This document shows, piece after piece, positions 1 to 64,000 of a DNA stretch of 64,000 bases (position 1 is the first letter of the stretch; each line of letters starts with the position of its first letter). The stretch comes from an uncultured Gaiellales bacterium (GTDB lineage Bacteria; Actinomycetota; Thermoleophilia; RBG-16-64-13), in contig CAYRES010000004.1 of NCBI GenBank assembly GCA_964423425.1, positions 8,736 to 72,735 of the forward strand. Direction: 5' to 3'. The translations under genes were made by a program, and so were the position numbers. The notes beneath the pieces are model-generated. The model worked only from the letters and a program-made list of their open reading frames with translations. It searched no databases and was not told the origin of the DNA.

Positions 1-579
1 ACTGTCTCCCCCTTCTCCGATGTTCCTACCACTCATCTCTTCTACGGGTCTATCTGCACCCTGCACGCTGAGGGGGTGATGACCGGCTTTGGCGACGGGC
101 TGTTTCGGCCGGACGACTTCGTGAGGCGGGCTCAGATGGCCAAGATACTGGTGCTTGCCCAAGGGAGCTCTCTGCGGGAGCTCGAGCCGCCCAGCCGGGC
201 CACCTTTTCCGACGTACCTCCCGGCGGGGGAGACTACCCCTTCATTTTCGTGGAGCAGGCGGCGGAGTGGGGTATTGTCGAGGGTCGCCCAGACGGCAGT
301 TTCGCTCCCTACGAGCACGTGACTCGGGCGCAACTCGCACTCATGGTGGTGCGTGCTGGTGGCTCCCATCTGGCCGCGCCGCCCACCGACTACCACCACG
401 GTCTTCTCGACGTCCCTCCCTTTGCGGCGGAGGCGGTGCGTATCGCCACCTACAACGGCCTGCTCTCGGGCACGACCGTCCACGCTTTCGACCCCTACAG
501 CTTCGCCACCCGGGGCCAAGTGGCCAAGGTGGTGTGGGCTCTCGTGGTGATTCTCGGCATGTCAGGTGCCTGGAATTGA
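1..579 (+). CDS. S-layer homology (SLH) domain protein, 5'-truncated by window edge (C-terminal part with 3 SLH repeats)
   Basis: The frame is open from nt 1. It holds three repeats of the SLH signature (FSDVP...GxxxGxxDGxFxP...VTRAQ): FSDVPTTHLFY..., FSDVPPGGGDYPFIFVEQAAEWGIVEGRPDGSFAP..VTRAQLA, and LLDVPPFAAEAV..YNGLL..FDPYSFATRGQVA. Confidence 0.8.
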   Translation, partial: TVSPFSDVPTTHLFYGSICTLHAEGVMTGFGDGLFRPDDFVRRAQMAKILVLAQGSSLRELEPPSRATFSDVPPGGGDYPFIFVEQAAEWGIVEGRPDGSFAPYEHVTRAQLALMVVRAGGSHLAAPPTDYHHGLLDVPPFAAEAVRIATYNGLLSGTTVHAFDPYSFATRGQVAKVVWALVVILGMSGAWN

Positions 580-691
580 CTGGGTGGACGCGGCCCCGTA
601 GCATCGGCCGTGACAAAGGGTCACGTGCGGTCTTGGTGGACGGACGGCGAACGGGGGCGTTTCCGGCGAGCGGGGCGAGGGGGCATGGGGC

Positions 692-2641
692 GTGAGTCAT
701 GGTTCGAGAGCAGGCCGACCCCACCCGACCGTGGGCGCGGCCACACGGCTGTCGGCCGATGATCTCTTCTACCTCAACGAGGGCACCCACCTGGAGTTGT
801 ACCGCCACTTGGGTGCACACCTGGGGGAGGTCGAGGGCGCGGCGGGTACGTACTTCGCCGTGTGGGCTCCCAATGCTCACAGCGTAGCGGTCGTCGGTGA
901 CTGGAACGGTTGGAATCCGGCGGCGCATCCACTCAAGGCCAGAAGCCTCTCTGGCGTCTGGGAGATGTTCGTGCCCGGCGTGGGCAAAGGCGCGCTCTAC
1001 AAGTACCACATCGTCTCGCGCCGCCACGGCTACTCGGTCAACAAAGCCGATCCTTTCGGAGTGTTCCATGAGAGCCCTCCCGGTACCGCCTCCATCGTGT
1101 GGGATCTCGACTACGTGTGGGGTGACGGCCCCTGGATGGCGGAGCGGAGCGAGCGCAACGGCCCCGAGGCACCGATCTCCATCTACGAGCTCCACCTGGG
1201 GAGTTGGATGCGGCAGGAGGAGGAAGGGGGTCGCTCGCTGTCCTATGCCGAAGCGGCCCCACGAGTGGCGGAACACGTGCGGAAGCTGGGTTTCACGCAC
1301 GTGGAGATCATGCCCATCATGGAGCACCCGTACGACGGTTCGTGGGGGTACCAGACCACCGGCTACTTCGCTCCCACCAGCCGCTACGGCACGCCGCAGG
1401 AGTTCATGGGCTTCATCGATACTCTCCACCGCGAGGGTATCGGGGTGATACTGGATTGGGTCCCTTCGCACTTCCCCTCCGACGAACACGGCCTCGCCTA
1501 CTTCGACGGGACACATCTCTACGAGCACGCCGACCCCAAGAAAGGATTCCACCCCGACTGGAAGAGTCTCATCTTCAACTACGGCCGGAACGAGGTCAGG
1601 AGTTTTCTACTGTCGAGTGCCCTGTTCTGGCTCGACGTGTATCACGCGGACGGGCTGCGAGTGGACGCGGTTGCGTCCATGCTGTACTTGGACTACTCGC
1701 GCGAGCCGGGAGAATGGATACCCAACAAACACGGCGGTCGGGAGAATCTGGAGGCCATCTCTTTCCTGCAGCGCATGAACGAGGAGGCCTACGGCCGCCA
1801 CCCCGACATCATGATGATCGCCGAGGAGTCCACCTCCTGGCCCATGGTCTCACGGCCGGTGTACCTGGGAGGGCTGGGCTTCGGCTTCAAGTGGGACATG
1901 GGGTGGATGCACGACACCCTCGACTACATGGCCTACGACCCTCTCTTCCGTAAGTATCATCACGAGAGGCTCACCTTCCGCTCGCTCTATCTCTCCACGG
2001 AGAACTTCGTTCTCCCGCTCTCCCACGATGAGGTGGTACATGAGAAATCCTCACTCATAGGGAAGATGCCGGGTGATGAGTGGCAGAAGTTCGCCAACCT
2101 GCGGCTTCTCTACGCCTACATGTGGATACAGCCGGGCAAGAAGCTGTTGTTCATGGGCGCGGAGATGGCCCAGTGGGAGGAATGGGACTACCGGGGGTGC
2201 CTCAGTTGGGATCTCCTCGCCTATCCCCGCCACCAAGGGGTGAGCCGCCTGCTCGCAGAACTGAATACCCTCTACCGACGGTATCCCGCTCTTCACCAGC
2301 TCGACCATTCACCCGCCGGCTTCGAGTGGATCGATGCGAACGACAGCGAGCAGAGCGTGATCACCGTCCTTCGGAAGGGTCATAGGGCCGAGGATACCGT
2401 CGTGGTGGTCCTCAACTTTACCCCGGTGCCCCGCTATGAGTACATGGTTGGAGTACCCCGACGGGGCCGCTGGGCCGAGATTCTGAACACCGATGAAAGA
2501 CACTTCGGTGGTAGTGGCCACTGCAACACGGCCGGTCTTGAGGCCCGGGATCGTCCCCACCACGCCCGGCCGTTCTCTGTGAGCCTCACCGTGCCTCCAC
2601 TGGGAGCGGTGTTCCTTCGCCCGGAGGGGGAGTCGGCGTAG
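692..2641 (+). CDS. glgB: 1,4-alpha-glucan (glycogen) branching enzyme
   Basis: 649-aa ORF with the GH13 GlgB hallmarks YFAVWAPNAHSVAVVGDWNGWN and YKYHI, plus HFPSDEHGLAYFDG and catalytic-region motifs GLRVDAVASMLY and GFGFKWDMGWMHD. Confidence 0.95.
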   Translation: MSHGSRAGRPHPTVGAATRLSADDLFYLNEGTHLELYRHLGAHLGEVEGAAGTYFAVWAPNAHSVAVVGDWNGWNPAAHPLKARSLSGVWEMFVPGVGKGALYKYHIVSRRHGYSVNKADPFGVFHESPPGTASIVWDLDYVWGDGPWMAERSERNGPEAPISIYELHLGSWMRQEEEGGRSLSYAEAAPRVAEHVRKLGFTHVEIMPIMEHPYDGSWGYQTTGYFAPTSRYGTPQEFMGFIDTLHREGIGVILDWVPSHFPSDEHGLAYFDGTHLYEHADPKKGFHPDWKSLIFNYGRNEVRSFLLSSALFWLDVYHADGLRVDAVASMLYLDYSREPGEWIPNKHGGRENLEAISFLQRMNEEAYGRHPDIMMIAEESTSWPMVSRPVYLGGLGFGFKWDMGWMHDTLDYMAYDPLFRKYHHERLTFRSLYLSTENFVLPLSHDEVVHEKSSLIGKMPGDEWQKFANLRLLYAYMWIQPGKKLLFMGAEMAQWEEWDYRGCLSWDLLAYPRHQGVSRLLAELNTLYRRYPALHQLDHSPAGFEWIDANDSEQSVITVLRKGHRAEDTVVVVLNFTPVPRYEYMVGVPRRGRWAEILNTDERHFGGSGHCNTAGLEARDRPHHARPFSVSLTVPPLGAVFLRPEGESA

Positions 2642-2645
2642 GTAG

Positions 2646-2697
2646 GAGGCCACCGGCTCAGTTCGAGGCCACCGGCTCAGTTCGAGGCCACCGGCTG
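2646..2697. repeat. 19-bp direct tandem repeat (2.7 copies) spanning the stop codon of the antiporter gene
   Basis: gaggccaccggctcagttc is repeated head-to-tail at 2646, 2665 and partially at 2684. The repeat unit is not a multiple of 3. Confidence 0.8.
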
Positions 2698-4848
2698 GAT
2701 GGCGCAGTCGAGCTGTTTCATGGTGTGCGCGTTGCCCGCGAGCAGCACCGTGTCTCCTTCCTTCAAGGTTTCATTGGGTGGCGGAGACACAATCACCCGT
2801 CCATCGCGTTCTACCTGGACGACAGTCACTCCGAGAACGCGGCGAAGGTCCAAAGAGGCGATGGTGTGGCCCACCCAGGGGTGATCCCCGGTGAGAAGGA
2901 GGCTTCCTGCCGAGAAGTCGTGCTTCCCTGTGTCCGAGCTCTCACTGCCTGGTGCGGGCTGCTCGAGGACCCACACGGCCCTCTCCAGCTGGTCATGTGC
3001 CGCAAGGAGGAGGAGGTGGTCGCCGGGGAAGAGACGGAATTCGGGCGGAGGAGCGAAGGTCATTCGACCCTTCCTGCTGACGGCGAGAATGCTGGTGCCG
3101 GTCTGTTCCCTGAGGGACAGCTCGCCAATTGTGAGGCCGGCGGCACCGGAGGAGGGCGGCAGGCGGAATTCGCGCAGTTGAGCCGCTCTCACCAGCCCCT
3201 CCGGAACCAGATCCATGGCGCCGGTGAGGATATCTGCAGCCTCGGCCGCTGCATCGCTGAAGGGGCGCAGGATGGCGTCTGCTCCCGCCGCCATGAATGC
3301 CGCCGCCTCATCTTCGTGGTGGGCGGTGAGGGCTGTTCTCCCCGTGAACTGCTGCTCTTGGAGCAGGCGAAGAGGTGCCAGATTGGACTCGAAGCCCGGG
3401 GTGGTGTTGACGACCCATCGTGCGCCTGTCAAAGGCAGTCGCTGGAAGATGTCGGGGTCGAGGGCGTCGCCGTAGACGACGGGCACCTCGTGTTGGGACC
3501 AGGTGGTGACCACTTCAGGGTCGAAGTCGACCCCGAGCAGCGTGCGGCCGCGGTTGAGCAGGTGGTTGGCGATTTCCCCGCCGTATCGGCCTAGGCCGAT
3601 GAGTATCACGTCGATGCCGGCCTCTAACGGCGCCTCCTTTCCCGCTTCCGCGTACGGTACCTTCCGCTGGAAGAGTTTGAGTGCCGGGGCAAGTCGTCTA
3701 TGGAGCGGCTCGGAGTAAAGGATCATGTAGGTGGAGAGTGTGATGGTGACCAGACCCACGAGCGTGACGAGCCCTAGAGTCTCGCCACCTATATGCCCGA
3801 GACTGACACCCAGTGCCACCAAGATGAGGGAGAACTCACTGATCTGAGCGACCGTCAGCCCGGCTAGGAAACTGGTCCTGCTGCGGTACCCCATGAGCCC
3901 CATGATGATCAAGACAATGAGGGGGTTCCCCACCAGAACGAACACCGAGAACACCAAGGCTTGAGGAACCTGAGCTCCGATGAGAGACAGGTCCAGCCTC
4001 ACACCCAAGTCGAGGAAGAAGAACAGCAGAAGAAAGTCGCGGACGACGGTGAGTCGCGAAGCGATGGCATCGCGGTACTCGGTGGTCGCGAGAGATACTC
4101 CACCCAGGAAGGCGCCCACCTCCCGGCTGAAGCCCAGCAGGTCGGCGGCCGCGGCCATGGCGACCGCCCAGGCAATGGCAAAGATCGCCAGCAACTCCTG
4201 CGAGCGCGCGATGCGGCCGAGTAGCCAGGGGAGAACGAACCGGGTCACCAGTGCCAGCCCAACGAGGAGCGCCGCGGCCTTCCCCGCTACTTCGAGCACC
4301 GTGAAGAGGGCGGAGCGGTCCTCGCCCGCCCCGGGCGCGAAGGCCGAGAGGGTGATCATAGCGATCACCACCACGATGTCCTGGACGATGAGAAAACCTA
4401 CCGCGATGCGGCCGTGAAGAGAGTCGATCTCGCGCTTGTCGGTGAGCAGCTTGACGATGATGACGGTGCTCGAGAAGGTGAGCGCAACCGCCACATACAC
4501 CGCTGTGACGGGAGAGAGGCCGAAGGCGAGTGCGATCAAGAATCCGAATACCGAGGTGAAGATCACCTGGCCCATACCTGTGGCCAAGGCTATTCGGCCC
4601 ATGGTCTTGATGGTGTGGAGGTCGAGCTTGAGCCCCACCACGAAGAGCAGTAGGGCGATGCCCATGCCGGCGAGCAGCTCGACCTCCTCGTGGCTCTCCA
4701 GGACACCGAGAACCGAGGGTCCGATGAGAATACCAGCGGCAAGGAAGGCGATGATCACCGGCTGCCTGAGGGCCAGTCCGAATGCGGCCAGCACCGCGGC
4801 CACCAGGAGGATGAAGGCGATCTCGTTGAAGACGTCTTCGAATTGCAC
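2677..4848 (-). CDS. Monovalent cation:proton antiporter (CPA2/Kef-type membrane domain) fused to TrkA-N (RCK) and TrkA-C regulatory domains
   Basis: The N-terminal ~400 aa is polytopic membrane sequence typical of Kef/CPA2. It is followed by a Rossmann RCK motif (VILIGLGRYGGEIANHL) and a C-terminal RCK_C region (ILAVSRKGRMTFAPPPEFRLFPGDHLLL). The likely start is GTG at 4848, with AGGAGAC 6 nt upstream. The ATG at 4929 gives a nonsense N-terminus. Confidence 0.85.
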   Translation of the reverse strand: MQFEDVFNEIAFILLVAAVLAAFGLALRQPVIIAFLAAGILIGPSVLGVLESHEEVELLAGMGIALLLFVVGLKLDLHTIKTMGRIALATGMGQVIFTSVFGFLIALAFGLSPVTAVYVAVALTFSSTVIIVKLLTDKREIDSLHGRIAVGFLIVQDIVVVIAMITLSAFAPGAGEDRSALFTVLEVAGKAAALLVGLALVTRFVLPWLLGRIARSQELLAIFAIAWAVAMAAAADLLGFSREVGAFLGGVSLATTEYRDAIASRLTVVRDFLLLFFFLDLGVRLDLSLIGAQVPQALVFSVFVLVGNPLIVLIIMGLMGYRSRTSFLAGLTVAQISEFSLILVALGVSLGHIGGETLGLVTLVGLVTITLSTYMILYSEPLHRRLAPALKLFQRKVPYAEAGKEAPLEAGIDVILIGLGRYGGEIANHLLNRGRTLLGVDFDPEVVTTWSQHEVPVVYGDALDPDIFQRLPLTGARWVVNTTPGFESNLAPLRLLQEQQFTGRTALTAHHEDEAAAFMAAGADAILRPFSDAAAEAADILTGAMDLVPEGLVRAAQLREFRLPPSSGAAGLTIGELSLREQTGTSILAVSRKGRMTFAPPPEFRLFPGDHLLLLAAHDQLERAVWVLEQPAPGSESSDTGKHDFSAGSLLLTGDHPWVGHTIASLDLRRVLGVTVVQVERDGRVIVSPPPNETLKEGDTVLLAGNAHTMKQLDCAIQPVASN

Positions 4849-4976
4849 CAACGGTCTCCTGCTTCGCTCGTGCGTCGTCGGAGGTCGGAGGGTACCTCGG
4901 GGAAGATGGTGAAGAGAAGCATAGCGCACGCGACAGGCTTGCGCGGGGTTCAGACTCTCCTCTATTGTGCGTGGGC

Positions 4977-5837
4977 ATGGAGTACGGCCAATACACGGTG
5001 CGTGTCAGTCAGAGGGCCCGCAAGGTCCACTTCGTCGTGTCGCGAAGGCATGGGCTCGAGGTGGTGGTGCCGGCGGGATTCGACCGCGGGCGCATTCCTG
5101 AACTGCTGGCGGACAAGAGGGACTGGCTCGCGCGTACGGCCGCCCGGCTGGGGGAGGAGGCTGCCCGTGTTCCCCGGGACGAAGCGGGCGATCTCCCGCA
5201 GGTGGTGCGATTGCGGGCCGTCGCTGAGGAGTGGCGCGTGGCGTACCGGGCCGGCTCAGAACCGGCTGGCCGGGGCCGGCCGAGGGTGAGAGAGTACCCT
5301 TCCGTGGAGCACGCCGGGCCCATTGAGTACGCCGGGCCCATTGGACAGGCCGGACCCATTGAAGGGCGCGACGGAAATGGGCCGGGAAGTCTCGAAGCGA
5401 TGAAGCCGGCGGGCTTCATCGCGGTCCCGGCGGAATCAGGGCGGGAAGCGCCGGTCCGCACCGCCCTTTCCCGCTGGCTGGAGAGCAGGGCTCGTCTGCA
5501 CCTCCCCGGCATGGTGGCCTCCACGGCGCGGGAACTCGGCTTGGACTACGCTGGTGTGAGCATAAGGGCGCAGAAGACCCGCTGGGGAAGCTGTTCGCGT
5601 GCGGGGGCGATAAGTCTCAACTGCACCCTTCTCTTCCTCCCGGCTCACCTGGTGGACTACGTGCTCGTGCATGAACTCTGCCACAGGAGAGAGCTGAACC
5701 ACTCAGATCGATTCTGGGCGATGGTGGGGGGGTTTCGACCGGACTGGAAGCTGAGGCGACGGGAGCTGAGGAAGGCGTCTGCGTACGTACCGCCGTGGGT
5801 GGAGCTGTGGATGGAGGAGCGCCGCCGGCAGGGCTGA
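4977..5837 (+). CDS. YgjP/DUF45-family metal-dependent hydrolase (M48-like HExxH motif)
   Basis: C-terminal signature YVLVHELCHRRELNHSDRFWAMV matches the YgjP family. N-terminal RVSQRARKVHFVV also matches. An internal in-frame triplicated hexapeptide is present (see repeat feature). Confidence 0.8.
   Translation: MEYGQYTVRVSQRARKVHFVVSRRHGLEVVVPAGFDRGRIPELLADKRDWLARTAARLGEEAARVPRDEAGDLPQVVRLRAVAEEWRVAYRAGSEPAGRGRPRVREYPSVEHAGPIEYAGPIGQAGPIEGRDGNGPGSLEAMKPAGFIAVPAESGREAPVRTALSRWLESRARLHLPGMVASTARELGLDYAGVSIRAQKTRWGSCSRAGAISLNCTLLFLPAHLVDYVLVHELCHRRELNHSDRFWAMVGGFRPDWKLRRRELRKASAYVPPWVELWMEERRRQG
5310..5363 (+). repeat. In-frame 18-bp tandem triplication inside the YgjP-like CDS
   Basis: Three head-to-tail units (cacgccgggcccattgag / tacgccgggcccattgga / caggccggacccattgaa) encode HAGPIE-YAGPIG-QAGPIE. 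Confidence 0.85.
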
Positions 5838-5985
5838 TGTCGAAGCGCACCAGGCGTAGGTACCGGACACGTGACGTGGGGGCCGCCGAACTGGCGTCCG
5901 GCGGCCCCCACGCTGTGCTTGCCAGAATGCGGGCGAACGGCTACTCCTACCCGCGCCGCCTTCTACCCCGACGCCTCATCGGCTC

Positions 5986-7185
5986 CTACGCGTAGCGCGC
6001 CACCACTTCCTGGATGTGCGGAATTGCCCCGTCCACTGTTTCCGGAGCAACGCAGTAGGCCAGACGAATGTGACCGGGGCCGAAGAAACCGCTTCCCGGC
6101 ACGACCAACACCAACTCCTCGGCCATTTCCTTGGCGAAGGCCACGTCGTCGTCGATGGGACAACGTGGGAAGAGGTAGAAGGCGCCTGCGGGTTCCGGCA
6201 CCTCGAGCCCCGCCTCCCGCAGCGCAGCGAGAAGCACGTCGCGGTTGCGTTTGTAGAGAGAGAGATCCACGGAGACACCCTGCAGGCGCTCGACTGCTCG
6301 CTGCATGAGTGCGGGAGCGTTGACGAAACCGAGTATGCGGACGGCGAGCACGCAGGCTCCCATCACCTGTTCGATCCCTTTGATGGCCGGGTTTGCGGCA
6401 ATATAGCCTATGCGCTCACCGGCAAGAGAGAGATTCTTCGAGTAGCTTGTCACCACCAACGAGTCGTCGTAGGTGGAGAGGACCGGGGGTACGACGGTAT
6501 CGTCGTACACGATGTCGCGGTAGGGTTCGTCGGAGACCAGGAAGATGCGGGTACCGAGTTCCTCCTCTTTCCGGGCGAGCATGGCGCCCAGGGCCTCGAG
6601 CGTCTCGCTCGGATAGATGACTCCGGTGGGGTTGTTGGGCGAGTTCACCAATACCACCCGGGTCTTCGGGTTGATAGCCGCTTCGAGGGAAGACAGGTCG
6701 AGGTTGAAGTCGGCGGCGGCGGGAACCATCTTGACCGTGCCGCCGTGGTTGTCGGTGTAGAAGCCGTATTCGACGAAGCAGGGATTGCTCACCAAGACCT
6801 CGTCGCCGGGATTGAGTAGGGCGCGTAACACCACATTGAGAGCTCCACCTGCACCCACCGTCATGACGATGTGCTCTGCCCCGACCTCCACCGCCTGTTG
6901 CTTCGACACCGTCGCTGCGATCGCGGCTCGGGTAGAGGGGTAGCCCGGGTTGGGCATGTAGCCGTGGGCTCCGGGAGTCTCCTCCGTGAGGAGGTTGGAG
7001 AGGCACAGCTTGAATTCCTTGGGCGGTTCGAGATTCGGATTACCGATGGAGAAGTCGAAGACGTTCTCGGCGCCGTGTTCGGCCTTCAGGCGGGTGCCTT
7101 CCTCGAACATCTTGCGAATCCAGGAGGAACGGGCCATATATCCGGCCATCTGCTCGGAAATCGGGAGCGGTGCGGTCATATCCAT
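5986..7185 (-). CDS. Class I/II PLP-dependent aminotransferase (aspartate/aromatic aminotransferase family)
   Basis: 399 aa with NVFDFSIGNPNLEPP, SYSKNLSLAGERIGY (PLP-lysine region) and LVNSPNNPTG. It is the last gene of the minus-strand ior-gdh operon. Confidence 0.9.
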   Translation of the reverse strand: MDMTAPLPISEQMAGYMARSSWIRKMFEEGTRLKAEHGAENVFDFSIGNPNLEPPKEFKLCLSNLLTEETPGAHGYMPNPGYPSTRAAIAATVSKQQAVEVGAEHIVMTVGAGGALNVVLRALLNPGDEVLVSNPCFVEYGFYTDNHGGTVKMVPAAADFNLDLSSLEAAINPKTRVVLVNSPNNPTGVIYPSETLEALGAMLARKEEELGTRIFLVSDEPYRDIVYDDTVVPPVLSTYDDSLVVTSYSKNLSLAGERIGYIAANPAIKGIEQVMGACVLAVRILGFVNAPALMQRAVERLQGVSVDLSLYKRNRDVLLAALREAGLEVPEPAGAFYLFPRCPIDDDVAFAKEMAEELVLVVPGSGFFGPGHIRLAYCVAPETVDGAIPHIQEVVARYA

Positions 7186-7258
7186 GAACCCCTTTGGTCG
7201 ATTCTAATCGAAGCCGCGCGTGTGCAGAATCGGGGAGGCCTCCTCGGCCCGGCTGGCA

Positions 7259-8542
7259 TCACGGGAACACCCCCCGCGACACCGCCGCCTGCGCCACCCG
7301 CTCCACCGCTAGGATGTAGGCGGCGGTGCGTAGGTCCACCTTGTGATCTTGCGCGATGGCGGCCACAGCGTGGAATGCCTGGGTGATGATCTGGTCCAGG
7401 CGGGCGTTGATGTCTTCCTCGTTCCAGAAGAGTTTCTGGGTGTTCTGCACCCACTCGAAGTAGCTGACGGTGACTCCCCCGGCGTTGGCCAAGATATCGG
7501 GCACCACGAGCACCCCTTGGTCGGCCAGAATGGCGTCGGCGTCGAAGGAGGTGGGGCCGTTGGCGCCCTCCACGATGATGCGGGCCTTGATGCGATCGGC
7601 GTTCTCCAGGGTGATCTGGCCCTCGATGGCGGCCGGCACCAGGATGTCGACGGGAAGCTCCAAGAGCTCGGCGTTGGTGACGGTGTCGCCCTGGGGGGCG
7701 GTGGAGACGGTGCCGTGTTCGGTCAAGTGAGTGCGGGCGGCGGGGATATCTAAGCCTGCTTCAGAGTAGATGCCTCCATCCACGTCGGAGACGGCCACCA
7801 CTTTCACCCCCATCTCGGAGAGGATGCGGGCGGTGTGGTAGCCTACATTGCCGAAGCCCTGCACGGCCACGCTCACCTGTTCCAAATCCAAGCCGCGGGC
7901 AATGGCGGCTTCGCGGAGAGCATAGACCGCGCCTTGAGCGGTGGCCGCTTCCCGGCCCAGAGAGCCTCCCACGCCCACCGGTTTGCCGGTCACCACCCCC
8001 AAGACCGTGTAGCCGGCCAGGATGGAGTAGGTGTCCATGATCCAGCTCATGGTCTGGGCGTTGGTGTTGATGTCGGGGGCGGGGATGTCGGAGTCGGGGC
8101 CGATAAAGGGGGTGATCTCCCAGGTGAAGCGGCGGGTGATGCGCTCAAGCTCTCCCAGGGAGAGCTCCCGGGGGTCGCACTGCACACCCCCCTTGGCCCC
8201 CCCGAAGGGGATGTCCACCACCGCGCACTTCCAGGTCATCAGGGCAGCTAAGGCTTTCACCTCGTCAAGGTCTACCGAGGGGTGGAAGCGGATGCCACCC
8301 TTGGCCGGGCCTCTATGGGTGGAGTGCTGCACCCGGTAGCCGGAGAACACCCGGACGGTGCCGTCGTCCATGCGCACGGGGAAGTCCACGCTCAAGGAAC
8401 GGCCGCCCCGCCACAGTACGTCGGCCAAGCCGGGGTCCAGATCCAGATGGGAGACGGCCTTGTGGTACTGCATGTAGGCGACGTCTAGGAGCTTGAAGCC
8501 TTCCGGTTGGCAGCTTATGGCGAAGCCGCTGTCTTGGTCCAT
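7259..8542 (-). CDS. gdhA: Glutamate dehydrogenase (Glu/Leu/Phe/Val dehydrogenase family)
   Basis: 427 aa. Carries the GDH signature IPFGGAKGGVQCDP, an NAD(P) Rossmann motif (VAVQGFGNVGYH) and the C-terminal dimerisation region. Confidence 0.95.
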   Translation of the reverse strand: MDQDSGFAISCQPEGFKLLDVAYMQYHKAVSHLDLDPGLADVLWRGGRSLSVDFPVRMDDGTVRVFSGYRVQHSTHRGPAKGGIRFHPSVDLDEVKALAALMTWKCAVVDIPFGGAKGGVQCDPRELSLGELERITRRFTWEITPFIGPDSDIPAPDINTNAQTMSWIMDTYSILAGYTVLGVVTGKPVGVGGSLGREAATAQGAVYALREAAIARGLDLEQVSVAVQGFGNVGYHTARILSEMGVKVVAVSDVDGGIYSEAGLDIPAARTHLTEHGTVSTAPQGDTVTNAELLELPVDILVPAAIEGQITLENADRIKARIIVEGANGPTSFDADAILADQGVLVVPDILANAGGVTVSYFEWVQNTQKLFWNEEDINARLDQIITQAFHAVAAIAQDHKVDLRTAAYILAVERVAQAAVSRGVFP

Positions 8543-8617
8543 TGCGTGCTCCTCAATTATGTTCTGTGTGCTACTGATGGTGCAGCGGCCGTCTCCGATG
8601 AGACGGCCGCACTGTTC

Positions 8618-9214
8618 CTACTGCTCCCAGTCCTTGGTCTGGGCCCGGCCCACGGCGAAGGCCCGCAAGTTGAGGTCAAGGATCTTGGCCGGTAGTTCCC
8701 GGTGTAGCACCGTGTCCCACACGCCTTCCTCGATGGGAAGGAGCGTGGAGAGGGCCCCGAGTAAGACCACGTTGGCGGAACGGGCCGAGCCCGCCTCCTC
8801 GGCCAAGGCGGTCGCGTCGATGGCCAGCGAACGCGGGGCGCAGGAGGCGATACGCTCCTCCACATCGTCGGGGTAGGTGAGTGCTCCGCTCGTCACCGTG
8901 CTGGGGTTGACGCGGGCGGTGTTGTAGAGGTGCAGACCGTCGGCTTTTAAGAAGTGGCAGTTGCGTACCGCCTCCAGCGGTTCGAAGGAGAGCATGACAT
9001 CCACCATGCCCTCAGAGAGCACGGGCGAAAAGACCTCTTCCCCTATGCGCAGGTGACTGGTGACACTACCGCCGCGCTGGGCCATGCCGTGCACTTCGCT
9101 CTGCTTGATGTCGTAGCCCGCCTCCACGGCGGCCTGCGAAAGCAGGAAGCTGGCCAGGATGACGCCTTGGCCTCCCACCCCGGCCATGAGGATGTTGGTG
9201 CTGTCGCTCTTCAC
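8618..9214 (-). CDS. iorB: Indolepyruvate:ferredoxin oxidoreductase beta subunit (2-oxoacid:Fd oxidoreductase gamma-like)
   Basis: 198 aa. N-terminus ILMAGVGGQGVILASFLLSQAAVEAGYD...GMAQRGGSVTSHLRIGE is typical of IorB/PorG. Its start overlaps the iorA stop. Confidence 0.9.
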   Translation of the reverse strand: MKSDSTNILMAGVGGQGVILASFLLSQAAVEAGYDIKQSEVHGMAQRGGSVTSHLRIGEEVFSPVLSEGMVDVMLSFEPLEAVRNCHFLKADGLHLYNTARVNPSTVTSGALTYPDDVEERIASCAPRSLAIDATALAEEAGSARSANVVLLGALSTLLPIEEGVWDTVLHRELPAKILDLNLRAFAVGRAQTKDWEQ

Positions 9215-11040
9215 TAGTTCTCACCTCCGGGAAGGATGGCCTCGAAGCGGCACATCTGGGCGCAGATGGAGCAGCCGGTGCAGAAGGCGGGATCGATGAC
9301 GACCACATCTTTGTCTTTACCCTCGGGCGGTGCGGTCAAAGACAGAGCCGTGCAGCCCACCCGCAGGCAGCGCTTGCAGCCGGTACAGGCCTCGGCGTCC
9401 ACCATATAGGGCACGCCCTTGATCTTGTACTCGAGCACGCAGGGGGCTTCGGCGATGATCACCGAGGCCTCCGGGGCGGCGATCTCCTCCTTCAATGCCT
9501 CCTCTACTTCCTTCAGGTTGTAGGGATCCACTTTGCGTACCCGGGGAACCTTGAGTGCCTTCACCACCTCGGCGATATCGATGTGGGGAGCCTCCTGGCC
9601 GCAGAGCACGCAGCCCTGTCCTGGAGTGACCTGCCCGCCGGTCATAGCCGTGGTGCGATTGTCCAGGACCACGAGCACGGAGGTACCGTTGTTCCACACA
9701 GTGTTCAAGACTTCGGGTATACAGGAGTGGAAGAAGGTGGAGTCGCCCACCACCCCCACCACCGGGGCCTGGGCCTTATCCGGCATCCTCTCGGCAAGGC
9801 CTTTGTCCATGCCGTGGGCCATGCTCACGCCCGCGCCCATGCAGATCACCGAATGGAGTGCCGAGAAGGGGGGGAGAGCCCCTAGGGTGTAGCAGCCGAT
9901 ATCCCCGGTCACGTAGGCTTTCAGGCGGTTGAGGGCCACGAACACCCCGCGGTGCCCGCAGCCGGGGCAGAGCGTGGGCGGCCGGGGAGGTACGCCTTGA
10001 GCCGGCGCCGGGGCTTCTGTCAACAGCATGTCGTTGACGGGGAGATTCGCCCGTGCAAGACCGGCGGCCACGATGCGGGGGTTGAGCTCGTTCTCCAAGG
10101 GGATGAGGTCCTTGCCGCCGGCAACCTCTATGCCCATGAGGCGGATCTGCTCCTCCAAGAAGGGGTCGAGCTCCTCCACCACGTAGAGCTTCTTCACCTG
10201 GGAAGCGAAGGAGGCGATGAGGTTGCGGGGCAGAGGGTAGGGCATGCCGATCTTCAAGGTGGAGGCCTCCGGCATGGCCTCGCGCACATACTGATAGGTG
10301 ACACCGCAGGTGATGATGCCCACCTCAGGGTCGCGCATCTCCAAGCGGTTGCCCGTCCAGGTCTCGGCCCACTCCCCGATCTTGCGGATGCGCTCCTCCA
10401 CCTCGGCGTGGCGGGTGCGGGTGAAGGCGGGGAGGATGCAGTAGGAGAGATCGCGGTTCACGGCGAAGGGCTCGGCCGATTCCACCCGATCTTCCAGTTC
10501 CACCAAGCTCTTCGAGTGGGAGATACGGGTTTCGGTGCGGTAGAGCACGGGGGTGCCGAAGGCTTCGGAGAGAGCCATGGCTTCAGCCACGAAGTCTTTG
10601 GCCTCTTGGCTGTCTGCGGGCTCCATGACCGGCAGGCGGGCGAAACGGGCGTAGTTTCTGTTGTCCTGCTCGGTCTGGGAGCTGTGCCGGGATGGATCGT
10701 CGGCTGTCAGTACCACCAAGCCGCCCTTGACGCCCGAATACACGGCGTTGAACAGAGGATCGGCGGCCACGTTCAGGCCCACCAACTTCATGGTGCAGAA
10801 GGCCCGGGCGCCCACCACGGTGGCCCCCAAGGCCACCTCCAGGGCCACCTTCTCATTCACCGACCACTCGCAGTAGAGGCCGTCATAGGTGGCCAGGTTC
10901 TCCAGGATCTCGGTGGAAGGAGTCCCAGGGTAACCCGAGGCCACATTCACCCCCGCCTCCCAGATACCCCGGGCAATGGCTTCGTTTCCGGATAGGAGCT
11001 TCTTCAAGATGCAGTCCTCCCCATGGGTTGGGTGTGACAA
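9214..11040 (-). CDS. iorA: Indolepyruvate:ferredoxin oxidoreductase alpha subunit (TPP- and 2x[4Fe-4S]-binding)
   Basis: 608 aa. N-terminus LLSGNEAIARGIWEAGVNVASGYPGTPSTEI. TPP region CPGCGHRG...GDIGCYTLG. C-terminal ferredoxin motifs CTGCKRCLRVGC and CTGCSICAQMC. Confidence 0.93.
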   Translation of the reverse strand: MSHPTHGEDCILKKLLSGNEAIARGIWEAGVNVASGYPGTPSTEILENLATYDGLYCEWSVNEKVALEVALGATVVGARAFCTMKLVGLNVAADPLFNAVYSGVKGGLVVLTADDPSRHSSQTEQDNRNYARFARLPVMEPADSQEAKDFVAEAMALSEAFGTPVLYRTETRISHSKSLVELEDRVESAEPFAVNRDLSYCILPAFTRTRHAEVEERIRKIGEWAETWTGNRLEMRDPEVGIITCGVTYQYVREAMPEASTLKIGMPYPLPRNLIASFASQVKKLYVVEELDPFLEEQIRLMGIEVAGGKDLIPLENELNPRIVAAGLARANLPVNDMLLTEAPAPAQGVPPRPPTLCPGCGHRGVFVALNRLKAYVTGDIGCYTLGALPPFSALHSVICMGAGVSMAHGMDKGLAERMPDKAQAPVVGVVGDSTFFHSCIPEVLNTVWNNGTSVLVVLDNRTTAMTGGQVTPGQGCVLCGQEAPHIDIAEVVKALKVPRVRKVDPYNLKEVEEALKEEIAAPEASVIIAEAPCVLEYKIKGVPYMVDAEACTGCKRCLRVGCTALSLTAPPEGKDKDVVVIDPAFCTGCSICAQMCRFEAILPGGEN

Positions 11041-11826
11041 CTACCGCTGTGCCGCTGCGCCTTGGGACGGCCTGAAGGGCACAAAGTCGGAGCCAAAGCG
11101 ACGCATCCTCACCGATTCGGCGAAAAGCTCGATGACTCCGACCAGGTCGAACACCGGAAGACCATAAGTCTTCAGTAGATCACGTCGAGCAACACTCAGA
11201 TTCGTGCACTCGAGCACCAACGCCTGCACGGTGGGTTCCTCCCGGAGCAGGCGGCCGGCTGCTTCTACCACCTCCTCTGATATCGCGGTCGCGTTGAGTA
11301 TCTCGCCCCCCTCGAGCACAGAACTCCTGAACTCCTTATAATCTTCCATGCCCATTATCGCAACTTTCGACGTGTCAATGGAGCACGCTTTGAGGTGGGC
11401 CGGACGCAGAAACGCGGCATGCCCGGTAATGATGCCGACCTTGTGCGAGGGCTTGAGCGTGGCCAAGATCAGCGGGACGCAGATGAGACTCGAGCTGATG
11501 AAGGGCACTCGGAGAATCGATGCGATCTCCGCCTGATAGAGAGAGAAGAGGCCGCAGTCCGTCGCGACGAAACTCACTCCCAGAGCCTCGAGGCGTGTGG
11601 CGGCGTCTGTGACCGGGGTGAGAAGAGAGGGCTCATAGTCGAGAAGGTGGTCTACCTTGAAGCCACGTGCGACCTCGTACCGTACGGGGAAGGGGAAGGT
11701 GGCGGCATGGCCGGGGTCTCCGGGCACACGCGGGGTGGTGGAGTCGAGCATGATGATGCCCGCCACCGAACCGTAGAAGGGAAGTCCGGCGTGAGCGGTA
11801 TTCTGCTCTGGGTCGAGATCACTCAT
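11041..11826 (-). CDS. Asp/Glu/hydantoin racemase superfamily protein (maleate-isomerase/arylmalonate-decarboxylase-like), first gene of the iorAB-gdh-aminotransferase operon
   Basis: Two Cys-containing motifs (VATDCGLFSLY and LVLECTNLS) sit in the positions of the paired catalytic Cys of this superfamily. Its stop abuts the iorA start. The start was chosen at MSDLDPE; the ORF extends to 11880. Confidence 0.6.
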   Translation of the reverse strand: MSDLDPEQNTAHAGLPFYGSVAGIIMLDSTTPRVPGDPGHAATFPFPVRYEVARGFKVDHLLDYEPSLLTPVTDAATRLEALGVSFVATDCGLFSLYQAEIASILRVPFISSSLICVPLILATLKPSHKVGIITGHAAFLRPAHLKACSIDTSKVAIMGMEDYKEFRSSVLEGGEILNATAISEEVVEAAGRLLREEPTVQALVLECTNLSVARRDLLKTYGLPVFDLVGVIELFAESVRMRRFGSDFVPFRPSQGAAAQR

Positions 11827-12083
11827 GGGGCGGCTCCGGGTGGAAGTGGGTGATGACGATATGACCGGGTTGGGGCGCAATCAAACCTCTCCGCCACCCC
11901 GGTCGCCCGGCATATGGTGTTCTTGCAGGCGTTTCTCCTGCGGCGGCGCGTCCCCGGGGAGTAATCAACAATACCTGAAGAAGAAGAGCTTTCGCGGTAA
12001 CATGATTGGACCGCATACTAACAACGGTAGTACTGCCGGTCAATGAGGCGGTGATGCCGGTCAAGGGGAGGGACGTCCTGATG

Positions 12084-13115
12084 CGCATCGTGGACCTTCG
12101 TAGCGATACCAAGACCAAGCCGACGCCTGAGATGCGGCGGGCCATGTTCGAGGCGGAGGTGGGCGACGACGTGTCGCGGGAAGACCCCACCGTCAACGAA
12201 CTCGAAGAGACGGCTGCTCGCATGCTGGGCAAGGAGGCCGGTCTCTTCCTGGCGAGCGGCACCATGGGGAATCTGGCCTGCCTGCTCACGCACTGCCGCC
12301 GGGGCCACGAGATCATCGTGGGCGAGATGTCCCATATCTACTGGGCGGAAGTGGCAAGTGCGGCGGCATTCGGAGGCATCGCCTATCACGCCGTGCCCAA
12401 CGAAGGCGATGGCACCCTCGATCCGGCAACGGTGCGAGAAGCCATACGGCCCGACAACATCCACTTTCCCGAGACCGGGCTCATCTGCCTGGAAAACACC
12501 CAGAACCGCCAAGGCGGAGTCGTTCTGCCCCTGTCGTATCTGGCCAAGATGCGTTCGCTGGCTGACGAGGCGGGCCTGCCCCTCCATCTGGACGGGGCGC
12601 GCATCTTCAACGCTGCGACGTATCTGGGCATCCCCGCTTCGGAGATCGCCCGCTACTTCGACTCGGTGCAGTTCTGCGTGTCGAAGGGCTTGGGAGCGCC
12701 GGTGGGGTCGTTGGTGGTGGGGACCGAGGACTTTGTCGACCGGGCGAGGAAGACGAGGAAGATGCTTGGTGGCGGCATGCGCCAGGCAGGAGTCATCGCC
12801 GCTGCGGGCCTGACCGCCCTTACCGAAATGGTCGATCGTCTCGCCGATGACCACTTGAACGCCCGTGTGTTGGCCGAGGGCCTGGCCGAGATGCCGGGGC
12901 TCGAGGTCGATCTGGGCCGGGTCCAGACCAATATCGTCAACGTGGTGGTCACCCACGACGAGTGGACGGCGCCTGCGTTCGAAGAGGCCATGGGTGAACG
13001 GGGAGTGCTGTTCCACGCCCTGGGGCCCACCATGGTGCGGATGGTCACTCATGCCGATGTTGACCGCAGTGATATCGTATATGCACTAGAATGCCTCGGG
13101 GGTCTGCTGAGGTAG
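12084..13115 (+). CDS. ltaE: Low-specificity L-threonine aldolase
   Basis: VDLRSDTKTKPTPEMRRAM...GDDV..EDPTVNELEE..A...GKEAGLFLASGTMGNL is the canonical LtaE N-terminus. The PLP-lysine region is CVSKGLGAPVGS. Confidence 0.9.
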   Translation, partial: RIVDLRSDTKTKPTPEMRRAMFEAEVGDDVSREDPTVNELEETAARMLGKEAGLFLASGTMGNLACLLTHCRRGHEIIVGEMSHIYWAEVASAAAFGGIAYHAVPNEGDGTLDPATVREAIRPDNIHFPETGLICLENTQNRQGGVVLPLSYLAKMRSLADEAGLPLHLDGARIFNAATYLGIPASEIARYFDSVQFCVSKGLGAPVGSLVVGTEDFVDRARKTRKMLGGGMRQAGVIAAAGLTALTEMVDRLADDHLNARVLAEGLAEMPGLEVDLGRVQTNIVNVVVTHDEWTAPAFEEAMGERGVLFHALGPTMVRMVTHADVDRSDIVYALECLGGLLR

Positions 13116-13146
13116 AGCCGGAGGCCGGAAGGAGGGGTCTTTCCAA

Positions 13147-13917
13147 GTGGCAGGCAGCGACAATGGCATCTTCTCGTCGGTAAGACCGCGGCGGCTCTCA
13201 GACAGCGCCGTCGATCAGATACTCAAGCTGGTACACGACGGCCAACTGCCGCCCGGGTCCAAGTTCCCCCCCGAGCGCGAACTCATAGTCAGCCTTTCGG
13301 TGAGCCGCACCTCTCTTCGCGAGGCCATACGTATCCTTGAGACGATGGGCGTGTTGCGGGTGGTGCCGGGCCGCGGCACCTGGGTGCGTGAAGACTACAC
13401 CCAACCCCGCTTGGGCACGAGTGTCGAGTGGCTGCCCCAGCACGTCGAAGATGTGCTACAACTCGTCGAGATGAAGGACCTGCTTGAGACCAAGGCGGCC
13501 GGGCTCGCGGCCGAACGGGCCACGCCTGATCAGCTCATCGAATTGAGTGTGCAGCTGCAGCGGTACCGGGACGCAGTGACCGAGGGCGACGCAGAAACGC
13601 TCATGGACGCCGACATGAAGTTCCACCAGACCATCGCGGCTGCCTCAGGCAATCGTTTCCTGGCTGATGCCATCGCGAATCTGGATCCGTTCGTATTGCG
13701 TACCCGCAGGGCGATCCTCTCCATACCTGGGCGGCCCGAGAGGGTCGTGGGTGAGCACCAAGCAGTGTTGGAGGCGATCCTTGCCCGTAATCCCCAGGCT
13801 GCGGCGAAGGCCATGCAGGTACACGACAGGCGGGCTGCCCAGGGAGTGAAGTCGGCCATCGAGGCCGGACGGATAATCTCCCGGGGGACTCCGGCGGATC
13901 GCACGGAAGACGCGTAA
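13147..13917 (+). CDS. GntR-family transcriptional regulator (FadR/FCD subfamily)
   Basis: N-terminal winged HTH (LPPGSKFPPERELIVSLSVSRTSLREAIRILETMGVL) followed by an all-helical FCD-like C-terminal domain. Confidence 0.85.
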   Translation: MAGSDNGIFSSVRPRRLSDSAVDQILKLVHDGQLPPGSKFPPERELIVSLSVSRTSLREAIRILETMGVLRVVPGRGTWVREDYTQPRLGTSVEWLPQHVEDVLQLVEMKDLLETKAAGLAAERATPDQLIELSVQLQRYRDAVTEGDAETLMDADMKFHQTIAAASGNRFLADAIANLDPFVLRTRRAILSIPGRPERVVGEHQAVLEAILARNPQAAAKAMQVHDRRAAQGVKSAIEAGRIISRGTPADRTEDA

Positions 13918-13972
13918 GAGCGACTTGGTCTGGGGCCGCCTGCGGGCGGCCCCAGACGGTACGACTACCCTG

Positions 13973-15172
13973 CTACCCGTGCTTCTTCGCCAAGGCCTGC
14001 TGCAGCCTGGCGAGTGCGGGTTCAATCTCCTCCCAGGGGGCGGCAAAGCCCAGCCTCAGACACCCCTCTCCCTGCGAGCCAAAGAAGCCCCCCGGCACCA
14101 CGGCGACGCCTTCACGCCACAGGTACTCGGTCATGCCGGCCGAGGAGGGGTCGAGGGCGGAGGTGTCCAGGAAAACGTAGAAGCCGCCCTGGGGCTCGGG
14201 GCAAGAGACACCGGGAACGGCTTTCAGCGATGCGATCATCTTCTGCATGTTGTCTCTGCACAGAGCCCGGGACCAGTCGAGATAGCCGTCGCTTGCGGCC
14301 AGGAACTCCGACATGGCCCACTGGCCGATTGAAAGACTACAGAGGGAGATGCTCTCCTTGTAGGCTCCCATCTGGTGAATGAGCCACGGATGGGCGATCA
14401 CATGCCCGAGCCGCCAGCCGGTGACGGCGAAGGTCTTCGAGAAGCTGTTGACCACGATAAGGTTCTCTAGTTCACCGTGCGACAGCGCCGACGAGTGACT
14501 GCCGTCGTAGACGAAGTTGTGGTAAACGTCATCGGAGAGGATGAAGACTCCCTTCTCGCGAGCGACGGCAGTGAGTCGGGGCCAGTCTTCCGCGCTGAGG
14601 ACGGCGCCGGTGGGATTGGAGGGGGAGTTGACGCACACGAGCTTGGTGCGGTCAGTCATCCGTTCCAGGATGGCGTCGACGTCATATGTCCACGTACCGG
14701 CTCGAGCGAGGGGGTAGTAGATGAGTCGGGCCCCGCGCCGTTCGGCGACCGTGCGCATCATGCCCCAACCGGGGTCCGGAAGGAGCACCTCATCGCCTTC
14801 TTCCACCACGATGCGGAAGGCGAGATGGATGGCTTCCATACCCCCCACGGTCATCAGTACGCTTGTCTCGGGGTCAACGTCCACGTCCCACCGGCGCTTG
14901 GCGAAGTCGGCGACAGCCTCGCGCATGGCGGGTATGCCGTTGGTGGACGTGTAGAGGTTCTTGCCTTCCTCAAGAGCTCTGGCGGCCGCCTCGATGAGCT
15001 CCTGGGGTGCGCCGAAGGTGGCCTCGCCCATAGCGAGGCTCAAGACATCCGCTCGCTCCTCCATGAGCCGTTTGAGGGCCCGGATGGGGGAGCCCTGGCT
15101 CTCCTTCACAACTGAGTGAACACGTTCCAGAGCTTTGCCGGACCTGCTGTTACCCCTGCTCATGCGGCGCAC
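13973..15172 (-). CDS. Class I/II PLP-dependent aminotransferase
   Basis: 399 aa with LSLAMGEATFGAP, NGIPAMREAVA, VNSPSNPTGAV and SFSKTFAVTGWRLG (PLP Lys). It overlaps the upstream FAH-family gene by 13 nt. Confidence 0.88.
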   Translation of the reverse strand: MRRMSRGNSRSGKALERVHSVVKESQGSPIRALKRLMEERADVLSLAMGEATFGAPQELIEAAARALEEGKNLYTSTNGIPAMREAVADFAKRRWDVDVDPETSVLMTVGGMEAIHLAFRIVVEEGDEVLLPDPGWGMMRTVAERRGARLIYYPLARAGTWTYDVDAILERMTDRTKLVCVNSPSNPTGAVLSAEDWPRLTAVAREKGVFILSDDVYHNFVYDGSHSSALSHGELENLIVVNSFSKTFAVTGWRLGHVIAHPWLIHQMGAYKESISLCSLSIGQWAMSEFLAASDGYLDWSRALCRDNMQKMIASLKAVPGVSCPEPQGGFYVFLDTSALDPSSAGMTEYLWREGVAVVPGGFFGSQGEGCLRLGFAAPWEEIEPALARLQQALAKKHG

Positions 15173-16194
15173 TCCCGGTTGTCGACCACGTTGTTCTTCA
15201 AGCTGCCTATCTTCTCTATCTCCACCTCGATGGTGTCGCCGGGACGCAGGAAGACCCCACCACCGCTTTCCAGGTTGTCTATGAGGGCGGCAAGAGAGTG
15301 CTCCCCTTTGAGTCCCTTGGCCCAGCCGGTACCCGATCCCGTACCGAGCGCAAGCACGTCACCGGGCTGGAGTGTCGAGCAGGAGGAGGCGAAGGCGAGG
15401 CAGCGCTCCACCCCCCACAGCATGTTGGCGGTGGTGGTGTCCTGCATCACCCGGCCGTTCACGAGGCAGCGGATGCGCAGGTGGCCGGGTTCGGGGACGA
15501 GATCGCGGGGCACCAAGTAGGGGCCCAGGGGGGCGAAGCTATCACGGGACTTGCCACCGAAGAAGTCCAGCCCTCCGTCCGGCTTCATCATCTTACGGCG
15601 GTCGGTCACGTCATTGTGACAGGTGAAACCGGCGACATACTCCATGGCCTCCTCGGGGGCCACGTTCCGGGCGGTCTTTCCTATGATGACGGCCAATTCC
15701 GCTTCCCAGTCGACGTACGGGGATGACACGCAGATGGGTTGGCAGGGTCCGATGATGCAGTTCCGGTCGCCCTTCAAGAAGAAGTTGGGGGCGAAGGTGT
15801 CTTCATTGATGATGAGGCCCATCTCAGCGGCGTGGTCGCGGTAGTTCAGGCCCACATTCACCATCTTGCCCGGTGAGGGCACGGGGGAGAGCAAGAGGGC
15901 ATCGTGGAGAGGCACGGGGGAGAGGTAACTCTTGTCCTCCTCGCAGAGGACCCGGGCGAGCGCGGCGAGCAAGGGGGATGCCGATTCCCAGCGGTCGAGG
16001 AGGGTCTGCACCTGTGCCACCCTGAGGTCGAGAAAGGAAGGCTCATTCTCCTCTGCCGCCACCCGGGAACTTGTGGTGGGAAGATCGTAGACACGGTCTT
16101 GAACGACAATCGCGGCTACAGGGTAACCTGAGCTCAAGGTCGTGGCGACGGCGAAACGGTGCGGCGGAACGGCCGTTGGTGCTGCGGCCATGGC
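15160..16194 (-). CDS. Fumarylacetoacetate hydrolase (FAH) family protein
   Basis: FAH-fold motifs: GPCQPICVSSPYVDWEAELAVIIGK, HNDVTDRR and FDTTANMLWGVERCLAFASSCSTLQPGDVLALGTGSG. The start was taken at MAAAPT. Confidence 0.85.
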   Translation of the reverse strand, partial: AMAAAPTAVPPHRFAVATTLSSGYPVAAIVVQDRVYDLPTTSSRVAAEENEPSFLDLRVAQVQTLLDRWESASPLLAALARVLCEEDKSYLSPVPLHDALLLSPVPSPGKMVNVGLNYRDHAAEMGLIINEDTFAPNFFLKGDRNCIIGPCQPICVSSPYVDWEAELAVIIGKTARNVAPEEAMEYVAGFTCHNDVTDRRKMMKPDGGLDFFGGKSRDSFAPLGPYLVPRDLVPEPGHLRIRCLVNGRVMQDTTTANMLWGVERCLAFASSCSTLQPGDVLALGTGSGTGWAKGLKGEHSLAALIDNLESGGGVFLRPGDTIEVEIEKIGSLKNNVVDNRECAA

Positions 16195-16611
16195 GACCCT
16201 CCTCCTTGATGGCAAGGACTTCGGCAGGGTCTGCGGCAACCGGAATTCCGCGGCACCCGGCACTCGTGGTCCTGCTTGTGGTCTAATCTGTAGTCCACAA
16301 TGCTATACTACAGCATACAGACGCGCAATCCATGCGGTGGAGGCAGGCATGTGCAGGGGTTGAGCGCCTGTGGTGCAGCAGGGGATCGGCGGGGGCTTGA
16401 GCATCAGCTCAGAGGTCGCCTGCTCGGAGGTCGTCTGTTCCAACATATTGTCATACGTTACATCTGGTTGACAGAGAATGGCCCCTCCACTAAGCTTAGG
16501 GAGGCTCCGAGGAGGATCAGTCCGTGTGGGGTGGTGTCGCCGCAGCGGTGGTGAGGTGTAGACCGCTCTTGGGCCCGCGTCCCCACCGCGAATGAGGGGA
16601 GAGTCAGGTTC

Positions 16612-17871
16612 ATGACCGGCGACATGGTAGTGACCGGTGGCCTGAGAGAACTCAGGCAGGCCGTGCTCGGGACCGAGGTCTGCTCCGCCTGTGGAGCCTG
16701 CGTAGGTCTTTGCCCGTACATCAAGTGTGTGGAAGACCGGGTGGCGGCCGTGGCCGAATGCCGCAAGAGTGAGGGCCGCTGCTTTCTTTTCTGTCCTCGA
16801 GCCCACGGCCCCGAACTCACGGAATTCGTTGGGCAGCCGGGCAAGCTCACGCATGGTCTTGGCTCCTACCGCCGCCTCCTGGAGGGTCGCTCTCTCTCCC
16901 CGTCTCTGCAGCGATACGCCCAGCATGGAGGGGTGGTGTCGGCGCTCTTGGTCCACGCGCTCCGCGAAGGATTGATCGAGGCGGCCGTGCTTACCCGCCG
17001 GGCGCAAGGGCGTCCGGAACCCTTCCTTGCCCGCAGCGAGGAAGAGGTGCTCTCGGCGGCAGGCTCCACCTTCGCGGCCGCCCCCACCGTCGCCGAAGTC
17101 AACCGGGTGATGGTGGACGAGGGTCTGGCGGGGGTGCCACTTGGTGTAGTGGCCCTTCCCTGCCAGGCGGCTGCCCTGGCCCGCATGCGCCGAGCCGGCG
17201 AGCTTCGTGACACTCTCACGGCCGCCTCCGGATCGAGCGCCGAGAAGCCGGGCTCTGAGGAAGCCGTGCCCCACGTCCCCGATTGGCTGGACCGCCCCTT
17301 CCCCTCGATCGCTCTCGTCATCGGCCTCTTCTGCACCTGGGCTCTGAGCCAGGCCGGCTGGCGCCGGCTGCTGCGGGAAGCGGGTGTCGGCACCGAGAGA
17401 GGCAGCGACACGGGCGCGGGCAGCGGTGACGTGCCCGGCGCATCCACTCTGGTGCGGGCGGAGATCCCCCCGCCACCGGCTAATGTGCTGGAGTTCACCC
17501 TGGCCGACGGCGTGGTGAGGACGGTACCGCTCGACGAGGTACGCCCCCACATTCGTCCCGGCTGCCTGCTCTGCGCCGACATGACCTCGGAAGCCGCCGA
17601 TGTATCGGTGGGTCTGGTGGAAGGGAGGGAGGGCTGGAACACCATAATCTCCCGCACGGAGGTGGGCGACTCCCTGGTGAGGGGGGCCGAAGAGGCGGCT
17701 CTCATCCGCATCGAACCTCTCCAGGGAGAGCGGGCGGAGCATTTGTCCGGCGCTTCCCAGGGGAAGAAGGCGCGGGCCCGCGACAGGGCGCGCGAACGGG
17801 GCCTCGAACTCCCATACCTGAGCGAAGATGCGGGCCGGCCCGCGGCGGAAGAGAGGAGGGAGCATGGGTGA
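16612..17871 (+). CDS. FrhB/FdhB/FpoF-family flavin-[4Fe-4S] protein (coenzyme F420 hydrogenase/dehydrogenase beta-subunit-like)
   Basis: N-terminal CSACGACVGLCP cluster motif. Then the FrhB_N-like block (GGVVSALLVHALREGLIEAAVL...LSAAGSTF) and the FrhB_C-like block (LFCTWALSQ...GCLLCADMTSEAADVSVGLVEGREGWNTIISRTEVGDSL). Its last codons overlap the start of the second iorA. Confidence 0.8.
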   Translation: MTGDMVVTGGLRELRQAVLGTEVCSACGACVGLCPYIKCVEDRVAAVAECRKSEGRCFLFCPRAHGPELTEFVGQPGKLTHGLGSYRRLLEGRSLSPSLQRYAQHGGVVSALLVHALREGLIEAAVLTRRAQGRPEPFLARSEEEVLSAAGSTFAAAPTVAEVNRVMVDEGLAGVPLGVVALPCQAAALARMRRAGELRDTLTAASGSSAEKPGSEEAVPHVPDWLDRPFPSIALVIGLFCTWALSQAGWRRLLREAGVGTERGSDTGAGSGDVPGASTLVRAEIPPPPANVLEFTLADGVVRTVPLDEVRPHIRPGCLLCADMTSEAADVSVGLVEGREGWNTIISRTEVGDSLVRGAEEAALIRIEPLQGERAEHLSGASQGKKARARDRARERGLELPYLSEDAGRPAAEERREHG

Positions 17872-19927
17872 GCGTATCCTGCTCATGGGCAACGAAGCCA
17901 TCGCCCGCGGGGCGCTTGAGGCGGGGGTCTCCTTCTGTGCCGGCTATCCCGGCAACCCTTCCTCGGAGATCATAGACACCCTGCTCAAACACAAGACCCT
18001 ATGGCCCGACACCGCCTGGCCCACGCACGTAGAGTGGTCGGTCAATGAGATCGTGGCCATGGAAGCCGCCGCCGCCGCTGCCTTCACCGGCCTTCGTGCG
18101 TTGGTGGCCATGAAGCAGAACGGCATCAACGTATGCGCCGATTTCCTCACCACCGTGAACCTGACCGGTCTGGCCGGAGGAGCGCTGGTGGTGGTGGTGT
18201 GTGATGATCCCGGCCCCCTCACCAGCTCCAATGAGGAGGACTCCCGCTACTACGCCCGGTTGGCCATGTTGCCCCTGCTCGAGCCCTCCACCGCGCAGGA
18301 GGCCAAGGACGCCACGGCCTACGCCCTCGATCTGTCCGAGAGCAGCGGGCTCCCCGTGATCGTTCGGTCGGTCTCTCGCCTTTCTCACGGCCGCGGCCCG
18401 GTGAGCCTCGGCGTTCCCTCGCCTCCATCGCGTACCCCTCGCTTCGACCCGGCCACCCGACTCCTGGGTCTGCCTCATGTGGTCACTCGCAACCATGAGC
18501 GGCTTCTCGGCCTGCAGGAGGAGCTTCGCCTGGAGATGGAAGCCTCACCGCTGAACGCTTTCGTGGCGAATGCCGCGGAGGTGGCCGGCGGAGTGGGTGT
18601 AGCCACTACGGCGGATGCAGTCCTCGCAGAGAAGAGCACCCGCCTCGTCGTGGTGGCGGCCGGCTTGGGGGCGCTCTACGCCGATGAAGCCGTCAAAGAG
18701 ATAGGCAGGCTGCACCCCGAGGCCACCACCGGCTTGGGCGTGCTCAAACTGAGCGCCGTGTGGCCCTTCCCCCGCAATCTGGTGGCCGGCCACCTCGCCG
18801 GGGCTGAAGCGGTACTCGTGGTGGAGCAGGTGGAGCCCTTCGTGGAAGAACAGGTGCTCATGCTCCTTGGCGACGCGGAGGCGGGCCTTCCGCCTCTCAA
18901 GGTGTACGGCAAGGCGAGCGGGCACATGCCCGCCGCCGGTGAGATCGACTCCCACGATGTACTGGTGGCTCTGCGACGCATCTTGGCGCTCTCCGAAGGG
19001 AATGTATCCGCCAAGGGTTCGTTCCTCTCTGCGGAAAGCGGCTCAGGTGCCGTCGATACCCACGCCGAGGCCGACGCCTTGCGCCGCACCCAGGTACTCG
19101 AGGGGCTCCCACCGCGGGATATCAGCTTCTGCTTCGGCTGCCCCCACCGGGCCTCGTTCTACGCCATCAAAGCGGCAATGGCCCTGGACGGCCGTGAGGG
19201 TGTCGTCACCGGAGACATCGGCTGCTACGGCTTGGCCGCCGGGCCCACCGGCTTCTCTCAGCTCGCCACTCTGCACTGCATGGGGGCGGGGTTGGGCGAG
19301 GCCTCCGGCCTGGGAGTGTTGGGTCAGCTGGGCTTCACGCAGCCGGTGGTTGCCGTGGCCGGTGACTCCACCTTCTTCCACGCCTGTCTCCCCGCCCTCG
19401 TCAACGCCCGTTGGCAGAAGGCGGATGTGGTGTTCGTCATCCTGGACAACTCCACCACGGCGATGACCGGCTTCCAGCCTCATCCCGGCACCCCCTGCAG
19501 TCCGCTCGACCCCGAGAAGACTGTTGTCCTCCCCGAAGAGGTGTGCCGGGGAATGGGCGTGGAGACGGTGGTGGTGGATCCGGTGGCCGACCCCCGTGAG
19601 ACCGTCCGGCTTCTCTACGAGAGCCTCCAAGCGGGTGGTGTGCACGTGGTCATCATGCGCCGGGCCTGCGCCCAATACGAGAAGAAGGCGGGCTCAGCCG
19701 GACGTCGGAAGGCCATGGTTGTGGTGGAGAAGTGCCGGGGTGAGGAGTGCGGGTGCGACCGCTTCTGTAGCCGTATCATCGCCTGTCCGGGCAATCGCTT
19801 CGACCAGGAGACCGGCCGCGCCTACGTGGACCCCGACTACTGCAACGGCTGCGGCCTCTGTGTGGAGCTGTGTCCCTCCGGAGCACTCGTGTTGGCCGAC
19901 CCCCACACGCTGAAGGAGGGACGATGA
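17864..19927 (+). CDS. iorA: Indolepyruvate:ferredoxin oxidoreductase alpha subunit, second paralog
   Basis: [37 protein letters not shown]. TPP region [10 protein letters not shown]...[9 protein letters not shown]. C-terminal cluster motifs [14 protein letters not shown] and [12 protein letters not shown]. Confidence 0.9.
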   Translation: [687 protein letters not shown]

Positions 19928-20601
19928 GTGAGGAGAGGGTGTCAACAAGAAATGGCGAGGAGGTCCCCGTCAACTTGGTCTTCACCGGGGTGGGGGGCCA
20001 GGGCAACGTGATTGCTGCCAAGCTGGCCGGCAGCGCCCTGCTCGCGGCCGGCTTCGAGGTGGCGGTGGGGGATGTCTTCGGCCTCTCCCAGCGGGGTGGC
20101 TCAGTGGCGAGTCACGTGCGCTTTCACCGTGGAGCTCCTCTTCCGCCCCTCATTCCTCCGGGCAGGGCCGACTTCGTGGTGGGTTTCGAACCCCTGGAGG
20201 CGCTTCGGGTGCTCTGCCAGTTGGGTGGCCCCCACACCGGGGTGCTCACATCCACCGGAGATGTTCCTCCCACCGGGGTGCTCATGGGCACCTCCACCTA
20301 CCCCGAGGTCCAACAGCTCCTCGACGAGATGGCGCGGCTGGCCACGTTCGTCGTGCCCTTCGACGGTCTGGATCTGGCCCGACGGGCGGGTAACGTGCAG
20401 GCGCTCAACATGGTGATGGTGGGGGCGGCGACCGGTCTTGGCCTCCTACCCCTGACTGTCGAGGATCTCGTGCGCGAAGCCGAGGCGACCTTTGCTCCCA
20501 AACTTCGCTCTGTCAATCAGTCCGCCCTCGAACTCGGCTTCGAGTTGGGGGTGTCGGAGAGAGCGGGCCTCGAGCGTGGCGACAAAGAAAGGAAGGTTTA
20601 G
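19924..20601 (+). CDS. iorB: Indolepyruvate:ferredoxin oxidoreductase beta subunit, second paralog
   Basis: VNLVFTGVGGQGNVIAAKLAGSALLAAGFEV...GLSQRGGSVASHVRF. ATGA overlap with the iorA stop. Confidence 0.88.
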   Translation: MSEERVSTRNGEEVPVNLVFTGVGGQGNVIAAKLAGSALLAAGFEVAVGDVFGLSQRGGSVASHVRFHRGAPLPPLIPPGRADFVVGFEPLEALRVLCQLGGPHTGVLTSTGDVPPTGVLMGTSTYPEVQQLLDEMARLATFVVPFDGLDLARRAGNVQALNMVMVGAATGLGLLPLTVEDLVREAEATFAPKLRSVNQSALELGFELGVSERAGLERGDKERKV

Positions 20602-21507
20602 GTGTACAGAGTCTTGCAGCCTTTTGAGTACCTCGAAGCAAAGAGCGTCGACCACGCCGTGGAGCTTCTCACCCGCCTGGGTCCTGACGCCCGGGTCATC
20701 GCCGGAGGCACGGATCTCATCATCTCCATGAAGAAACGTGACCTGGCTCCGAAAGCCCTTATCGCCATTGGAGGGCTCAGCGAATTGAGCTTTCTCGAAG
20801 CCACGACCGAAGGTGGGCTTCGCATCGGGCCTCTGGTGACGCATGCGGCGGTCGCCGCTTCAGAGGTCGTCCGGGAACGTTTCGAGATGCTGGCGGTGGC
20901 AGCGGGGGAAGTGGGTACGCCACAGGTGAGGAACATGGGCACCCTAGGCGGCAACGTGTGCAAGGCCGGCCCCTCGCAGGACACTCCCCCGGTACTCATC
21001 GCCCTCGAGGCCGTGCTCACACTGCGGGGCCCCCACGGGGAGAGAAGCGTGCCGATGGGAGAATTCTGCACCGGTCCCTTCTGCACCGTTGTTGCTCCCG
21101 AAGAAGTTCTCACCGAGATCACCATCCCTCCGCTGCCGGAAGGCAGCGCCGGTTGTTACAAGTGGTGCACCAAGATCACGAAGGTGGATGAGACGCTGGC
21201 CGGGGCCGGTGTCGTGCTGTCACTGGCTGATGACGGTACCTGCAAGGACGTGCGCATCGGACTGGGCTCGGTTGCGCCCACGGCGATCCGGGCGCGGCAG
21301 GCCGAAGGGATGCTTCTCGGTACGAAGCTCGAACCGGGTGAGGTGGAGGCGGCGGCTGAGACGGCCTTCACCGAGTGCATGCCTCGCTCCCGGCCCGGTT
21401 ATCGCCGCCACATGGTGAGGGTGATGGTGAAGGACGCGGTCATGGAGCTCAAGGAGAAGATCGTGGGAGACAGTACGTCGAGTGACCCGGGGGAGGCGCC
21501 CCGATGA
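20602..21507 (+). CDS. Xanthine-dehydrogenase-family FAD-binding (medium, CoxM-like) subunit
   Basis: FEYLEAKSVDHAVELL......ARVIAGGTDLI is the molybdopterin-dehydrogenase FAD-binding N-terminus. 301 aa. Confidence 0.9.
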   Translation: MYRVLQPFEYLEAKSVDHAVELLTRLGPDARVIAGGTDLIISMKKRDLAPKALIAIGGLSELSFLEATTEGGLRIGPLVTHAAVAASEVVRERFEMLAVAAGEVGTPQVRNMGTLGGNVCKAGPSQDTPPVLIALEAVLTLRGPHGERSVPMGEFCTGPFCTVVAPEEVLTEITIPPLPEGSAGCYKWCTKITKVDETLAGAGVVLSLADDGTCKDVRIGLGSVAPTAIRARQAEGMLLGTKLEPGEVEAAAETAFTECMPRSRPGYRRHMVRVMVKDAVMELKEKIVGDSTSSDPGEAPR

Positions 21508-21986
21508 AGACTCTGGCCAACTTCGTGGTGAACGGCGAACCGTATGAACTTGCCATCGAGCCGAATCTTCTTCTCATAGAGGTGCTCCGGGACGAACTCG
21601 GGCTGACGGGTACGAAGCACAGCTGTGGAGTCGGCAACTGCGGTGCCTGTACCGTTCTCGTCGAGGGGGAACCGGTGCTTGCCTGTCTCAGTCTGGCCAT
21701 GGCTGCGCGAGGAAAGGCCATCACCACCATCGAGGGCTTGGCCGAAGGCCCCACCCTACATCCGCTCCAAGAGGCCTTCATCGAGGTGGGGGCCATTCAG
21801 TGCGGCTATTGCACGCCGGGCATGATCCTCACCGCGAAGGCTCTGCTTGACAAGAAACCCGACCCCACCGAGGAGGATGTCCGTGAAGCCTTGGCGGGCA
21901 ACATCTGCCGCTGTACCGGTTACGTGAAGATTATTGAGGCGGTACTCGCTGCTGCCGAGGCCATGCGGAAGGGGGCGGCCCGATGA
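21504..21986 (+). CDS. (2Fe-2S)-binding small subunit of molybdenum hydroxylase (CoxS-like)
   Basis: Plant-type plus second 2Fe-2S motifs: CGVGNCGACTV....C and CGYCTPGM....CRCTGY. Confidence 0.92.
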   Translation: MKTLANFVVNGEPYELAIEPNLLLIEVLRDELGLTGTKHSCGVGNCGACTVLVEGEPVLACLSLAMAARGKAITTIEGLAEGPTLHPLQEAFIEVGAIQCGYCTPGMILTAKALLDKKPDPTEEDVREALAGNICRCTGYVKIIEAVLAAAEAMRKGAAR

Positions 21987-24286
21987 ACGAGGAGTTCAGC
22001 GTTGTAGGTAAGAGGATTCGCCAGCCCGATGGTCCGGCCAAGGCCACCGGGGAAGCCAAGTTCGTGGGTGACCTTCGCATGCCGGGCATGCTCATCGCCA
22101 AAGTGCTCCGCAGTCCCCACGCCCATGCCCGGGTGGCGGCCATAGACACGAGTAGGGCTGAGGCGCTTCCCGGTGTGGCTGCGGTACTCACGCCGGATGA
22201 CCTCGAGGACTGGAGCGGCTTCGACCGGGGCATGAAGGACATGCCGCTGGTGGCCGGGGGGTACCGCATCCCACCTGAAGAACAGGTGGTCAACCGCGTC
22301 GCCCGCCACTATGGGGATGCCGTGGCGGCTGTCGCCGCCGTCAACGAACACATCGCCGAAGAGGCCCTCTCGCTGCTCGAGGTGGAGTACGAGGTGCTGC
22401 CCTTCGTGCTGAACGCTGAGGAAGCCCTGCGTTCCGGGGCGCCGCAGGTGACGGAAGCCGCTCCCGGCAACATCGGCAAGCACCTGTCGTATCCCTACCC
22501 CGAGGGCGACGTCGATCAGGCTCTCGCCGAAGCCGATCTGGTGGTGGAGGGCGAGTTCCAGACCACGAAGCAGGATCACTGCACCCAGGAGACGGCGGCC
22601 TGCCTTGCCTATGTGGATGCGTCCGGGCGTCTCAACGTATGGTCGCAATGCCAGCTGGCCCACCTGGCCCGGCGCGAACTGGCGAATATCTTCAACCTGC
22701 CGGTCCACAAGGTGAAGATCATGACGCCGTTCGTGGGAGGCAGTTTCGGCCAGCGCGGCGCCCTCTGTGCGGAGCCGGTGGCGGTCGCCTTGGCGCTCAA
22801 GACCAACAAGCCGGTCAAGCTGGTCTTCTCCCGGGAGGACAACTTCTTGGGGCTCGAGAGCCGCACCGGTTTCGACAACATCCACGTGCGTCTGGGGTTC
22901 AAGAAGGACGGCACCCTCACGGCAATCAAGACGAATATGCTTGGCCATCTGGGTGGGTACATGGGCTGTGGCCCCATGGCGTCGGTCATCGGCATGACGC
23001 TCTCCATGGGCCATTACCGCTGTCCCAACCGGTACGGCGACGCCGACATGGTGATGACGAACATCCCGGTGTCCGGCGCCATGAGGGGTTTCGGCAACGA
23101 TGCCATGATGTTCTGCATCGAGCAGTTGGTGGACGAAGCGGCCGAGAAGTTGGGCCTCGATCCCATCGATATCCGGCTGAAGAACACCAAACAGCCGGGC
23201 GAAACGGCCTCCATGGGGCTCATGCTGGAGAGCAGTTACCTGGAGGACTGCATGCGGGCCGGCGCTGAGAGGTTCGGCTGGCAGGAGCTGCGCTCACAGC
23301 CCAAGGAGACCGAGGGACGCATCAGGCGCGGTTGCGGCATGGCCACCATGAGCCACTGCACCGGCGCCGCACCTCTGTATCTGGAACACTCCAACGCCAT
23401 GGTGAAGTTCAACGAGGACGGCTCGGTCAACCTCACCGTGTATCCCGCTCCCGTGGGCACGCATATCTGGGGTGCTCTTTCCCAGATCTGCGCCGAGGAA
23501 CTCGGTATCGGGGTCGAAGACGTGAGCATCGTTACAGGCGACACCGACATCACCCTGTTCGAGTACGGTTCCGACGCAAGCCGCTCCACCTACGCCATCG
23601 GAGGCGCCACACTGAGGGCGGCGCGGAAGGCCAAGGAACAGTTGCTGGCTCATGCGGCGGAGATGCTCGAAGTTCCTCCGGACCAGCTGGAGACGCGGGA
23701 CAGACGAGTGTTCTCCAAGGCCGACCCCAACAAGAGTATCGACGTGGGTGAGGTGTGCTACGACGCCATCTACAGCTTCGGGGGAGAGGCCACGAACTTC
23801 GCGGGCAAGCAGTCGTTCGAGCCGACGTGGAACTCACCCACCTTCGGCGCTTACTTCGCCGAGGTCGAGGTCGATACCGAGACCGGCCGCGTGTGCGTGA
23901 CCCGTTTCGTGACCGCCATCGACTGCGGCAAAGCCATCAATCCCATGGCGGTGGAGGGCCAGCTCGAGGGAGGCCTTCAGCAGGGCCTGGGTTACGCCTT
24001 GACGGAGAACTTCCTGGTGAACGAGACCACGGGCAAGGTGGAGACCACGAACTACGACAGCTATAAGGTGCCGGGCACGCTCGACATGCCGCACAGTGAA
24101 GTCATCATCGTCGACAAACCCGACCCCAAGGGCCCGTTCGGAGCCAAGGGGGTGGGAGAGCCGGGTATGGTGGGGATTCCCCCTGCCATAGCCAACGCCA
24201 TATACGACGCGATTGGAGTGAGGATCCATAGTCTGCCCATGACCCCTGAACGGATCCTGGCGGCACTGGCTGAGAAGGACGACTGA
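21983..24286 (+). CDS. Xanthine-dehydrogenase/aldehyde-oxidoreductase-family molybdopterin-binding large subunit
   Basis: 767 aa. Has the generic XDH-family GAMRGFG motif, not the CODH AYRCSFR motif. Also KVKIMTPFVGGSFGQRG and a C-terminal GVGEPGMVGIPPAIANAIYDA block. Confidence 0.9.
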   Translation: MNEEFSVVGKRIRQPDGPAKATGEAKFVGDLRMPGMLIAKVLRSPHAHARVAAIDTSRAEALPGVAAVLTPDDLEDWSGFDRGMKDMPLVAGGYRIPPEEQVVNRVARHYGDAVAAVAAVNEHIAEEALSLLEVEYEVLPFVLNAEEALRSGAPQVTEAAPGNIGKHLSYPYPEGDVDQALAEADLVVEGEFQTTKQDHCTQETAACLAYVDASGRLNVWSQCQLAHLARRELANIFNLPVHKVKIMTPFVGGSFGQRGALCAEPVAVALALKTNKPVKLVFSREDNFLGLESRTGFDNIHVRLGFKKDGTLTAIKTNMLGHLGGYMGCGPMASVIGMTLSMGHYRCPNRYGDADMVMTNIPVSGAMRGFGNDAMMFCIEQLVDEAAEKLGLDPIDIRLKNTKQPGETASMGLMLESSYLEDCMRAGAERFGWQELRSQPKETEGRIRRGCGMATMSHCTGAAPLYLEHSNAMVKFNEDGSVNLTVYPAPVGTHIWGALSQICAEELGIGVEDVSIVTGDTDITLFEYGSDASRSTYAIGGATLRAARKAKEQLLAHAAEMLEVPPDQLETRDRRVFSKADPNKSIDVGEVCYDAIYSFGGEATNFAGKQSFEPTWNSPTFGAYFAEVEVDTETGRVCVTRFVTAIDCGKAINPMAVEGQLEGGLQQGLGYALTENFLVNETTGKVETTNYDSYKVPGTLDMPHSEVIIVDKPDPKGPFGAKGVGEPGMVGIPPAIANAIYDAIGVRIHSLPMTPERILAALAEKDD

Positions 24287-24381
24287 GGAGCCGGTGCCGG
24301 GCGATGCCGAGGGAAGGAGCAAGAGGCACTGCCATGGGGAACGCGGACGGGTCACCGCCACCCGGGTCTGCCGGCCGGACC

Positions 24382-25584
24382 ATGGCGTACTTGGATAACG
24401 CGTGCCTGGGTAGGCTTGGCCCGGAGTCGGCGGCGTGGGCTCGGGATGTCGTGGGCCGTCTCGAACGACCCGCCGGCCCGCCCACGGAGCTGGTCGTGGA
24501 GCTCTATCAGACGTACCCGCGTGCCCGTGCGTTGGCTGCCGCACTCGTGGGGGTCGACGAACAGCGTATCGCTCTCGTGGAGAGCACGTCACACGGGCTG
24601 GGTATGGTGGCCGCGGCTCTCCCTCTTTCGTCAGGCGACAATGTCTTGGTATGCGACCTGGAGTTCTTCCCCTCGGCCCTCTGCTGGCGGGCCCGAGCAG
24701 AAGCAATTGACCTGGAGGTGCGGCCGGTCCGGACTGCCGGTGGACGTGTCGGCGCGGTGGATTTCGAGCGCCATCTCGACGAACGGACCAAGGCCATTGT
24801 GGTGAGTGCCGTACAGGAGATCAACGGCTTCCGGGCACCCCTCGCCGATCTCTGCCGGATGGCCCACGCGGCCGGCGTCATGGTGATCGTGGACGGCGTG
24901 CAGGAAGTCGGCTGTCTGAACATCGACCTCGGCGGCGCGTACGACGAGTGCCCCGATGTGTACTGTGCGGGTGGGCACAAGTGGCTATGCAACCCGTTCG
25001 GCGTAGGCTTCATGTGTGTGCATGCCCGTGCACTCGACCTGCTCAAGCCGGCCTTCTACGGCTACTTCAACGCGGCCGAGCCCGATGATGGCTGGGGCTC
25101 GTATCTGGCCTCGCCGGAGCGCACACCGTTCGACCCCCTGCCCCTTCTTCCCGGGGCGCAACGCTTCGAGAGCGGGGGAATGGGCAACTTCTTGGGAGCG
25201 GCGGTGCTCGGCGCCAATCTGGAAGCGCTTCTTGCCAGGGGCATGGACAGGGTGGAGGCAGAGGTGAAGTCCCTCGGAGAACGCCTGGTCGAGGGTATCG
25301 AGGGCTTGGGTCTCGAAGTGCGCTGCTCTCTGGTCGGGGCTGAACGTTCCGGCATCACCGTGTTCGGCTTGCCCGGAGGCTTTCAGGCCGAGCTGGAGCT
25401 GAACGACTACCTGGCTTCCCACGGGGTGTATGTGTCGGTGCGCTATACGTCGGGAGTGGGTGGCGTTCGTGTTTCCCCCCACGTGCACAACGATTCTGTT
25501 GATGTCGACAGGCTGCTGGAAGCGACGGAGACGTGGCTCGGTTTCGCGAAATACTCGAGGCAGGAGTCTCGCGAAGGTTTATGA
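24382..25584 (+). CDS. Class V aminotransferase-fold PLP enzyme (NifS/cysteine-desulfurase-like)
   Basis: PLP-lysine motif GGHKWLCNPFGVGFM and fold-type-I class V N-terminal region. The start could be as early as 24304. It follows the Mo-subunit gene directly. Confidence 0.75.
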   Translation: MAYLDNACLGRLGPESAAWARDVVGRLERPAGPPTELVVELYQTYPRARALAAALVGVDEQRIALVESTSHGLGMVAAALPLSSGDNVLVCDLEFFPSALCWRARAEAIDLEVRPVRTAGGRVGAVDFERHLDERTKAIVVSAVQEINGFRAPLADLCRMAHAAGVMVIVDGVQEVGCLNIDLGGAYDECPDVYCAGGHKWLCNPFGVGFMCVHARALDLLKPAFYGYFNAAEPDDGWGSYLASPERTPFDPLPLLPGAQRFESGGMGNFLGAAVLGANLEALLARGMDRVEAEVKSLGERLVEGIEGLGLEVRCSLVGAERSGITVFGLPGGFQAELELNDYLASHGVYVSVRYTSGVGGVRVSPHVHNDSVDVDRLLEATETWLGFAKYSRQESREGL

Positions 25585-25979
25585 TGAAAGATGGGGGATA
25601 TGGGTCGGCCCGAGGGTGCCAAGGTCTTGACAAGAAGGGTATCCGTGGTCTAATAGGTAAACCGCACATCCTACCGCGTGAGCGGTTCCAGCAAGGCATC
25701 CCGACGCCCGCTGGATGTGCGAGGACGGAATTGATGGGGAACCGAACGGGAACTATTCAGTCTTGGCGTCTATCTGTACGATCAACACGTCTTGTTCGCG
25801 GGTGTGCGATAGGAAGGAGGTAAAGGGGTAGTACCAGCGCAAGAGGTGCCGGGGCATATCTCGACGTGTCCAGGTGGCCTGCGTCGTGAGGCTGATGTTT
25901 CGTCTCCCAGGCGCGTTGTTGTGCAAAAGCACTTCTGAAGCAAGGTTCACTCTCCAGAACCCAAGAAGGGGGTTGCTCT

Positions 25980-27212
25980 GTGAGAATTCGTTCAACAGTT
26001 CTTGTGGTCATTCTTATGTTGATTGCGGCGCTCTCGGTTGTTGTCGCCGGCTGCGGCGGAACCGAAGAGACAACTACTACCACTGCTGCCGGAGGCGACG
26101 AGACCACAACCACCGCGCCTTCCACAGGCGAAGTCATCGAGGTCAAGATCGCTGCTCAAGGTCCGTTCAGCGGGCAGCTTTCCAAGATCGGTCTCGACGC
26201 TCTTCAGGCCGTTGAGTTGGCGGTAGAAGAATTCAACGAGTCGCAGGACCAGATCAGGGTCACGGTTGAGGTGGGCGACGACGTGGCCGACCCGGCGAAA
26301 TCAGCGTTGTTGGCTGAGAAGTTCGTCTCCGACGCGTTGGTGATGGGTGTCATCGGCCCCATGAACAGCTCCGCCGGCCAATCGGCGCTCCCGGTGTTGG
26401 AGCCCGCCGGCCTGGCGCTGATCACCCAGTCGATGACGGCCGTCGAGCTCTCTCAGCAGGGCTACGCCGTGTTTCACCGGATCTGCCCGCGTGACGACGC
26501 CCAGGGTGCCGGCATCGCCGGGATCATGGCCGTCGATGTGGGGGCCGAGAAGGTCTACATGATCGACGACAAGAGCACCTACGGCCAGGGCCTGGCCGAC
26601 GAGGTGGAAGGCCTGCTGCGCGACAAGTACGGCATCACCGAGATCCAGCGTGACCAGATCGGGCCCGACGACAAGGAGTTCTCGACGCTGATCACCAAGA
26701 TCCGGGCCTTCGATCCGGATGTGTTCTTAGCCTGCATCCCCAGCCCGGCCCAGTATGCCGCCATCGCCAAGCAGATGCAGGCGGTGGGTTACCAGGTGCA
26801 GCTGGTCGGAGCCGATGCTGCAAACGACAAGGGTGAGTTCGTCGATGCCGCTGGCGATGCCACCGAGGGCACCCTCTTTACGTCGCTGGGGCCCATCGTG
26901 ACGGCCTCCACCAACCCGGCCACCGTGGCTTTCGTGGAGAAGTACCTCGATCGTTTCGGTGAGCTTTCAATGTTCTCCGCGCAGAGCTATGAAGCGGCCA
27001 ACGTGCTGCTCGACGCCATTGTGCGCGCCTACGAGGCCAATGGCGAAGTGACCCGTGAAGGTGTGCTCGAAGCGCTGAAGGCCACCAGCTACGACGGCGT
27101 TCTCGGCTTCACCATCGAGTTCACCGATCAGGGCGACCTTGCCTCCTCCGGTGTGTTCATCGGGCAAGTCAAGGACGGCGACTTCGTCTTGGTCAAAGAG
27201 GCGAACTTCTAG
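25980..27212 (+). CDS. ABC transporter substrate-binding lipoprotein, branched-chain/hydrophobic amino-acid (LivJ/LivK) family
   Basis: Lipoprotein signal peptide (LIAALSVVVAGCGG), a Thr/Glu-rich linker, then a type-I periplasmic binding fold (IKIAAQGPFSG...VMGVIGPMNSSAG). Confidence 0.85.
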   Translation: MRIRSTVLVVILMLIAALSVVVAGCGGTEETTTTTAAGGDETTTTAPSTGEVIEVKIAAQGPFSGQLSKIGLDALQAVELAVEEFNESQDQIRVTVEVGDDVADPAKSALLAEKFVSDALVMGVIGPMNSSAGQSALPVLEPAGLALITQSMTAVELSQQGYAVFHRICPRDDAQGAGIAGIMAVDVGAEKVYMIDDKSTYGQGLADEVEGLLRDKYGITEIQRDQIGPDDKEFSTLITKIRAFDPDVFLACIPSPAQYAAIAKQMQAVGYQVQLVGADAANDKGEFVDAAGDATEGTLFTSLGPIVTASTNPATVAFVEKYLDRFGELSMFSAQSYEAANVLLDAIVRAYEANGEVTREGVLEALKATSYDGVLGFTIEFTDQGDLASSGVFIGQVKDGDFVLVKEANF

Positions 27213-27303
27213 ACAGCAGCGCAGCAGGACTGTCGGCAAATCTACCGCGGGAGGAGGGGCTTCGCCGCTCCTCCCGCCCGAACCCTCGAACGGGGACGTG
27301 TAG

Positions 27304-28230
27304 ATGGGACAACTCATAACGCAGCAAGTGATCAATGGGCTGGCCCTGGGTTGCGTGTACGGTCTCGTGACCCTGGGCTATTCCATGGTATATGGCATCT
27401 TGGAGATGCTGAACTTCGCTCACGGTGAAGTGTTCATGATCGGGGGCATGATCGGGTTCTATATCCTGCAGGTCTTCCTCGGCCCGGCCGGCCTCAACGC
27501 TCCCGCAGCCTTGGTGCTTCTGCTGATGATGATCGGAGCCATGGCCGGCTGTTCGCTCTTGGGTATGGGCATTGAGTTCATCGCCTACCGCCCCCTGCGC
27601 AAAGGGGGCGCCTCTCGACTGGCCGTGCTCATCACCGCCTTGGCCATGTCCATACTCCTACAGAATCTCACCGCTCTCTTCCTGGGCACGCGGGCCAAGG
27701 ACTACAGCACCTATCTGCTCATTCCCTCCGATTGGATCATCCGTCTGGGTACCATCACCATTACCGGCACCCAGGTCTTGATTATCTCCGTGACGATCAT
27801 TTCCATGTTGGCAGTCGACCTTTTCGTGCGCCGCACCCGCTTCGGCAAGGCCATGCGGGCCACCAACAATGACCGCGACGCCGCTCCCTTCATGGGCATC
27901 AGCGTGAATTTCATCGTCACCCTCACCTTCTTGGTGGGCTCGGCTCTTGCGGGTATAGGTGGAGTCCTCGTGGGTCTGTACTGGACTCAGGTGGACTTTT
28001 TCATGGGTTTTGCCGCCGGATTCAAGGCCTTCACGGCCGCAGTGCTCGGTGGTATCGGCAATCTGCGCGGGGCCATGCTGGGCGGGCTGCTTCTGGGTCT
28101 GGCCGAGAGCTTGGCCATCGCGTTTATCTCACCCACCTACAAGGATGCCATCGCCTTGGTCATTCTGGTGTTGGTGCTCTTGGTGAGGCCACAGGGTCTC
28201 TTGGGCGAGCAACTCCCGGTGAAAGTGTAG
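27304..28230 (+). CDS. Branched-chain amino-acid ABC transporter permease (LivH-like)
   Basis: 308-aa polytopic membrane protein. LivH-type N-terminus MGQLITQQVINGLALGCVYGLVTLGYSMVYGIL. Confidence 0.88.
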   Translation: MGQLITQQVINGLALGCVYGLVTLGYSMVYGILEMLNFAHGEVFMIGGMIGFYILQVFLGPAGLNAPAALVLLLMMIGAMAGCSLLGMGIEFIAYRPLRKGGASRLAVLITALAMSILLQNLTALFLGTRAKDYSTYLLIPSDWIIRLGTITITGTQVLIISVTIISMLAVDLFVRRTRFGKAMRATNNDRDAAPFMGISVNFIVTLTFLVGSALAGIGGVLVGLYWTQVDFFMGFAAGFKAFTAAVLGGIGNLRGAMLGGLLLGLAESLAIAFISPTYKDAIALVILVLVLLVRPQGLLGEQLPVKV

Positions 28231-28237
28231 GTGTGAC

Positions 28238-31039
28238 ATGACTGAGAACAGCACACCTCGCCTCGATCCCTCCGGCTTGGGGGAAACCACCGAGGAGTTC
28301 ATGGACAAGAAGACGTGGGGCCAACGTCTCTTGGAGACCACTCCCGCCCAAGGAGTGGCGACGGCTGCCGGCAAGGTGCCCCAGTGGGTATGGGCCCTCA
28401 TATTCGCCGGGCTGGTGTTGGGCTATCCCCTTATGGTGGGCAACGCCTACTGGGTCCGCATCGGCGGCACGGTGGCTCTCTACGTCATCTTGGGTGTGGG
28501 GTTGAATATTGTAGCCGGTTACAGCGGTATGCTGGACATGGGATACACAGCCTTCTACGGCATGGGTGCCTACACCTATGCCATCCTGGCCTCACCCCAC
28601 TTCGACATCCACCTCAACTTCTGGCTGATCCTGCCCATCTCCATGGCTGCCGCCATCGGCTTGGGAGTACTGATCGGTTCGCCTACCTTGCGGGTGCGGG
28701 GAGACTATTTGGCCATCGTCACCCTGTCACTGGGCAACATCTTCCAGATTCTGCTCAAGAATCTCGACCGTCCCGTCAACATCACCAATGGTCCCAACGG
28801 CATTGTCCGGGTGGATCCCCCTACCCTTTTCGGTTTCACCTTCACCACGGCCACCCAGTACTTCTACCTGGTGCTGTTCTTTGCCGTGGTGGTGGTGGTG
28901 GCCATCTCGCGCCTGCGATTCTCTCGCACCGGCCGTGCCTGGGCCGGCATCCGTGACGACGAGATCACCGCCTCCTGCATGGGTGTCTGGCGCCCCTACT
29001 ACAAAGTGCTTGCTTACATCTCCGGGGCGGCGTTGGCCGGTCTGGCCGGAGGCGTGTTCGCCAGTTGGCAGAAGGGTGTGTTCCCGGAGAACTTCGGTAT
29101 GGCCGAACTCATCGCCATCTACTGCATGGTGGTGATCGGTGGCGCCGGCAGTCCCAAAGGCGTCATTCTGGGTTCCATATCTCTGGTGTTCCTCGGTGAG
29201 GTGCTCCGACCCTACGGTGTCTACCGCATGGTCATCTATGCCCTCATCCTGCTGCTCATGATGCGGTTCCGTCCCGCGGGCATTCTGAAAGAGAAGCCGC
29301 GCAAGAGCAAGAGTACAGTGGAAGAGGCCCTCGCCCAAGGAGGTCTGGCCGTCGCCACGGCCACGACGGGCGGCGGCGGGTCAGGCAGACCATCGCAGAT
29401 GGTCCAGGCCACCGCTGTGTCGGAGAGGAAGAGAAGCATCAAGGAGTCGGCGGGCAAAGAGGCCTCGTCTGCTTCTGCGCCGGCCCCGCCTGCCGCAGCG
29501 AAGGACGGTGAGGTGCTGCTCAAGATCGAGGATCTCTCCAAGGCCTTCGGCGGTGTGGTGGCCGTCGCCGACGTCTCCTTCGACGTGAAGCAGGGCGAGA
29601 TCCTGGGTGTCATCGGTCCCAATGGAGCGGGCAAGACCACCGTGTTCAATCTCATCACCGGTATCTACAAGCCCGACGCCGGCAAGGTGACCTTCCAGGG
29701 GCAGGACATCACCGGTCTGCGTTCAGACAAGGTGGCCAGGGTGGGCTTGGGCCGCACCTTCCAGAACATCCGTACCTTCAACCTGCTGTCCGTGCTGGAC
29801 AACGTGATGGCCGGTGCCCATCCGCAGCTGAAGGGCGGGGTGTGGGCCGGCATCGTCAGGCCTCCGGGCATACGCCGGGCGGAGAAGCAGGCCGAGCTGC
29901 GTGCCATTCGTAACCTGGCCTTTTTCAACCGGCCATTGGCCGAGAGAAAAGACGAGTTTGTGACCTCACTCAACTACGCCGACCGCCGTCGGGTGGAGAT
30001 CTCCCGGGCCATGATGCTGGCGCCGAAGATCCTGCTGCTGGACGAGCCGGCCGCCGGCATGAACCCAACCGAAGTGGAGGAAATCACCGCCCAGATACAG
30101 CATCTGCGCGATGAGGGCTTCACCATCATCTTGGTGGAGCACCAGATGCCGGTGGTCATGGGTGTGTCTGACCGCATCGTGGTTATGAACAAGGGCGAGG
30201 TTCTCACCGAAGGTACACCGGCAGAGATACAGGCCAACGAAGAGGTCATCAAAGCCTACTTGGGAGTCCAGCACGAGGTGTGTGCAGATACCGGTCCCAA
30301 GCGGGAGTCGTTGGTCAAGGGTGAACCTCTGTTGTCCTTGAAGGGTGTGGGTGCCAGCTACGGAGCCGTGCGGGTGCTCTCCGGGGTGGATTTGGACGTG
30401 TACCGAGGTGAGATTGTCTGCCTCTTGGGGGCAAATGCCGCCGGCAAGAGCACCACGATAAAGACCATCTTGGGCAACGTGCGGGCCAATGCAGGCACCA
30501 TCACCTTCCAGGATGAGCCCATCCAGAAGGCCTCCACGGTCAACATCATCAAGAACGGCATCGGTGTGGTGCCGGAAGGCCGGCGCATCTTCTGGCGGCT
30601 TAGCGTGGAGGAGAACTTGGAGATGGGAGCCTTCAGCTCCTCGCGAGACGCAGCCAAGATCAAGCGCGGCAAGGAACGGGCCTTCGAGCAGTTCCCCATC
30701 CTTTATGAGCGCCGCAACCAGAAGGGCGGCACGCTCTCCGGCGGTGAGCAGCAGATGCTGGCCATCGCCCGGGCGCTCATGAACGAGCCCACACTCCTGC
30801 TGCTGGACGAGCCCTCCATGGGTCTGTCCCCCGTCCTGGTGCAGCAGATCATGGACATCGTGGTGCAGATCAACGAGGAGTGGGGCACCACTATCTTCAT
30901 GGTTGAGCAGAACGCCAACGAAGCTCTCAAGATTGCCGATCGGGGCTACGTGCTCCAGAACGGCCGCATCGTGATCACCGACTTGGCCTGCAACCTCTTG
31001 GCCGACGACGCCATGAAGGAAGCGTACCTGGGTGGTTGA
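28238..31039 (+). CDS. Triple-fusion LivM-LivG-LivF: permease domain plus two ABC ATPase domains in one 933-aa polypeptide
   Basis: Residues ~1–345 are a LivM-like permease. After a Gly/Ser/Ala-rich linker comes a LivG-like ATPase (Walker A GPNGAGKTT, signature LNYADRRRVEISRA, Walker B LLLDEPAAGMN). After a second linker comes a LivF-like ATPase (GANAAGKSTT, LSGGEQQMLAIARAL, LLLDEPSMGLSP). The frame is uninterrupted from 28238 to 31039. Confidence 0.85.
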   Translation: MTENSTPRLDPSGLGETTEEFMDKKTWGQRLLETTPAQGVATAAGKVPQWVWALIFAGLVLGYPLMVGNAYWVRIGGTVALYVILGVGLNIVAGYSGMLDMGYTAFYGMGAYTYAILASPHFDIHLNFWLILPISMAAAIGLGVLIGSPTLRVRGDYLAIVTLSLGNIFQILLKNLDRPVNITNGPNGIVRVDPPTLFGFTFTTATQYFYLVLFFAVVVVVAISRLRFSRTGRAWAGIRDDEITASCMGVWRPYYKVLAYISGAALAGLAGGVFASWQKGVFPENFGMAELIAIYCMVVIGGAGSPKGVILGSISLVFLGEVLRPYGVYRMVIYALILLLMMRFRPAGILKEKPRKSKSTVEEALAQGGLAVATATTGGGGSGRPSQMVQATAVSERKRSIKESAGKEASSASAPAPPAAAKDGEVLLKIEDLSKAFGGVVAVADVSFDVKQGEILGVIGPNGAGKTTVFNLITGIYKPDAGKVTFQGQDITGLRSDKVARVGLGRTFQNIRTFNLLSVLDNVMAGAHPQLKGGVWAGIVRPPGIRRAEKQAELRAIRNLAFFNRPLAERKDEFVTSLNYADRRRVEISRAMMLAPKILLLDEPAAGMNPTEVEEITAQIQHLRDEGFTIILVEHQMPVVMGVSDRIVVMNKGEVLTEGTPAEIQANEEVIKAYLGVQHEVCADTGPKRESLVKGEPLLSLKGVGASYGAVRVLSGVDLDVYRGEIVCLLGANAAGKSTTIKTILGNVRANAGTITFQDEPIQKASTVNIIKNGIGVVPEGRRIFWRLSVEENLEMGAFSSSRDAAKIKRGKERAFEQFPILYERRNQKGGTLSGGEQQMLAIARALMNEPTLLLLDEPSMGLSPVLVQQIMDIVVQINEEWGTTIFMVEQNANEALKIADRGYVLQNGRIVITDLACNLLADDAMKEAYLGG

Positions 31040-31062
31040 TGTGTAGGTATCCACAGGAACGG

Positions 31063-31100
31063 GGTGAGGCGGTGGCGGCACTCGGCACCACCGCCTCACC
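31063..31100 (+). terminator. GC-rich hairpin (13-bp stem) 24 nt after the livMGF stop; putative intrinsic terminator without U-tract
   Basis: ggtgaggcggtgg-N12-ccaccgcctcacc is a perfect inverted repeat. Confidence 0.5.
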
Positions 31101-31201
31101 GCTCTGTATCGGTTGTGGGTTGTCCATGCCCTCCGGCGGCGGAACCTGGCCCGGTCTCAGGGGCCTGTGCGAGCCGCCCCCGTCCTCCAGACCACACGTG
31201 T

Positions 31202-31235
31202 GACACAGTCACGGCCGGCGCCGGCCGTGACTGTG
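31202..31235. promoter_or_regulatory. Perfect 34-bp palindrome ~80 bp upstream of the tryptophanase-family gene; candidate operator
   Basis: acacagtcacggccggc|gccggccgtgactgtgt has 17-bp arms with no spacer and zero mismatches. Confidence 0.5.
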
Positions 31236-31311
31236 TGCACCTCGATGCCGGTCGCGAGCGGAGCGCGCGGGAATCGCGCGCCGCGATGATCCAAGACAAG
31301 AGGAGACCGCC

Positions 31312-32691
31312 GTGGCGGACTATCCCTTTGAGCCATTTCGCATCAAGGTCGTTGAACCCATCCGGCCGAACACCGCGGAAGAGCGCACGCGTATCTTGCG
31401 GGAGGCCGGCTACAATCTGTTCGCGGTGCGGGCGGAAGACATACTCATCGACCTGTTCACGGATTCCGGCACCACCGCCATGAGTGACGGCCAATGGGCG
31501 GGAATGATGCAGGGGGATGAGGCCTACGCGGGCTGTCGTAACTACTATCATCTCGAGGAGGTGCAACGCAGCATCTTCGGTATGCCCTACTTTGTCCCCA
31601 CTCATCAGGGGAGGCCGGCCGAGACCATGCTCATGGATCTCACCATCAGTGAGGGCGATGTGATTCCCAACAACATGCACTTCGACTCCACCGAAGCGAA
31701 TGTCGTGGTACGTGGTGGCAAAGCGATGAACCTGGCCATCGACGAGGCCTGGGATCCCCAAGCTCACCATCCCTTCAAGGGGAACATGGATATCGCGAAA
31801 CTCCGCCGGTGTATCGAGGAGACAGGAGTGGAGAGCATACCCTTCGTCATGATCACGGTCACGAACAACACCGGGGCGGGCCAGCCGGTGTCGATGGAGA
31901 ACATTCGAGCCGTCAAGGAGGTGGCGGAGGAATTCGGGCTTCCCCTCTGGTTTGATGCCGCCCGCTACGCGGAGAATGCCTACTTCGTCAAGGTACGGGA
32001 GCCTGGCTACGAGCACAAGAGTCCGGTTGAGATCGCCCAGGAGATGTTCGCGCTTGCCGATGGGTTTGTGATGAGCTGCAAGAAGGACGGCCTGGTGAAC
32101 ATCGGAGGTCTGTTCGGTACGAGAGACGCAGAACTGTTCGAGCGGGCCAAGGTTCTCATGATCCTGAGAGAAGGCTTTCTCACCTACGGAGGACTTGCCG
32201 GGCGAGACTTGGAGGCATTGGCGCGGGGCCTCATGGAAGGCGTGGACGAGAGCTACCTCGCCTACCGCATCGAACAGACGAAGTATCTGGGCGACCGGCT
32301 GAGCGAGGCGGGAGTGCCTATCTTCGAGCCGGTGGGCGGCCATGCCGTCTATCTCGATATGAAGCGCTTTCTGCCCCACATACCCCAGAACCTGTTCCCC
32401 GGCGTGGCGTTCACGGCTAGGCTTTACGTTGAGGCCGGCGTGCGCGCAGTCGAACTCGGTTCGCTCGCCTTCGCCCACCCCGACCCGACGACCGGCGAGA
32501 TGAGGTATCCCGCGCTGGAACTGGTGCGGTTGGCTCTGCCGCGGCGCGTCTACACGCAGAAGCACGTGGACTATGTCGCCGACGCCATCGTGAAGATCTA
32601 CGAGGAGAGAGAGAAGCTGGAGGGGCTGGAGCTCCTGTGGGAGGCTCCGTTGATGAGGCACTTCACCGCGAAGCTGGCGCCGGTCTCGTAG
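31312..32691 (+). CDS. Beta-eliminating lyase: tryptophanase / tyrosine phenol-lyase family
   Basis: 459 aa. Near-canonical TnaA/TPL N-terminus YPFEPFRIKVVEP..R...EER.RIL.EAGYN.F...ED...IDL.TDSGT.AMSD.QWA.MM.GDEAYAG. PLP-Lys region SCKKDGLVNIGG. C-terminus RHFTAKL. GTG start with AAGAGGAG RBS. The C-terminal FTARLYVEAGVRAVELGS block resembles tryptophanase slightly more than tyrosine phenol-lyase. Confidence 0.9.
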   Translation: MADYPFEPFRIKVVEPIRPNTAEERTRILREAGYNLFAVRAEDILIDLFTDSGTTAMSDGQWAGMMQGDEAYAGCRNYYHLEEVQRSIFGMPYFVPTHQGRPAETMLMDLTISEGDVIPNNMHFDSTEANVVVRGGKAMNLAIDEAWDPQAHHPFKGNMDIAKLRRCIEETGVESIPFVMITVTNNTGAGQPVSMENIRAVKEVAEEFGLPLWFDAARYAENAYFVKVREPGYEHKSPVEIAQEMFALADGFVMSCKKDGLVNIGGLFGTRDAELFERAKVLMILREGFLTYGGLAGRDLEALARGLMEGVDESYLAYRIEQTKYLGDRLSEAGVPIFEPVGGHAVYLDMKRFLPHIPQNLFPGVAFTARLYVEAGVRAVELGSLAFAHPDPTTGEMRYPALELVRLALPRRVYTQKHVDYVADAIVKIYEEREKLEGLELLWEAPLMRHFTAKLAPVS

Positions 32692-32705
32692 GGAGCGGGG
32701 TTCTC

Positions 32706-33959
32706 GTGTTCAACCACAGAGTTCGTACACGTACGCGAAGACTGGGACGGGGCGACGGGGAAGGGAGGCGCTGGCCTCCCTTCCCCGTCGCCGCCGATCG
32801 CTTCGATCAGAAGAACGAGATGTTCAAGCGCGGTCTGTGGGATCCAGAGGCGGTCACCCTGACCGACCGTTTCCAGGAACTTGTCTACCAGGAACGGCCG
32901 GGGTATGACAAGTTGGCCTACTCACTGCAGTCGGCCGCGTGGAACACCGAGGATGCCTTTGGATACGAAGAAGCGACAGGCAGTCCGCTTGCCCTTTACT
33001 CCTGGACACCCCAGGAAGGTCGGCCGCGGCAGTGCGCCGTGACCGGCCGCCCCGTGCGGGAAGATCCGGAAAGAATGAGCCGGGTGGTGAAGAAGGCCGC
33101 CCGTTTGTACGGGGCCGACTTGGTGGGCATCACTCGTGTTCATGAGAGCTGGGTATATTCACACAGCTACAACAAGTTCTCCAGAAGGCATGAACCGCTC
33201 GAACTCCCCGAGGGCTGCACCACGGCCGTGGTCATGGCGTGGGCCATGGATTTTGATGCGATACGCACGTCACCCACCGCCGTGGCCGGTGCCGGGACCG
33301 GAGTGGGGTACAGCAGAATGGCTTTCTCGGCCAACCTGCTGGCGACATTCATCCGCGCACTCGGGTACACGGCTGTACCGTGCGGCAACGACACTGCTCT
33401 TAGCATACCGCTCGCCATGGCGGCCGGGCTTGGGGAGACAAGCCGCATGGGTCTTCTCATCACCGAGAAGTACGGCCCGCGGGTGCGGCTGGCCAAGGTG
33501 TTCACCGACCTCCCTCTCCTCTCCGACTCGTACAGGCCCTTTGGGGTGACCGAGTTCTGCCGTGTGTGCATGACCTGTGCCCGGCACTGCCCATCGCAGG
33601 CGATCAGCGAGGGAGAGATGACCACCGAAGGGCCCAACCTGTCGAGCCACCATGGTCCCTTGAAGTGGTATGTGGACGGATTCAAGTGTTACTCGTATTG
33701 GGCGCGTAATCGCATGGACTGCTCCGTGTGTATTCGCGTGTGCCCCTTCAACAAGAAGGAGGGCCGGCTCCACGATGCGGTGAGGGCCGCCATCAGGTAC
33801 GCTCCGGCGTTCAATCCCCTCATTGTGCGGGGAGACCAGGCTCTTGGTTATGAGAAGGCTCTGCGGGTGCGCGAGTTCTTCGAGGACTCCCCCGTTACCC
33901 GGTCGAACGGTGCCACCATGGTGCCGGCAAAGAACCAGATTACCTCTCACCCGCGATGA
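32706..33959 (+). CDS. Reductive-dehalogenase-family (RdhA/QueG superfamily) corrinoid/2x[4Fe-4S] protein without signal peptide
   Basis: Two C-terminal cluster motifs with RdhA-like spacing: CRVCMTCARHCP (Cx2Cx2Cx3CP) and CYSYWARNRMDCSVCIRVCPFNKK. Upstream RdhA-type blocks RFDQKNEMFKRGLWDPE and AARLYGADLVGITRVHE. ~130 residues precede the GADLVGI block, which is too long for epoxyqueuosine reductase (QueG). No hydrophobic Tat/Sec signal. The ORF (from 32637) overlaps the tnaA-like 3' end; the first usable start after the tnaA stop is GTG at 32706. Confidence 0.65.
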   Translation: MFNHRVRTRTRRLGRGDGEGRRWPPFPVAADRFDQKNEMFKRGLWDPEAVTLTDRFQELVYQERPGYDKLAYSLQSAAWNTEDAFGYEEATGSPLALYSWTPQEGRPRQCAVTGRPVREDPERMSRVVKKAARLYGADLVGITRVHESWVYSHSYNKFSRRHEPLELPEGCTTAVVMAWAMDFDAIRTSPTAVAGAGTGVGYSRMAFSANLLATFIRALGYTAVPCGNDTALSIPLAMAAGLGETSRMGLLITEKYGPRVRLAKVFTDLPLLSDSYRPFGVTEFCRVCMTCARHCPSQAISEGEMTTEGPNLSSHHGPLKWYVDGFKCYSYWARNRMDCSVCIRVCPFNKKEGRLHDAVRAAIRYAPAFNPLIVRGDQALGYEKALRVREFFEDSPVTRSNGATMVPAKNQITSHPR

Positions 33960-34029
33960 GCGAATGATCCGAGGAAGCCGCACAGAGGGCCGAAGGTCGG
34001 TTTCACCGTCGGACGGCGGAGGCTTGGGT

Positions 34030-35223
34030 ATGAGCCTGGTGCTCATGCTGAGCTTCTTTGCGGTCGCCGTCATGCAAATGGCCGTTCCGGTGACGGCGTC
34101 TCTTCTGCGCGACGTGAACGGTCTCACCGCAGGCCAGGTAGGTCTGCTCATGTCGGCGTACCTTCTCTCGTACGGCCCGGGGCAGATGCTCTCGGGTTGG
34201 TTGCCTGTGAGAGTGGGGGGTAGGGTGGTCGTCTGGGGCCTGCTCATTGTCGCGGCGGCGGCCGTACCGTTCATCCTGGGTTGGCCGTTCGGGGCTCTGC
34301 TCGGTGCGCGCTTCCTGCAGGGTATCGGCGCGGGTGCGACCTTCCCGGCGGCCGGCTATCTCATGAACGTATACCTACCCCCCGAAAAGCTCAGCCGGGG
34401 CTGGTCATCGTATGCTGCCGGAGCGGCCATGGGCAACCTGTTCGCCCTCTTGGGTCTGGCCCGTGTGGGGCAACTGGGGGGTCTTGCGGGTGCATTCCTC
34501 GTGGGTGGCGGAGTCGTCCTTCTCTCCGCCGCGGCGGCCTGGGCGCAGCCGGCGGTAAGGGCCCGTCCGAATGACTCTCCGCACGAGGAGCTCCCCCTGG
34601 GCATGTGGGCTGCGGTGCGCTTCCTGTTCGCCAAGCCCGAAGTCAGGCTTCTCGCGGTGGTCAACATCAGCGTGGTCACCCTCTCGGTGGTCACACTGAC
34701 GTGGACGGCTGAGTTCTTGCGCGAGTATCATGGAGCTTCGGTGGCGCTGGCCACCGCTATCACTGCGGGCTATGCGGCGGCCCAGCTCATTGGAGCCCCC
34801 ACCTCTGCTCTGCTGCTGAGGCGTCTGGGGCGGCTGACGTTGCTTCTTGTCATGCTGATCGGGATGGTGCTGGCAGGAACAGCTCTTGCTCTCTCGCGCA
34901 GTTCGGTGGGCGCCTTCGTGAGTGTCTTTCTCATGGGCTTCTTCATGCTGGGGTCGTTCACGCCCAGCTTCGCGCTCATCCCGGAGTACGTACCGGCCCG
35001 GCTGGCCGGGATGGCCAGCGGGGTGTTGAACGGCATTGCCTTCGTGGGAGCCCTGGCGGGCCCCTGGGTGTTCGGGCTCATATTGGACGTGGGGTGGGGT
35101 TACCGGGTCGGATACGGAGCGTTCACGCTGTTGTCGGGGAGCGGTGTTCTGGCCGTCCTCAGTCTCGTCCGGAGGGCCCGGCATGGCACCATACCGGCGC
35201 TCCAAGAGCAGGGAACGGTCTAG
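34030..35223 (+). CDS. MFS transporter
   Basis: 12-TM pattern with MFS-typical loops (GLLMSAYLLSYGPGQMLSGWL, RFLQGIGAGATFPA). Confidence 0.85.
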   Translation: MSLVLMLSFFAVAVMQMAVPVTASLLRDVNGLTAGQVGLLMSAYLLSYGPGQMLSGWLPVRVGGRVVVWGLLIVAAAAVPFILGWPFGALLGARFLQGIGAGATFPAAGYLMNVYLPPEKLSRGWSSYAAGAAMGNLFALLGLARVGQLGGLAGAFLVGGGVVLLSAAAAWAQPAVRARPNDSPHEELPLGMWAAVRFLFAKPEVRLLAVVNISVVTLSVVTLTWTAEFLREYHGASVALATAITAGYAAAQLIGAPTSALLLRRLGRLTLLLVMLIGMVLAGTALALSRSSVGAFVSVFLMGFFMLGSFTPSFALIPEYVPARLAGMASGVLNGIAFVGALAGPWVFGLILDVGWGYRVGYGAFTLLSGSGVLAVLSLVRRARHGTIPALQEQGTV

Positions 35224-35241
35224 TCACGAGGAGGGGATATC

Positions 35242-36252
35242 TTGACCAGTTTTGGAATACGATTCATTGACCACTTGGCTCCGGCGTCCACCATTCTGGA
35301 CTGGGTGGAGTTCGCCGACGACAAGGGCTTCGAGTACGTCTGGTTTCCACACGACACCTTCTGTAAGAGTACGTGGGCGATGACCTGCGCAGCGGCACAG
35401 CGCACCCGCCGCATGAAGATCGGTTCGATCGGTACGAATCCCTACACCTTCGATCCATGCGAGATCGCTACCTATGCGGCCACGTTGGACGAACTCTCAG
35501 AAGGGCGGGCGGTCCTCGGTCTCGGGCTGCACACGAGCGACATGTTGGCTTGGGTGGGCATAGAGGCAACCGATGTGATAGGCGCCACCAGTGAGGCGGT
35601 GGAGTTGATTCGCGGTCTCCTGAGGGGCGAGGTGATGGAGTACCGCGGCAAGCAGTTCCAGTGGACCGACCAGGCATACCTGCGCTTCAAGCCCTTTCGC
35701 GAGAGGATACCGATATATGGGTGTGCCTTCGGTGCGGACTACCTGGCGATGACGGGAGAGGTGTGCGAAGGCAGCCTGCCCATGATCACCCCTCCGGAGT
35801 CGGCTCCCCGCATGGTGGCGCACATACAGCGGGGTATCGAGCGCGCGGGCCGGCGGCCCCAGGAAGTTGACATCGCCGGCTGTGCCTGGCTTTCGCTCTC
35901 CGACGATGGTGCCACGGCCGATGCTGTCATGCGCAAGATGGTCTCGTACTTCGGGGCCTACCTGGAGGAGGAGGCGCTCCGCACGGTGGGCTTGAGCGTC
36001 TCTTCTTTTGATGAGATCAAGTCCCTCATCGACTCGGGTCGCTACCACGATGCGGCCGAGGCGGTGACGCCTGAGATGCTGCGGTTGGGCATCTCCGGCA
36101 CCCCGCACCAGGTGATCGAGCGAATCGAGGAGTTGGAGGAGGCCGGTATCACCCAGGTTTGCCTGGGAGGGCCCCTCGGACCCGATCCCCGAAAGGCCAT
36201 AGAGCTTCTCGGAGCCAAGGTGCTGCCGCACTTCGCCGCCCGCACGGGCTGA
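35242..36252 (+). CDS. Luciferase-like monooxygenase (LLM) class flavin/F420-dependent oxidoreductase
   Basis: TIM-barrel LLM motifs (GFEYVWFPHD, RMKIGSIGTNPYTFDP, GRAVLGLGLH); resembles the methylene-H4MPT-reductase-like subgroup. TTG start with GAGGAGGGG RBS. Confidence 0.8.
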   Translation: MTSFGIRFIDHLAPASTILDWVEFADDKGFEYVWFPHDTFCKSTWAMTCAAAQRTRRMKIGSIGTNPYTFDPCEIATYAATLDELSEGRAVLGLGLHTSDMLAWVGIEATDVIGATSEAVELIRGLLRGEVMEYRGKQFQWTDQAYLRFKPFRERIPIYGCAFGADYLAMTGEVCEGSLPMITPPESAPRMVAHIQRGIERAGRRPQEVDIAGCAWLSLSDDGATADAVMRKMVSYFGAYLEEEALRTVGLSVSSFDEIKSLIDSGRYHDAAEAVTPEMLRLGISGTPHQVIERIEELEEAGITQVCLGGPLGPDPRKAIELLGAKVLPHFAARTG

Positions 36253-36258
36253 GCTGGG

Positions 36259-37290
36259 ATGGACCATTCACCTCCTGGAGCCCGTACGGCGGGCGCCGTC
36301 GCGGTCACCCTGCTTTTCTGGGGGTCTGCGTTCGCTGCCATCAAGGCAGGTTTGGACTCGTTTGGACCCGGCCAGGTTGCGTTGGGGCGCTTTCTGGTGG
36401 CTTCCGCCGCCCTCGGTTTCTACGCCTTTTCCGGACGGGTGCGTGTTCCCGCCTTGCGCGATGTGCCTGCGCTCGTCCTGATCGGGTTCCTCGGGGTGAC
36501 TGTCTACCATGTGGGCATCAGCTTCGGCCAGGTATCGGTATCTGCCGGAGCCACGAGCATCATCGTGTCGACAAACCCCATCTTCACGGCGCTCTTGGCC
36601 ACGTTCTTCCTGAAGGAGAGGCTACGGGTGTGGGGCTGGGTGGGAGTGGGCTTGAGCTTCTTCGGCTCGACGCTCGTGGCTTTCGGGGAGGGTGGAGGCA
36701 CGGGATTCAACCCGTATGCACTCTTCATCGTGATGGCTGCCGTGGCCACGGCCATCTCTTTCGTCATCCAGAAGCCCTACCTGCGTAGGTACAGGGCCAT
36801 CGAGATGACCACCTACACCATCTGGGTGGGCACCGCCTTCATGCTGGTGTTCCTCCCGGGCTTGGTGCGGCAGGTGCCGCAGGCCTCAATGGAATCACTT
36901 CTCGCGCTGGTGTACCTGGGCCTCTTCCCGGCCGCGCTTGCGTACATCACCTGGACGTATGCTCTCGCCCGTACGCCGGCGTCGGTGTTGACCACATATC
37001 TTTACGTGATTCCCCTGCTCGGCATCTTCTTCGCCTGGTTGTGGCGGGGAGAGGTACCGGTGCTGTTGTCGATTGGAGGCGGGGTACTGGCGCTTGCCGG
37101 AGTGGCTCTCGTGAACACCAAGGGCAGGGACAGGCCTGCCCTCGTACCCCCCGAGGCCGTGCCCGGGGCGGTGGTCAACGGGGCGGTGGACGACGGAGAG
37201 AACGGGAAGCCGTTCAATGAACGGGTCGACCGCAGAGGCGAGAGAGGAGACTTCGAAAGTCCTCGAGAGGACGAGCTCCGCTCACCTTGA
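36259..37290 (+). CDS. DMT superfamily (EamA-type) transporter
   Basis: Two EamA repeats (LLFWGSAFAAIKAG... and ALVYLGLFPAALAYITWTYALAR), ~10 TM segments, and a long charged C-terminal tail. Confidence 0.8.
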   Translation: MDHSPPGARTAGAVAVTLLFWGSAFAAIKAGLDSFGPGQVALGRFLVASAALGFYAFSGRVRVPALRDVPALVLIGFLGVTVYHVGISFGQVSVSAGATSIIVSTNPIFTALLATFFLKERLRVWGWVGVGLSFFGSTLVAFGEGGGTGFNPYALFIVMAAVATAISFVIQKPYLRRYRAIEMTTYTIWVGTAFMLVFLPGLVRQVPQASMESLLALVYLGLFPAALAYITWTYALARTPASVLTTYLYVIPLLGIFFAWLWRGEVPVLLSIGGGVLALAGVALVNTKGRDRPALVPPEAVPGAVVNGAVDDGENGKPFNERVDRRGERGDFESPREDELRSP

Positions 37291-37840
37291 GGGGCTGGGA
37301 GTGATCCGGAGGCATGAAGAGGAACAAGGGTATGCCCGTGAGCCCCAGCAGGCGTGCTTCCTCCCGGGCCTGCTGCAACCGGGGGTGGTAGCGGCCGGAC
37401 GTCACGGCCTCGGTCATGCCTTCTGGTTCGAGTCCCGCTTGGGCGGCAAGCGTGCGCAGGACATCGAGATCGCCTATATCGGCCGAGTCGGAGAAGTATG
37501 CGTTGAAGAGCAGGGAGTGGAGCTCTTCGAACCGCCCATGGTCACGGGCGTACTCGGCGGCGTAGAGGGCGGCCCGCGTATTCGGCATGCGGGGCGCCGG
37601 CTTGATCACGAAGCCGAACTCCTGAGCCCGGGCGGCTATGGCGTCGTACATGCGCGATACGTCGACTCCGGGCAGGTGATCGGGCAGCGACATGCCTTCC
37701 GGAGGCGTCTCCGGGTGAAGCTCGAAGCCCACCCATTCGACTTCCAGTGGAAACTCGGTTGCCAGACGGTCGGCAAGACCCTTGCCGATGAGGCAGAAGG
37801 GTCACATGTAGTCGGAGAATATGCGCACCTCGATGGCCAC
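37214..37840 (-). CDS. DsbA/FrnE-like thiol-disulfide oxidoreductase, predicted selenoprotein (UxxC; in-frame TGA at 37802-37804 read as Sec)
   Basis: The tabulated ORF (37214..37732) starts at a GTG mid-domain. Extending the same frame upstream gives VAIEVRIFSDYM-[TGA]-PFCLIGKGLADRLATEF. This aligns with the FrnE/DsbA-family N-terminus IxIxxWSDxxCPWCYIGK, and the TGA falls exactly at the first Cys of CxxC. GTG start at 37840 with GGGGAGG RBS. A stem-loop lies 14 nt downstream of the TGA. Confidence 0.65.
37770..37788 (-). promoter_or_regulatory. Candidate bacterial SECIS hairpin downstream of the in-frame UGA
   Basis: mRNA UCGGCAAG-GGU-CUUGCCGA: an 8-bp stem with a G/U-containing apical loop. 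The stem starts 14 nt 3' of the UGA. Confidence 0.45.
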
Positions 37841-37923
37841 AGTTGTGCCTCCCCACTTCGAGTACTATGGGGCTGAGTGTTCCCAGGAGTCCGCTGCCGA
37901 AAACAACCAGGATGAGGTGAGAA

Positions 37924-38292
37924 TTGGCTACTCCGAGCGCCTATGCCGCTCACGGTCGGGGAGCACTGAGCTGTGTCCTGTGCGCCCGGCTGGCTCAAGG
38001 TGAGGAGCTACTGGGGAACGAGGCTGCCGCGGTTCTCGCGGATGCGCCTGCGCGTGGAGGTATCCAGCGTCTCATGGTGGTTCCCCGCAGGCACGTCGAC
38101 CTGCTCGTTGCCCTCTCGAGCGAGGAGGCCTGTTCGCTATACGGACTCGTGGACGAACTGCGGTCGGCACCTGGTTATGAGAGCCGCCCTCTCGCCTATG
38201 ACATGACTGCGCTTGAAGGCAGCGGCACCGATGGCTCATGCGGCCACGCCTGCGTCGAGCTTCGGGCTCGCTTCCACACCCAGACCCGATGA
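37924..38292 (+). CDS. HIT-like domain protein (degenerate histidine triad)
   Basis: CVLCARLAQGE...NEAAAVLAD...RLMVVPRRHV resembles the HIT fold N-half (C.FC.I..GE..........D.......P..HV). The classic HxHxH is not intact (GHACVEL). Confidence 0.45.
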   Translation: MATPSAYAAHGRGALSCVLCARLAQGEELLGNEAAAVLADAPARGGIQRLMVVPRRHVDLLVALSSEEACSLYGLVDELRSAPGYESRPLAYDMTALEGSGTDGSCGHACVELRARFHTQTR

Positions 38293-38379
38293 CGTTTTCC
38301 GTCCCCACTCTTGCCTACAATTCTCTGCGGGCCGCCCATACACCATGGCGGCGGTTGGTCTCGAAGAGGAGGCAGGAAG

Positions 38380-38655
38380 ATGACGCTCAGGCACCGGATA
38401 GGCTGGTCCGCACTGGCTGCGGTGATTGTGGTGGCGATGCTCTCACTGGCGAGCACGCTCTCCGTCGAGGAGTCCGCTGAGGAACGGCCGGGCCCGTACG
38501 TAGCCTACCTGTCTCGCACATACGTTGCACCGTGGTTGGGGCAGGAGGCGGAGTCGGTCGCGTCCGTATGGTGGTTGCCGGGCCGACTCAACGATGTCGC
38601 CGTCGGCGGACAGCTGTTCAGCTGTTCCGTGCCACCGCCCGTTGGTATATGGTAG
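38380..38655 (+). CDS. Small secreted/membrane-anchored hypothetical protein
   Basis: Signal-peptide-like N-terminus MTLRHRIGWSALAAVIVVAMLSLAST. No recognisable domain. Confidence 0.4.
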   Translation: MTLRHRIGWSALAAVIVVAMLSLASTLSVEESAEERPGPYVAYLSRTYVAPWLGQEAESVASVWWLPGRLNDVAVGGQLFSCSVPPPVGIW

Positions 38656-38700
38656 TAGACGAGCGGAGCCGGGTTCTCTCGTGCGGAGGTCCGATCGGAG

Positions 38701-39495
38701 ATGGCGGAGTGGTTCGAAGTGGTGAGCCTTGAGGTCGGGCTGTGGGCTCTTGTCGAACCGCATGCCGATTCGGTCACATCCTATCTTGTCGAGGGCAGCG
38801 AAAGGGCGGTGCTCGTCGACACCGGTCTGGGTATCGGAGATATGAGGGCCGCGGTCGAGGAACTCACCGACCGCCCGATCCTCGTGGTCAATACGCACGC
38901 CCACTACGATCACATCGGGGGCAATCGCCTGTTTGAAGAGGTGGGTACTCATCCCGATGCAGCACCCATGGTGGAAAGAGGTGTCCCGGCCGACCGGCTC
39001 TCCTGGCTGGTCGATCCGGGGTCCTTTCTAGCGGAGCTACCCCCAGGTTTCGTGAGCGAGGCCTTCAACATACCGCCTGGGTCGGTGACTCATCTGTACG
39101 ACGAAGGCGACGAGATCGGACTGGGCGATCGATCGCTCCGGGTGCTCCATACTCCGGGCCATGCAGCGGGCTGCATCTCGCTCTTCGACTCCTCTCGGCG
39201 CGTGCTCTTCTCCGGCGACGTGGTGTATCCGGGCAATCTCTTCGTCTGTTTTCCGGATTCGGATTTCGACGAGTACTGCGCAAGTATTCAGCGGATGGCC
39301 GCGCTTTCGTCGCAGGTGAGGCTTCTGTTACCGGGCCATGGACCATTCCCGCTCCCGTTGGATCTCGTACGGAGGCTCAACGACTGGCTCCATGCGGTTG
39401 TTGCCGGGCAGGTCTCCTCGAGCGTCTCCTCTTCTCCCTGGGGCACCGTACGGGTGTACGAAGGCCCGGATTTCAACCTACTGCTTCACCTCTGA
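38701..39495 (+). CDS. MBL-fold metallo-hydrolase
   Basis: Metallo-beta-lactamase motif VVNTHAHYDHIGGN, with downstream His/Asp ligands (HTPGHAAGC, GDVVYPGN). Confidence 0.9.
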   Translation: MAEWFEVVSLEVGLWALVEPHADSVTSYLVEGSERAVLVDTGLGIGDMRAAVEELTDRPILVVNTHAHYDHIGGNRLFEEVGTHPDAAPMVERGVPADRLSWLVDPGSFLAELPPGFVSEAFNIPPGSVTHLYDEGDEIGLGDRSLRVLHTPGHAAGCISLFDSSRRVLFSGDVVYPGNLFVCFPDSDFDEYCASIQRMAALSSQVRLLLPGHGPFPLPLDLVRRLNDWLHAVVAGQVSSSVSSSPWGTVRVYEGPDFNLLLHL

Positions 39496-39696
39496 GCGAG
39501 AAGCGATTCGCCCGGACGGCGTGGGGGTGAGTGACCATGTACCCGCAGCCTTGAAGACACCATGGGCATGAGATGCTGGGGCCCCGCCGTGTGCCTTCAA
39601 AGAGGCCCGGCTCACGTGTAGTATGGCGGAGCAAGGGCCGACGGGCCCGCACGGGGCTTCGATGTCCGCCGTTCACCTTCGCAAGGAGGCGCTACG

Positions 39697-39900
39697 ATGG
39701 AATGCAAACGCGAAGAGAATCTCGAAACCTGCGCCTGTTCCTATGGTTCGTGCAGCAGGAGGGGTATCTGCTGTGAATGCATAGCCTACCATCTGAAGAG
39801 CAGGCAGCTTCCGGGTTGCTGTTTCAGCCCCGAAGCCGAGCTCACCTACGACCGGTCTTTCGAGCACTTCGCGCGACTGGTTCGGGAGGGTAAGGTCTAG
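39697..39900 (+). CDS. Small cysteine-rich protein (8 Cys in 67 aa), probable metal-binding; resembles a Clostridia-type DUF
   Basis: ETCACSYGSCSRRGICCECIAYH....LPGCCF Cys pattern. Strong RBS (AAGGAGG) 7 nt upstream of the ATG. Confidence 0.6.
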   Translation: MECKREENLETCACSYGSCSRRGICCECIAYHLKSRQLPGCCFSPEAELTYDRSFEHFARLVREGKV

Positions 39901-39923
39901 GGGGCTACCTTGGCACATGGCCT

Positions 39924-41279
39924 TTGTGCCACTCGATGCAGGAGGGTGTGGTGGTCGAGTCCTTGCTCGTCGCGGTGCTGGTGCTTCTTGCGGTGGTGGC
40001 CGTACTGGTAGCCACTTTGCTCTATCGTCAGAGAGGCGGTGGAGTAGGGGCGATGGTTGCGCCCCACGTCAAAGCAGTGGCGGATGGGCAGCGACGGCTG
40101 GAGGAACTGCTGCGGGAGGATGCGGTCCGCCGTCGCGAAGGAGAGGCGCGGGAGGCGGCGAGGCTCCGGCACGATACGGCCGAATCCGTGCGAGGTATGG
40201 GCGACTCCGTGGTGAATGTCATGGCGCGGCTCGGCGAGCAGCAGCAGGCCCAGATCTCCGCCATCGACGCTCGTCTCGCTTCCCTCACCCGCGTGAACGA
40301 TGCCAGGCTGGAAGCGCTCCGTGGGGTGGTCGATACCAGGCTGCGTGAGCTGCAGGAGGAGAACGGCATGCGCCTCGACGAGATGAGGCGTACGGTGGAC
40401 GAACGCCTGGAATCGAGTCTGGAACGCCGCCTGGGTGATTCGTTCCAGCAGGTCAGCGAGCGCCTCGAAGCCGTACACAAAGGTCTTGGGGAGATGCAGG
40501 CTCTCGCCCAAGGAGTGGGCGATCTCAAGCGCGTACTGACCAATGTGAAGACCAGAGGCACGTGGGGCGAGGTTCAGCTCGGGGGACTACTTGAACAAGT
40601 ACTTGCACCCGAGCAATATGTGGCCAACGCCTGCTGTGTGCCACACAGTTCGGAACGGGTGGAATACGCGGTTCGTCTTCCCGGGAGGGGCAATGGGCAG
40701 GCTGAGTGTGTGCTCCTCCCCATCGACGCGAAGTTCCCTCTCGAGGACTACGAGCGGCTGGTGGAAGCGCGTTCCGCCGATGATCGCTCCACTGCCGAGC
40801 AGGCAGCGAGGCAGCTGGAGTCCCGGGTGAGGAAGGCGGCGAAGGACATCAGATCCAAGTACGTGAATCCTCCCCACACGACCGACTTCGCGATTATGTT
40901 TCTGCCCACGGAGGGGCTCTTCGCCGAAGTATTGGGGCGGCCCGGTCTCTCCGATGCCCTCCAGCACGACCACAGGGTGGTGGTGGCCGGTCCCACCACG
41001 TTGGCGGCTCTTCTCAACAGCCTGCACGTGGGTTTCCGGAGCGTGGCCATCGAGCGTCGCTCCAGCGAGGTATGGGAATTGTTGGGTGCGGTCAAGACTG
41101 AGTTTGCCCGATTCGGAGAGATGCTGGCGAAGGTCCAGCAGAGGCTGCACCAAGCTACCGAGAGCGTCGACCGGGCCACCAAGGCCACACGGTCGATCGA
41201 GCGTAGGCTGAGGGATGTAGAGGAGTCACCGGTGAGGGTGGACGGAGTGCACGTGCTCGACGATGATGGAGCACAGTGA
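39924..41279 (+). CDS. rmuC: DNA recombination protein RmuC
   Basis: N-terminal TM helix, long coiled-coil region, and the RmuC C-terminal block GTWGEVQLGGLLEQVL...YVNPPHTTDFAIMFLPTEGLF...VVVAGPTTLAALLNSL. Confidence 0.9.
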   Translation: MCHSMQEGVVVESLLVAVLVLLAVVAVLVATLLYRQRGGGVGAMVAPHVKAVADGQRRLEELLREDAVRRREGEAREAARLRHDTAESVRGMGDSVVNVMARLGEQQQAQISAIDARLASLTRVNDARLEALRGVVDTRLRELQEENGMRLDEMRRTVDERLESSLERRLGDSFQQVSERLEAVHKGLGEMQALAQGVGDLKRVLTNVKTRGTWGEVQLGGLLEQVLAPEQYVANACCVPHSSERVEYAVRLPGRGNGQAECVLLPIDAKFPLEDYERLVEARSADDRSTAEQAARQLESRVRKAAKDIRSKYVNPPHTTDFAIMFLPTEGLFAEVLGRPGLSDALQHDHRVVVAGPTTLAALLNSLHVGFRSVAIERRSSEVWELLGAVKTEFARFGEMLAKVQQRLHQATESVDRATKATRSIERRLRDVEESPVRVDGVHVLDDDGAQ

Positions 41280-41490
41280 CGGGGCAGAGAGTCGGGTTAC
41301 CGGTAATGATGAAGTCGGCCTCCTCTTGCAGCCGCGAGGCCGGAGTTCTTCCGCTGATGAGTCCTTCGGCCCGGTTCGGACGGATGGAGGGAGGGTAGAA
41401 GGACAGGAGAGGCAGAGCACGGTTGGCCGCGTGCGGTTGTGGCCGGCGTAGGGTTGTGTCTCGTGAAGCAGCACGACTCAAGGAGGGATT

Positions 41491-41724
41491 GTGAAGCTGG
41501 AGAGTCTCAAGAACAAGCGCTGGGAGGACTTCACCGGCACCCAGAAGATTCTGCTCATGGTGGGTGTCTCTCTGCAGGTGAGCCTCTTGGTCTCGGCCTT
41601 ATGGGATATCGCTCGCCGGCCGAAGGAGAAGGTGAGAGGCAGCAAGGTCATGTGGACGGGGCTGGCTTTTGTCAACTACGTCGGTCCGGCGGCCTACTTT
41701 ATTATCGGCCGGCGACGCGACTGA
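41491..41724 (+). CDS. PLD-nuclease N-terminal domain (PLDc_N) small membrane protein
   Basis: ILLMVG....VS..LWDIARRP...V.G.K..W.....FVN.VGP.AYF..GRR matches the PLDc_N family. 77 aa, GTG start. Confidence 0.7.
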   Translation: MKLESLKNKRWEDFTGTQKILLMVGVSLQVSLLVSALWDIARRPKEKVRGSKVMWTGLAFVNYVGPAAYFIIGRRRD

Positions 41725-41768
41725 GATGGTGAGGACGGCGTACATACTCGACGCACGAGGAGGGCGAC

Positions 41769-42224
41769 ATGAACAAGGACGACAAAGGTCTGCCGGAAGT
41801 GAAGCTCGGTGCCACGGTGGAGCATGCCAAGGACAAGGTGCAGGACCAGCTTCATCACGCTCTCGACCAGGCCAAGTCAACGGCCGCTCAGGTGACTGCC
41901 GGTGAGGCGCAGGCGAAGGTGCGCGAAGAGCTGAAGAAGCGTGCCCAGAAGGCCAGTGGTCCGGTGGGCGAGGCGGCTGACAGTCTGCGGGGAGTTGCCG
42001 ATACCTTGCGCGGCAAAGAGGTGGAGGAAGCAGCCAAGATCGTGGATCAGGCGGCGGACCGCCTCATGGGCATCGGTGAGTACTTGAGCTCACTCGGTCT
42101 CGACAAGACTGCACAGCCACCGAGAAAGACGGCGGTATCGTGGTGGCCTTTCGCACTCGTGGGAGCGGTCATCGGCGTGGTATTCGCCCTGCGGTGGCTC
42201 AAGCCTTCAGGCGAGGACCACTAG
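41769..42224 (+). CDS. Hypothetical protein, helical with C-terminal TM anchor
   Basis: Lys/Ala/Glu-rich helical repeats. C-terminal TM segment WWPFALVGAVIGVVFALRWL. No recognisable domain. Confidence 0.5.
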   Translation: MNKDDKGLPEVKLGATVEHAKDKVQDQLHHALDQAKSTAAQVTAGEAQAKVREELKKRAQKASGPVGEAADSLRGVADTLRGKEVEEAAKIVDQAADRLMGIGEYLSSLGLDKTAQPPRKTAVSWWPFALVGAVIGVVFALRWLKPSGEDH

Positions 42225-42249
42225 GTTTCTCCAGAGGAGACATGGGCCC

Positions 42250-42279
42250 CTGACGGCGGGGCGGCAGCCCCGCCGTCAG
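42250..42279. terminator. Hairpin terminator between convergent genes (13-bp stem)
   Basis: ctgacggcggggc-ggca-gccccgccgtcag, directly after the stop at 42224. Confidence 0.6.
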
Positions 42280-42285
42280 AAATGT

Positions 42286-42323
42286 GGTGTGCTCCCCGCG
42301 GCGCAGGCTGCGGGGAGCACACC
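42286..42323. terminator. Second hairpin terminator serving the convergent ferritin gene (14-bp stem)
   Basis: ggtgtgctccccgc-N10-gcggggagcacacc. Confidence 0.6.
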
Positions 42324-42334
42324 AACAGCGAGCG

Positions 42335-42847
42335 CTATTCAGCGGCAGCCGGAGGTGTGAACACTCTGGCGGCGAGTTCTTGGTCGAGCATGAAGAGCCC
42401 GCCGGGTGCGTCCTTCATCAGTTTCACCTTCTGCAGGAGGGTGTCGGCCGAGGCCTCCTCTTCAACCTGCTCGGCGATGAACCACTGCAGCATGTTGGCG
42501 GTGGCGTGATCTTTCAGCTCAATGGCCAAGTCCATCAGGCTGTTGATGCGGCCGGTCACGAATTGCTCATGGGCCAGCACGTTCTCAAAGACGGCCTGCG
42601 GCCCCTCCCACTCCGAGGGAGGCTCTTCGATGGCGCCGAGATGTACGCGCCCCCCTCGCTCCACGAGATAGCCGAAGAGCTTCATGGCGTGGGAGGACTC
42701 CTCCAGGGTCTGCACCTGCATCCAGTTCGCGAAACCCGGCAGTCCCGCGTCCTCGAAGTAGGCTTTCATCGAGAGGTACAGGTAGGCAGAGTACAGTTCT
42801 GCATTGACCTGTTCGTTTATGGCCTTCTGCATCGCGTCGACGATCAT
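42335..42847 (-). CDS. Ferritin (non-haem, Ftn-type)
   Basis: Ferroxidase-centre helices ([22 protein letters not shown].., [13 protein letters not shown]...). Start chosen at [13 protein letters not shown]. Confidence 0.85.
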
Positions 42848-42938
42848 GGTGATGCACCTCATGGTCGGTTTCCACGGCCAACAACTGGTCCGGCCGGCAT
42901 GCCGACGGAGCACGCCGCGACCGGTCTGGAGGTGAGGG

Positions 42939-43118
42939 CTATTTCGCCTTCAGAGCCTTTTCAATGAGCCTCACTTTCTCGGCGCCGAAGTAACCGCAGC
43001 GGCCCTTTGTCTCATCCGGTTCGATGCTTTGGTCTCTGATGTACTTCGACACTTTACCCTGCGATACGCCGATTGCTTCGGCAATCTTGCCTGCGGTTAA
43101 CAGCTTCTCTTCTGACAC
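42939..43118 (-). CDS. Small helix-turn-helix DNA-binding protein (excisionase/MerR-like HTH)
   Basis: [32 protein letters not shown]... is an HTH. GTG start with AGGAAAGGA RBS. The longer 142-aa ORF upstream is low-complexity. Confidence 0.5.
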
Positions 43119-43629
43119 GTGTGCGGATCCTTTCCTGTTGCCTGCCTGCAAATGCTGAATGACAGCGGGGTTGCGGGGCCAGGGCGGACGGACTCGACTC
43201 GGCTGTTGAGGCGCCCGTCTCATCCCGGGCAGCTCAGTTCGACCGGAGGTGCTCATGTCTTGCGGAGGCTGCCGTCTCCTCCTGCCCGGCTCTGCCGCAC
43301 CATTACCCAGGGAGGTTGATTTCGTAACCCTGAAGACGATGGCGTCCAGGTGCGATAATCTAAACATGGAAGGGAGGTGGGCTTGTGAGACGGTTGTGTG
43401 CGTGCATCGGCGGAGTGGTCACTGCGTGCGTGGGTATAGCGGTCGCCGCCGTGGTGATTGCGGCGGTTTCGCCGCCCGCACCTGGTGGCGGCGTAGGCGG
43501 TCTGCTGCTCTTTCTTCTCGTCGGTGCCGTCGCGGCCTATCTGCTCTTCGCGCTGGCATACACGCTGCTCAGGCGGGGTTGCTTCCGTCGGGGGGGGTGC
43601 AGCGGCAAAGACAGAGGTGAAGTGAGCGC

Positions 43630-44328
43630 ATGATCCTGTGGGGCAAGATATCTGAGTTCTCCATCTTTGCCGTGCTGCAGTTCTTGGCCCAGTACCGCAT
43701 GACGGGAGTTCTCGAGATCCAGGACTTCGAGGAGTTCGGCTCCATCTATTTGAGTGAGGGCCGGGTCGACGCTATCTCACTACCACTCTCCGACGATCTC
43801 CTGGGCAAGCGCATGGTCGCCGCCGGAGTGATCAACGAGGAGCAGCTCAAGGAGTGCCTGCTCTCCGCCACCGACGAAGAGAGCCCCACCCCCTTGGGGG
43901 TAGCGCTTCTGCAGAAGGGCTACACAGACAGAAAGACACTTCAGGAGATTGTGAATCGCCAGATTCACGATCAAGCCCTCGAACTTGCCGATTGGAAGTC
44001 CGGCACCTTCCGTTTCGTGCTACCCGATCAGCCGTTCCACTTCTCCATCACACCCTCCATCGACGTGCAGAGTCTCTTGCTTGAGGCATCCCGACGGCTG
44101 GATGAAGGAGAGAGACCGCGTCGGGAGAAGATCGAGGTGGAGGACGAAGTCTGTCTCACCTGCACTCTGCCCTGCTCCGAGGAGATCAAGGCCCGCTTCT
44201 TGAAAAGCGACATCTGTCTGTGGCGGAGCATGCCCACCATCGCCCGTGACCATACCTTTCTTGCGCCCAAACGCCGGCGGAGGAGAGACGAGGTCGATGA
44301 GCACGATCCCGAGCTCCCCTTCCTCTAA
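43630..44328 (+). CDS. DUF4388 domain protein
   Basis: N-terminal block LWGKISEFSIFAVLQFLAQYRMTGVLEIQDFEEFGSIYLSEGRVDAI fits the DUF4388 consensus (L.G.L......dlLQ.l.....tG.L.......G.i.f..G.iv.A). Confidence 0.7.
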   Translation: MILWGKISEFSIFAVLQFLAQYRMTGVLEIQDFEEFGSIYLSEGRVDAISLPLSDDLLGKRMVAAGVINEEQLKECLLSATDEESPTPLGVALLQKGYTDRKTLQEIVNRQIHDQALELADWKSGTFRFVLPDQPFHFSITPSIDVQSLLLEASRRLDEGERPRREKIEVEDEVCLTCTLPCSEEIKARFLKSDICLWRSMPTIARDHTFLAPKRRRRRDEVDEHDPELPFL

Positions 44329-44346
44329 CGTGAGGATCCTGTATCT

Positions 44347-44808
44347 GTGCGCATTGAGCTAGTCTGTGTCGGCCGCCTGAACGCAGAGACCTCCCCACTG
44401 TTCGCTCACTACGCGAGACTGCTGCGGCCCTACGCCACGCTGGATGTGCGAGAGGTTCCCTCGGTGCCGGTGTCCCGGGGACACAAGGTGGTGATGGCGG
44501 CCGAAGGCGACCACATCCTTGACCGTCTTCGGCAGGGGGCCTTTGTCGTGGTGCTCGATCGTGCAGGAAGGGCATTCAGCTCAACCGAGCTCAGTGCGTA
44601 TCTCTCCGATCGCAAGGTGGGAGGTGCGAGCCATTTCCAGTTCGTCATCGGGGGAACGTTGGGTCTGGATCCCCGAGTGGGGGCACAGGCGAATCTTCAC
44701 TGGTCTCTGTCGCCGCTCACCTTTCCCCATCAACTCGCGCGGTGTATCGTGGCCGAGCAGCTCTATCGGGCGTTTCGCATCGAGCGGGGCGAACCGTACC
44801 ACTACTGA
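44347..44808 (+). CDS. rlmH: 23S rRNA (pseudouridine1915-N3)-methyltransferase
   Basis: SPOUT-fold RlmH motifs (VVLDRAGRAFSSTELSAYL, FVIGGTLGLDPRV, LSLSPLTFPHQLARCIVAEQLYRA). Confidence 0.9.
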   Translation: MRIELVCVGRLNAETSPLFAHYARLLRPYATLDVREVPSVPVSRGHKVVMAAEGDHILDRLRQGAFVVVLDRAGRAFSSTELSAYLSDRKVGGASHFQFVIGGTLGLDPRVGAQANLHWSLSPLTFPHQLARCIVAEQLYRAFRIERGEPYHY

Positions 44809-44825
44809 GTGAGAGGAAGACGGGA

Positions 44826-46502
44826 GTGCTTCACGACAGGCTGGGCAGGATAATCGACGAATGGCTGGCCGAGAAAGAGCTTCAAGGGGCCCCCACCTTC
44901 GTGCTGGAGAGGCCCGCTGACGAAGCTCACGGCGACTACGCCACACCCTTCTGTATGCAGCTGGCCAGAACGGCCCGCCGCCCGCCGCGAGAACTGGCTG
45001 CCGAGCTGCGTGAGCGTATCCTGGCCGACAAAGACATGGCCGAGCTCGTGGCGCAGGTGGATATCGCGGGGCCCGGCTTTCTCAATCTGACTCTTTCCGC
45101 GCGGGCCCTCATCACCGCGGCGCGGGAACTTCTCGCCGAGGGAGAGGAAGTGGGGAGGGGGTCCCGGCGAGAGGCTTTGTACATCAATCTGGAGTATGTG
45201 AGTGTCAATCCGAACGGGCCGCTCCATGTGGGGCACGGGCGCTATGCGGCGTACGGCGACGCTCTCGCCCGGCTGCTGGCATACAGCGGGCACCAAGTGG
45301 TGCCGGAGTTCTACATCAACGACTACGGTCGGCAGATGGAGATGTTCGGCCGTTCGGTGGCGGCACGCTACGCCCAGTCGTTCGGACTTGACGTTTCCGT
45401 CCCGGAGGACGGGTATCAGGGCGAGTACGTCAAGGACGTCGCCACGCACATCAGGGAAGAGGTGGGAGACCGGTGGGTCGAAGCACTCGGTGATCCGTCG
45501 GCGTTTCTTGATCCCGACTCTCCGCTTCTCCTGTTCTTCCGCGAGCGCGGGTATCGGCTCATGCTTGAGTCGATGAAGCACGAACTGGAGCGCTTCCGGG
45601 TGACCTTCGCCGTGTGGTTCAGCGAGACGATTCTTCACGAGGAAGGCAGGGTGCAGGCCTGTATCGATCGTTTTCTGGAGCGCGGCGACGCCTATGTGCA
45701 GGAGGATGCAGTGTGGCTGCGCACCAGCGAATACGGCGACGACAAGGATCGCGTGCTCATCCGCAGTAACGAGCGTCCCACGTACTTCGCCGCAGACATC
45801 GCCTACCATGAGGACAAGCTCTCCCGCGGCTTCGATCACATGATCAACATCTGGGGGGCCGACCATCACGGCTACGTCGCCCGGATGAAAGCGGCCGTGG
45901 GCCTGTTGTCAGGCGATCCCGACAGGCTGGAAGTGATCATCGGGCAATTGGTGAATCTGCAGGAGGAGGGCGAGGCCAGGCAGATGTCGACCCGCAAGGG
46001 TGAGATGGTGACCCTGGAAGAGCTGATCGAGGCCATCGGCGTGGATGCAGCCCGGTTCTTCTTGGTCATGCGATCCCACGACCAGGCCCTGGATCTCGAC
46101 ATTGCTCTGGCCAGACGTCGTTCGCAGGACAACCCGGTCTATTACGTCCAGTACGCACACGCCCGCATCTGCAGCATCATCCGCAATCTTCCCGAGGGTA
46201 TCGAAGTCGGCATCGGGGAGTCGGAGGCGATCTTCGCAACCACGCAGGAACGTGCCTTGATCAAGCGTCTTGATGAGTTTCCGGGAGTGGTCATGGATGC
46301 CGCCGACCGCCGGGCGCCCCACCGCATTGCTTCCTATGCACAGGAGCTGGCGGCGGATTTCCATGTGTTCTACAAGAACTGCCGGGTGATCGGGTCGGAG
46401 CCGGTCGTGGCGTCTTCACGGCTCGCTCTCTGCATGATCACAAGGCGGGTGATCGCCCGCTGTCTCGACCTGCTCGGTGTGGCGGCACCGGAGTCCATGT
46501 AG
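44826..46502 (+). CDS. argS: Arginine--tRNA ligase
   Basis: HIGH-type PNGPLHVGHGR. The FYINDYGRQMEMFG (DxGxQ) motif. C-terminal DALR anticodon-binding region. GTG start at 44826 with GAGGAAG RBS. Confidence 0.93.
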   Translation: MLHDRLGRIIDEWLAEKELQGAPTFVLERPADEAHGDYATPFCMQLARTARRPPRELAAELRERILADKDMAELVAQVDIAGPGFLNLTLSARALITAARELLAEGEEVGRGSRREALYINLEYVSVNPNGPLHVGHGRYAAYGDALARLLAYSGHQVVPEFYINDYGRQMEMFGRSVAARYAQSFGLDVSVPEDGYQGEYVKDVATHIREEVGDRWVEALGDPSAFLDPDSPLLLFFRERGYRLMLESMKHELERFRVTFAVWFSETILHEEGRVQACIDRFLERGDAYVQEDAVWLRTSEYGDDKDRVLIRSNERPTYFAADIAYHEDKLSRGFDHMINIWGADHHGYVARMKAAVGLLSGDPDRLEVIIGQLVNLQEEGEARQMSTRKGEMVTLEELIEAIGVDAARFFLVMRSHDQALDLDIALARRRSQDNPVYYVQYAHARICSIIRNLPEGIEVGIGESEAIFATTQERALIKRLDEFPGVVMDAADRRAPHRIASYAQELAADFHVFYKNCRVIGSEPVVASSRLALCMITRRVIARCLDLLGVAAPESM

Positions 46503-46515
46503 GAACTCTGTCTCG

Positions 46516-47424
46516 ATGCCCGAACTCCCCGAGGTTGAGACGGTACGGCGGCAACTTGCGCGCTCTCTGGTCGGATGCATTATCACCGGAGTCGAGAGAG
46601 TTGAGCCGTCCATGCTGTTGGGTGTCACCCCGGCAACTCTTGCGGAGGAGCTTGCCGGTGCGCGGGTTCTCGGCGTGTGTCGCAGAGGTAAGTTCCTCCT
46701 GGTGAAGCTGCATGATGAAGCATATCTCACCCTGCACCTAGGGATGACCGGACAGATTCTGTTGACGGCCACGTGCACCGGGTGGGGGCCCCATGACCGT
46801 TTCGTGCTCACACTTTCATCGGAGGCTGAACCTCAGCCGGACGGCGGGCCACAAGACGATGAGGACCACTCGGAGCCGTGTGCGCACCCCGGGCGCGAGG
46901 AGCACAAGGAGGCGCCTGCGGTTCTGGTGTTTCGCGACATCAGGAAGTTCGGACGGGTTGAGTTCGGTCGGGGCGCGCCGCCTGCGCGCGTCACCCGCTT
47001 GGGTCGTGACGCCTGGGTGGGTGAGTGGGGTCCAGAGTATGTGGCGGCGTGCCTTCATGGCCGCAGAGCTCCCATCAAGGCTGTTCTTCTCGACCAGAGG
47101 CACCTCGCGGGTATCGGCAACATCTACGCCGATGAAATCCTCTTCGCTGCTTCGCTGTCGCCGCTTCGTGAGGCGGGGGGACTGAACGAAGAAGAAGTGG
47201 AGCGCCTGGCGGTCGCGATACGGGAACGTCTCACAGAAGGCGTGCGCGCACGCGGGTGCTCGATATCCGACTTCGTTGACACGCAGGAGAGGCCGGGAAC
47301 GTATCAGGAGGTGCTGCAAGCATACGGCCGGGGCGGTGAGCCCTGCGCGCGCTGCAACGGGACGCTGCAGCGGACCGTGGTGGCCGGCCGGGGCACATCG
47401 TACTGCCCCGCCTGCCAGCGATAG
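46516..47424 (+). CDS. mutM: Formamidopyrimidine-DNA glycosylase (Fpg/MutM) with ~30-aa acidic insertion
   Basis: MPELPEVETVRR N-terminus (catalytic Pro2/Glu3), H2TH region, and C-terminal zinc finger CARCNGTLQRTVVAGRGTSYCPAC. Confidence 0.92.
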   Translation: MPELPEVETVRRQLARSLVGCIITGVERVEPSMLLGVTPATLAEELAGARVLGVCRRGKFLLVKLHDEAYLTLHLGMTGQILLTATCTGWGPHDRFVLTLSSEAEPQPDGGPQDDEDHSEPCAHPGREEHKEAPAVLVFRDIRKFGRVEFGRGAPPARVTRLGRDAWVGEWGPEYVAACLHGRRAPIKAVLLDQRHLAGIGNIYADEILFAASLSPLREAGGLNEEEVERLAVAIRERLTEGVRARGCSISDFVDTQERPGTYQEVLQAYGRGGEPCARCNGTLQRTVVAGRGTSYCPACQR

Positions 47425-47920
47425 GCCGGGAGAGGTTGAATGGCCCGGCCAGGATGACTGCGGGGAGGAGTGGCGGCGCAAAAAAGCGAGCCCCGAGTGG
47501 CTTCGCTTTCCAACCTTCATCGACTTGCCACTTCTTTGGTTGTTTCATCGTACTCCGCAGGCATTTACCTCTGCGTTTCCTCCACAACCCTTCTTGTGGC
47601 GAGTCTCCGGTTGATTCGTCTAACCTCTCGGGACTCTACCTGTATTCTACACTCGTCTTGCGGTCTGTCAAGGCGTCGAGCGAGGGTAAACACAAACATT
47701 ACCCTCGCATTTTGCTCATGTCAACAGCGGAAGCCGGTCTCTCACAGCGGACGTCAGCAGACTGGTGCCCACAGACACCCGAGGTGGGGACGGCTCTGGG
47801 AGGGGTCGCGGGGAACTCCCCGCGACGGGGATTCACTGTGCGTCACCGGCCACGGTGCTCATTCCCCTCATGGCTACGACGCCATACCCTCATGCTACAA
47901 TGAACCCTGGCAGTCGGTGG

Positions 47921-47996
47921 GCGGAGTTAACTCAGTTGGTAGAGTGCCAGCTTCCCAAGCTGGATGTCGCGGGTTCGAGCCCCGTACTCCGCTCCA
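47921..47996 (+). tRNA. tRNA-Gly (anticodon CCC)
   Basis: Manual fold: acceptor GCGGAGU/ACUCCGC, D-arm ACUC-AGUUGGUA-GAGU, anticodon arm CCAGC-UUCCCAA-GCUGG (anticodon CCC at 34-36), variable AUGUC, T-arm GCGGG-UUCGAGC-CCCGU, discriminator U, encoded CCA. 76 nt. Confidence 0.85.
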
Positions 47997-48163
47997 TCCC
48001 ACTTCTCGTGTCCCCCTCTTGTCGTTGCCTCGCCTTGCGTCCGTTGCTCCGATAGCTTGTGTGGCGGCGACGTGCGTCACTTGTTTCGGGCGCGGCGTTC
48101 TGCCGGCGCGGGGTCCGCGGAATGTCCGGGTGTACCGCTCGAGGTTTCGCGGTTGTGCGCTTC

Positions 48164-48181
48164 GTACCCCCACGGGTATAC
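48164..48181. promoter_or_regulatory. CsoR-type operator-like GC-rich inverted repeat overlapping a -10-like TATACT, 19 bp upstream of the csoR-family start
   Basis: gTACCCccacgGGTAtac: TACCC-N5-GGGTA dyad. Confidence 0.5.
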
Positions 48182-48199
48182 TCAGGGAGATTGCGTGGT

Positions 48200-48601
48200 A
48201 TGGGAACGTGGAGGAAGGCCTTGAATCGAGGAGAGAAGCCGATTCTGTCGATGGAAGCGGAGCCGGGGGGAGAACCGCTCTCGCCGACTGCGGACCAGGT
48301 TGCGGAGATGGAAGCTCTCGTCAATCGGCTACGCCGAATCGAGGGCCAGGTGCGGGGTCTGCAGAAGATGATTCAAGAGGGCAAGGACTGTGGTGCCGTC
48401 CTCACGCAGCTCGCGGCGGCCAAGGCTGCGCTTGATCGAGTGGGCATGCATGTCATCAGCCACCGCATGAAAGAGTGCATCGAGGAGACGAGTGGAGTGA
48501 GTCTCGACCGTCAAGCTCTTGAGCAAGCCTTCCAAGTATTCATGAAGTACGCGCCCTATCCTATCGCGCAGAACAACGCAGAGGAGGACGAAGAATCATG
48601 A
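48200..48601 (+). CDS. CsoR/RcnR/FrmR-family (DUF156) metal- or redox-sensing transcriptional repressor
   Basis: Core LVNRLRRIEGQVRGLQKMIQEGKDCGAVLTQLAAAKAAL..VGMHVISHRMKEC carries the family fingerprint positions (Cys in helix 2, His/His/Cys in helix 3). Long N-terminal extension. The stop overlaps the trxB start (ATGA). Confidence 0.8.
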   Translation: MGTWRKALNRGEKPILSMEAEPGGEPLSPTADQVAEMEALVNRLRRIEGQVRGLQKMIQEGKDCGAVLTQLAAAKAALDRVGMHVISHRMKECIEETSGVSLDRQALEQAFQVFMKYAPYPIAQNNAEEDEES

Positions 48602-49581
48602 GCGGAACGCCGAGTGCACCATCCTCCGACGTTCCTTATGACGTCGTCATCGTGGGAGCCGGTCCTGCCGGTCTCACCGCGGCCATATATGCTTCCAGGG
48701 CCGGGCTCTCCACTCTTGTGCTCGAAAGGGGGGTTGCCGGCGGGCAGATCGCTACCACCGACCTCATAGAGAACTATCCGGGCTTCGCGGAGGGAATCAA
48801 CGGAGCCGAACTCATGCAGCGCACCAGGGAGCAGGCCTTGAATGTGGGCGCGCAGATCCGGGAGATCGAGGAAGCCGGCGGTTTGACTCCTGGCGATCCC
48901 GTTGCGCGAATCCCTTTCCGGGTGCACACGGGCGATGGGGCCTTGGCGGCTCTGGCAAGGACTGTGATCGTGTGTACCGGCCTCGATCCCAGCAACCTGG
49001 GTTGCGCGGGTGAGGATCGTTTCCTGGGGCGGGGCGTCTCCTACTGTGCCACCTGCGACGGTGCGTTTTTTCGGGACAAGGTGGTGGCCGTTGTGGGAGG
49101 AGGCAACTCGGCGGTAGAAGAAGCGCTCTTCCTCACACGTTTTGCCCGCAAAGTGTACATCGTGCATCGCCGCGATCGACTGCGAGCCGACCACGTGGTT
49201 GAAGCGAGGGCCCGCGCAAATCCCAAAGTCGAGTTCCTGTGGACGAGCCAGGTGCGGGAGGTCAGAGGCTCCGACAAGGTGGAGTCCATGTACCTGGAGT
49301 CACCGGACACCGGCGAGTTTCGTGATATTGAAGTCGACGGCCTGTTTCTTTACGTGGGCCAGCATCCGAATACCTTGTGGCTCAAGGGTGTCGTGGAGCT
49401 CGACGAGAGGGGATTCATCCCCACCGACGTCGCCTTGGCCACCAATCTCGCGGGCGTCTACGCCGCAGGTGATTGCCGTGTCAACCAGATGAAGCAGGTG
49501 GTATGGGCGGCGGCCGAGGGTGCGCTCGCCGGCCGCAACGTGGCCGAGTTCCTCGACGGTATAGACGCGATGGGGTCATAG
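48598..49581 (+). CDS. trxB: Thioredoxin-disulfide reductase
   Basis: FAD motif VVIVGAGPAGLTAAIYASRAG. Redox-active CATCDG. NADPH motif VVAVVGGGNSAVEEALFLT. Confidence 0.95.
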   Translation: MSGTPSAPSSDVPYDVVIVGAGPAGLTAAIYASRAGLSTLVLERGVAGGQIATTDLIENYPGFAEGINGAELMQRTREQALNVGAQIREIEEAGGLTPGDPVARIPFRVHTGDGALAALARTVIVCTGLDPSNLGCAGEDRFLGRGVSYCATCDGAFFRDKVVAVVGGGNSAVEEALFLTRFARKVYIVHRRDRLRADHVVEARARANPKVEFLWTSQVREVRGSDKVESMYLESPDTGEFRDIEVDGLFLYVGQHPNTLWLKGVVELDERGFIPTDVALATNLAGVYAAGDCRVNQMKQVVWAAAEGALAGRNVAEFLDGIDAMGS

Positions 49582-49753
49582 GGCAACTATGCTGCGGGCG
49601 GTCCCTCGTCGGCGCGGGAAGTGCCGTGCGGTTTCGCGTTGCGGAGGCCGGTGCATGTGGGGTGCATGTCGGGTGGTGCAGGTCAGGTGCCCGTCGAAGA
49701 GGGAGAGAGGCTGCCACCTTCTCTTTGCGTGAGTCGGAACCGGGCTATGTGAG

Positions 49754-50587
49754 TCAGTGCTGAGGTTCTGCCGGCGGAAGGCCGATTCTCGAGGCGAGCC
49801 ACTCTACCACGCGGCGATGTAGGGCGGGAGAACTCTGCGCAGTGCTGTGGTCGCCCCCGGCAAGGAGGACGACCTCGGTGTCGCCGCTCATGTGAGCAGC
49901 GAGGTCAAGTGAGTGACGGAAGGGTACCTTCTCGTCTCCGCGGGCATGCACGAGCAGGCAGGGAGAGTCGATGTGCGGCGCAGTATCCAGCGTGTCGTGG
50001 CACGAGAGGTACCGGCGCAGGCGGCTCTCATCGAGGCGGGCTTCCAAGCCGTCACGTGAACGGACGGTCCATTCGGCTTGGCGATCGAGGGCCGCCAGGA
50101 GGATCTCTTCGTTGGCCGGGCACAGCAGAGCCAAGGCGGCGAAGGTGGCTTCAGGGGCGGAACGGATGCCGTAGTATCCTCCCATGCTCGAGCCCCGGTA
50201 GCACACGCGGGTGGGGTCGACGAGCGGATGGCTGCGCAGAAGAGAGGCGGCCGCCCATACATCTTCCTCCAGCGGACCGTCGACGAGGCCGCCACTCTCG
50301 CCGTGGCCGCGGAAGTCGAGCGCCATCACAATGAAGCCGCGCCGGCAGGCCTCAAGGCAGAACGACCTGTGGCGTACCTTGTTGCTGCCCGCGCCGTGGG
50401 CCACCACCAAGCCTGGTCGCAGTCGGTTGCCGGGTGCAGCGGCTGCGGGTAGGAAGAGGGCGGCGGCAATGACGGGGCCGTCTTTCGTACCACGCTGACG
50501 CAGGCGAGGAGGACCGCTTCTCAGGCGTAGGTCTTCCATATGGATGTCGGAGGGAATGGGGACGGGATGGATGTGCGGGGACTCGGC
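49754..50587 (-). CDS. Alpha/beta-fold hydrolase (dienelactone-hydrolase / S9-like)
   Basis: LVVAHGAGSNKVRHRSF......GFIVMALDFRGHGESGG...YRGSSMGG (nucleophile elbow GSSMGG). The start is uncertain; the ORF extends to 50665 and would overlap hpt. Confidence 0.7.
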   Translation of the reverse strand, partial: AESPHIHPVPIPSDIHMEDLRLRSGPPRLRQRGTKDGPVIAAALFLPAAAAPGNRLRPGLVVAHGAGSNKVRHRSFCLEACRRGFIVMALDFRGHGESGGLVDGPLEEDVWAAASLLRSHPLVDPTRVCYRGSSMGGYYGIRSAPEATFAALALLCPANEEILLAALDRQAEWTVRSRDGLEARLDESRLRRYLSCHDTLDTAPHIDSPCLLVHARGDEKVPFRHSLDLAAHMSGDTEVVLLAGGDHSTAQSSPALHRRVVEWLASRIGLPPAEPQH

Positions 50588-50603
50588 CATGAGTGGTGCA
50601 GGG

Positions 50604-51161
50604 CTAGATGTTGAGTCTGGCCAGGTGGGGGAGGTTGCGATGGAGTTGGTGGTAGTCGAAACCATAACCCACGAAGAAGCAGTCGGGCACGGTGAAGCCG
50701 GTGTACTTCACCGGGACTTCCACCAGGCGCCGGTGCGGCCTGTCGAGTAATGTGCAGACATTGAGAGACCGTAGTTCGCGGGACTCCAGGAAGCGGGTGA
50801 TGTAGTAGAGCGTGAGGCCGGTGTCGATGATGTCTTCGACGATGATCACATCTTTCCCGGTGAGCGGCTGCTCCGTATCCTTGGTGATGCGGATGGTGGG
50901 GCGATCGGCTCGTTTGTGATCTTGCTGGTACGAGGTGATCGCCATGTACTCCATCTCCAGAGGAAGGTGTATAGCCCGGGCCAAGTCGGCGATGAAGAAC
51001 ACGGCCCCTTTGAGAATGGAGAGAAGGACGAGTTCCTTGCCTTCGTAATCGGCTGTGATCTCAGCACCCAACTCATGGATTCGTGCCTTGAGGGTGCCTT
51101 GGTCGAGAAACGATTCTCCAATGACGGGGTCGTGACGAAGGGTCTCGTCTCGCGCCATCAT
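50604..51161 (-). CDS. hpt: Hypoxanthine phosphoribosyltransferase
   Basis: PRPP-binding VIIVEDIIDTGLTL and LSILKGAVFFIADL, typical of HPRT. 185 aa. Confidence 0.92.
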   Translation of the reverse strand: MMARDETLRHDPVIGESFLDQGTLKARIHELGAEITADYEGKELVLLSILKGAVFFIADLARAIHLPLEMEYMAITSYQQDHKRADRPTIRITKDTEQPLTGKDVIIVEDIIDTGLTLYYITRFLESRELRSLNVCTLLDRPHRRLVEVPVKYTGFTVPDCFFVGYGFDYHQLHRNLPHLARLNI

Positions 51162-51541
51162 TGCGGGTGCTCGAGGTCGAACTTCTTGGCCAACTGCACG
51201 AAGTCGCGCTTGTAGAGGAGCTTGATGCGAGTACCCGGATACTTCTCCTTCAGCTTGCGCACCTTTCGGTTCTTCTCGGTGACGAGTGACTGCTTCATCT
51301 GGGTGACCTCGATGTACAGGTCAAGCTCGGGCAGGTAGAAGTCGGGAGTGAAGGCCTCGAGGATGTTACCTTGCTCGTCTTGTTCAAGAATGAAGGTGCG
51401 CGGTTCGTATTGCCAGGGAATGGCATAATAGTCGAGTATTCGCGCCGCCTGAAGCTCGGTGTGAGTGGCGAAGCGGGGGGGCTTGTCGCCCCTGAAGTGA
51501 TTGAAAACCGGCGTATTGACGGTCGGGGTTTCCTCGCTCAT
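51158..51541 (-). CDS. Conserved hypothetical protein (possible PD-(D/E)xK-like fold)
   Basis: 127 aa with FTPDFYLPELDLYIEVTQMK (a D...E.K-like arrangement). Translationally coupled to hpt (ATGA overlap). Confidence 0.45.
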   Translation of the reverse strand: MSEETPTVNTPVFNHFRGDKPPRFATHTELQAARILDYYAIPWQYEPRTFILEQDEQGNILEAFTPDFYLPELDLYIEVTQMKQSLVTEKNRKVRKLKEKYPGTRIKLLYKRDFVQLAKKFDLEHPQ

Positions 51542-51658
51542 CCTAAGTGGTAATTCTATCAGAACGAGTTCCCGGCACCCCGGTGAGTGTCATCGTTGCT
51601 TTGCCATGTGATACCGTACCGGCGACTCGGTCCCTCCCTCATGCGTGCTGGAGAAACC

Positions 51659-52978
51659 ATGACTCACACCCTCATCTATCCGGCGTACTCCGCCCACAAT
51701 GAGCGCGGACATCTCACTCTCGACGGCTGCGACCTGGTCGATTTGGTCGACGAGTTCGGTTCTCCCTTGGCCGTGTACGAGGAGGAGACCATTCGTGATC
51801 AGTGCCGTAGGCTCCTGGAGGCCTTCGGCAGCCGTACCGATGATTTCGAGGTGATCTACGCGTCAAAAGCGTTCCCCTGTGTGGCGGCGCTGCAGCTGGT
51901 GGCCGAGGAAGGTCTCTCCCTCGACGTCTCGTCGGGGGGTGAGTATCATATGGCTGTCTGTGCCGGCTTTCCGCTGGACCGTGTCTTCTTCCATGGCAAC
52001 AATAAGACGGCCAATGAACTCGCCTATGCGCTCGACCACGGTGTCGGGGTCGTGGTGGTCGACAGTTTCAGCGAACTCAGCATGCTCGAACGGATGGCGG
52101 AAGAGCGATCATTGCGCCAGAAGGTGCTCCTCAGGCTTACCCCGGGGGTGGAGGCTCATACGCACCACTACATCCAGACCGGTCAGGAAGACTCGAAGTT
52201 CGGCTTCGGTCTGGCCGAGAATATCGGGCTCGAGGCCATTCACGCAGCCATGAAGGCTTCTCACCTCGATCTACTCGGCCTTCATGCGCACATAGGCAGC
52301 CAGATCTTTGAGCTGGCGGCCTTCAGAGCTGAGATTGCCGTGCTCGTCGACGTGATCCGCCAGGCCCATGAGCGATATGGATTCGAGTGCCGTTACCTCA
52401 ATGTCGGTGGGGGTTTGGGTATCCGCTACACAGAAGAAGACGAGCCTTCCTCCATCGACGAGTATGCTGAGATAAAGGTGAAGGGTGTGCAGGAGGAAAT
52501 GAACTCGTTGGGCCTTCCTGTGCCCCGGGTACTTGTGGAACCTGGAAGGCTGTTGGTGGGCAAAGCCGGCGTCACCGCCTATCGGATCGGGGCGATCAAA
52601 GAAGTGCCCGGCATTCGCACCTATGTGAGTGTCGACGGGGGTATGAGTGACAACATCCGGCCCATGCTGTACGGTGCCAAGTACGAGGCCATGCTCGCCA
52701 ATCGCGCCGAGGAGGCGGCCGACACTGTCGTCACCATCGCCGGCAAGCACTGCGAGAGCAGCGATATCCTGGTGAAGGATGTGCGACTGCCCAAGCCTCG
52801 CATGGGCGATACGGTTGTCATTCCGGCCACCGGGGCGTACTGCTTTGCGATGGCCTCCAACTACAACGGCAGTCCACGTCCGGCCGTGGTGTTTGTGCGC
52901 AATGGTGAGGCTCGCGTCGTGGTCGAGCGCGAGACCTACGACGACCTGGTTGCCAAGCACAGGCCTCTTCGGGGGTGA
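51659..52978 (+). CDS. lysA: Diaminopimelate decarboxylase
   Basis: Fold-III PLP decarboxylase: YASKAFPCVAALQL (PLP Lys), GGGLGIRY, and C-terminal EPGRLLVG...CESSD. Confidence 0.92.
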   Translation: MTHTLIYPAYSAHNERGHLTLDGCDLVDLVDEFGSPLAVYEEETIRDQCRRLLEAFGSRTDDFEVIYASKAFPCVAALQLVAEEGLSLDVSSGGEYHMAVCAGFPLDRVFFHGNNKTANELAYALDHGVGVVVVDSFSELSMLERMAEERSLRQKVLLRLTPGVEAHTHHYIQTGQEDSKFGFGLAENIGLEAIHAAMKASHLDLLGLHAHIGSQIFELAAFRAEIAVLVDVIRQAHERYGFECRYLNVGGGLGIRYTEEDEPSSIDEYAEIKVKGVQEEMNSLGLPVPRVLVEPGRLLVGKAGVTAYRIGAIKEVPGIRTYVSVDGGMSDNIRPMLYGAKYEAMLANRAEEAADTVVTIAGKHCESSDILVKDVRLPKPRMGDTVVIPATGAYCFAMASNYNGSPRPAVVFVRNGEARVVVERETYDDLVAKHRPLRG

Positions 52979-52982
52979 GGTG

Positions 52983-54251
52983 ATGGAAAGAGCTCGCATA
53001 GGTCTCCTGGGCTACGGCACAGTCGGTTCGAACGTGTACCGGCTTCTCGAGCGGGAGAGGAGCCAGATTCTGGAGGCGACCGGCGTCGACCTGGAAGTGG
53101 TGGGGATTGCCGAGCTCAATACCTCCAAGCACGGTGTGGGGGCCCCGCGGGAGCTCTTCTCCACCGATGCCGGGGCCGTCATCGCCCGCCCCGACGTAGA
53201 TATTGTGGTTGAGCTTGTGGGAGGGGTGGAGACGGCCTTCATGTTGGTGCATACGGCGTTGTCCTCGGGTAAGAGCGTGGTCACCGCCAACAAGCAGCTC
53301 TTGGCGAACAGGGGCGGTCCGCTGTTCGAGCTGGCCAAGGAGAAGGGCCGGCAGATACGGTTCGAGGCTTCGGTTGCCGGCGCCGTACCCATTATCAAGG
53401 TCATGCGCGAGAGCATGATCGCGGCCGACCTGCACACTGTGTATGGAATCGTGAACGGCACCACCAACTACATCCTCACTGCCATGTACGCCGGGGAGGG
53501 GGACTACGCGAGTACCCTGGCGCAGGCCCAGCGCCTCGGTTATGCGGAGGCCGATCCCACCGACGACGTGAGTGGTGGTGACGCGGCCGCCAAGATGGCC
53601 ATCTTGGCCTCCATTGCGTTCAAGTCACGGGTCACCCTGGCCGACGTCCGCTACGAGGGCATCGACAGGATCACGCCGGCCGATGTGCAATACGCGAAGG
53701 ATTTTGGCTACGTTATCAAGCTGGTTGGAGCGGCACGGCTCGTCGAGGGGAGAGTGAATGTACACGTGAGCCCGGCGCTTGTTCCCGAGGGGCACCCGCT
53801 GGCAGCGATCTCTGGCTCATACAACGCAGTGCTCATGCAGGGTCACTCCATCGACGAGATCATGCTCTCGGGACCGGGCGCCGGGGGCGTGCAGACGTCT
53901 TCTGCGGTTATCAGCGACATCGTCTCCATCGTAAGCACGAAGACTGCGGGCTTTCTTCAGAACTGCTCCTGCTATCGCCATCTGGACTTCTGTCCCGACG
54001 ACGAATTGGAGTCGGCGTTCTTCATACGGGCGCAAGTGGAAGACCGGGCGGGTGTGCTCTCTCAGATCTCCTCGGTGTTCGGGGAGCACGATGTGTCTAT
54101 CGAGAGCATGATCCAGAAGGGCCACGGGGAGCAGGCCGAGTTGGTGTTTGTCACCCACCCCACGAAGGAGCATAACGCCACGGCGGCTCTCCGGGCAGTG
54201 GAGTCTTTGGCCTGTGTACGCGGAAGCACGATGGCCATTCGCGTTCTTTGA
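52983..54251 (+). CDS. hom: Homoserine dehydrogenase
   Basis: RIGLLGYGTVGSNVYRLL Rossmann motif, catalytic domain, and C-terminal ACT domain (FFIRAQVEDRAGVLSQISSVFGEHDVSI). Confidence 0.92.
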   Translation: MERARIGLLGYGTVGSNVYRLLERERSQILEATGVDLEVVGIAELNTSKHGVGAPRELFSTDAGAVIARPDVDIVVELVGGVETAFMLVHTALSSGKSVVTANKQLLANRGGPLFELAKEKGRQIRFEASVAGAVPIIKVMRESMIAADLHTVYGIVNGTTNYILTAMYAGEGDYASTLAQAQRLGYAEADPTDDVSGGDAAAKMAILASIAFKSRVTLADVRYEGIDRITPADVQYAKDFGYVIKLVGAARLVEGRVNVHVSPALVPEGHPLAAISGSYNAVLMQGHSIDEIMLSGPGAGGVQTSSAVISDIVSIVSTKTAGFLQNCSCYRHLDFCPDDELESAFFIRAQVEDRAGVLSQISSVFGEHDVSIESMIQKGHGEQAELVFVTHPTKEHNATAALRAVESLACVRGSTMAIRVL

Positions 54252-54315
54252 GTGGTGGTGCGTTCACGGAGCGGTGACTGAAGCTCAAGCGAGGCAAGAG
54301 AGGAAGAAGGCTATC

Positions 54316-55116
54316 GTGGCTCCAAGAAGGGCGCAGGCACGCATAGTGCATCTGTCGGATATCCATGCCGGGTCCCAGTACTTCGTCCCCAATCTGCTTG
54401 AACGGGCCCTGGTGGAGATCAACGACATGTCGGCGGACATCGTGGTGGTGACGGGCGATCTCACCAACATGGGCTATCGCCAAGAGTTTCGAGAAGCCTC
54501 GGAGTATCTCACCCGCCTGCACTGCGACGACGTGCTCGTGGTACCCGGCAATCATGACAGCAGGAATGTGGGCTATACGCACTTCGAGCGCATCTTTGGC
54601 CACGAACGCACCATTCGCAAGAGCGGTGTCACCATTGTCGGAATCGATTCCACCGAGCCCGATCTCGACAACGGAAGGGTGGGGCGGGGCAGCTACGATC
54701 GCGTGCGGGAGACTTTCCTGGAGGCGCCGGAGGACTTCAAGATCTTCGCACTCCATCACCACCTTCTCCCGATTCCAGGCACCGGCCGGGAAAGGAACGT
54801 GGTCCACGATGCCGGGGATGTGCTCGAGCTCCTGCTCGAGGTGGGAGTCAATCTGGTGCTTTCCGGACACAAGCACGTTCCCTATGTCTGGCGGCTGGAA
54901 GGCATGTTTGTCGTGAACACCGGTACCGTCTCCACGCTGCGCCTGCGCGGCGACACCAAGCCCTGCTATGTCGTCATCGATATCGACGGCAGTCAAGTGG
55001 TCATCACCCGCAGGTACCCATTCCATGGGGGTGAGGTCGTGGTTGAATTCGATGCCTGCACGGCCACATATACCCGGCATGAGTCCCACATGGACCGCAT
55101 TCTGGCGGAATCCTGA
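54316..55116 (+). CDS. Metallophosphoesterase (calcineurin-like)
   Basis: RIVHLSDIHAG, VVTGDLTN and VVPGNHD motifs. GTG start at 54316 with AGGAAGAAGG RBS. The ORF runs from 54148 and overlaps hom. Confidence 0.85.
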   Translation: MAPRRAQARIVHLSDIHAGSQYFVPNLLERALVEINDMSADIVVVTGDLTNMGYRQEFREASEYLTRLHCDDVLVVPGNHDSRNVGYTHFERIFGHERTIRKSGVTIVGIDSTEPDLDNGRVGRGSYDRVRETFLEAPEDFKIFALHHHLLPIPGTGRERNVVHDAGDVLELLLEVGVNLVLSGHKHVPYVWRLEGMFVVNTGTVSTLRLRGDTKPCYVVIDIDGSQVVITRRYPFHGGEVVVEFDACTATYTRHESHMDRILAES

Positions 55117-56498
55117 TGCCGCGGGCCGTCGTCCTTATCGACGGTGAGCACTATCCGCCCGTGGTGGCCGAGGCACTTGTATCGCTCGGGCGGGAGTACG
55201 AGGTGGTTGCCGCCGTCTTCCTGGGCGGAACAGAGAAGATCAAGGGAGACGATCTGCAGGAAGAAGCAGAGCGCCTGTACGGAGTGCCGGTGGTGTTCGG
55301 CCCTTCTCCGACCGTCTCGTTGCTGGAGGCCATTGAGCGTTTTGCCCCCGCGGTGATCGTTGACGTGAGCGACGAACCGGTGGTAGGATACGCGGAGAGG
55401 TTCCGCCTCATCAGTCATGCGTTGTCGCGGAGCGTCTCGTACGCCGGCTCTGACTTTCGCTTCGAACCCCCAGAACTGCCACGTATCGCGTGTGCTCCAT
55501 CGCTGTCCATCATCGGTACCGCGAAGAGGGTGGGCAAGACGGCTCTGTCGGGCTTCGTTGCTCGAACCCTCCAAAGCCAAAGGCGTGGTCGGCAGCAGGC
55601 GGCGCGCGTGGTGATCGTAGCTATGGGCAGGGGGGGGCCATCGGAGCCTGAGGTGATTGATGGCCTGGGTGTTGAGCTCGGGGCGAGCGAGCTTCTGCAA
55701 TGGAGCCGGCAGGGCAGGCACGCGGCCTCCGATCATTTCGAGGATGCTGCACTGAGTCGGGTCACGACGGTGGGCTGCCGCCGCTGTGGGGGTGGGTTGG
55801 CGGGCCGGCCTTTCGTCTCCAACGTAGCCGCAGGGGCGGAGGTAGCCAACTCGCTGAAGCCTGATCTCATCGTATTCGAGGGGAGCGGAGCGGCGATACC
55901 GCCGGTCGCCACTGACAGCCGTGTCTGCGTGGCCGGGGCCCATCAGCCCCTCGACTACGTGACGGGCTATTTGGGTTCGTATCGGGCGCTCATCAGTGAT
56001 GCGGTAGTGCTGACGATGGCGGAGGAGCCCCTCGCTGGGTCGGGCAACGTCAAGGAGGCCATGCGGGGACTGGCGGAGCTCGTGCCGGAGGTGCCGGTAC
56101 TGCCTGTGGTGTTCAGACCCCGGCCCATGGATGAGGTGTCGGGGAAGAAGGTGGCTTTCTTCTGCACGGCACCCCGGGCGTTGGAGGAGGTGCTCACGTC
56201 CCATCTCGAGGCGGAGCATGGTTGTCGAGTGAAGCTGTTCTCGCCGAATCTATCGAACCGGCGTGTGTTGCGGGAGGACTTCGGCCGACCGGAGATGGCA
56301 GAGGTGGAACTCGTTCTCACCGAGATAAAAGCGGCGGCGATCGACGTGGTCGCCGAGGAAGCGGAGAGGCGCGGCATACCTGTGAGCTTTGTCGATAATG
56401 ATCCTGTCGAAGTGGCGCCGGCTAAGGCGGGCGATCTCGAGGCTCTGAGTGCGTACCTGGCCGATGTAGCCCGCGAACGCTTCACGGAGAGCCGGTAG
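55116..56498 (+). CDS. cpgS: Cyclic 2,3-diphosphoglycerate synthetase (archaeal-type)
   Basis: 460 aa. N-terminus MPRAVVLIDGEHYPPVV and P-loop-like SIIGTAKRVGKTALSGF match the methanogen cyclic 2,3-diphosphoglycerate synthetase family. Size matches (~460 aa). ATGA overlap with the upstream gene. Confidence 0.75.
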   Translation: MPRAVVLIDGEHYPPVVAEALVSLGREYEVVAAVFLGGTEKIKGDDLQEEAERLYGVPVVFGPSPTVSLLEAIERFAPAVIVDVSDEPVVGYAERFRLISHALSRSVSYAGSDFRFEPPELPRIACAPSLSIIGTAKRVGKTALSGFVARTLQSQRRGRQQAARVVIVAMGRGGPSEPEVIDGLGVELGASELLQWSRQGRHAASDHFEDAALSRVTTVGCRRCGGGLAGRPFVSNVAAGAEVANSLKPDLIVFEGSGAAIPPVATDSRVCVAGAHQPLDYVTGYLGSYRALISDAVVLTMAEEPLAGSGNVKEAMRGLAELVPEVPVLPVVFRPRPMDEVSGKKVAFFCTAPRALEEVLTSHLEAEHGCRVKLFSPNLSNRRVLREDFGRPEMAEVELVLTEIKAAAIDVVAEEAERRGIPVSFVDNDPVEVAPAKAGDLEALSAYLADVARERFTESR

Positions 56499-56503
56499 TT
56501 GCC

Positions 56504-57457
56504 ATGGTGACGAGGCGCATTCGCCGGCAGATGGGAGAGCGCGAGCCAATCCTTGTGGTCTCCGACGGGCATTCGGTGCCCTTCTCCAAAGGGCTTCTCG
56601 GTCAGTCGCTCACTGCCACCGGCCTCGATCCCGAGAAGGCCTACCGGGTGGGCATGCAGGTGGAGGCACGCCTGCGGCAACTGGGCATGCTCAGGGTGCC
56701 CGTGTCCATGCTTCCGGACCTCGTGTCGCAGGTGGTGGAGGAGCAGGCCGGTTCTCTCTACTACGACCGCTATCTCACCTGGCATGAACTCTCCTACTCG
56801 CAGAGACCGGTCATCATCCTGGTGGGTGGAGGAACGGGTGTGGGCAAGAGCACGCTCGCCTCGCAGCTCGCCAACCGGCTGGGGCTCGTGCGCATCATTT
56901 CCACCGATACCATCCGCCAAGTGATGAGAGCCTTCTTCTCGCCCACCCTCATGCCGGCCATCCATTACTCCTCCTTCGAATCCGACCTAGCCATGCAGAT
57001 GCCTCTCCAGGAAGAGGCCGACCCCGTACTGCTGGGTTTCGCAGAGCAGGTGAAACTGCTGAACGTGGGTGCACAAGCGGTGGTCGACCGGGCAGTGCAG
57101 GAGGGCCAGCGCATGGTACTCGAGGGGGTGCACCTGGTGCCGGGGTTCATCCCTTCCTGCGCCGATGCGCGCGCCTTGATCCTCCCGCTCGTGGTCGCTG
57201 TTCGCGACGAAGGCCTACACCGCGGCCACTTCGTGGTGCGGGAGCGCGAGACCGATGGACGCCGGCCGGTGGAGCGCTATCTCGAGAATTTCGGCAACAT
57301 CCGCAAGATCCAGGACTTCATTCTGGAGCGGTCCCAGAGTGAGGGAACGTTGGTGATCGAGAACCACGATATCGATGAGGCGGTGGGCCTGGCCGTCGAC
57401 GCACTCTATGAACTCATCGAAGAGAAGCAAGAGGGGGACGAAGGCCGTGGCGCCTGA
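56504..57457 (+). CDS. 2-phosphoglycerate kinase
   Basis: P-loop ILVGGGTGVGKSTLASQLANRLG preceded by the 2-phosphoglycerate kinase N-domain (ILVVSDGHSVPFSKGLL). Adjacent to cpgS, as in methanogens. Confidence 0.78.
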   Translation: MVTRRIRRQMGEREPILVVSDGHSVPFSKGLLGQSLTATGLDPEKAYRVGMQVEARLRQLGMLRVPVSMLPDLVSQVVEEQAGSLYYDRYLTWHELSYSQRPVIILVGGGTGVGKSTLASQLANRLGLVRIISTDTIRQVMRAFFSPTLMPAIHYSSFESDLAMQMPLQEEADPVLLGFAEQVKLLNVGAQAVVDRAVQEGQRMVLEGVHLVPGFIPSCADARALILPLVVAVRDEGLHRGHFVVRERETDGRRPVERYLENFGNIRKIQDFILERSQSEGTLVIENHDIDEAVGLAVDALYELIEEKQEGDEGRGA

Positions 57458-58457
57458 AGTGCGGACCAATGAGCACGGGCCCGGCGAGCGGGGGGATTCG
57501 CACTGCACATGCACCGATTTCGTTCGGGTCACGAAGGCCGCTGCGATCGCGGCGGGCCGCTGGATGGGGCAGGGCAAACAGGCGGAGGCACGTGAAGCTG
57601 CCTCCAAGGCCCTTCGAGCCGCCATGGCCGAGCTGCCGGTGAGTGCCGAGGTGGTGGTTGCGCCGGGGGGGAGCGAAGAAGCAGGCAGCTTCTCAGTGGG
57701 GCAAGTGCTGGGCAGCGGCGGCCGGCGCTGTTCGGTGGCGGTTGATGCCTTGGAAGGGTCAGGCATCCTGGCCAAAGGGCAGGGAGGAGCGATCTCCGTG
57801 CTGGCGGTCGGCGAGCCGGGGAGCATCACGCCGGTGCCACACATGTACATGCAGAAGTTGGCGGTGGGGGCAAGTGCCGCAGGTAACATCGACATCGACG
57901 CTCCTATCGAGGATAACTTGAAGGCCATTGCCCGGGCTTACGGGCGCGAGGTGGGCGAGCTCGCCGTGATTGTGCTTGACCGTCCCCGCCACGAAGATCT
58001 GGTCGAGGACATTCGCAAGGCGGGTGCCCGCATCAAGCTCATCCCCGACGGTGACATCATGGCTAGCATTGCGGCTGCCGTGAGCGGTACCGGCGACCAC
58101 GCCTACATCGGTATCGGTGGCTCCACGGAGGGAGTGATGACGGCTGCTGCCATGCGCTGTCTGGGCGGCGAGATACAGGGCAAGTTCTGGCCCCTGTCGC
58201 GTCGGGAGATCGAAAGGGCTCGTGAGTACGGCATAGACGACATAGAGCACACGTTTCGGACCGGCGATCTGGTGAAGGGAGACATGATCTTCTCCGCCAC
58301 CGGTGTGAGCACCGGCGACGTGTTGCGGGGAGTCGACTACTTCCACGAGGGCGCCCGCAGCCATACGCTCCTCATGTGTACGAGGTGCAGAATGGTGTGC
58401 TTCGTCGACACCATTCATCTGTTCAGTGAAGACAGAAGTGAGATCAAGTTGCTGTAG
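57447..58457 (+). CDS. glpX: Fructose-1,6-bisphosphatase class II
   Basis: DFVRVTKAAAIAAGRWMGQGKQ N-terminus. Downstream GlpX metal-site blocks (AVDALEGSG, DGDIMASIAA). GTG start at 57447 or 57459, overlapping/abutting the 2-phosphoglycerate kinase stop. Confidence 0.88.
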   Translation: MAPEVRTNEHGPGERGDSHCTCTDFVRVTKAAAIAAGRWMGQGKQAEAREAASKALRAAMAELPVSAEVVVAPGGSEEAGSFSVGQVLGSGGRRCSVAVDALEGSGILAKGQGGAISVLAVGEPGSITPVPHMYMQKLAVGASAAGNIDIDAPIEDNLKAIARAYGREVGELAVIVLDRPRHEDLVEDIRKAGARIKLIPDGDIMASIAAAVSGTGDHAYIGIGGSTEGVMTAAAMRCLGGEIQGKFWPLSRREIERAREYGIDDIEHTFRTGDLVKGDMIFSATGVSTGDVLRGVDYFHEGARSHTLLMCTRCRMVCFVDTIHLFSEDRSEIKLL

Positions 58458-58561
58458 CCGCATTCGTGTACCGCTCAGTGTATCGATGCGAGAGCCAAGT
58501 AGGAGAACGTAGGCGTTGAGGGACCACCAGCGTTGAGGGACGCGATGGACACTAGAGGGAT

Positions 58562-59818
58562 GTGATGGAGATAACCGAGCTTGAGCCGAGGCTCCTCTCC
58601 GACCTTCACACGGTCGCAGGTGATATCGGCATAAAGAACTTCCGTAAGTATTCCAAAGCGGAACTGATCATGAGGATGCTTTCCGAGCAGGCCTCCGGCG
58701 ACCGGGGCTTGAATACGCGCACAGGACTCCTTGATGTGCTGCCCGACGGCTTCGGCTTCCTCCGCACCCAGGGCTACACGCAGTCCGATTCGGACATCTA
58801 CGTGTCGCTGTCGCAAATCCGCCGCTTCAAGCTGAGGCGCGGAGATGAGATTTCCGGTCAAGTGCGGACACCCAAGGACAATGAGAAGTATCACGCGCTG
58901 CTCAAGATCAACACCGTGAATGGCCTCGATCCCGAGCAGGCCCGCAATCGTCCCAACTTCGACTCCCTCACGCCTCTCTTCCCGGAAGACCGCCTGCGAC
59001 TCGAGACCGGTTCCGACCGGCTGGCTCCCCGGGTCATGGATCTCATCTGTCCCATCGGCAAGGGTCAACGCGGCCTCATAGTGTCGCCCCCCAAGGCGGG
59101 TAAGACGACCATCCTCAAGGAGATCGCCAACTCCATCTCGGTGAACAACCCCGAGGTCCACCTGCTCGTCCTCTTGGTCGACGAACGGCCGGAGGAAGTC
59201 ACCGACATGGAACGCTCGGTCAACGGCGAGGTGGTGAGCTCCACCTTCGATCAGCCTTCGGAGAATCACCTCCAGGTCACGGAACTGGTGCTCGAGAGGG
59301 TGAAGCGGCTGGTCGAGGTGGGCAGGGATGTGGTGGTGCTGCTCGACTCCATCACGCGGTTGGCGCGCGCCTACAACCTGGCCGCACCGGCGAGCGGCCG
59401 CATTCTCTCCGGCGGGGTCGACTCCACCGCCCTCTATCCGCCGAAGAAGTTCTTCGGTGCGGCCCGTAACATCGAGGAGGGGGGCTCGCTCACCATCCTC
59501 GCCACGGCACTCGTGGACACCGGCTCCCGTATGGACGAGGTCATCTTCGAGGAGTTCAAGGGAACTGGCAACTGGGAGGTCCACCTGAGCAGGCAGCTCG
59601 CCAACAAGCGGATCTTCCCGGCCATCGACATCGAGAAGTCCGGCACCCGCAAGGAGGAGTTGCTCATGGCGCCCGCCGAGGCCAAGATGGTGTGGAAGCT
59701 CCGCAGCGTCCTCCATGCCCTCGATCCGAACGCGGCCATCGAGCTCCTCATCGACAAGCTCCGGGAGACTCGGTCGAACACCGAATTCCTCGAGCAGATG
59801 CGCAAGAACTCCCGCTAG
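58562..59818 (+). CDS. rho: Transcription termination factor Rho
   Basis: OB/RNA-binding region (GFGFLR..GY..S..DIYVS), Walker A GQRGLIVSPPKAGKTTIL and Walker B VVLLDSITRLARA. 418 aa. Confidence 0.95.
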   Translation: MMEITELEPRLLSDLHTVAGDIGIKNFRKYSKAELIMRMLSEQASGDRGLNTRTGLLDVLPDGFGFLRTQGYTQSDSDIYVSLSQIRRFKLRRGDEISGQVRTPKDNEKYHALLKINTVNGLDPEQARNRPNFDSLTPLFPEDRLRLETGSDRLAPRVMDLICPIGKGQRGLIVSPPKAGKTTILKEIANSISVNNPEVHLLVLLVDERPEEVTDMERSVNGEVVSSTFDQPSENHLQVTELVLERVKRLVEVGRDVVVLLDSITRLARAYNLAAPASGRILSGGVDSTALYPPKKFFGAARNIEEGGSLTILATALVDTGSRMDEVIFEEFKGTGNWEVHLSRQLANKRIFPAIDIEKSGTRKEELLMAPAEAKMVWKLRSVLHALDPNAAIELLIDKLRETRSNTEFLEQMRKNSR

Positions 59819-59851
59819 CCCTCGCAACCGGCACATTACCTAACTCATGTC

Positions 59852-60850
59852 ATGACTGTTGACATAGGCATAGACGGTGTGTTCATCGGCCATCACACCG
59901 ACGTGGTGGCCTGCACTGGGTGCACCATCATACTCTCGCCCGGGGGAGCCGTCGCCTCCGTCGATGTGCGCGGTGGAGCTCCCGGCACGCGGGAGACCGA
60001 TCTGCTCTCGCCGCTCTCCTCACCGCCGCTGGTCCACGGCATTCTGCTTACGGGCGGCTCGGCCTTCGGCCTCGCCGCCGCCGACGGGGTGGTCCAGTAC
60101 CTCGAGGAGAACGGCTACGGTTTCGATACCGGCTACGCCCGCGTGCCGCTCGTGCCCGCGGCCGTCGTCTACGATCTGGCGTTGGGCCGACCCGATGTGC
60201 GCCCCCGACCGGAGCATGGCTACACGGCGGCCGCTGCGGCGGCGCGGGAAGTTGAGGAAGGGTCGGTGGGAGCCGGCACCGGTGCCACTGTGGGTAAGGT
60301 GCGCCGGGAGAGGAGCTGGATGAAGGCCGGCCTTGGTATCGCTAAGGTCGAACTGCCGGGCGGGGCCACCGTAGTGGGCGTGTCGGTGGTGAACGCCTTC
60401 GGTGATGTGCTGGGGTCCGACGGCAATGTCCTGGCGGGAGCCCTTGCCGACGACGGGTCTTTCCTCGATACGCGGCGCCACCTTCTCACTCTCGACGATC
60501 ACCCGCACTTCGACCGCATGCAGAACACTACGCTGTGCTGTGTGGTCACCGACGCGGTACTCACCAAGACCCAGGCCGCCTCTGTGGCACGTATGGCTCA
60601 CGACGGCATGGCTCGGGCGGTCTCCCCGGTGCACACGCCCGTGGACGGCGATGTGATCTTCGTGCTGTCGTGTGGCAGCAAGCGCTCCAACGTGTTCCAG
60701 ATGGGGAGCGCCGCAGCCCGGGTGGTAGCTCAGAGTATACGCCGGGGGGTGCGACAGGCGACCGGGGTCGGGGGAGTGCGGGCGCTGTGCGACCTTGAGT
60801 CGGCGAAAGCACAGAGTGCGATGGACGAGCCGTCGGGGACGTGCACCTGA
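59852..60850 (+). CDS. P1/S58 family peptidase (DmpA/L-aminopeptidase D-Ala-esterase/amidase-like)
   Basis: IGHHTD....TGCT.I, GGAPGTRETDLL and GG.SAFGLAAADGV motifs of the DmpA/ArgJ fold. Confidence 0.85.
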   Translation: MTVDIGIDGVFIGHHTDVVACTGCTIILSPGGAVASVDVRGGAPGTRETDLLSPLSSPPLVHGILLTGGSAFGLAAADGVVQYLEENGYGFDTGYARVPLVPAAVVYDLALGRPDVRPRPEHGYTAAAAAAREVEEGSVGAGTGATVGKVRRERSWMKAGLGIAKVELPGGATVVGVSVVNAFGDVLGSDGNVLAGALADDGSFLDTRRHLLTLDDHPHFDRMQNTTLCCVVTDAVLTKTQAASVARMAHDGMARAVSPVHTPVDGDVIFVLSCGSKRSNVFQMGSAAARVVAQSIRRGVRQATGVGGVRALCDLESAKAQSAMDEPSGTCT

Positions 60851-61701
60851 TGGAGGTCGTGGTCACGAAGCCCGCCGCGCGGGCGGCGGTGGAAGCGGCC
60901 CGGTTCGCCACCAAGACGGTGGGCATCGTGCCCACCATGGGATACCTGCACGAAGGGCACTTGTCTCTGGCACGGCAGGCACGCACCGAGGACGACTTCG
61001 TGGTGCTCACCATCTTCGTCAACCCCACCCAGTTCGGCCCATCGGAAGACCTCGCCCGTTATCCGCGCGACTTGGAGCGCGACCTGACTCTGTGCCGGGA
61101 GGCCGGCGTGGACCTCGTCTTCTCGCCCTCGAACGAGGAGATGTATGGGCCCGATTTCGCCACCTGGGTCACGGTGGAGGGGCTTACGGAGGGATTGTGC
61201 GGGCAGGCCCGCCCCACGCATTTCCGGGGGGTCACCACGGTGGTGAGCAAGCTGTTCGGCATCTGCCGGGCGCACCGAGCCTACTTCGGGCAGAAGGACG
61301 CCCAACAGGCCTTCGTCATCCGGCGTATGACCGAGGATCTCGACCTGGGTGTCGAGATTGTCGTCTGTCCGACAGTGCGGGAGCCCGACGGGCTGGCCAT
61401 GAGTTCGCGCAACGTCAATCTCTCGCCGGAGGCTCGGGTCCAAGCGCCTGCTCTGTACAGGGCTCTCCAGGTGGCGGAGCAGATGGTGCGTGCTGGAGAA
61501 CGAGATGCCGCCCGCGTCAGGGCAGCGGTGGAGGAGTTCATTTCGATTCAAGCCCCTCTCGGCCGCATCGATTACGTGGAGATCGCCGATACGCGGCTCA
61601 TCAGGCCCATCGCGCGGCTCGAGGGCCAGGTGTTGGTTGCCCTGGCGGTGTTCTTTGGTGACACGCGGCTGATCGACAACGTGATCCTGCAGGTGTCTTA
61701 G
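60850..61701 (+). CDS. panC: Pantoate--beta-alanine ligase
   Basis: VGIVPTMGYLHEGHLSL (HIGH-like), GQKDAQQ and MSSRN motifs. Confidence 0.93.
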   Translation: MEVVVTKPAARAAVEAARFATKTVGIVPTMGYLHEGHLSLARQARTEDDFVVLTIFVNPTQFGPSEDLARYPRDLERDLTLCREAGVDLVFSPSNEEMYGPDFATWVTVEGLTEGLCGQARPTHFRGVTTVVSKLFGICRAHRAYFGQKDAQQAFVIRRMTEDLDLGVEIVVCPTVREPDGLAMSSRNVNLSPEARVQAPALYRALQVAEQMVRAGERDAARVRAAVEEFISIQAPLGRIDYVEIADTRLIRPIARLEGQVLVALAVFFGDTRLIDNVILQVS

Positions 61702-61832
61702 CAGGCAGGCGTAGCGCTTCTCGGGCGTAGAGTGTCTGGGTTCGTGCCTTCGTGGCGGGAAGCGGCAAAGAGAAGGCTGGCCTTGCGAAGTAGTGCGCTG
61801 CGGAACGATGCACCACCGGCTTGTGGAATACT

Positions 61833-62933
61833 TCAGATGGTGTCGGCGGTTCCCTTGAGGGCCTGCGCCTTGGCCAGGAGTTCTCCTCGCGACCCGACCT
61901 GGAATGTCTGGAACAGTCGCTTCATGTGGTACTTGACCGTGTTAGCGGAGACGAACATGCGGCGTGCGATCTCCTTGTTGGTCATGCCTTGAGCGACAAG
62001 TTCGAGAACCTCCAGCTCCCGAGGAGTGAGTAGGCTGGCCAGGTAGGTGAAGTCCGGGGCATGTTCGAGTTGCTCGTAGAGGAAGGTTGCAACGGTGCCT
62101 TCGAGCGTCGGGACCCGGACCGAGCGCAAGAGCAGCGATGCGCCAACTTGCTCGGCATAGCGCCCGAGTCTTACCACACTGACGGCGGTCGGCTCACCGC
62201 CCTCGGTGATGCGAGCCAGGTTGTCGTTGAGGGCGGCAAGCAGTTCGGTGCTCTTCGGGCTGGCCGCGGTACAGTAGTTCATTATTGCCTCGGCATGGCG
62301 ATTGGCGAATTTGATCGAACCTCGTTCATCGCTCAGCACAAGTGCTGCTCCCACGATCTGCAGTGCTCCTTCCGCGAGGGCACGGCTCTCTCGCGCCCTC
62401 TGCAGTTCGAGAGCATTACCGACTGCAGCGCGCATGTGGGCGGACACGAAGCGTAGTACCCCCATGTCCTGTTCCGAGAAGGGCGGCTCGTCCGGCCCGC
62501 GGGTGAAGCACAGGCTACCCACCGGACGCCCTTCCCAGGTGAGCGGTGCCTCCAGCATTCTCACCAGACGGCGCATGGTCAGACTCTTCCTGAGGGGCTG
62601 ACGCTGCCACTCGCTCATGGAGAACAACTGGGCGTCATGTACAGGCTCCAGTGTGTGGGCGGTGTAGCTCAGAAGCGGGTCTTTCGCGTAGCCCTCTTGC
62701 TCCCAGCGCGTGACGAAACGCTCTACTCCGCCCTGTACCGCCACCCGCTGAGGGCGGCCCGTCTCCGGTTGAACGAGATAGAAGCCATAAGCGCTCGCGC
62801 GGACGAGCTTTGAGATGTGGGCCATGTAGGAGGTGCCCAGATCTTCGAACTCGAGGCTCTCGTGGACGGAAGTCGCCAGAGAAAGAAGTGACGCCTGTGC
62901 GTCGTCACTCGGTGGGAGCTCAACCTGATTCAT
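61833..62933 (-). CDS. LuxR-family transcriptional regulator with N-terminal GAF-like sensor region
   Basis: C-terminal LTPRELEVLELVAQGMTNKEIARRMFVSANTVKYHMKRLF is a LuxR/FixJ-type HTH. ~290-aa N-terminal sensory region. Confidence 0.85.
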   Translation of the reverse strand: MNQVELPPSDDAQASLLSLATSVHESLEFEDLGTSYMAHISKLVRASAYGFYLVQPETGRPQRVAVQGGVERFVTRWEQEGYAKDPLLSYTAHTLEPVHDAQLFSMSEWQRQPLRKSLTMRRLVRMLEAPLTWEGRPVGSLCFTRGPDEPPFSEQDMGVLRFVSAHMRAAVGNALELQRARESRALAEGALQIVGAALVLSDERGSIKFANRHAEAIMNYCTAASPKSTELLAALNDNLARITEGGEPTAVSVVRLGRYAEQVGASLLLRSVRVPTLEGTVATFLYEQLEHAPDFTYLASLLTPRELEVLELVAQGMTNKEIARRMFVSANTVKYHMKRLFQTFQVGSRGELLAKAQALKGTADTI

Positions 62934-63265
62934 GCCTCATCCCGCTTCGTTGGCCGCTGAGCCCATGCCGTCTACAGTGCCTGCGCTCTGCCGGTAGGGG
63001 GTGCGGCGTCGCTACACCTCGAGTGTATCACAGGCCACCGGCCGCTCCCTGGGGCGCGACTACCCACTTAGGTAGGTGACCGGCGGTAGGGTTCACTCAT
63101 ATACTCGAGTCGAAATCGAGTTGGACGGTGAGGTCGCGGGGGAACGAGACCTCTCGTCCCGACGCAAAGGAGGAGCCACTTCGCCATCAAGAAGCCCATC
63201 CGGGCACAACCGAGCGGGTTGAACTGCGGCCACATGACAGTGCGGAGCGAGGGAGGAAGCGCACT

Positions 63266-64000
63266 ATGAAGTACGTTGTTGGAGTGGATACGGGGGGAAC
63301 GTTCACCGACCTCATCGCCGTTGACGAGAACGGCGACTACATCGTGATCAAGACCCCCTCGACCCCTGAAGACCCGTCATTGGCGGTGATCGAGGGGTTG
63401 CAGCAGGCGGGGGAGGAGGTCGGGAAAGACTTGGGTGGCTTCTTGGCCGACGTGACTCGTATCTGTCACGGGACCACGGTAAGCACCAATACCGTCTTGA
63501 CGTGGACCGGGGCGAAAGTCGGTCTCATCTGCACCCAAGGTTTCCGGGATACCTTGGGCATTCGTTTCGGCGTGAGAGAGAATCCCTATGACTACACGGT
63601 GCCCCAGCCCAAGGCACTGGCACCTCGTTACCTGCGGGTTCCAGTGAAGGAGAGGATCAAGTGGGACGGCACGGTCGTCACTCCTCTTGACGAAGAGCAG
63701 GTGCGAGAAGCCTGCCGCTACCTGCTTGGCCACGGCGTCGAAGCCGTGGTCGTGGGCTTCATCTGGTCGTTCCGGAATCCAGAGCACGAGAAGCGGGCCA
63801 TTGACATCTGTCGGGAGGAGATGCCGGGAGTATATGTGATCGGGTCGTGCGATATTCAGCCGGAGATCAGGGAGTACTGGCGCATCAGTACCGCCGTGCT
63901 CTCCGCCTATGTGGGCCCGGCCCTCTCTCACTATCTCACCCACATGGTACAGACGCTGGAAGAGTACGGTTTCGGCGGCCAGTTGCTCATCACTCAATCC
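63266..64000 (+). CDS. Hydantoinase/oxoprolinase A (HyuA) family protein, 3'-truncated by window edge
   Basis: MKYVVGVDTGGTFTDLIAVDENG....IKTPSTPEDPS..V is the HyuA N-terminus. RBS GGGAGGAAG upstream. No stop before nt 64000. Confidence 0.85.
   Translation, partial: MKYVVGVDTGGTFTDLIAVDENGDYIVIKTPSTPEDPSLAVIEGLQQAGEEVGKDLGGFLADVTRICHGTTVSTNTVLTWTGAKVGLICTQGFRDTLGIRFGVRENPYDYTVPQPKALAPRYLRVPVKERIKWDGTVVTPLDEEQVREACRYLLGHGVEAVVVGFIWSFRNPEHEKRAIDICREEMPGVYVIGSCDIQPEIREYWRISTAVLSAYVGPALSHYLTHMVQTLEEYGFGGQLLITQS

Follow-up and report, generated by a model that had tools for sequence, protein, structure and literature searches.

The locus described here lies within the window (the whole 64,000-nucleotide stretch of DNA that was analysed) and comprises four consecutive genes, encoding a metallophosphoesterase (MPE), a homolog of cyclic 2,3-diphosphoglycerate (cDPG) synthetase (cDPGS), a protein of the 2-phosphoglycerate kinase family (2PGK) and a class II fructose-1,6-bisphosphatase (GlpX), between lysA and hom on one side and rho on the other (Table 1). 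The ORF positions of the initial annotation were all correct, and the kinase P-loop that it quoted was found at its place.

Table 1. Genes and motifs of the MPE-cDPGS-2PGK-glpX locus and of its chromosomal frame
Feature	Position	Strand	Basis
lysA, upstream frame gene	51587..52978	+	TIGR01048 above cut-off
hom, upstream frame gene	52983..54251	+	NF004976 homoserine dehydrogenase above cut-off
MPE (metallophosphoesterase, 266 aa)	54316..55116	+	Pfam Metallophos PF00149, ribosome-binding site, homolog N-termini
cDPGS (cyclic 2,3-diphosphoglycerate synthetase homolog, 460 aa)	55116..56498	+	homology to PDB 8ORK/8ORU, ligand residues, PF27272
Synthetase Walker A / P-loop GTAKRVGKT	55515..55541	+	translation; alignment with M. 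fervidus GTGKRIGKT
2PGK family protein (317 aa), weak ATP-cone (residues 20-94) and P-loop kinase	56504..57457	+	NCBIfam models
Kinase P-loop ILVGGGTGVGKSTLAS	56816..56863	+	translation
GlpX, class II fructose-1,6-bisphosphatase, 336 aa from GTG 57447	57447..58457	+	TIGR00330, Pfam FBPase_glpX
rho (transcription termination factor), downstream frame gene	58562..59818	+	TIGR00767, 656 bits

From MPE through cDPGS and 2PGK to glpX, the genes are separated by a 1-nt overlap, a 5-nt gap and an 11-nt overlap or 1-nt gap, which supports the view that they are close enough together for co-translation. Promoter and terminator signals in the lysA to rho interval did not exceed shuffled expectation. The coupling to the upstream phosphoesterase noted in the initial annotation is real in that the codons overlap, but the junction (...TCC TGATG CCG, 55114-55118) is a TGA/ATG overlap of 1 nt and not the 4-nt ATGA described, a type that is found in many relatives. 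The MPE gene most likely starts at GTG 54316, judging from a GAGAGGAAGAAGG ribosome-binding site and the N-termini of homologs; a start at 54148 is improbable. For glpX, the most likely start is GTG 57447 or 57459, the former giving the 11-nt overlap and agreeing with the sequence and gene calls on identical contigs; ATG 57375 is a less likely candidate. GlpX exceeds the equivalog cut-off of TIGR00330 (277 bits against 259.3) and matches Pfam FBPase_glpX (E=4.5e-106), so that a class II fructose-1,6-bisphosphatase does directly follow the pair, as had been proposed.

Gene order around the synthetase

The initial annotation did not recognise that, among its neighbours, the synthetase is most constantly accompanied by the MPE gene, 2PGK and glpX being dispensable. 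Of 65 actinobacterial-type loci, 63 have MPE directly 5' of the synthetase gene and translationally coupled to it. In 67 loci (63 genome loci and four contigs duplicating the window), a median of 26 nt separates the MPE stop from the conserved DGEH motif of the synthetase, and the cDPGS start codon typically overlaps the MPE stop by 1 or 4 nt. The identities of MPE and cDPGS also co-vary across loci (Pearson 0.90). The genes flanking this pair vary, with thrC, thrB or SppA upstream and 2PGK, glpX or tal downstream, and the MPE-cDPGS-2PGK trio occurs as one unit outside the hom...rho frame as well (L087). The argS-lysA-hom...rho block nevertheless surrounds the locus across four actinobacterial classes, with rho always downstream of the module and 63-89% identical in related loci.

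The proposed tie to glpX stands in the window's own clade, the only one with a small 2PGK-glpX spacing; it weakens in other classes, where a 240-270-nt gap is found or a transaldolase gene occupies the glpX slot. As the tight spacing is limited to this clade, part of the glpX adjacency reflects inherited gene order upstream of rho. One could extend this argument and regard both the phosphoesterase and glpX as bystanders, placed next to the pair by the hom...rho gene order and not by shared function. A glpX or transaldolase gene indeed stands just upstream of rho with or without 2PGK, cDPGS and glpX are 240-270 nt apart in Rubrobacter-type loci, and glpX presumably adjoins rho also in Bacillus subtilis, which we take to be without cDPGS. 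We nevertheless consider this explanation unlikely: the MPE/cDPGS stop/start overlap persists in most loci of four classes despite varying flanks, the trio is found outside the frame and, in the window's clade, 2PGK and glpX are consistently close, with an overlap in the window itself.

The enzymes and their possible substrates

The 460-aa ORF retrieved no match from local Pfam and NCBIfam profile copies; in precomputed Pfam it is assigned to PF27272 (CpgS_N). A phmmer search aligned its residues 4-451 with the Methanothermus fervidus synthetase (PDB 8ORK/8ORU; E=1e-117), to which it is 43% identical, and the active site is kept, which places it in the cDPGS family as the initial annotation had it. 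Of the 12 substrate, Mg and ADP ligand residues listed in PMC10690619, the window protein has 11 unchanged, and none of these varies in an alignment of 12 sequences from bacteria and archaea (E40, K41, K137, R138, K141, T142, D206, E303, T351, E403 and K405); E40 and K41 are contributed by the partner subunit in the crystal structure. The M. fervidus motif aligned with the window Walker A contains K145, R146, K149 and T150, and about 120 alignment columns are invariant between bacterial and archaeal synthetases.

The kinase matches NCBIfam NF003259 over its full length (E=6e-85, 285 bits) and NF008994 (E=2e-89, 300 bits), in both cases below the cut-off (343 and 603, respectively). Its ATP-cone is a weak match (E=1e-3). 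It is 34% identical to the 2PGK of Methanolliviera, itself encoded next to a cDPGS gene, and shares the ATP-cone and P-loop layout with an archaeal 2PGK adjoining cDPGS. The E-values of cDPGS, 2PGK and GlpX reflect full-length homology, which excludes chance, and the adjacent kinase and synthetase are both genuinely homologous to the archaeal enzymes of cDPG synthesis. A literature search returned no paper on bacterial homologs of these enzymes, in agreement with the earlier statement that they are uncharacterised, and no report of cDPG in any bacterium.

The function of these homologs could have drifted, the kinase acting on another phospho-acid or the synthetase cyclising or phosphorylating another bisphosphorylated substrate, without cDPG being made. 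This would fit the sub-threshold kinase scores, a kinase family that also takes in mevalonate-3-phosphate 5-kinase (NF008996) and plant LPA1, the approximately 22 Rubrobacter-type loci with MPE-cDPGS-glpX and no adjoining 2PGK, and the lack of bacterial cDPG reports. Synthetase homologs also occur in very different contexts, next to a GntR/UTRA regulator and an ABC importer in Bacillota, and with xylose-isomerase-like and iPGM-like proteins in Anaerolineae (Chloroflexota). Such a drift is, however, quite unlikely in view of the identical ligands, including those from the partner subunit, and of the invariant columns. Moreover, at E<=1e-30 the family has only 221 representatives, many of them fragments, among 1.84 billion 50%-identity clusters, and this compactness argues against a broad functional radiation. 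The recurring neighbours glpX, transaldolase and iPGM also handle phosphorylated C3-C7 intermediates near the phosphoglycerate node.

MPE matches Pfam Metallophos (PF00149; E=3e-18), and every canonical metal-ligand motif is invariant in its alignment. It forms a distinct subfamily. Its set of invariant Arg/Lys residues is unusually large (R83, R124, R158, R160, K186, R209 and R211), which is consistent with a polyanionic substrate. No obvious membrane segment was seen on inspection of the window MPE, and one homolog stands after PhoU_div and PHO4 phosphate transporter genes. Gene linkage is what points to cDPG as the substrate, and we put MPE forward as a tentative candidate for a cDPG hydrolase, at rather less than even chances. 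In Methanobrevibacter and Methanothermobacter the cDPGS gene stands alone with no MPE nearby, and the hydrolase idea thus draws no support from Archaea.

Alternatively, the module might mainly supply or buffer 2,3-bisphosphoglycerate as a mutase cofactor or regulator, with cDPG a minor product and MPE a 2,3-diphosphoglycerate (2,3-DPG) phosphatase. The direct product of 2PGK is 2,3-DPG, MPE enzymes are commonly phosphomonoesterases or phosphodiesterases, solute surveys by a targeted method did not see a cDPG pool, and one Chloroflexota locus has an adjoining iPGM-like gene. This explanation is decidedly improbable: the most conserved pair is MPE-cDPGS and not MPE-2PGK, 2PGK is dispensable, and an irrelevant cyclic product would make it difficult to account for a strongly conserved, intact cyclase that consumes ATP; moreover, the window does not show the mutase type of the organism.

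Inheritance and temperature

At least 549 species genomes carry a cDPGS homolog, most of them from Actinomycetota; clustered at 90% identity, the family comprises over 8000 groups. The closest 80 loci are mostly from Actinomycetota (Thermoleophilia, Gaiellales, Rubrobacteraceae, Coriobacteriia and Aquicultor). A phylogeny had been suggested as a test of archaeal origin; it nests the window cDPGS in a Thermoleophilia-like bacterial clade (98% bootstrap), with all class-level clades monophyletic (100% support). The protein is 44% identical to archaeal sequences versus 48-63% to every bacterial group, and cDPGS divergence follows that of rho (Pearson 0.80). The bacterial clade, the rho-tracking divergence and the conserved argS-lysA-hom...rho block together argue for ancient, vertical inheritance and against the horizontal acquisition from Archaea initially put forward. 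Any transfer between the domains, whichever its direction, is older than the actinobacterial classes.

The genes being old and present in many non-thermophilic Actinomycetota, neither a recent archaeal transfer nor a hot habitat can be deduced from them. Mesophilic methanogens, among them gut and rumen Methanobrevibacter as well as Methanobacterium, have homologs that share approximately 70% identity with the M. fervidus protein; the presence of a cDPGS gene is no indicator of thermophily. The compound accumulates in M. smithii (PMC1224877). According to PMC10690619, cDPG is exclusive to hyperthermophilic methanogens. The IVYWREL fraction of the window's eight locus proteins (0.424) falls within the range of relatives (0.414-0.436), and a crude proteome-composition estimate of about 51 C for the window ORFs was obtained with a large-error formula from an ORF set that is itself rough.

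As read, isolate names of relatives' MAGs suggest soil and permafrost, and some suggest hot-spring or deep-subsurface sampling.

That the locus is a horizontally acquired archaeal thermoprotectant or extremolyte pair marking a thermophilic lifestyle, as initially proposed, is very improbable, since the solely archaeal origin of characterised enzymes and measured cDPG pools (highest in hyperthermophiles), the 51 C figure and the hot-site MAG names are outweighed by the bacterial nesting, the constant frame, the unremarkable composition and carriers that include soil- or permafrost-named MAGs and gut and rumen Methanobrevibacter.

A proposed cDPG module and its closest known systems

We favour, with moderate confidence, a vertically inherited actinobacterial module that makes and turns over cDPG at the 2-phosphoglycerate node of gluconeogenesis; that bacteria synthesise cDPG we hold to be likely. 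Judging by homology, 2PGK would convert 2-phosphoglycerate into 2,3-DPG, possibly under control by the adenylate level through its ATP-cone, and the synthetase would join the phosphates at positions 2 and 3 as a cyclic pyrophosphate at the expense of ATP. MPE may hydrolyse the cyclic pyrophosphate and/or dephosphorylate 2,3-DPG, giving carbon and phosphate back to 2- or 3-phosphoglycerate. The four genes probably form one transcript, so that the cDPG pool would be filled during upward carbon flow. A synthetase and a hydrolase expressed together would run a futile cycle unless regulated post-translationally.

The product could serve as an anionic solute and as a store from which carbon, phosphate and phosphoanhydride are rapidly mobilised, by analogy with the role argued for Methanothermobacter (PMC1224877), and not as a dedicated thermoprotectant. 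In the same review, cDPG turnover is rapid and linked to gluconeogenesis, the reaction of the M. fervidus synthetase runs in both directions and can yield ATP, and the Methanothermobacter hydrolase, for which no gene is named, is inhibited by K+ and Pi (PMC1224877).

The M. fervidus cDPGS (Matussek et al. 1998; De Rose et al. 2023, PMC10690619) is likewise a 460-aa, two-domain protein with an N-terminal CpgS_N domain and a P-loop core; unlike it, the window gene is bacterial, coupled to MPE and set within an actinobacterial housekeeping block. The methanogen 2PGK (Lehmacher & Hensel 1994; NF003259, COG2074) is matched by the window kinase over the full model, and 2PGK adjoins cDPGS as in Methanolliviera and Pyrococcus yayanosii (PMC4890121); in contrast to the methanogen enzyme, the window kinase stays under equivalog cut-offs and its family is missing from many bacterial cDPGS loci. 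Methanothermobacter cDPG hydrolases (van Alebeek 1994; Sastry 1992; cited in PMC1224877) convert cDPG to 2,3-DPG, as proposed for MPE, but one such activity is membrane-bound and the likeness is a functional analogy only. The nearest solved folds to MPE are Rv0805 and GpdQ; with class III phosphodiesterase-type enzymes (Rv0805/CpdA, GpdQ, Lmo2642) it shares the calcineurin-like fold and dinuclear metal-ligand motifs at only 17-21% identity (TM-score 0.64-0.70), and it differs from them in its own invariant basic residues and its fixed partner, cDPGS. Operons of the ppk-ppx type pair a gene for the synthase of a phosphate or energy reserve with one for its hydrolase. The MPE-cDPGS module may follow the same logic of building and degrading a phosphoanhydride store, with unrelated protein families and a different stored compound.

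Gene order around the cDPG synthetase gene

Between 51.6 and 60.9 kb, the + strand of the window carries a run of closely packed genes in which homologues of cyclic 2,3-diphosphoglycerate (cDPG) synthetase (cDPGS) and 2-phosphoglycerate kinase (2PGK) lie between a metallophosphoesterase gene (MPE) and glpX, the gene of class II fructose-1,6-bisphosphatase (FBPase). The initial annotation had placed the cDPGS-2PGK pair here, and it stands with small corrections, both open reading frames and the kinase P-loop having been located. The ATGA overlap it had described with the upstream phosphoesterase gene is actually a 1-nt overlap, TGATG. A 5-nt gap separates cDPGS from 2PGK, 2PGK and glpX either overlap by 11 nt or lie 1 nt apart, and 64 nt precede the MPE. 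A consensus scan for promoters and terminators over 51-61 kb gave no signal above shuffled expectation from lysA to rho, so we infer transcript boundaries from gene spacing. Rfam, run over the whole window, returned one tRNA only, so that neither a riboswitch nor a leader lies close to the cluster.

Features of the window and of the slot before rho in related loci
Feature	Sequence	Position	Strand	Remark
argS	window	44742-46502
lysA	window	51587-52978	+
hom	window	52983-54251	+
MPE, calcineurin-type metallophosphoesterase	window	54316-55116	+	most likely span
cDPGS homologue	window	55116-56498	+	460 aa
Walker A of cDPGS	window	55515-55541	+	GTAKRVGKT
2PGK homologue	window	56504-57457	+	317 aa
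P-loop of 2PGK	window	56816-56863	+	ILVGGGTGVGKSTLAS
glpX	window	57447 or 57459 to 58457	+	start GTG
rho	window	58562-59818	+
S58 peptidase	window	59852-60850	+
panC	window	60841-61701	+
Transaldolase/fructose-6-phosphate aldolase, ~220 aa	L026	8422-9078		between 2PGK and rho; PF00923 by Pfam
Transaldolase/fructose-6-phosphate aldolase, ~220 aa	L020	8296-8985		sequence similarity
Transaldolase/fructose-6-phosphate aldolase, ~220 aa	L053	8275-8952		sequence similarity
Transaldolase/fructose-6-phosphate aldolase, ~220 aa	L030	8309-9064		sequence similarity

The classical actinobacterial block is argS-lysA-hom-thrC-thrB-rho. Its argS...lysA-hom...rho frame is kept in the window, with argS a few kb upstream of lysA. 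Neither thrC nor thrB lies between hom and rho, and both must be encoded elsewhere in the genome of this organism; in relatives, thrC, thrB and/or an S49 (SppA-like) peptidase gene stand between hom and the MPE. Before lysA, on the - strand (50604-51541), are a hypoxanthine-type phosphoribosyltransferase gene and then a small ORF without a Pfam match; what appears to be the same pair is found directly upstream of the MPE in locus L087 (4962-5986), the small ORFs measuring 127-148 aa. A DUF4388-domain protein (43630-44328; E=5e-25) is encoded just upstream of an rlmH-like SPOUT methyltransferase gene and argS. Further away, over 8618-11040 (-), 17828-20601 (+) and 20602-24286 (+) taken together, N-terminal sequences alone suggest two gene pairs resembling indolepyruvate/2-oxoacid:ferredoxin oxidoreductases and one molybdenum hydroxylase cluster resembling CoxM/S/L.

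The enzymes of cDPG synthesis and the coupled phosphoesterase

The 460-aa protein retrieves the cDPGS family: it aligns over residues 4-451, that is with full-length homology, to the Methanothermus fervidus synthetase structures 8ORK/8ORU (phmmer E=1e-117; 43% identity), and is assigned to the precomputed Pfam family PF27272 (CpgS_N; the N-domain, plus the P-loop core). Our local copies of Pfam and NCBIfam gave no match for this ORF, which reflects the age of these libraries, since PF27272 is precomputed for the protein. In the M. fervidus enzyme, 2,3-DPG, Mg2+ and ADP are bound by E45 and K46, both contributed by the partner subunit, and by K145, R146, K149, T150, D208, E305, P335, T353, E404 and K406 (PMC10690619). 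Eleven of these 12 residues recur unchanged in the window protein and throughout an alignment of 12 bacterial and archaeal members, which has about 120 invariant columns. For the twelfth, P335, the reference numbering gives F, beside an invariant R-P-x-P, a mismatch that is probably a numbering offset. The window protein has the Walker A motif (criterion GxxGxGK[T/S]) as GTAKRVGKT, including the K-R pair that contacts the substrate, and it has the counterparts of T150 and D208, the Mg ligands of M. fervidus; its K137, R138, K141, T142 and D206 are identical to the M. fervidus residues. Also identical, in 12/12 sequences, are E40 and K41, counterparts of the trans-subunit 2,3-DPG ligands E45 and K46, and E303, T351, E403 and K405, counterparts of the adenosine/phosphate ligands E305, T353, E404 and K406. 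Judged by its residues, the active site is intact, and the protein would be expected to convert 2,3-DPG and ATP into cDPG, ADP and Pi. The literature searched reports no assay of a bacterial cDPGS, in agreement with the initial annotation, which called the bacterial homologues uncharacterized. The window protein also matches the second solved cDPGS, PDB 9SXB (436 aa; E=9e-100), which branches near Bacillota sequences in a neighbour-joining tree. The 9SXB protein is Lys/Ile-rich and, as in Rubrobacter-type proteins, is without the C-terminal tail.

The kinase had likewise been correctly identified. The archaeal 2PGK model NF003259 covers it end to end (positions 6-297 of 306; E=6e-85) at 285 versus a cut-off of 343 bits, and NF008994 reaches 300 versus 603 bits over its C-terminal 310 of 492 positions only; the curated equivalog cut-offs of both are thus failed. 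The protein is a clear member of the 2PGK family (COG2074), with 2-phosphoglycerate as its candidate substrate, in a family that also includes mevalonate-3-phosphate 5-kinase and plant LPA1. A PDB sequence search returned P-loop noise only, no structure of a 2PGK being known. The P-loop is clear, and residues 20-94 resemble an ATP-cone weakly (E=1e-3; 20 bits versus a gathering score of 25.8). This layout, a weak ATP-cone match followed by the P-loop, resembles that of the Methanolliviera 2PGK encoded beside cDPGS, whose ATP-cone passes the gathering score at 29.2 bits. Among the best 80 of at least 549 related loci, 2PGK adjoins cDPGS in 39, including one archaeal.

The most interesting element, the MPE, lies just outside the interval given by the initial annotation. 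It stands directly upstream of cDPGS in 63 of the 65 loci with an actinobacterial-type context, one exception being cut by a contig end and the other falling below the detection threshold. In 67 measured loci (63 genome loci and four contigs duplicating the window), a median of 26 nt separates the MPE stop from the conserved DGEH motif near the cDPGS N-terminus, and the cDPGS start typically overlaps the MPE stop by 1 or 4 nt. The MPE-cDPGS-2PGK trio also occurs outside the hom...rho frame, with 4-nt overlaps (L087). The conserved core of the cluster is MPE-cDPGS, and within the clade the MPE is better conserved (70-79%) than cDPGS (about 60%). It belongs to the calcineurin-like superfamily (PF00149, E=3e-18), and the superfamily motif set (DxH, GD, GNH[DE], H, GHxH) is invariant in 19 sequences as D15-x-H17, G47-D48, G78-N79-H80-D81, H147-149 and G184-H185-K-H187. 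A striking set of invariant Arg/Lys accompanies all these dinuclear-metal motifs, and the MPE is predicted to be catalytically competent. The nearest folds to its AlphaFold model (pLDDT 82) are Rv0805 and GpdQ, at 17-21% identity only. The 'Icc/CpdA' label, which stands for a 3',5'-cyclic-nucleotide phosphodiesterase and is given by some annotation pipelines, was rejected, NF008359 scoring 37 versus a cut-off of 225 bits and identity to Rv0805 being 17-21%. No MPE was found within 6-8 kb of the archaeal cDPGS gene in Methanobrevibacter or Methanothermobacter. In locus L088 (339-3140), a 364-aa MPE homologue (54% identity) follows PhoU_div and PHO4-type phosphate transporter genes, and the contig ends there.

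The glpX product is well identified (TIGR00330, 277 versus an equivalog cut-off of 259.3 bits; Pfam FBPase_glpX, E=4.5e-106). The proposed link of the pair with glpX holds in the window and its own clade, where the gene is close to 2PGK, but not generally: a transaldolase/fructose-6-phosphate aldolase gene takes the place of glpX in Aquicultor, Coriobacteriia and some Thermoleophilia, and about 22 Rubrobacter-type loci without 2PGK read MPE-cDPGS-glpX-rho with a gap of 240-270 nt before glpX.

Distribution, inheritance and growth temperature

With the window or the M. fervidus protein as query, the cDPGS family comprises at least 8000 clusters at 90% identity, while among 1.84 billion representatives at 50% identity, searched exhaustively with HMMER, only 221 match at E<=1e-30; the family is populous but sequence-compact. 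Scanning one genome per GTDB species confirmed at least 549 loci. The best 80 of these are mostly from Actinomycetota (Thermoleophilia, Gaiellales, Rubrobacteraceae, Coriobacteriia, Aquicultor), the remainder being a few Bacillota, one Anaerolineae and, for the rest, Methanobrevibacter and Methanolliviera. Several classes share the frame lysA-hom-(thrC, thrB and/or S49 peptidase)-MPE-cDPGS-(2PGK)-(glpX or transaldolase)-rho. The neighbour-joining tree was built from 87 sequences over 419 columns, with 100 bootstraps. Monophyly of every class-level group has 100% support; the window protein falls within the core of a Thermoleophilia-like clade (98%), where its partner is a metagenome protein of 76% identity, and Thermoleophilia group with Rubrobacter at 84%. 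Mean identity to the window cDPGS is 63% in its own clade, 48-53% in other bacterial groups and 44% in Methanobacteriales. Across loci, identity to the window proteins tracks that of rho (Pearson 0.80 for cDPGS, 0.88 for the MPE, 0.81 for the kinase). The tree, this rho-tracking divergence and the common chromosomal frame point to an old, vertical inheritance of the module within Actinomycetota, and the horizontal acquisition from archaea that had been suggested for the gene pair is not supported. In the deep archaeal/bacterial part of the tree, the two relevant groupings have 38% bootstrap each; any inter-domain transfer is older than these classes, and the data carry no direction.

Other contexts exist in bacteria. 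In Bacillota MAGs (L024 5044-11222; L031; L042), a cDPGS homologue without phosphoesterase or kinase neighbour lies in the order GntR/UTRA regulator, cDPGS, periplasmic solute-binding protein, ABC permease, ATPase, which suggests a link to uptake of a phosphorylated or acidic solute. In an Anaerolineae MAG (L038 2352-9023), the homologue has ABC transporter genes upstream and is flanked by a xylose-isomerase-like TIM-barrel gene and by the gene of an iPGM-domain protein of unusual domain order (Metalloenzyme, residues 107-304; iPGM_N, 411-540).

The thermophilic lifestyle that had been read from the gene pair is not supported. Proteins sharing about 70% identity with the M. fervidus cDPGS occur in Methanobacterium and Methanobrevibacter, MAGs from rumen and gut among them; Methanobrevibacter smithii is a mesophile. 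This species accumulates cDPG (PMC1224877). Many bacterial carriers are MAGs with isolate names that read as soil, permafrost or subsurface samples. For the eight locus proteins in common, the window has an IVYWREL fraction of 0.424, within the 0.414-0.436 of relatives. Only this relative comparison was kept, as the IVYWREL formula applied to small gene sets gave absurd absolute growth temperatures of 50-95 C; a window-wide estimate of ~51 C was set aside as too uncertain, the crude ORF set including some wrong-strand ORFs. The presence of a cDPGS gene says nothing about thermophily, and composition is no help either. In ammonia-oxidising archaea, cDPGS has served as a genomic indicator of thermophily (PMC7554672), and the literature searched regards cDPG as confined to (hyper)thermophilic methanogens (PMC10690619).

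The window cDPGS and 2PGK are new members of known families, already so named by annotation pipelines. Absent from the literature searched are a widespread, vertically inherited bacterial cluster and a distinct phosphoesterase subfamily as the invariant partner of cDPGS, and, following from both, the conclusion that the cluster genes are uninformative on thermophily or recent archaeal transfer.

A putative cDPG module

At the sequence level, the genes for the MPE, cDPGS, 2PGK and class II FBPase are tightly coupled. In the module that we propose, 2PGK would convert 2-phosphoglycerate into 2,3-DPG and cDPGS would turn the latter into cDPG, at a cost of two ATP. The MPE, by virtue of its gene linkage, may reopen the cDPG ring and/or dephosphorylate 2,3-DPG, returning carbon and phosphate, and co-expression of glpX could couple the cDPG pool to gluconeogenic flux. 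It is tempting, if rather doubtful at present, to extend this scheme to cDPG as a widespread bacterial metabolite, no longer peculiar to methanogens, and a fast reserve of carbon, phosphate and energy, with the coupled MPE as cDPG hydrolase or 2,3-DPG phosphatase, in many early-branching Actinomycetota including soil Thermoleophilia and Gaiellales, Rubrobacter and Coriobacteriia. The literature searched reports cDPG in no bacterium and names a gene for cDPG hydrolase in no organism; a solute survey of Rubrobacter reported other solutes (PMC3505630).

Bacteria commonly encode a cDPGS whose active site is unaltered, among them lineages with record names suggestive of soil or gut. If the enzymes work as in archaea, cDPG would be a candidate phosphate/energy store in several widespread, little-studied lineages of soil and gut actinobacteria, cDPGS would have to be dropped as a genomic marker of thermophily (cf. 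PMC7554672), and the coupled MPE would be a concrete candidate for the degrading side of cDPG metabolism. The bacterial enzymes also give extremolyte biotechnology many new catalysts, which may be adapted to mesophilic conditions.

The encoding of a synthase together with a hydrolase has a precedent in ppk-ppx, and the proposed module, which shares this feature, would need post-translational control against futile cycling. In Methanothermobacter, cDPG has been argued to turn over rapidly as a branch of gluconeogenesis, and a hydrolase, for which no gene is named, is inhibited by K+ and Pi; the M. fervidus synthetase is reversible and can regenerate ATP (PMC1224877). The module proposed for the window agrees with this Methanothermobacter scheme.
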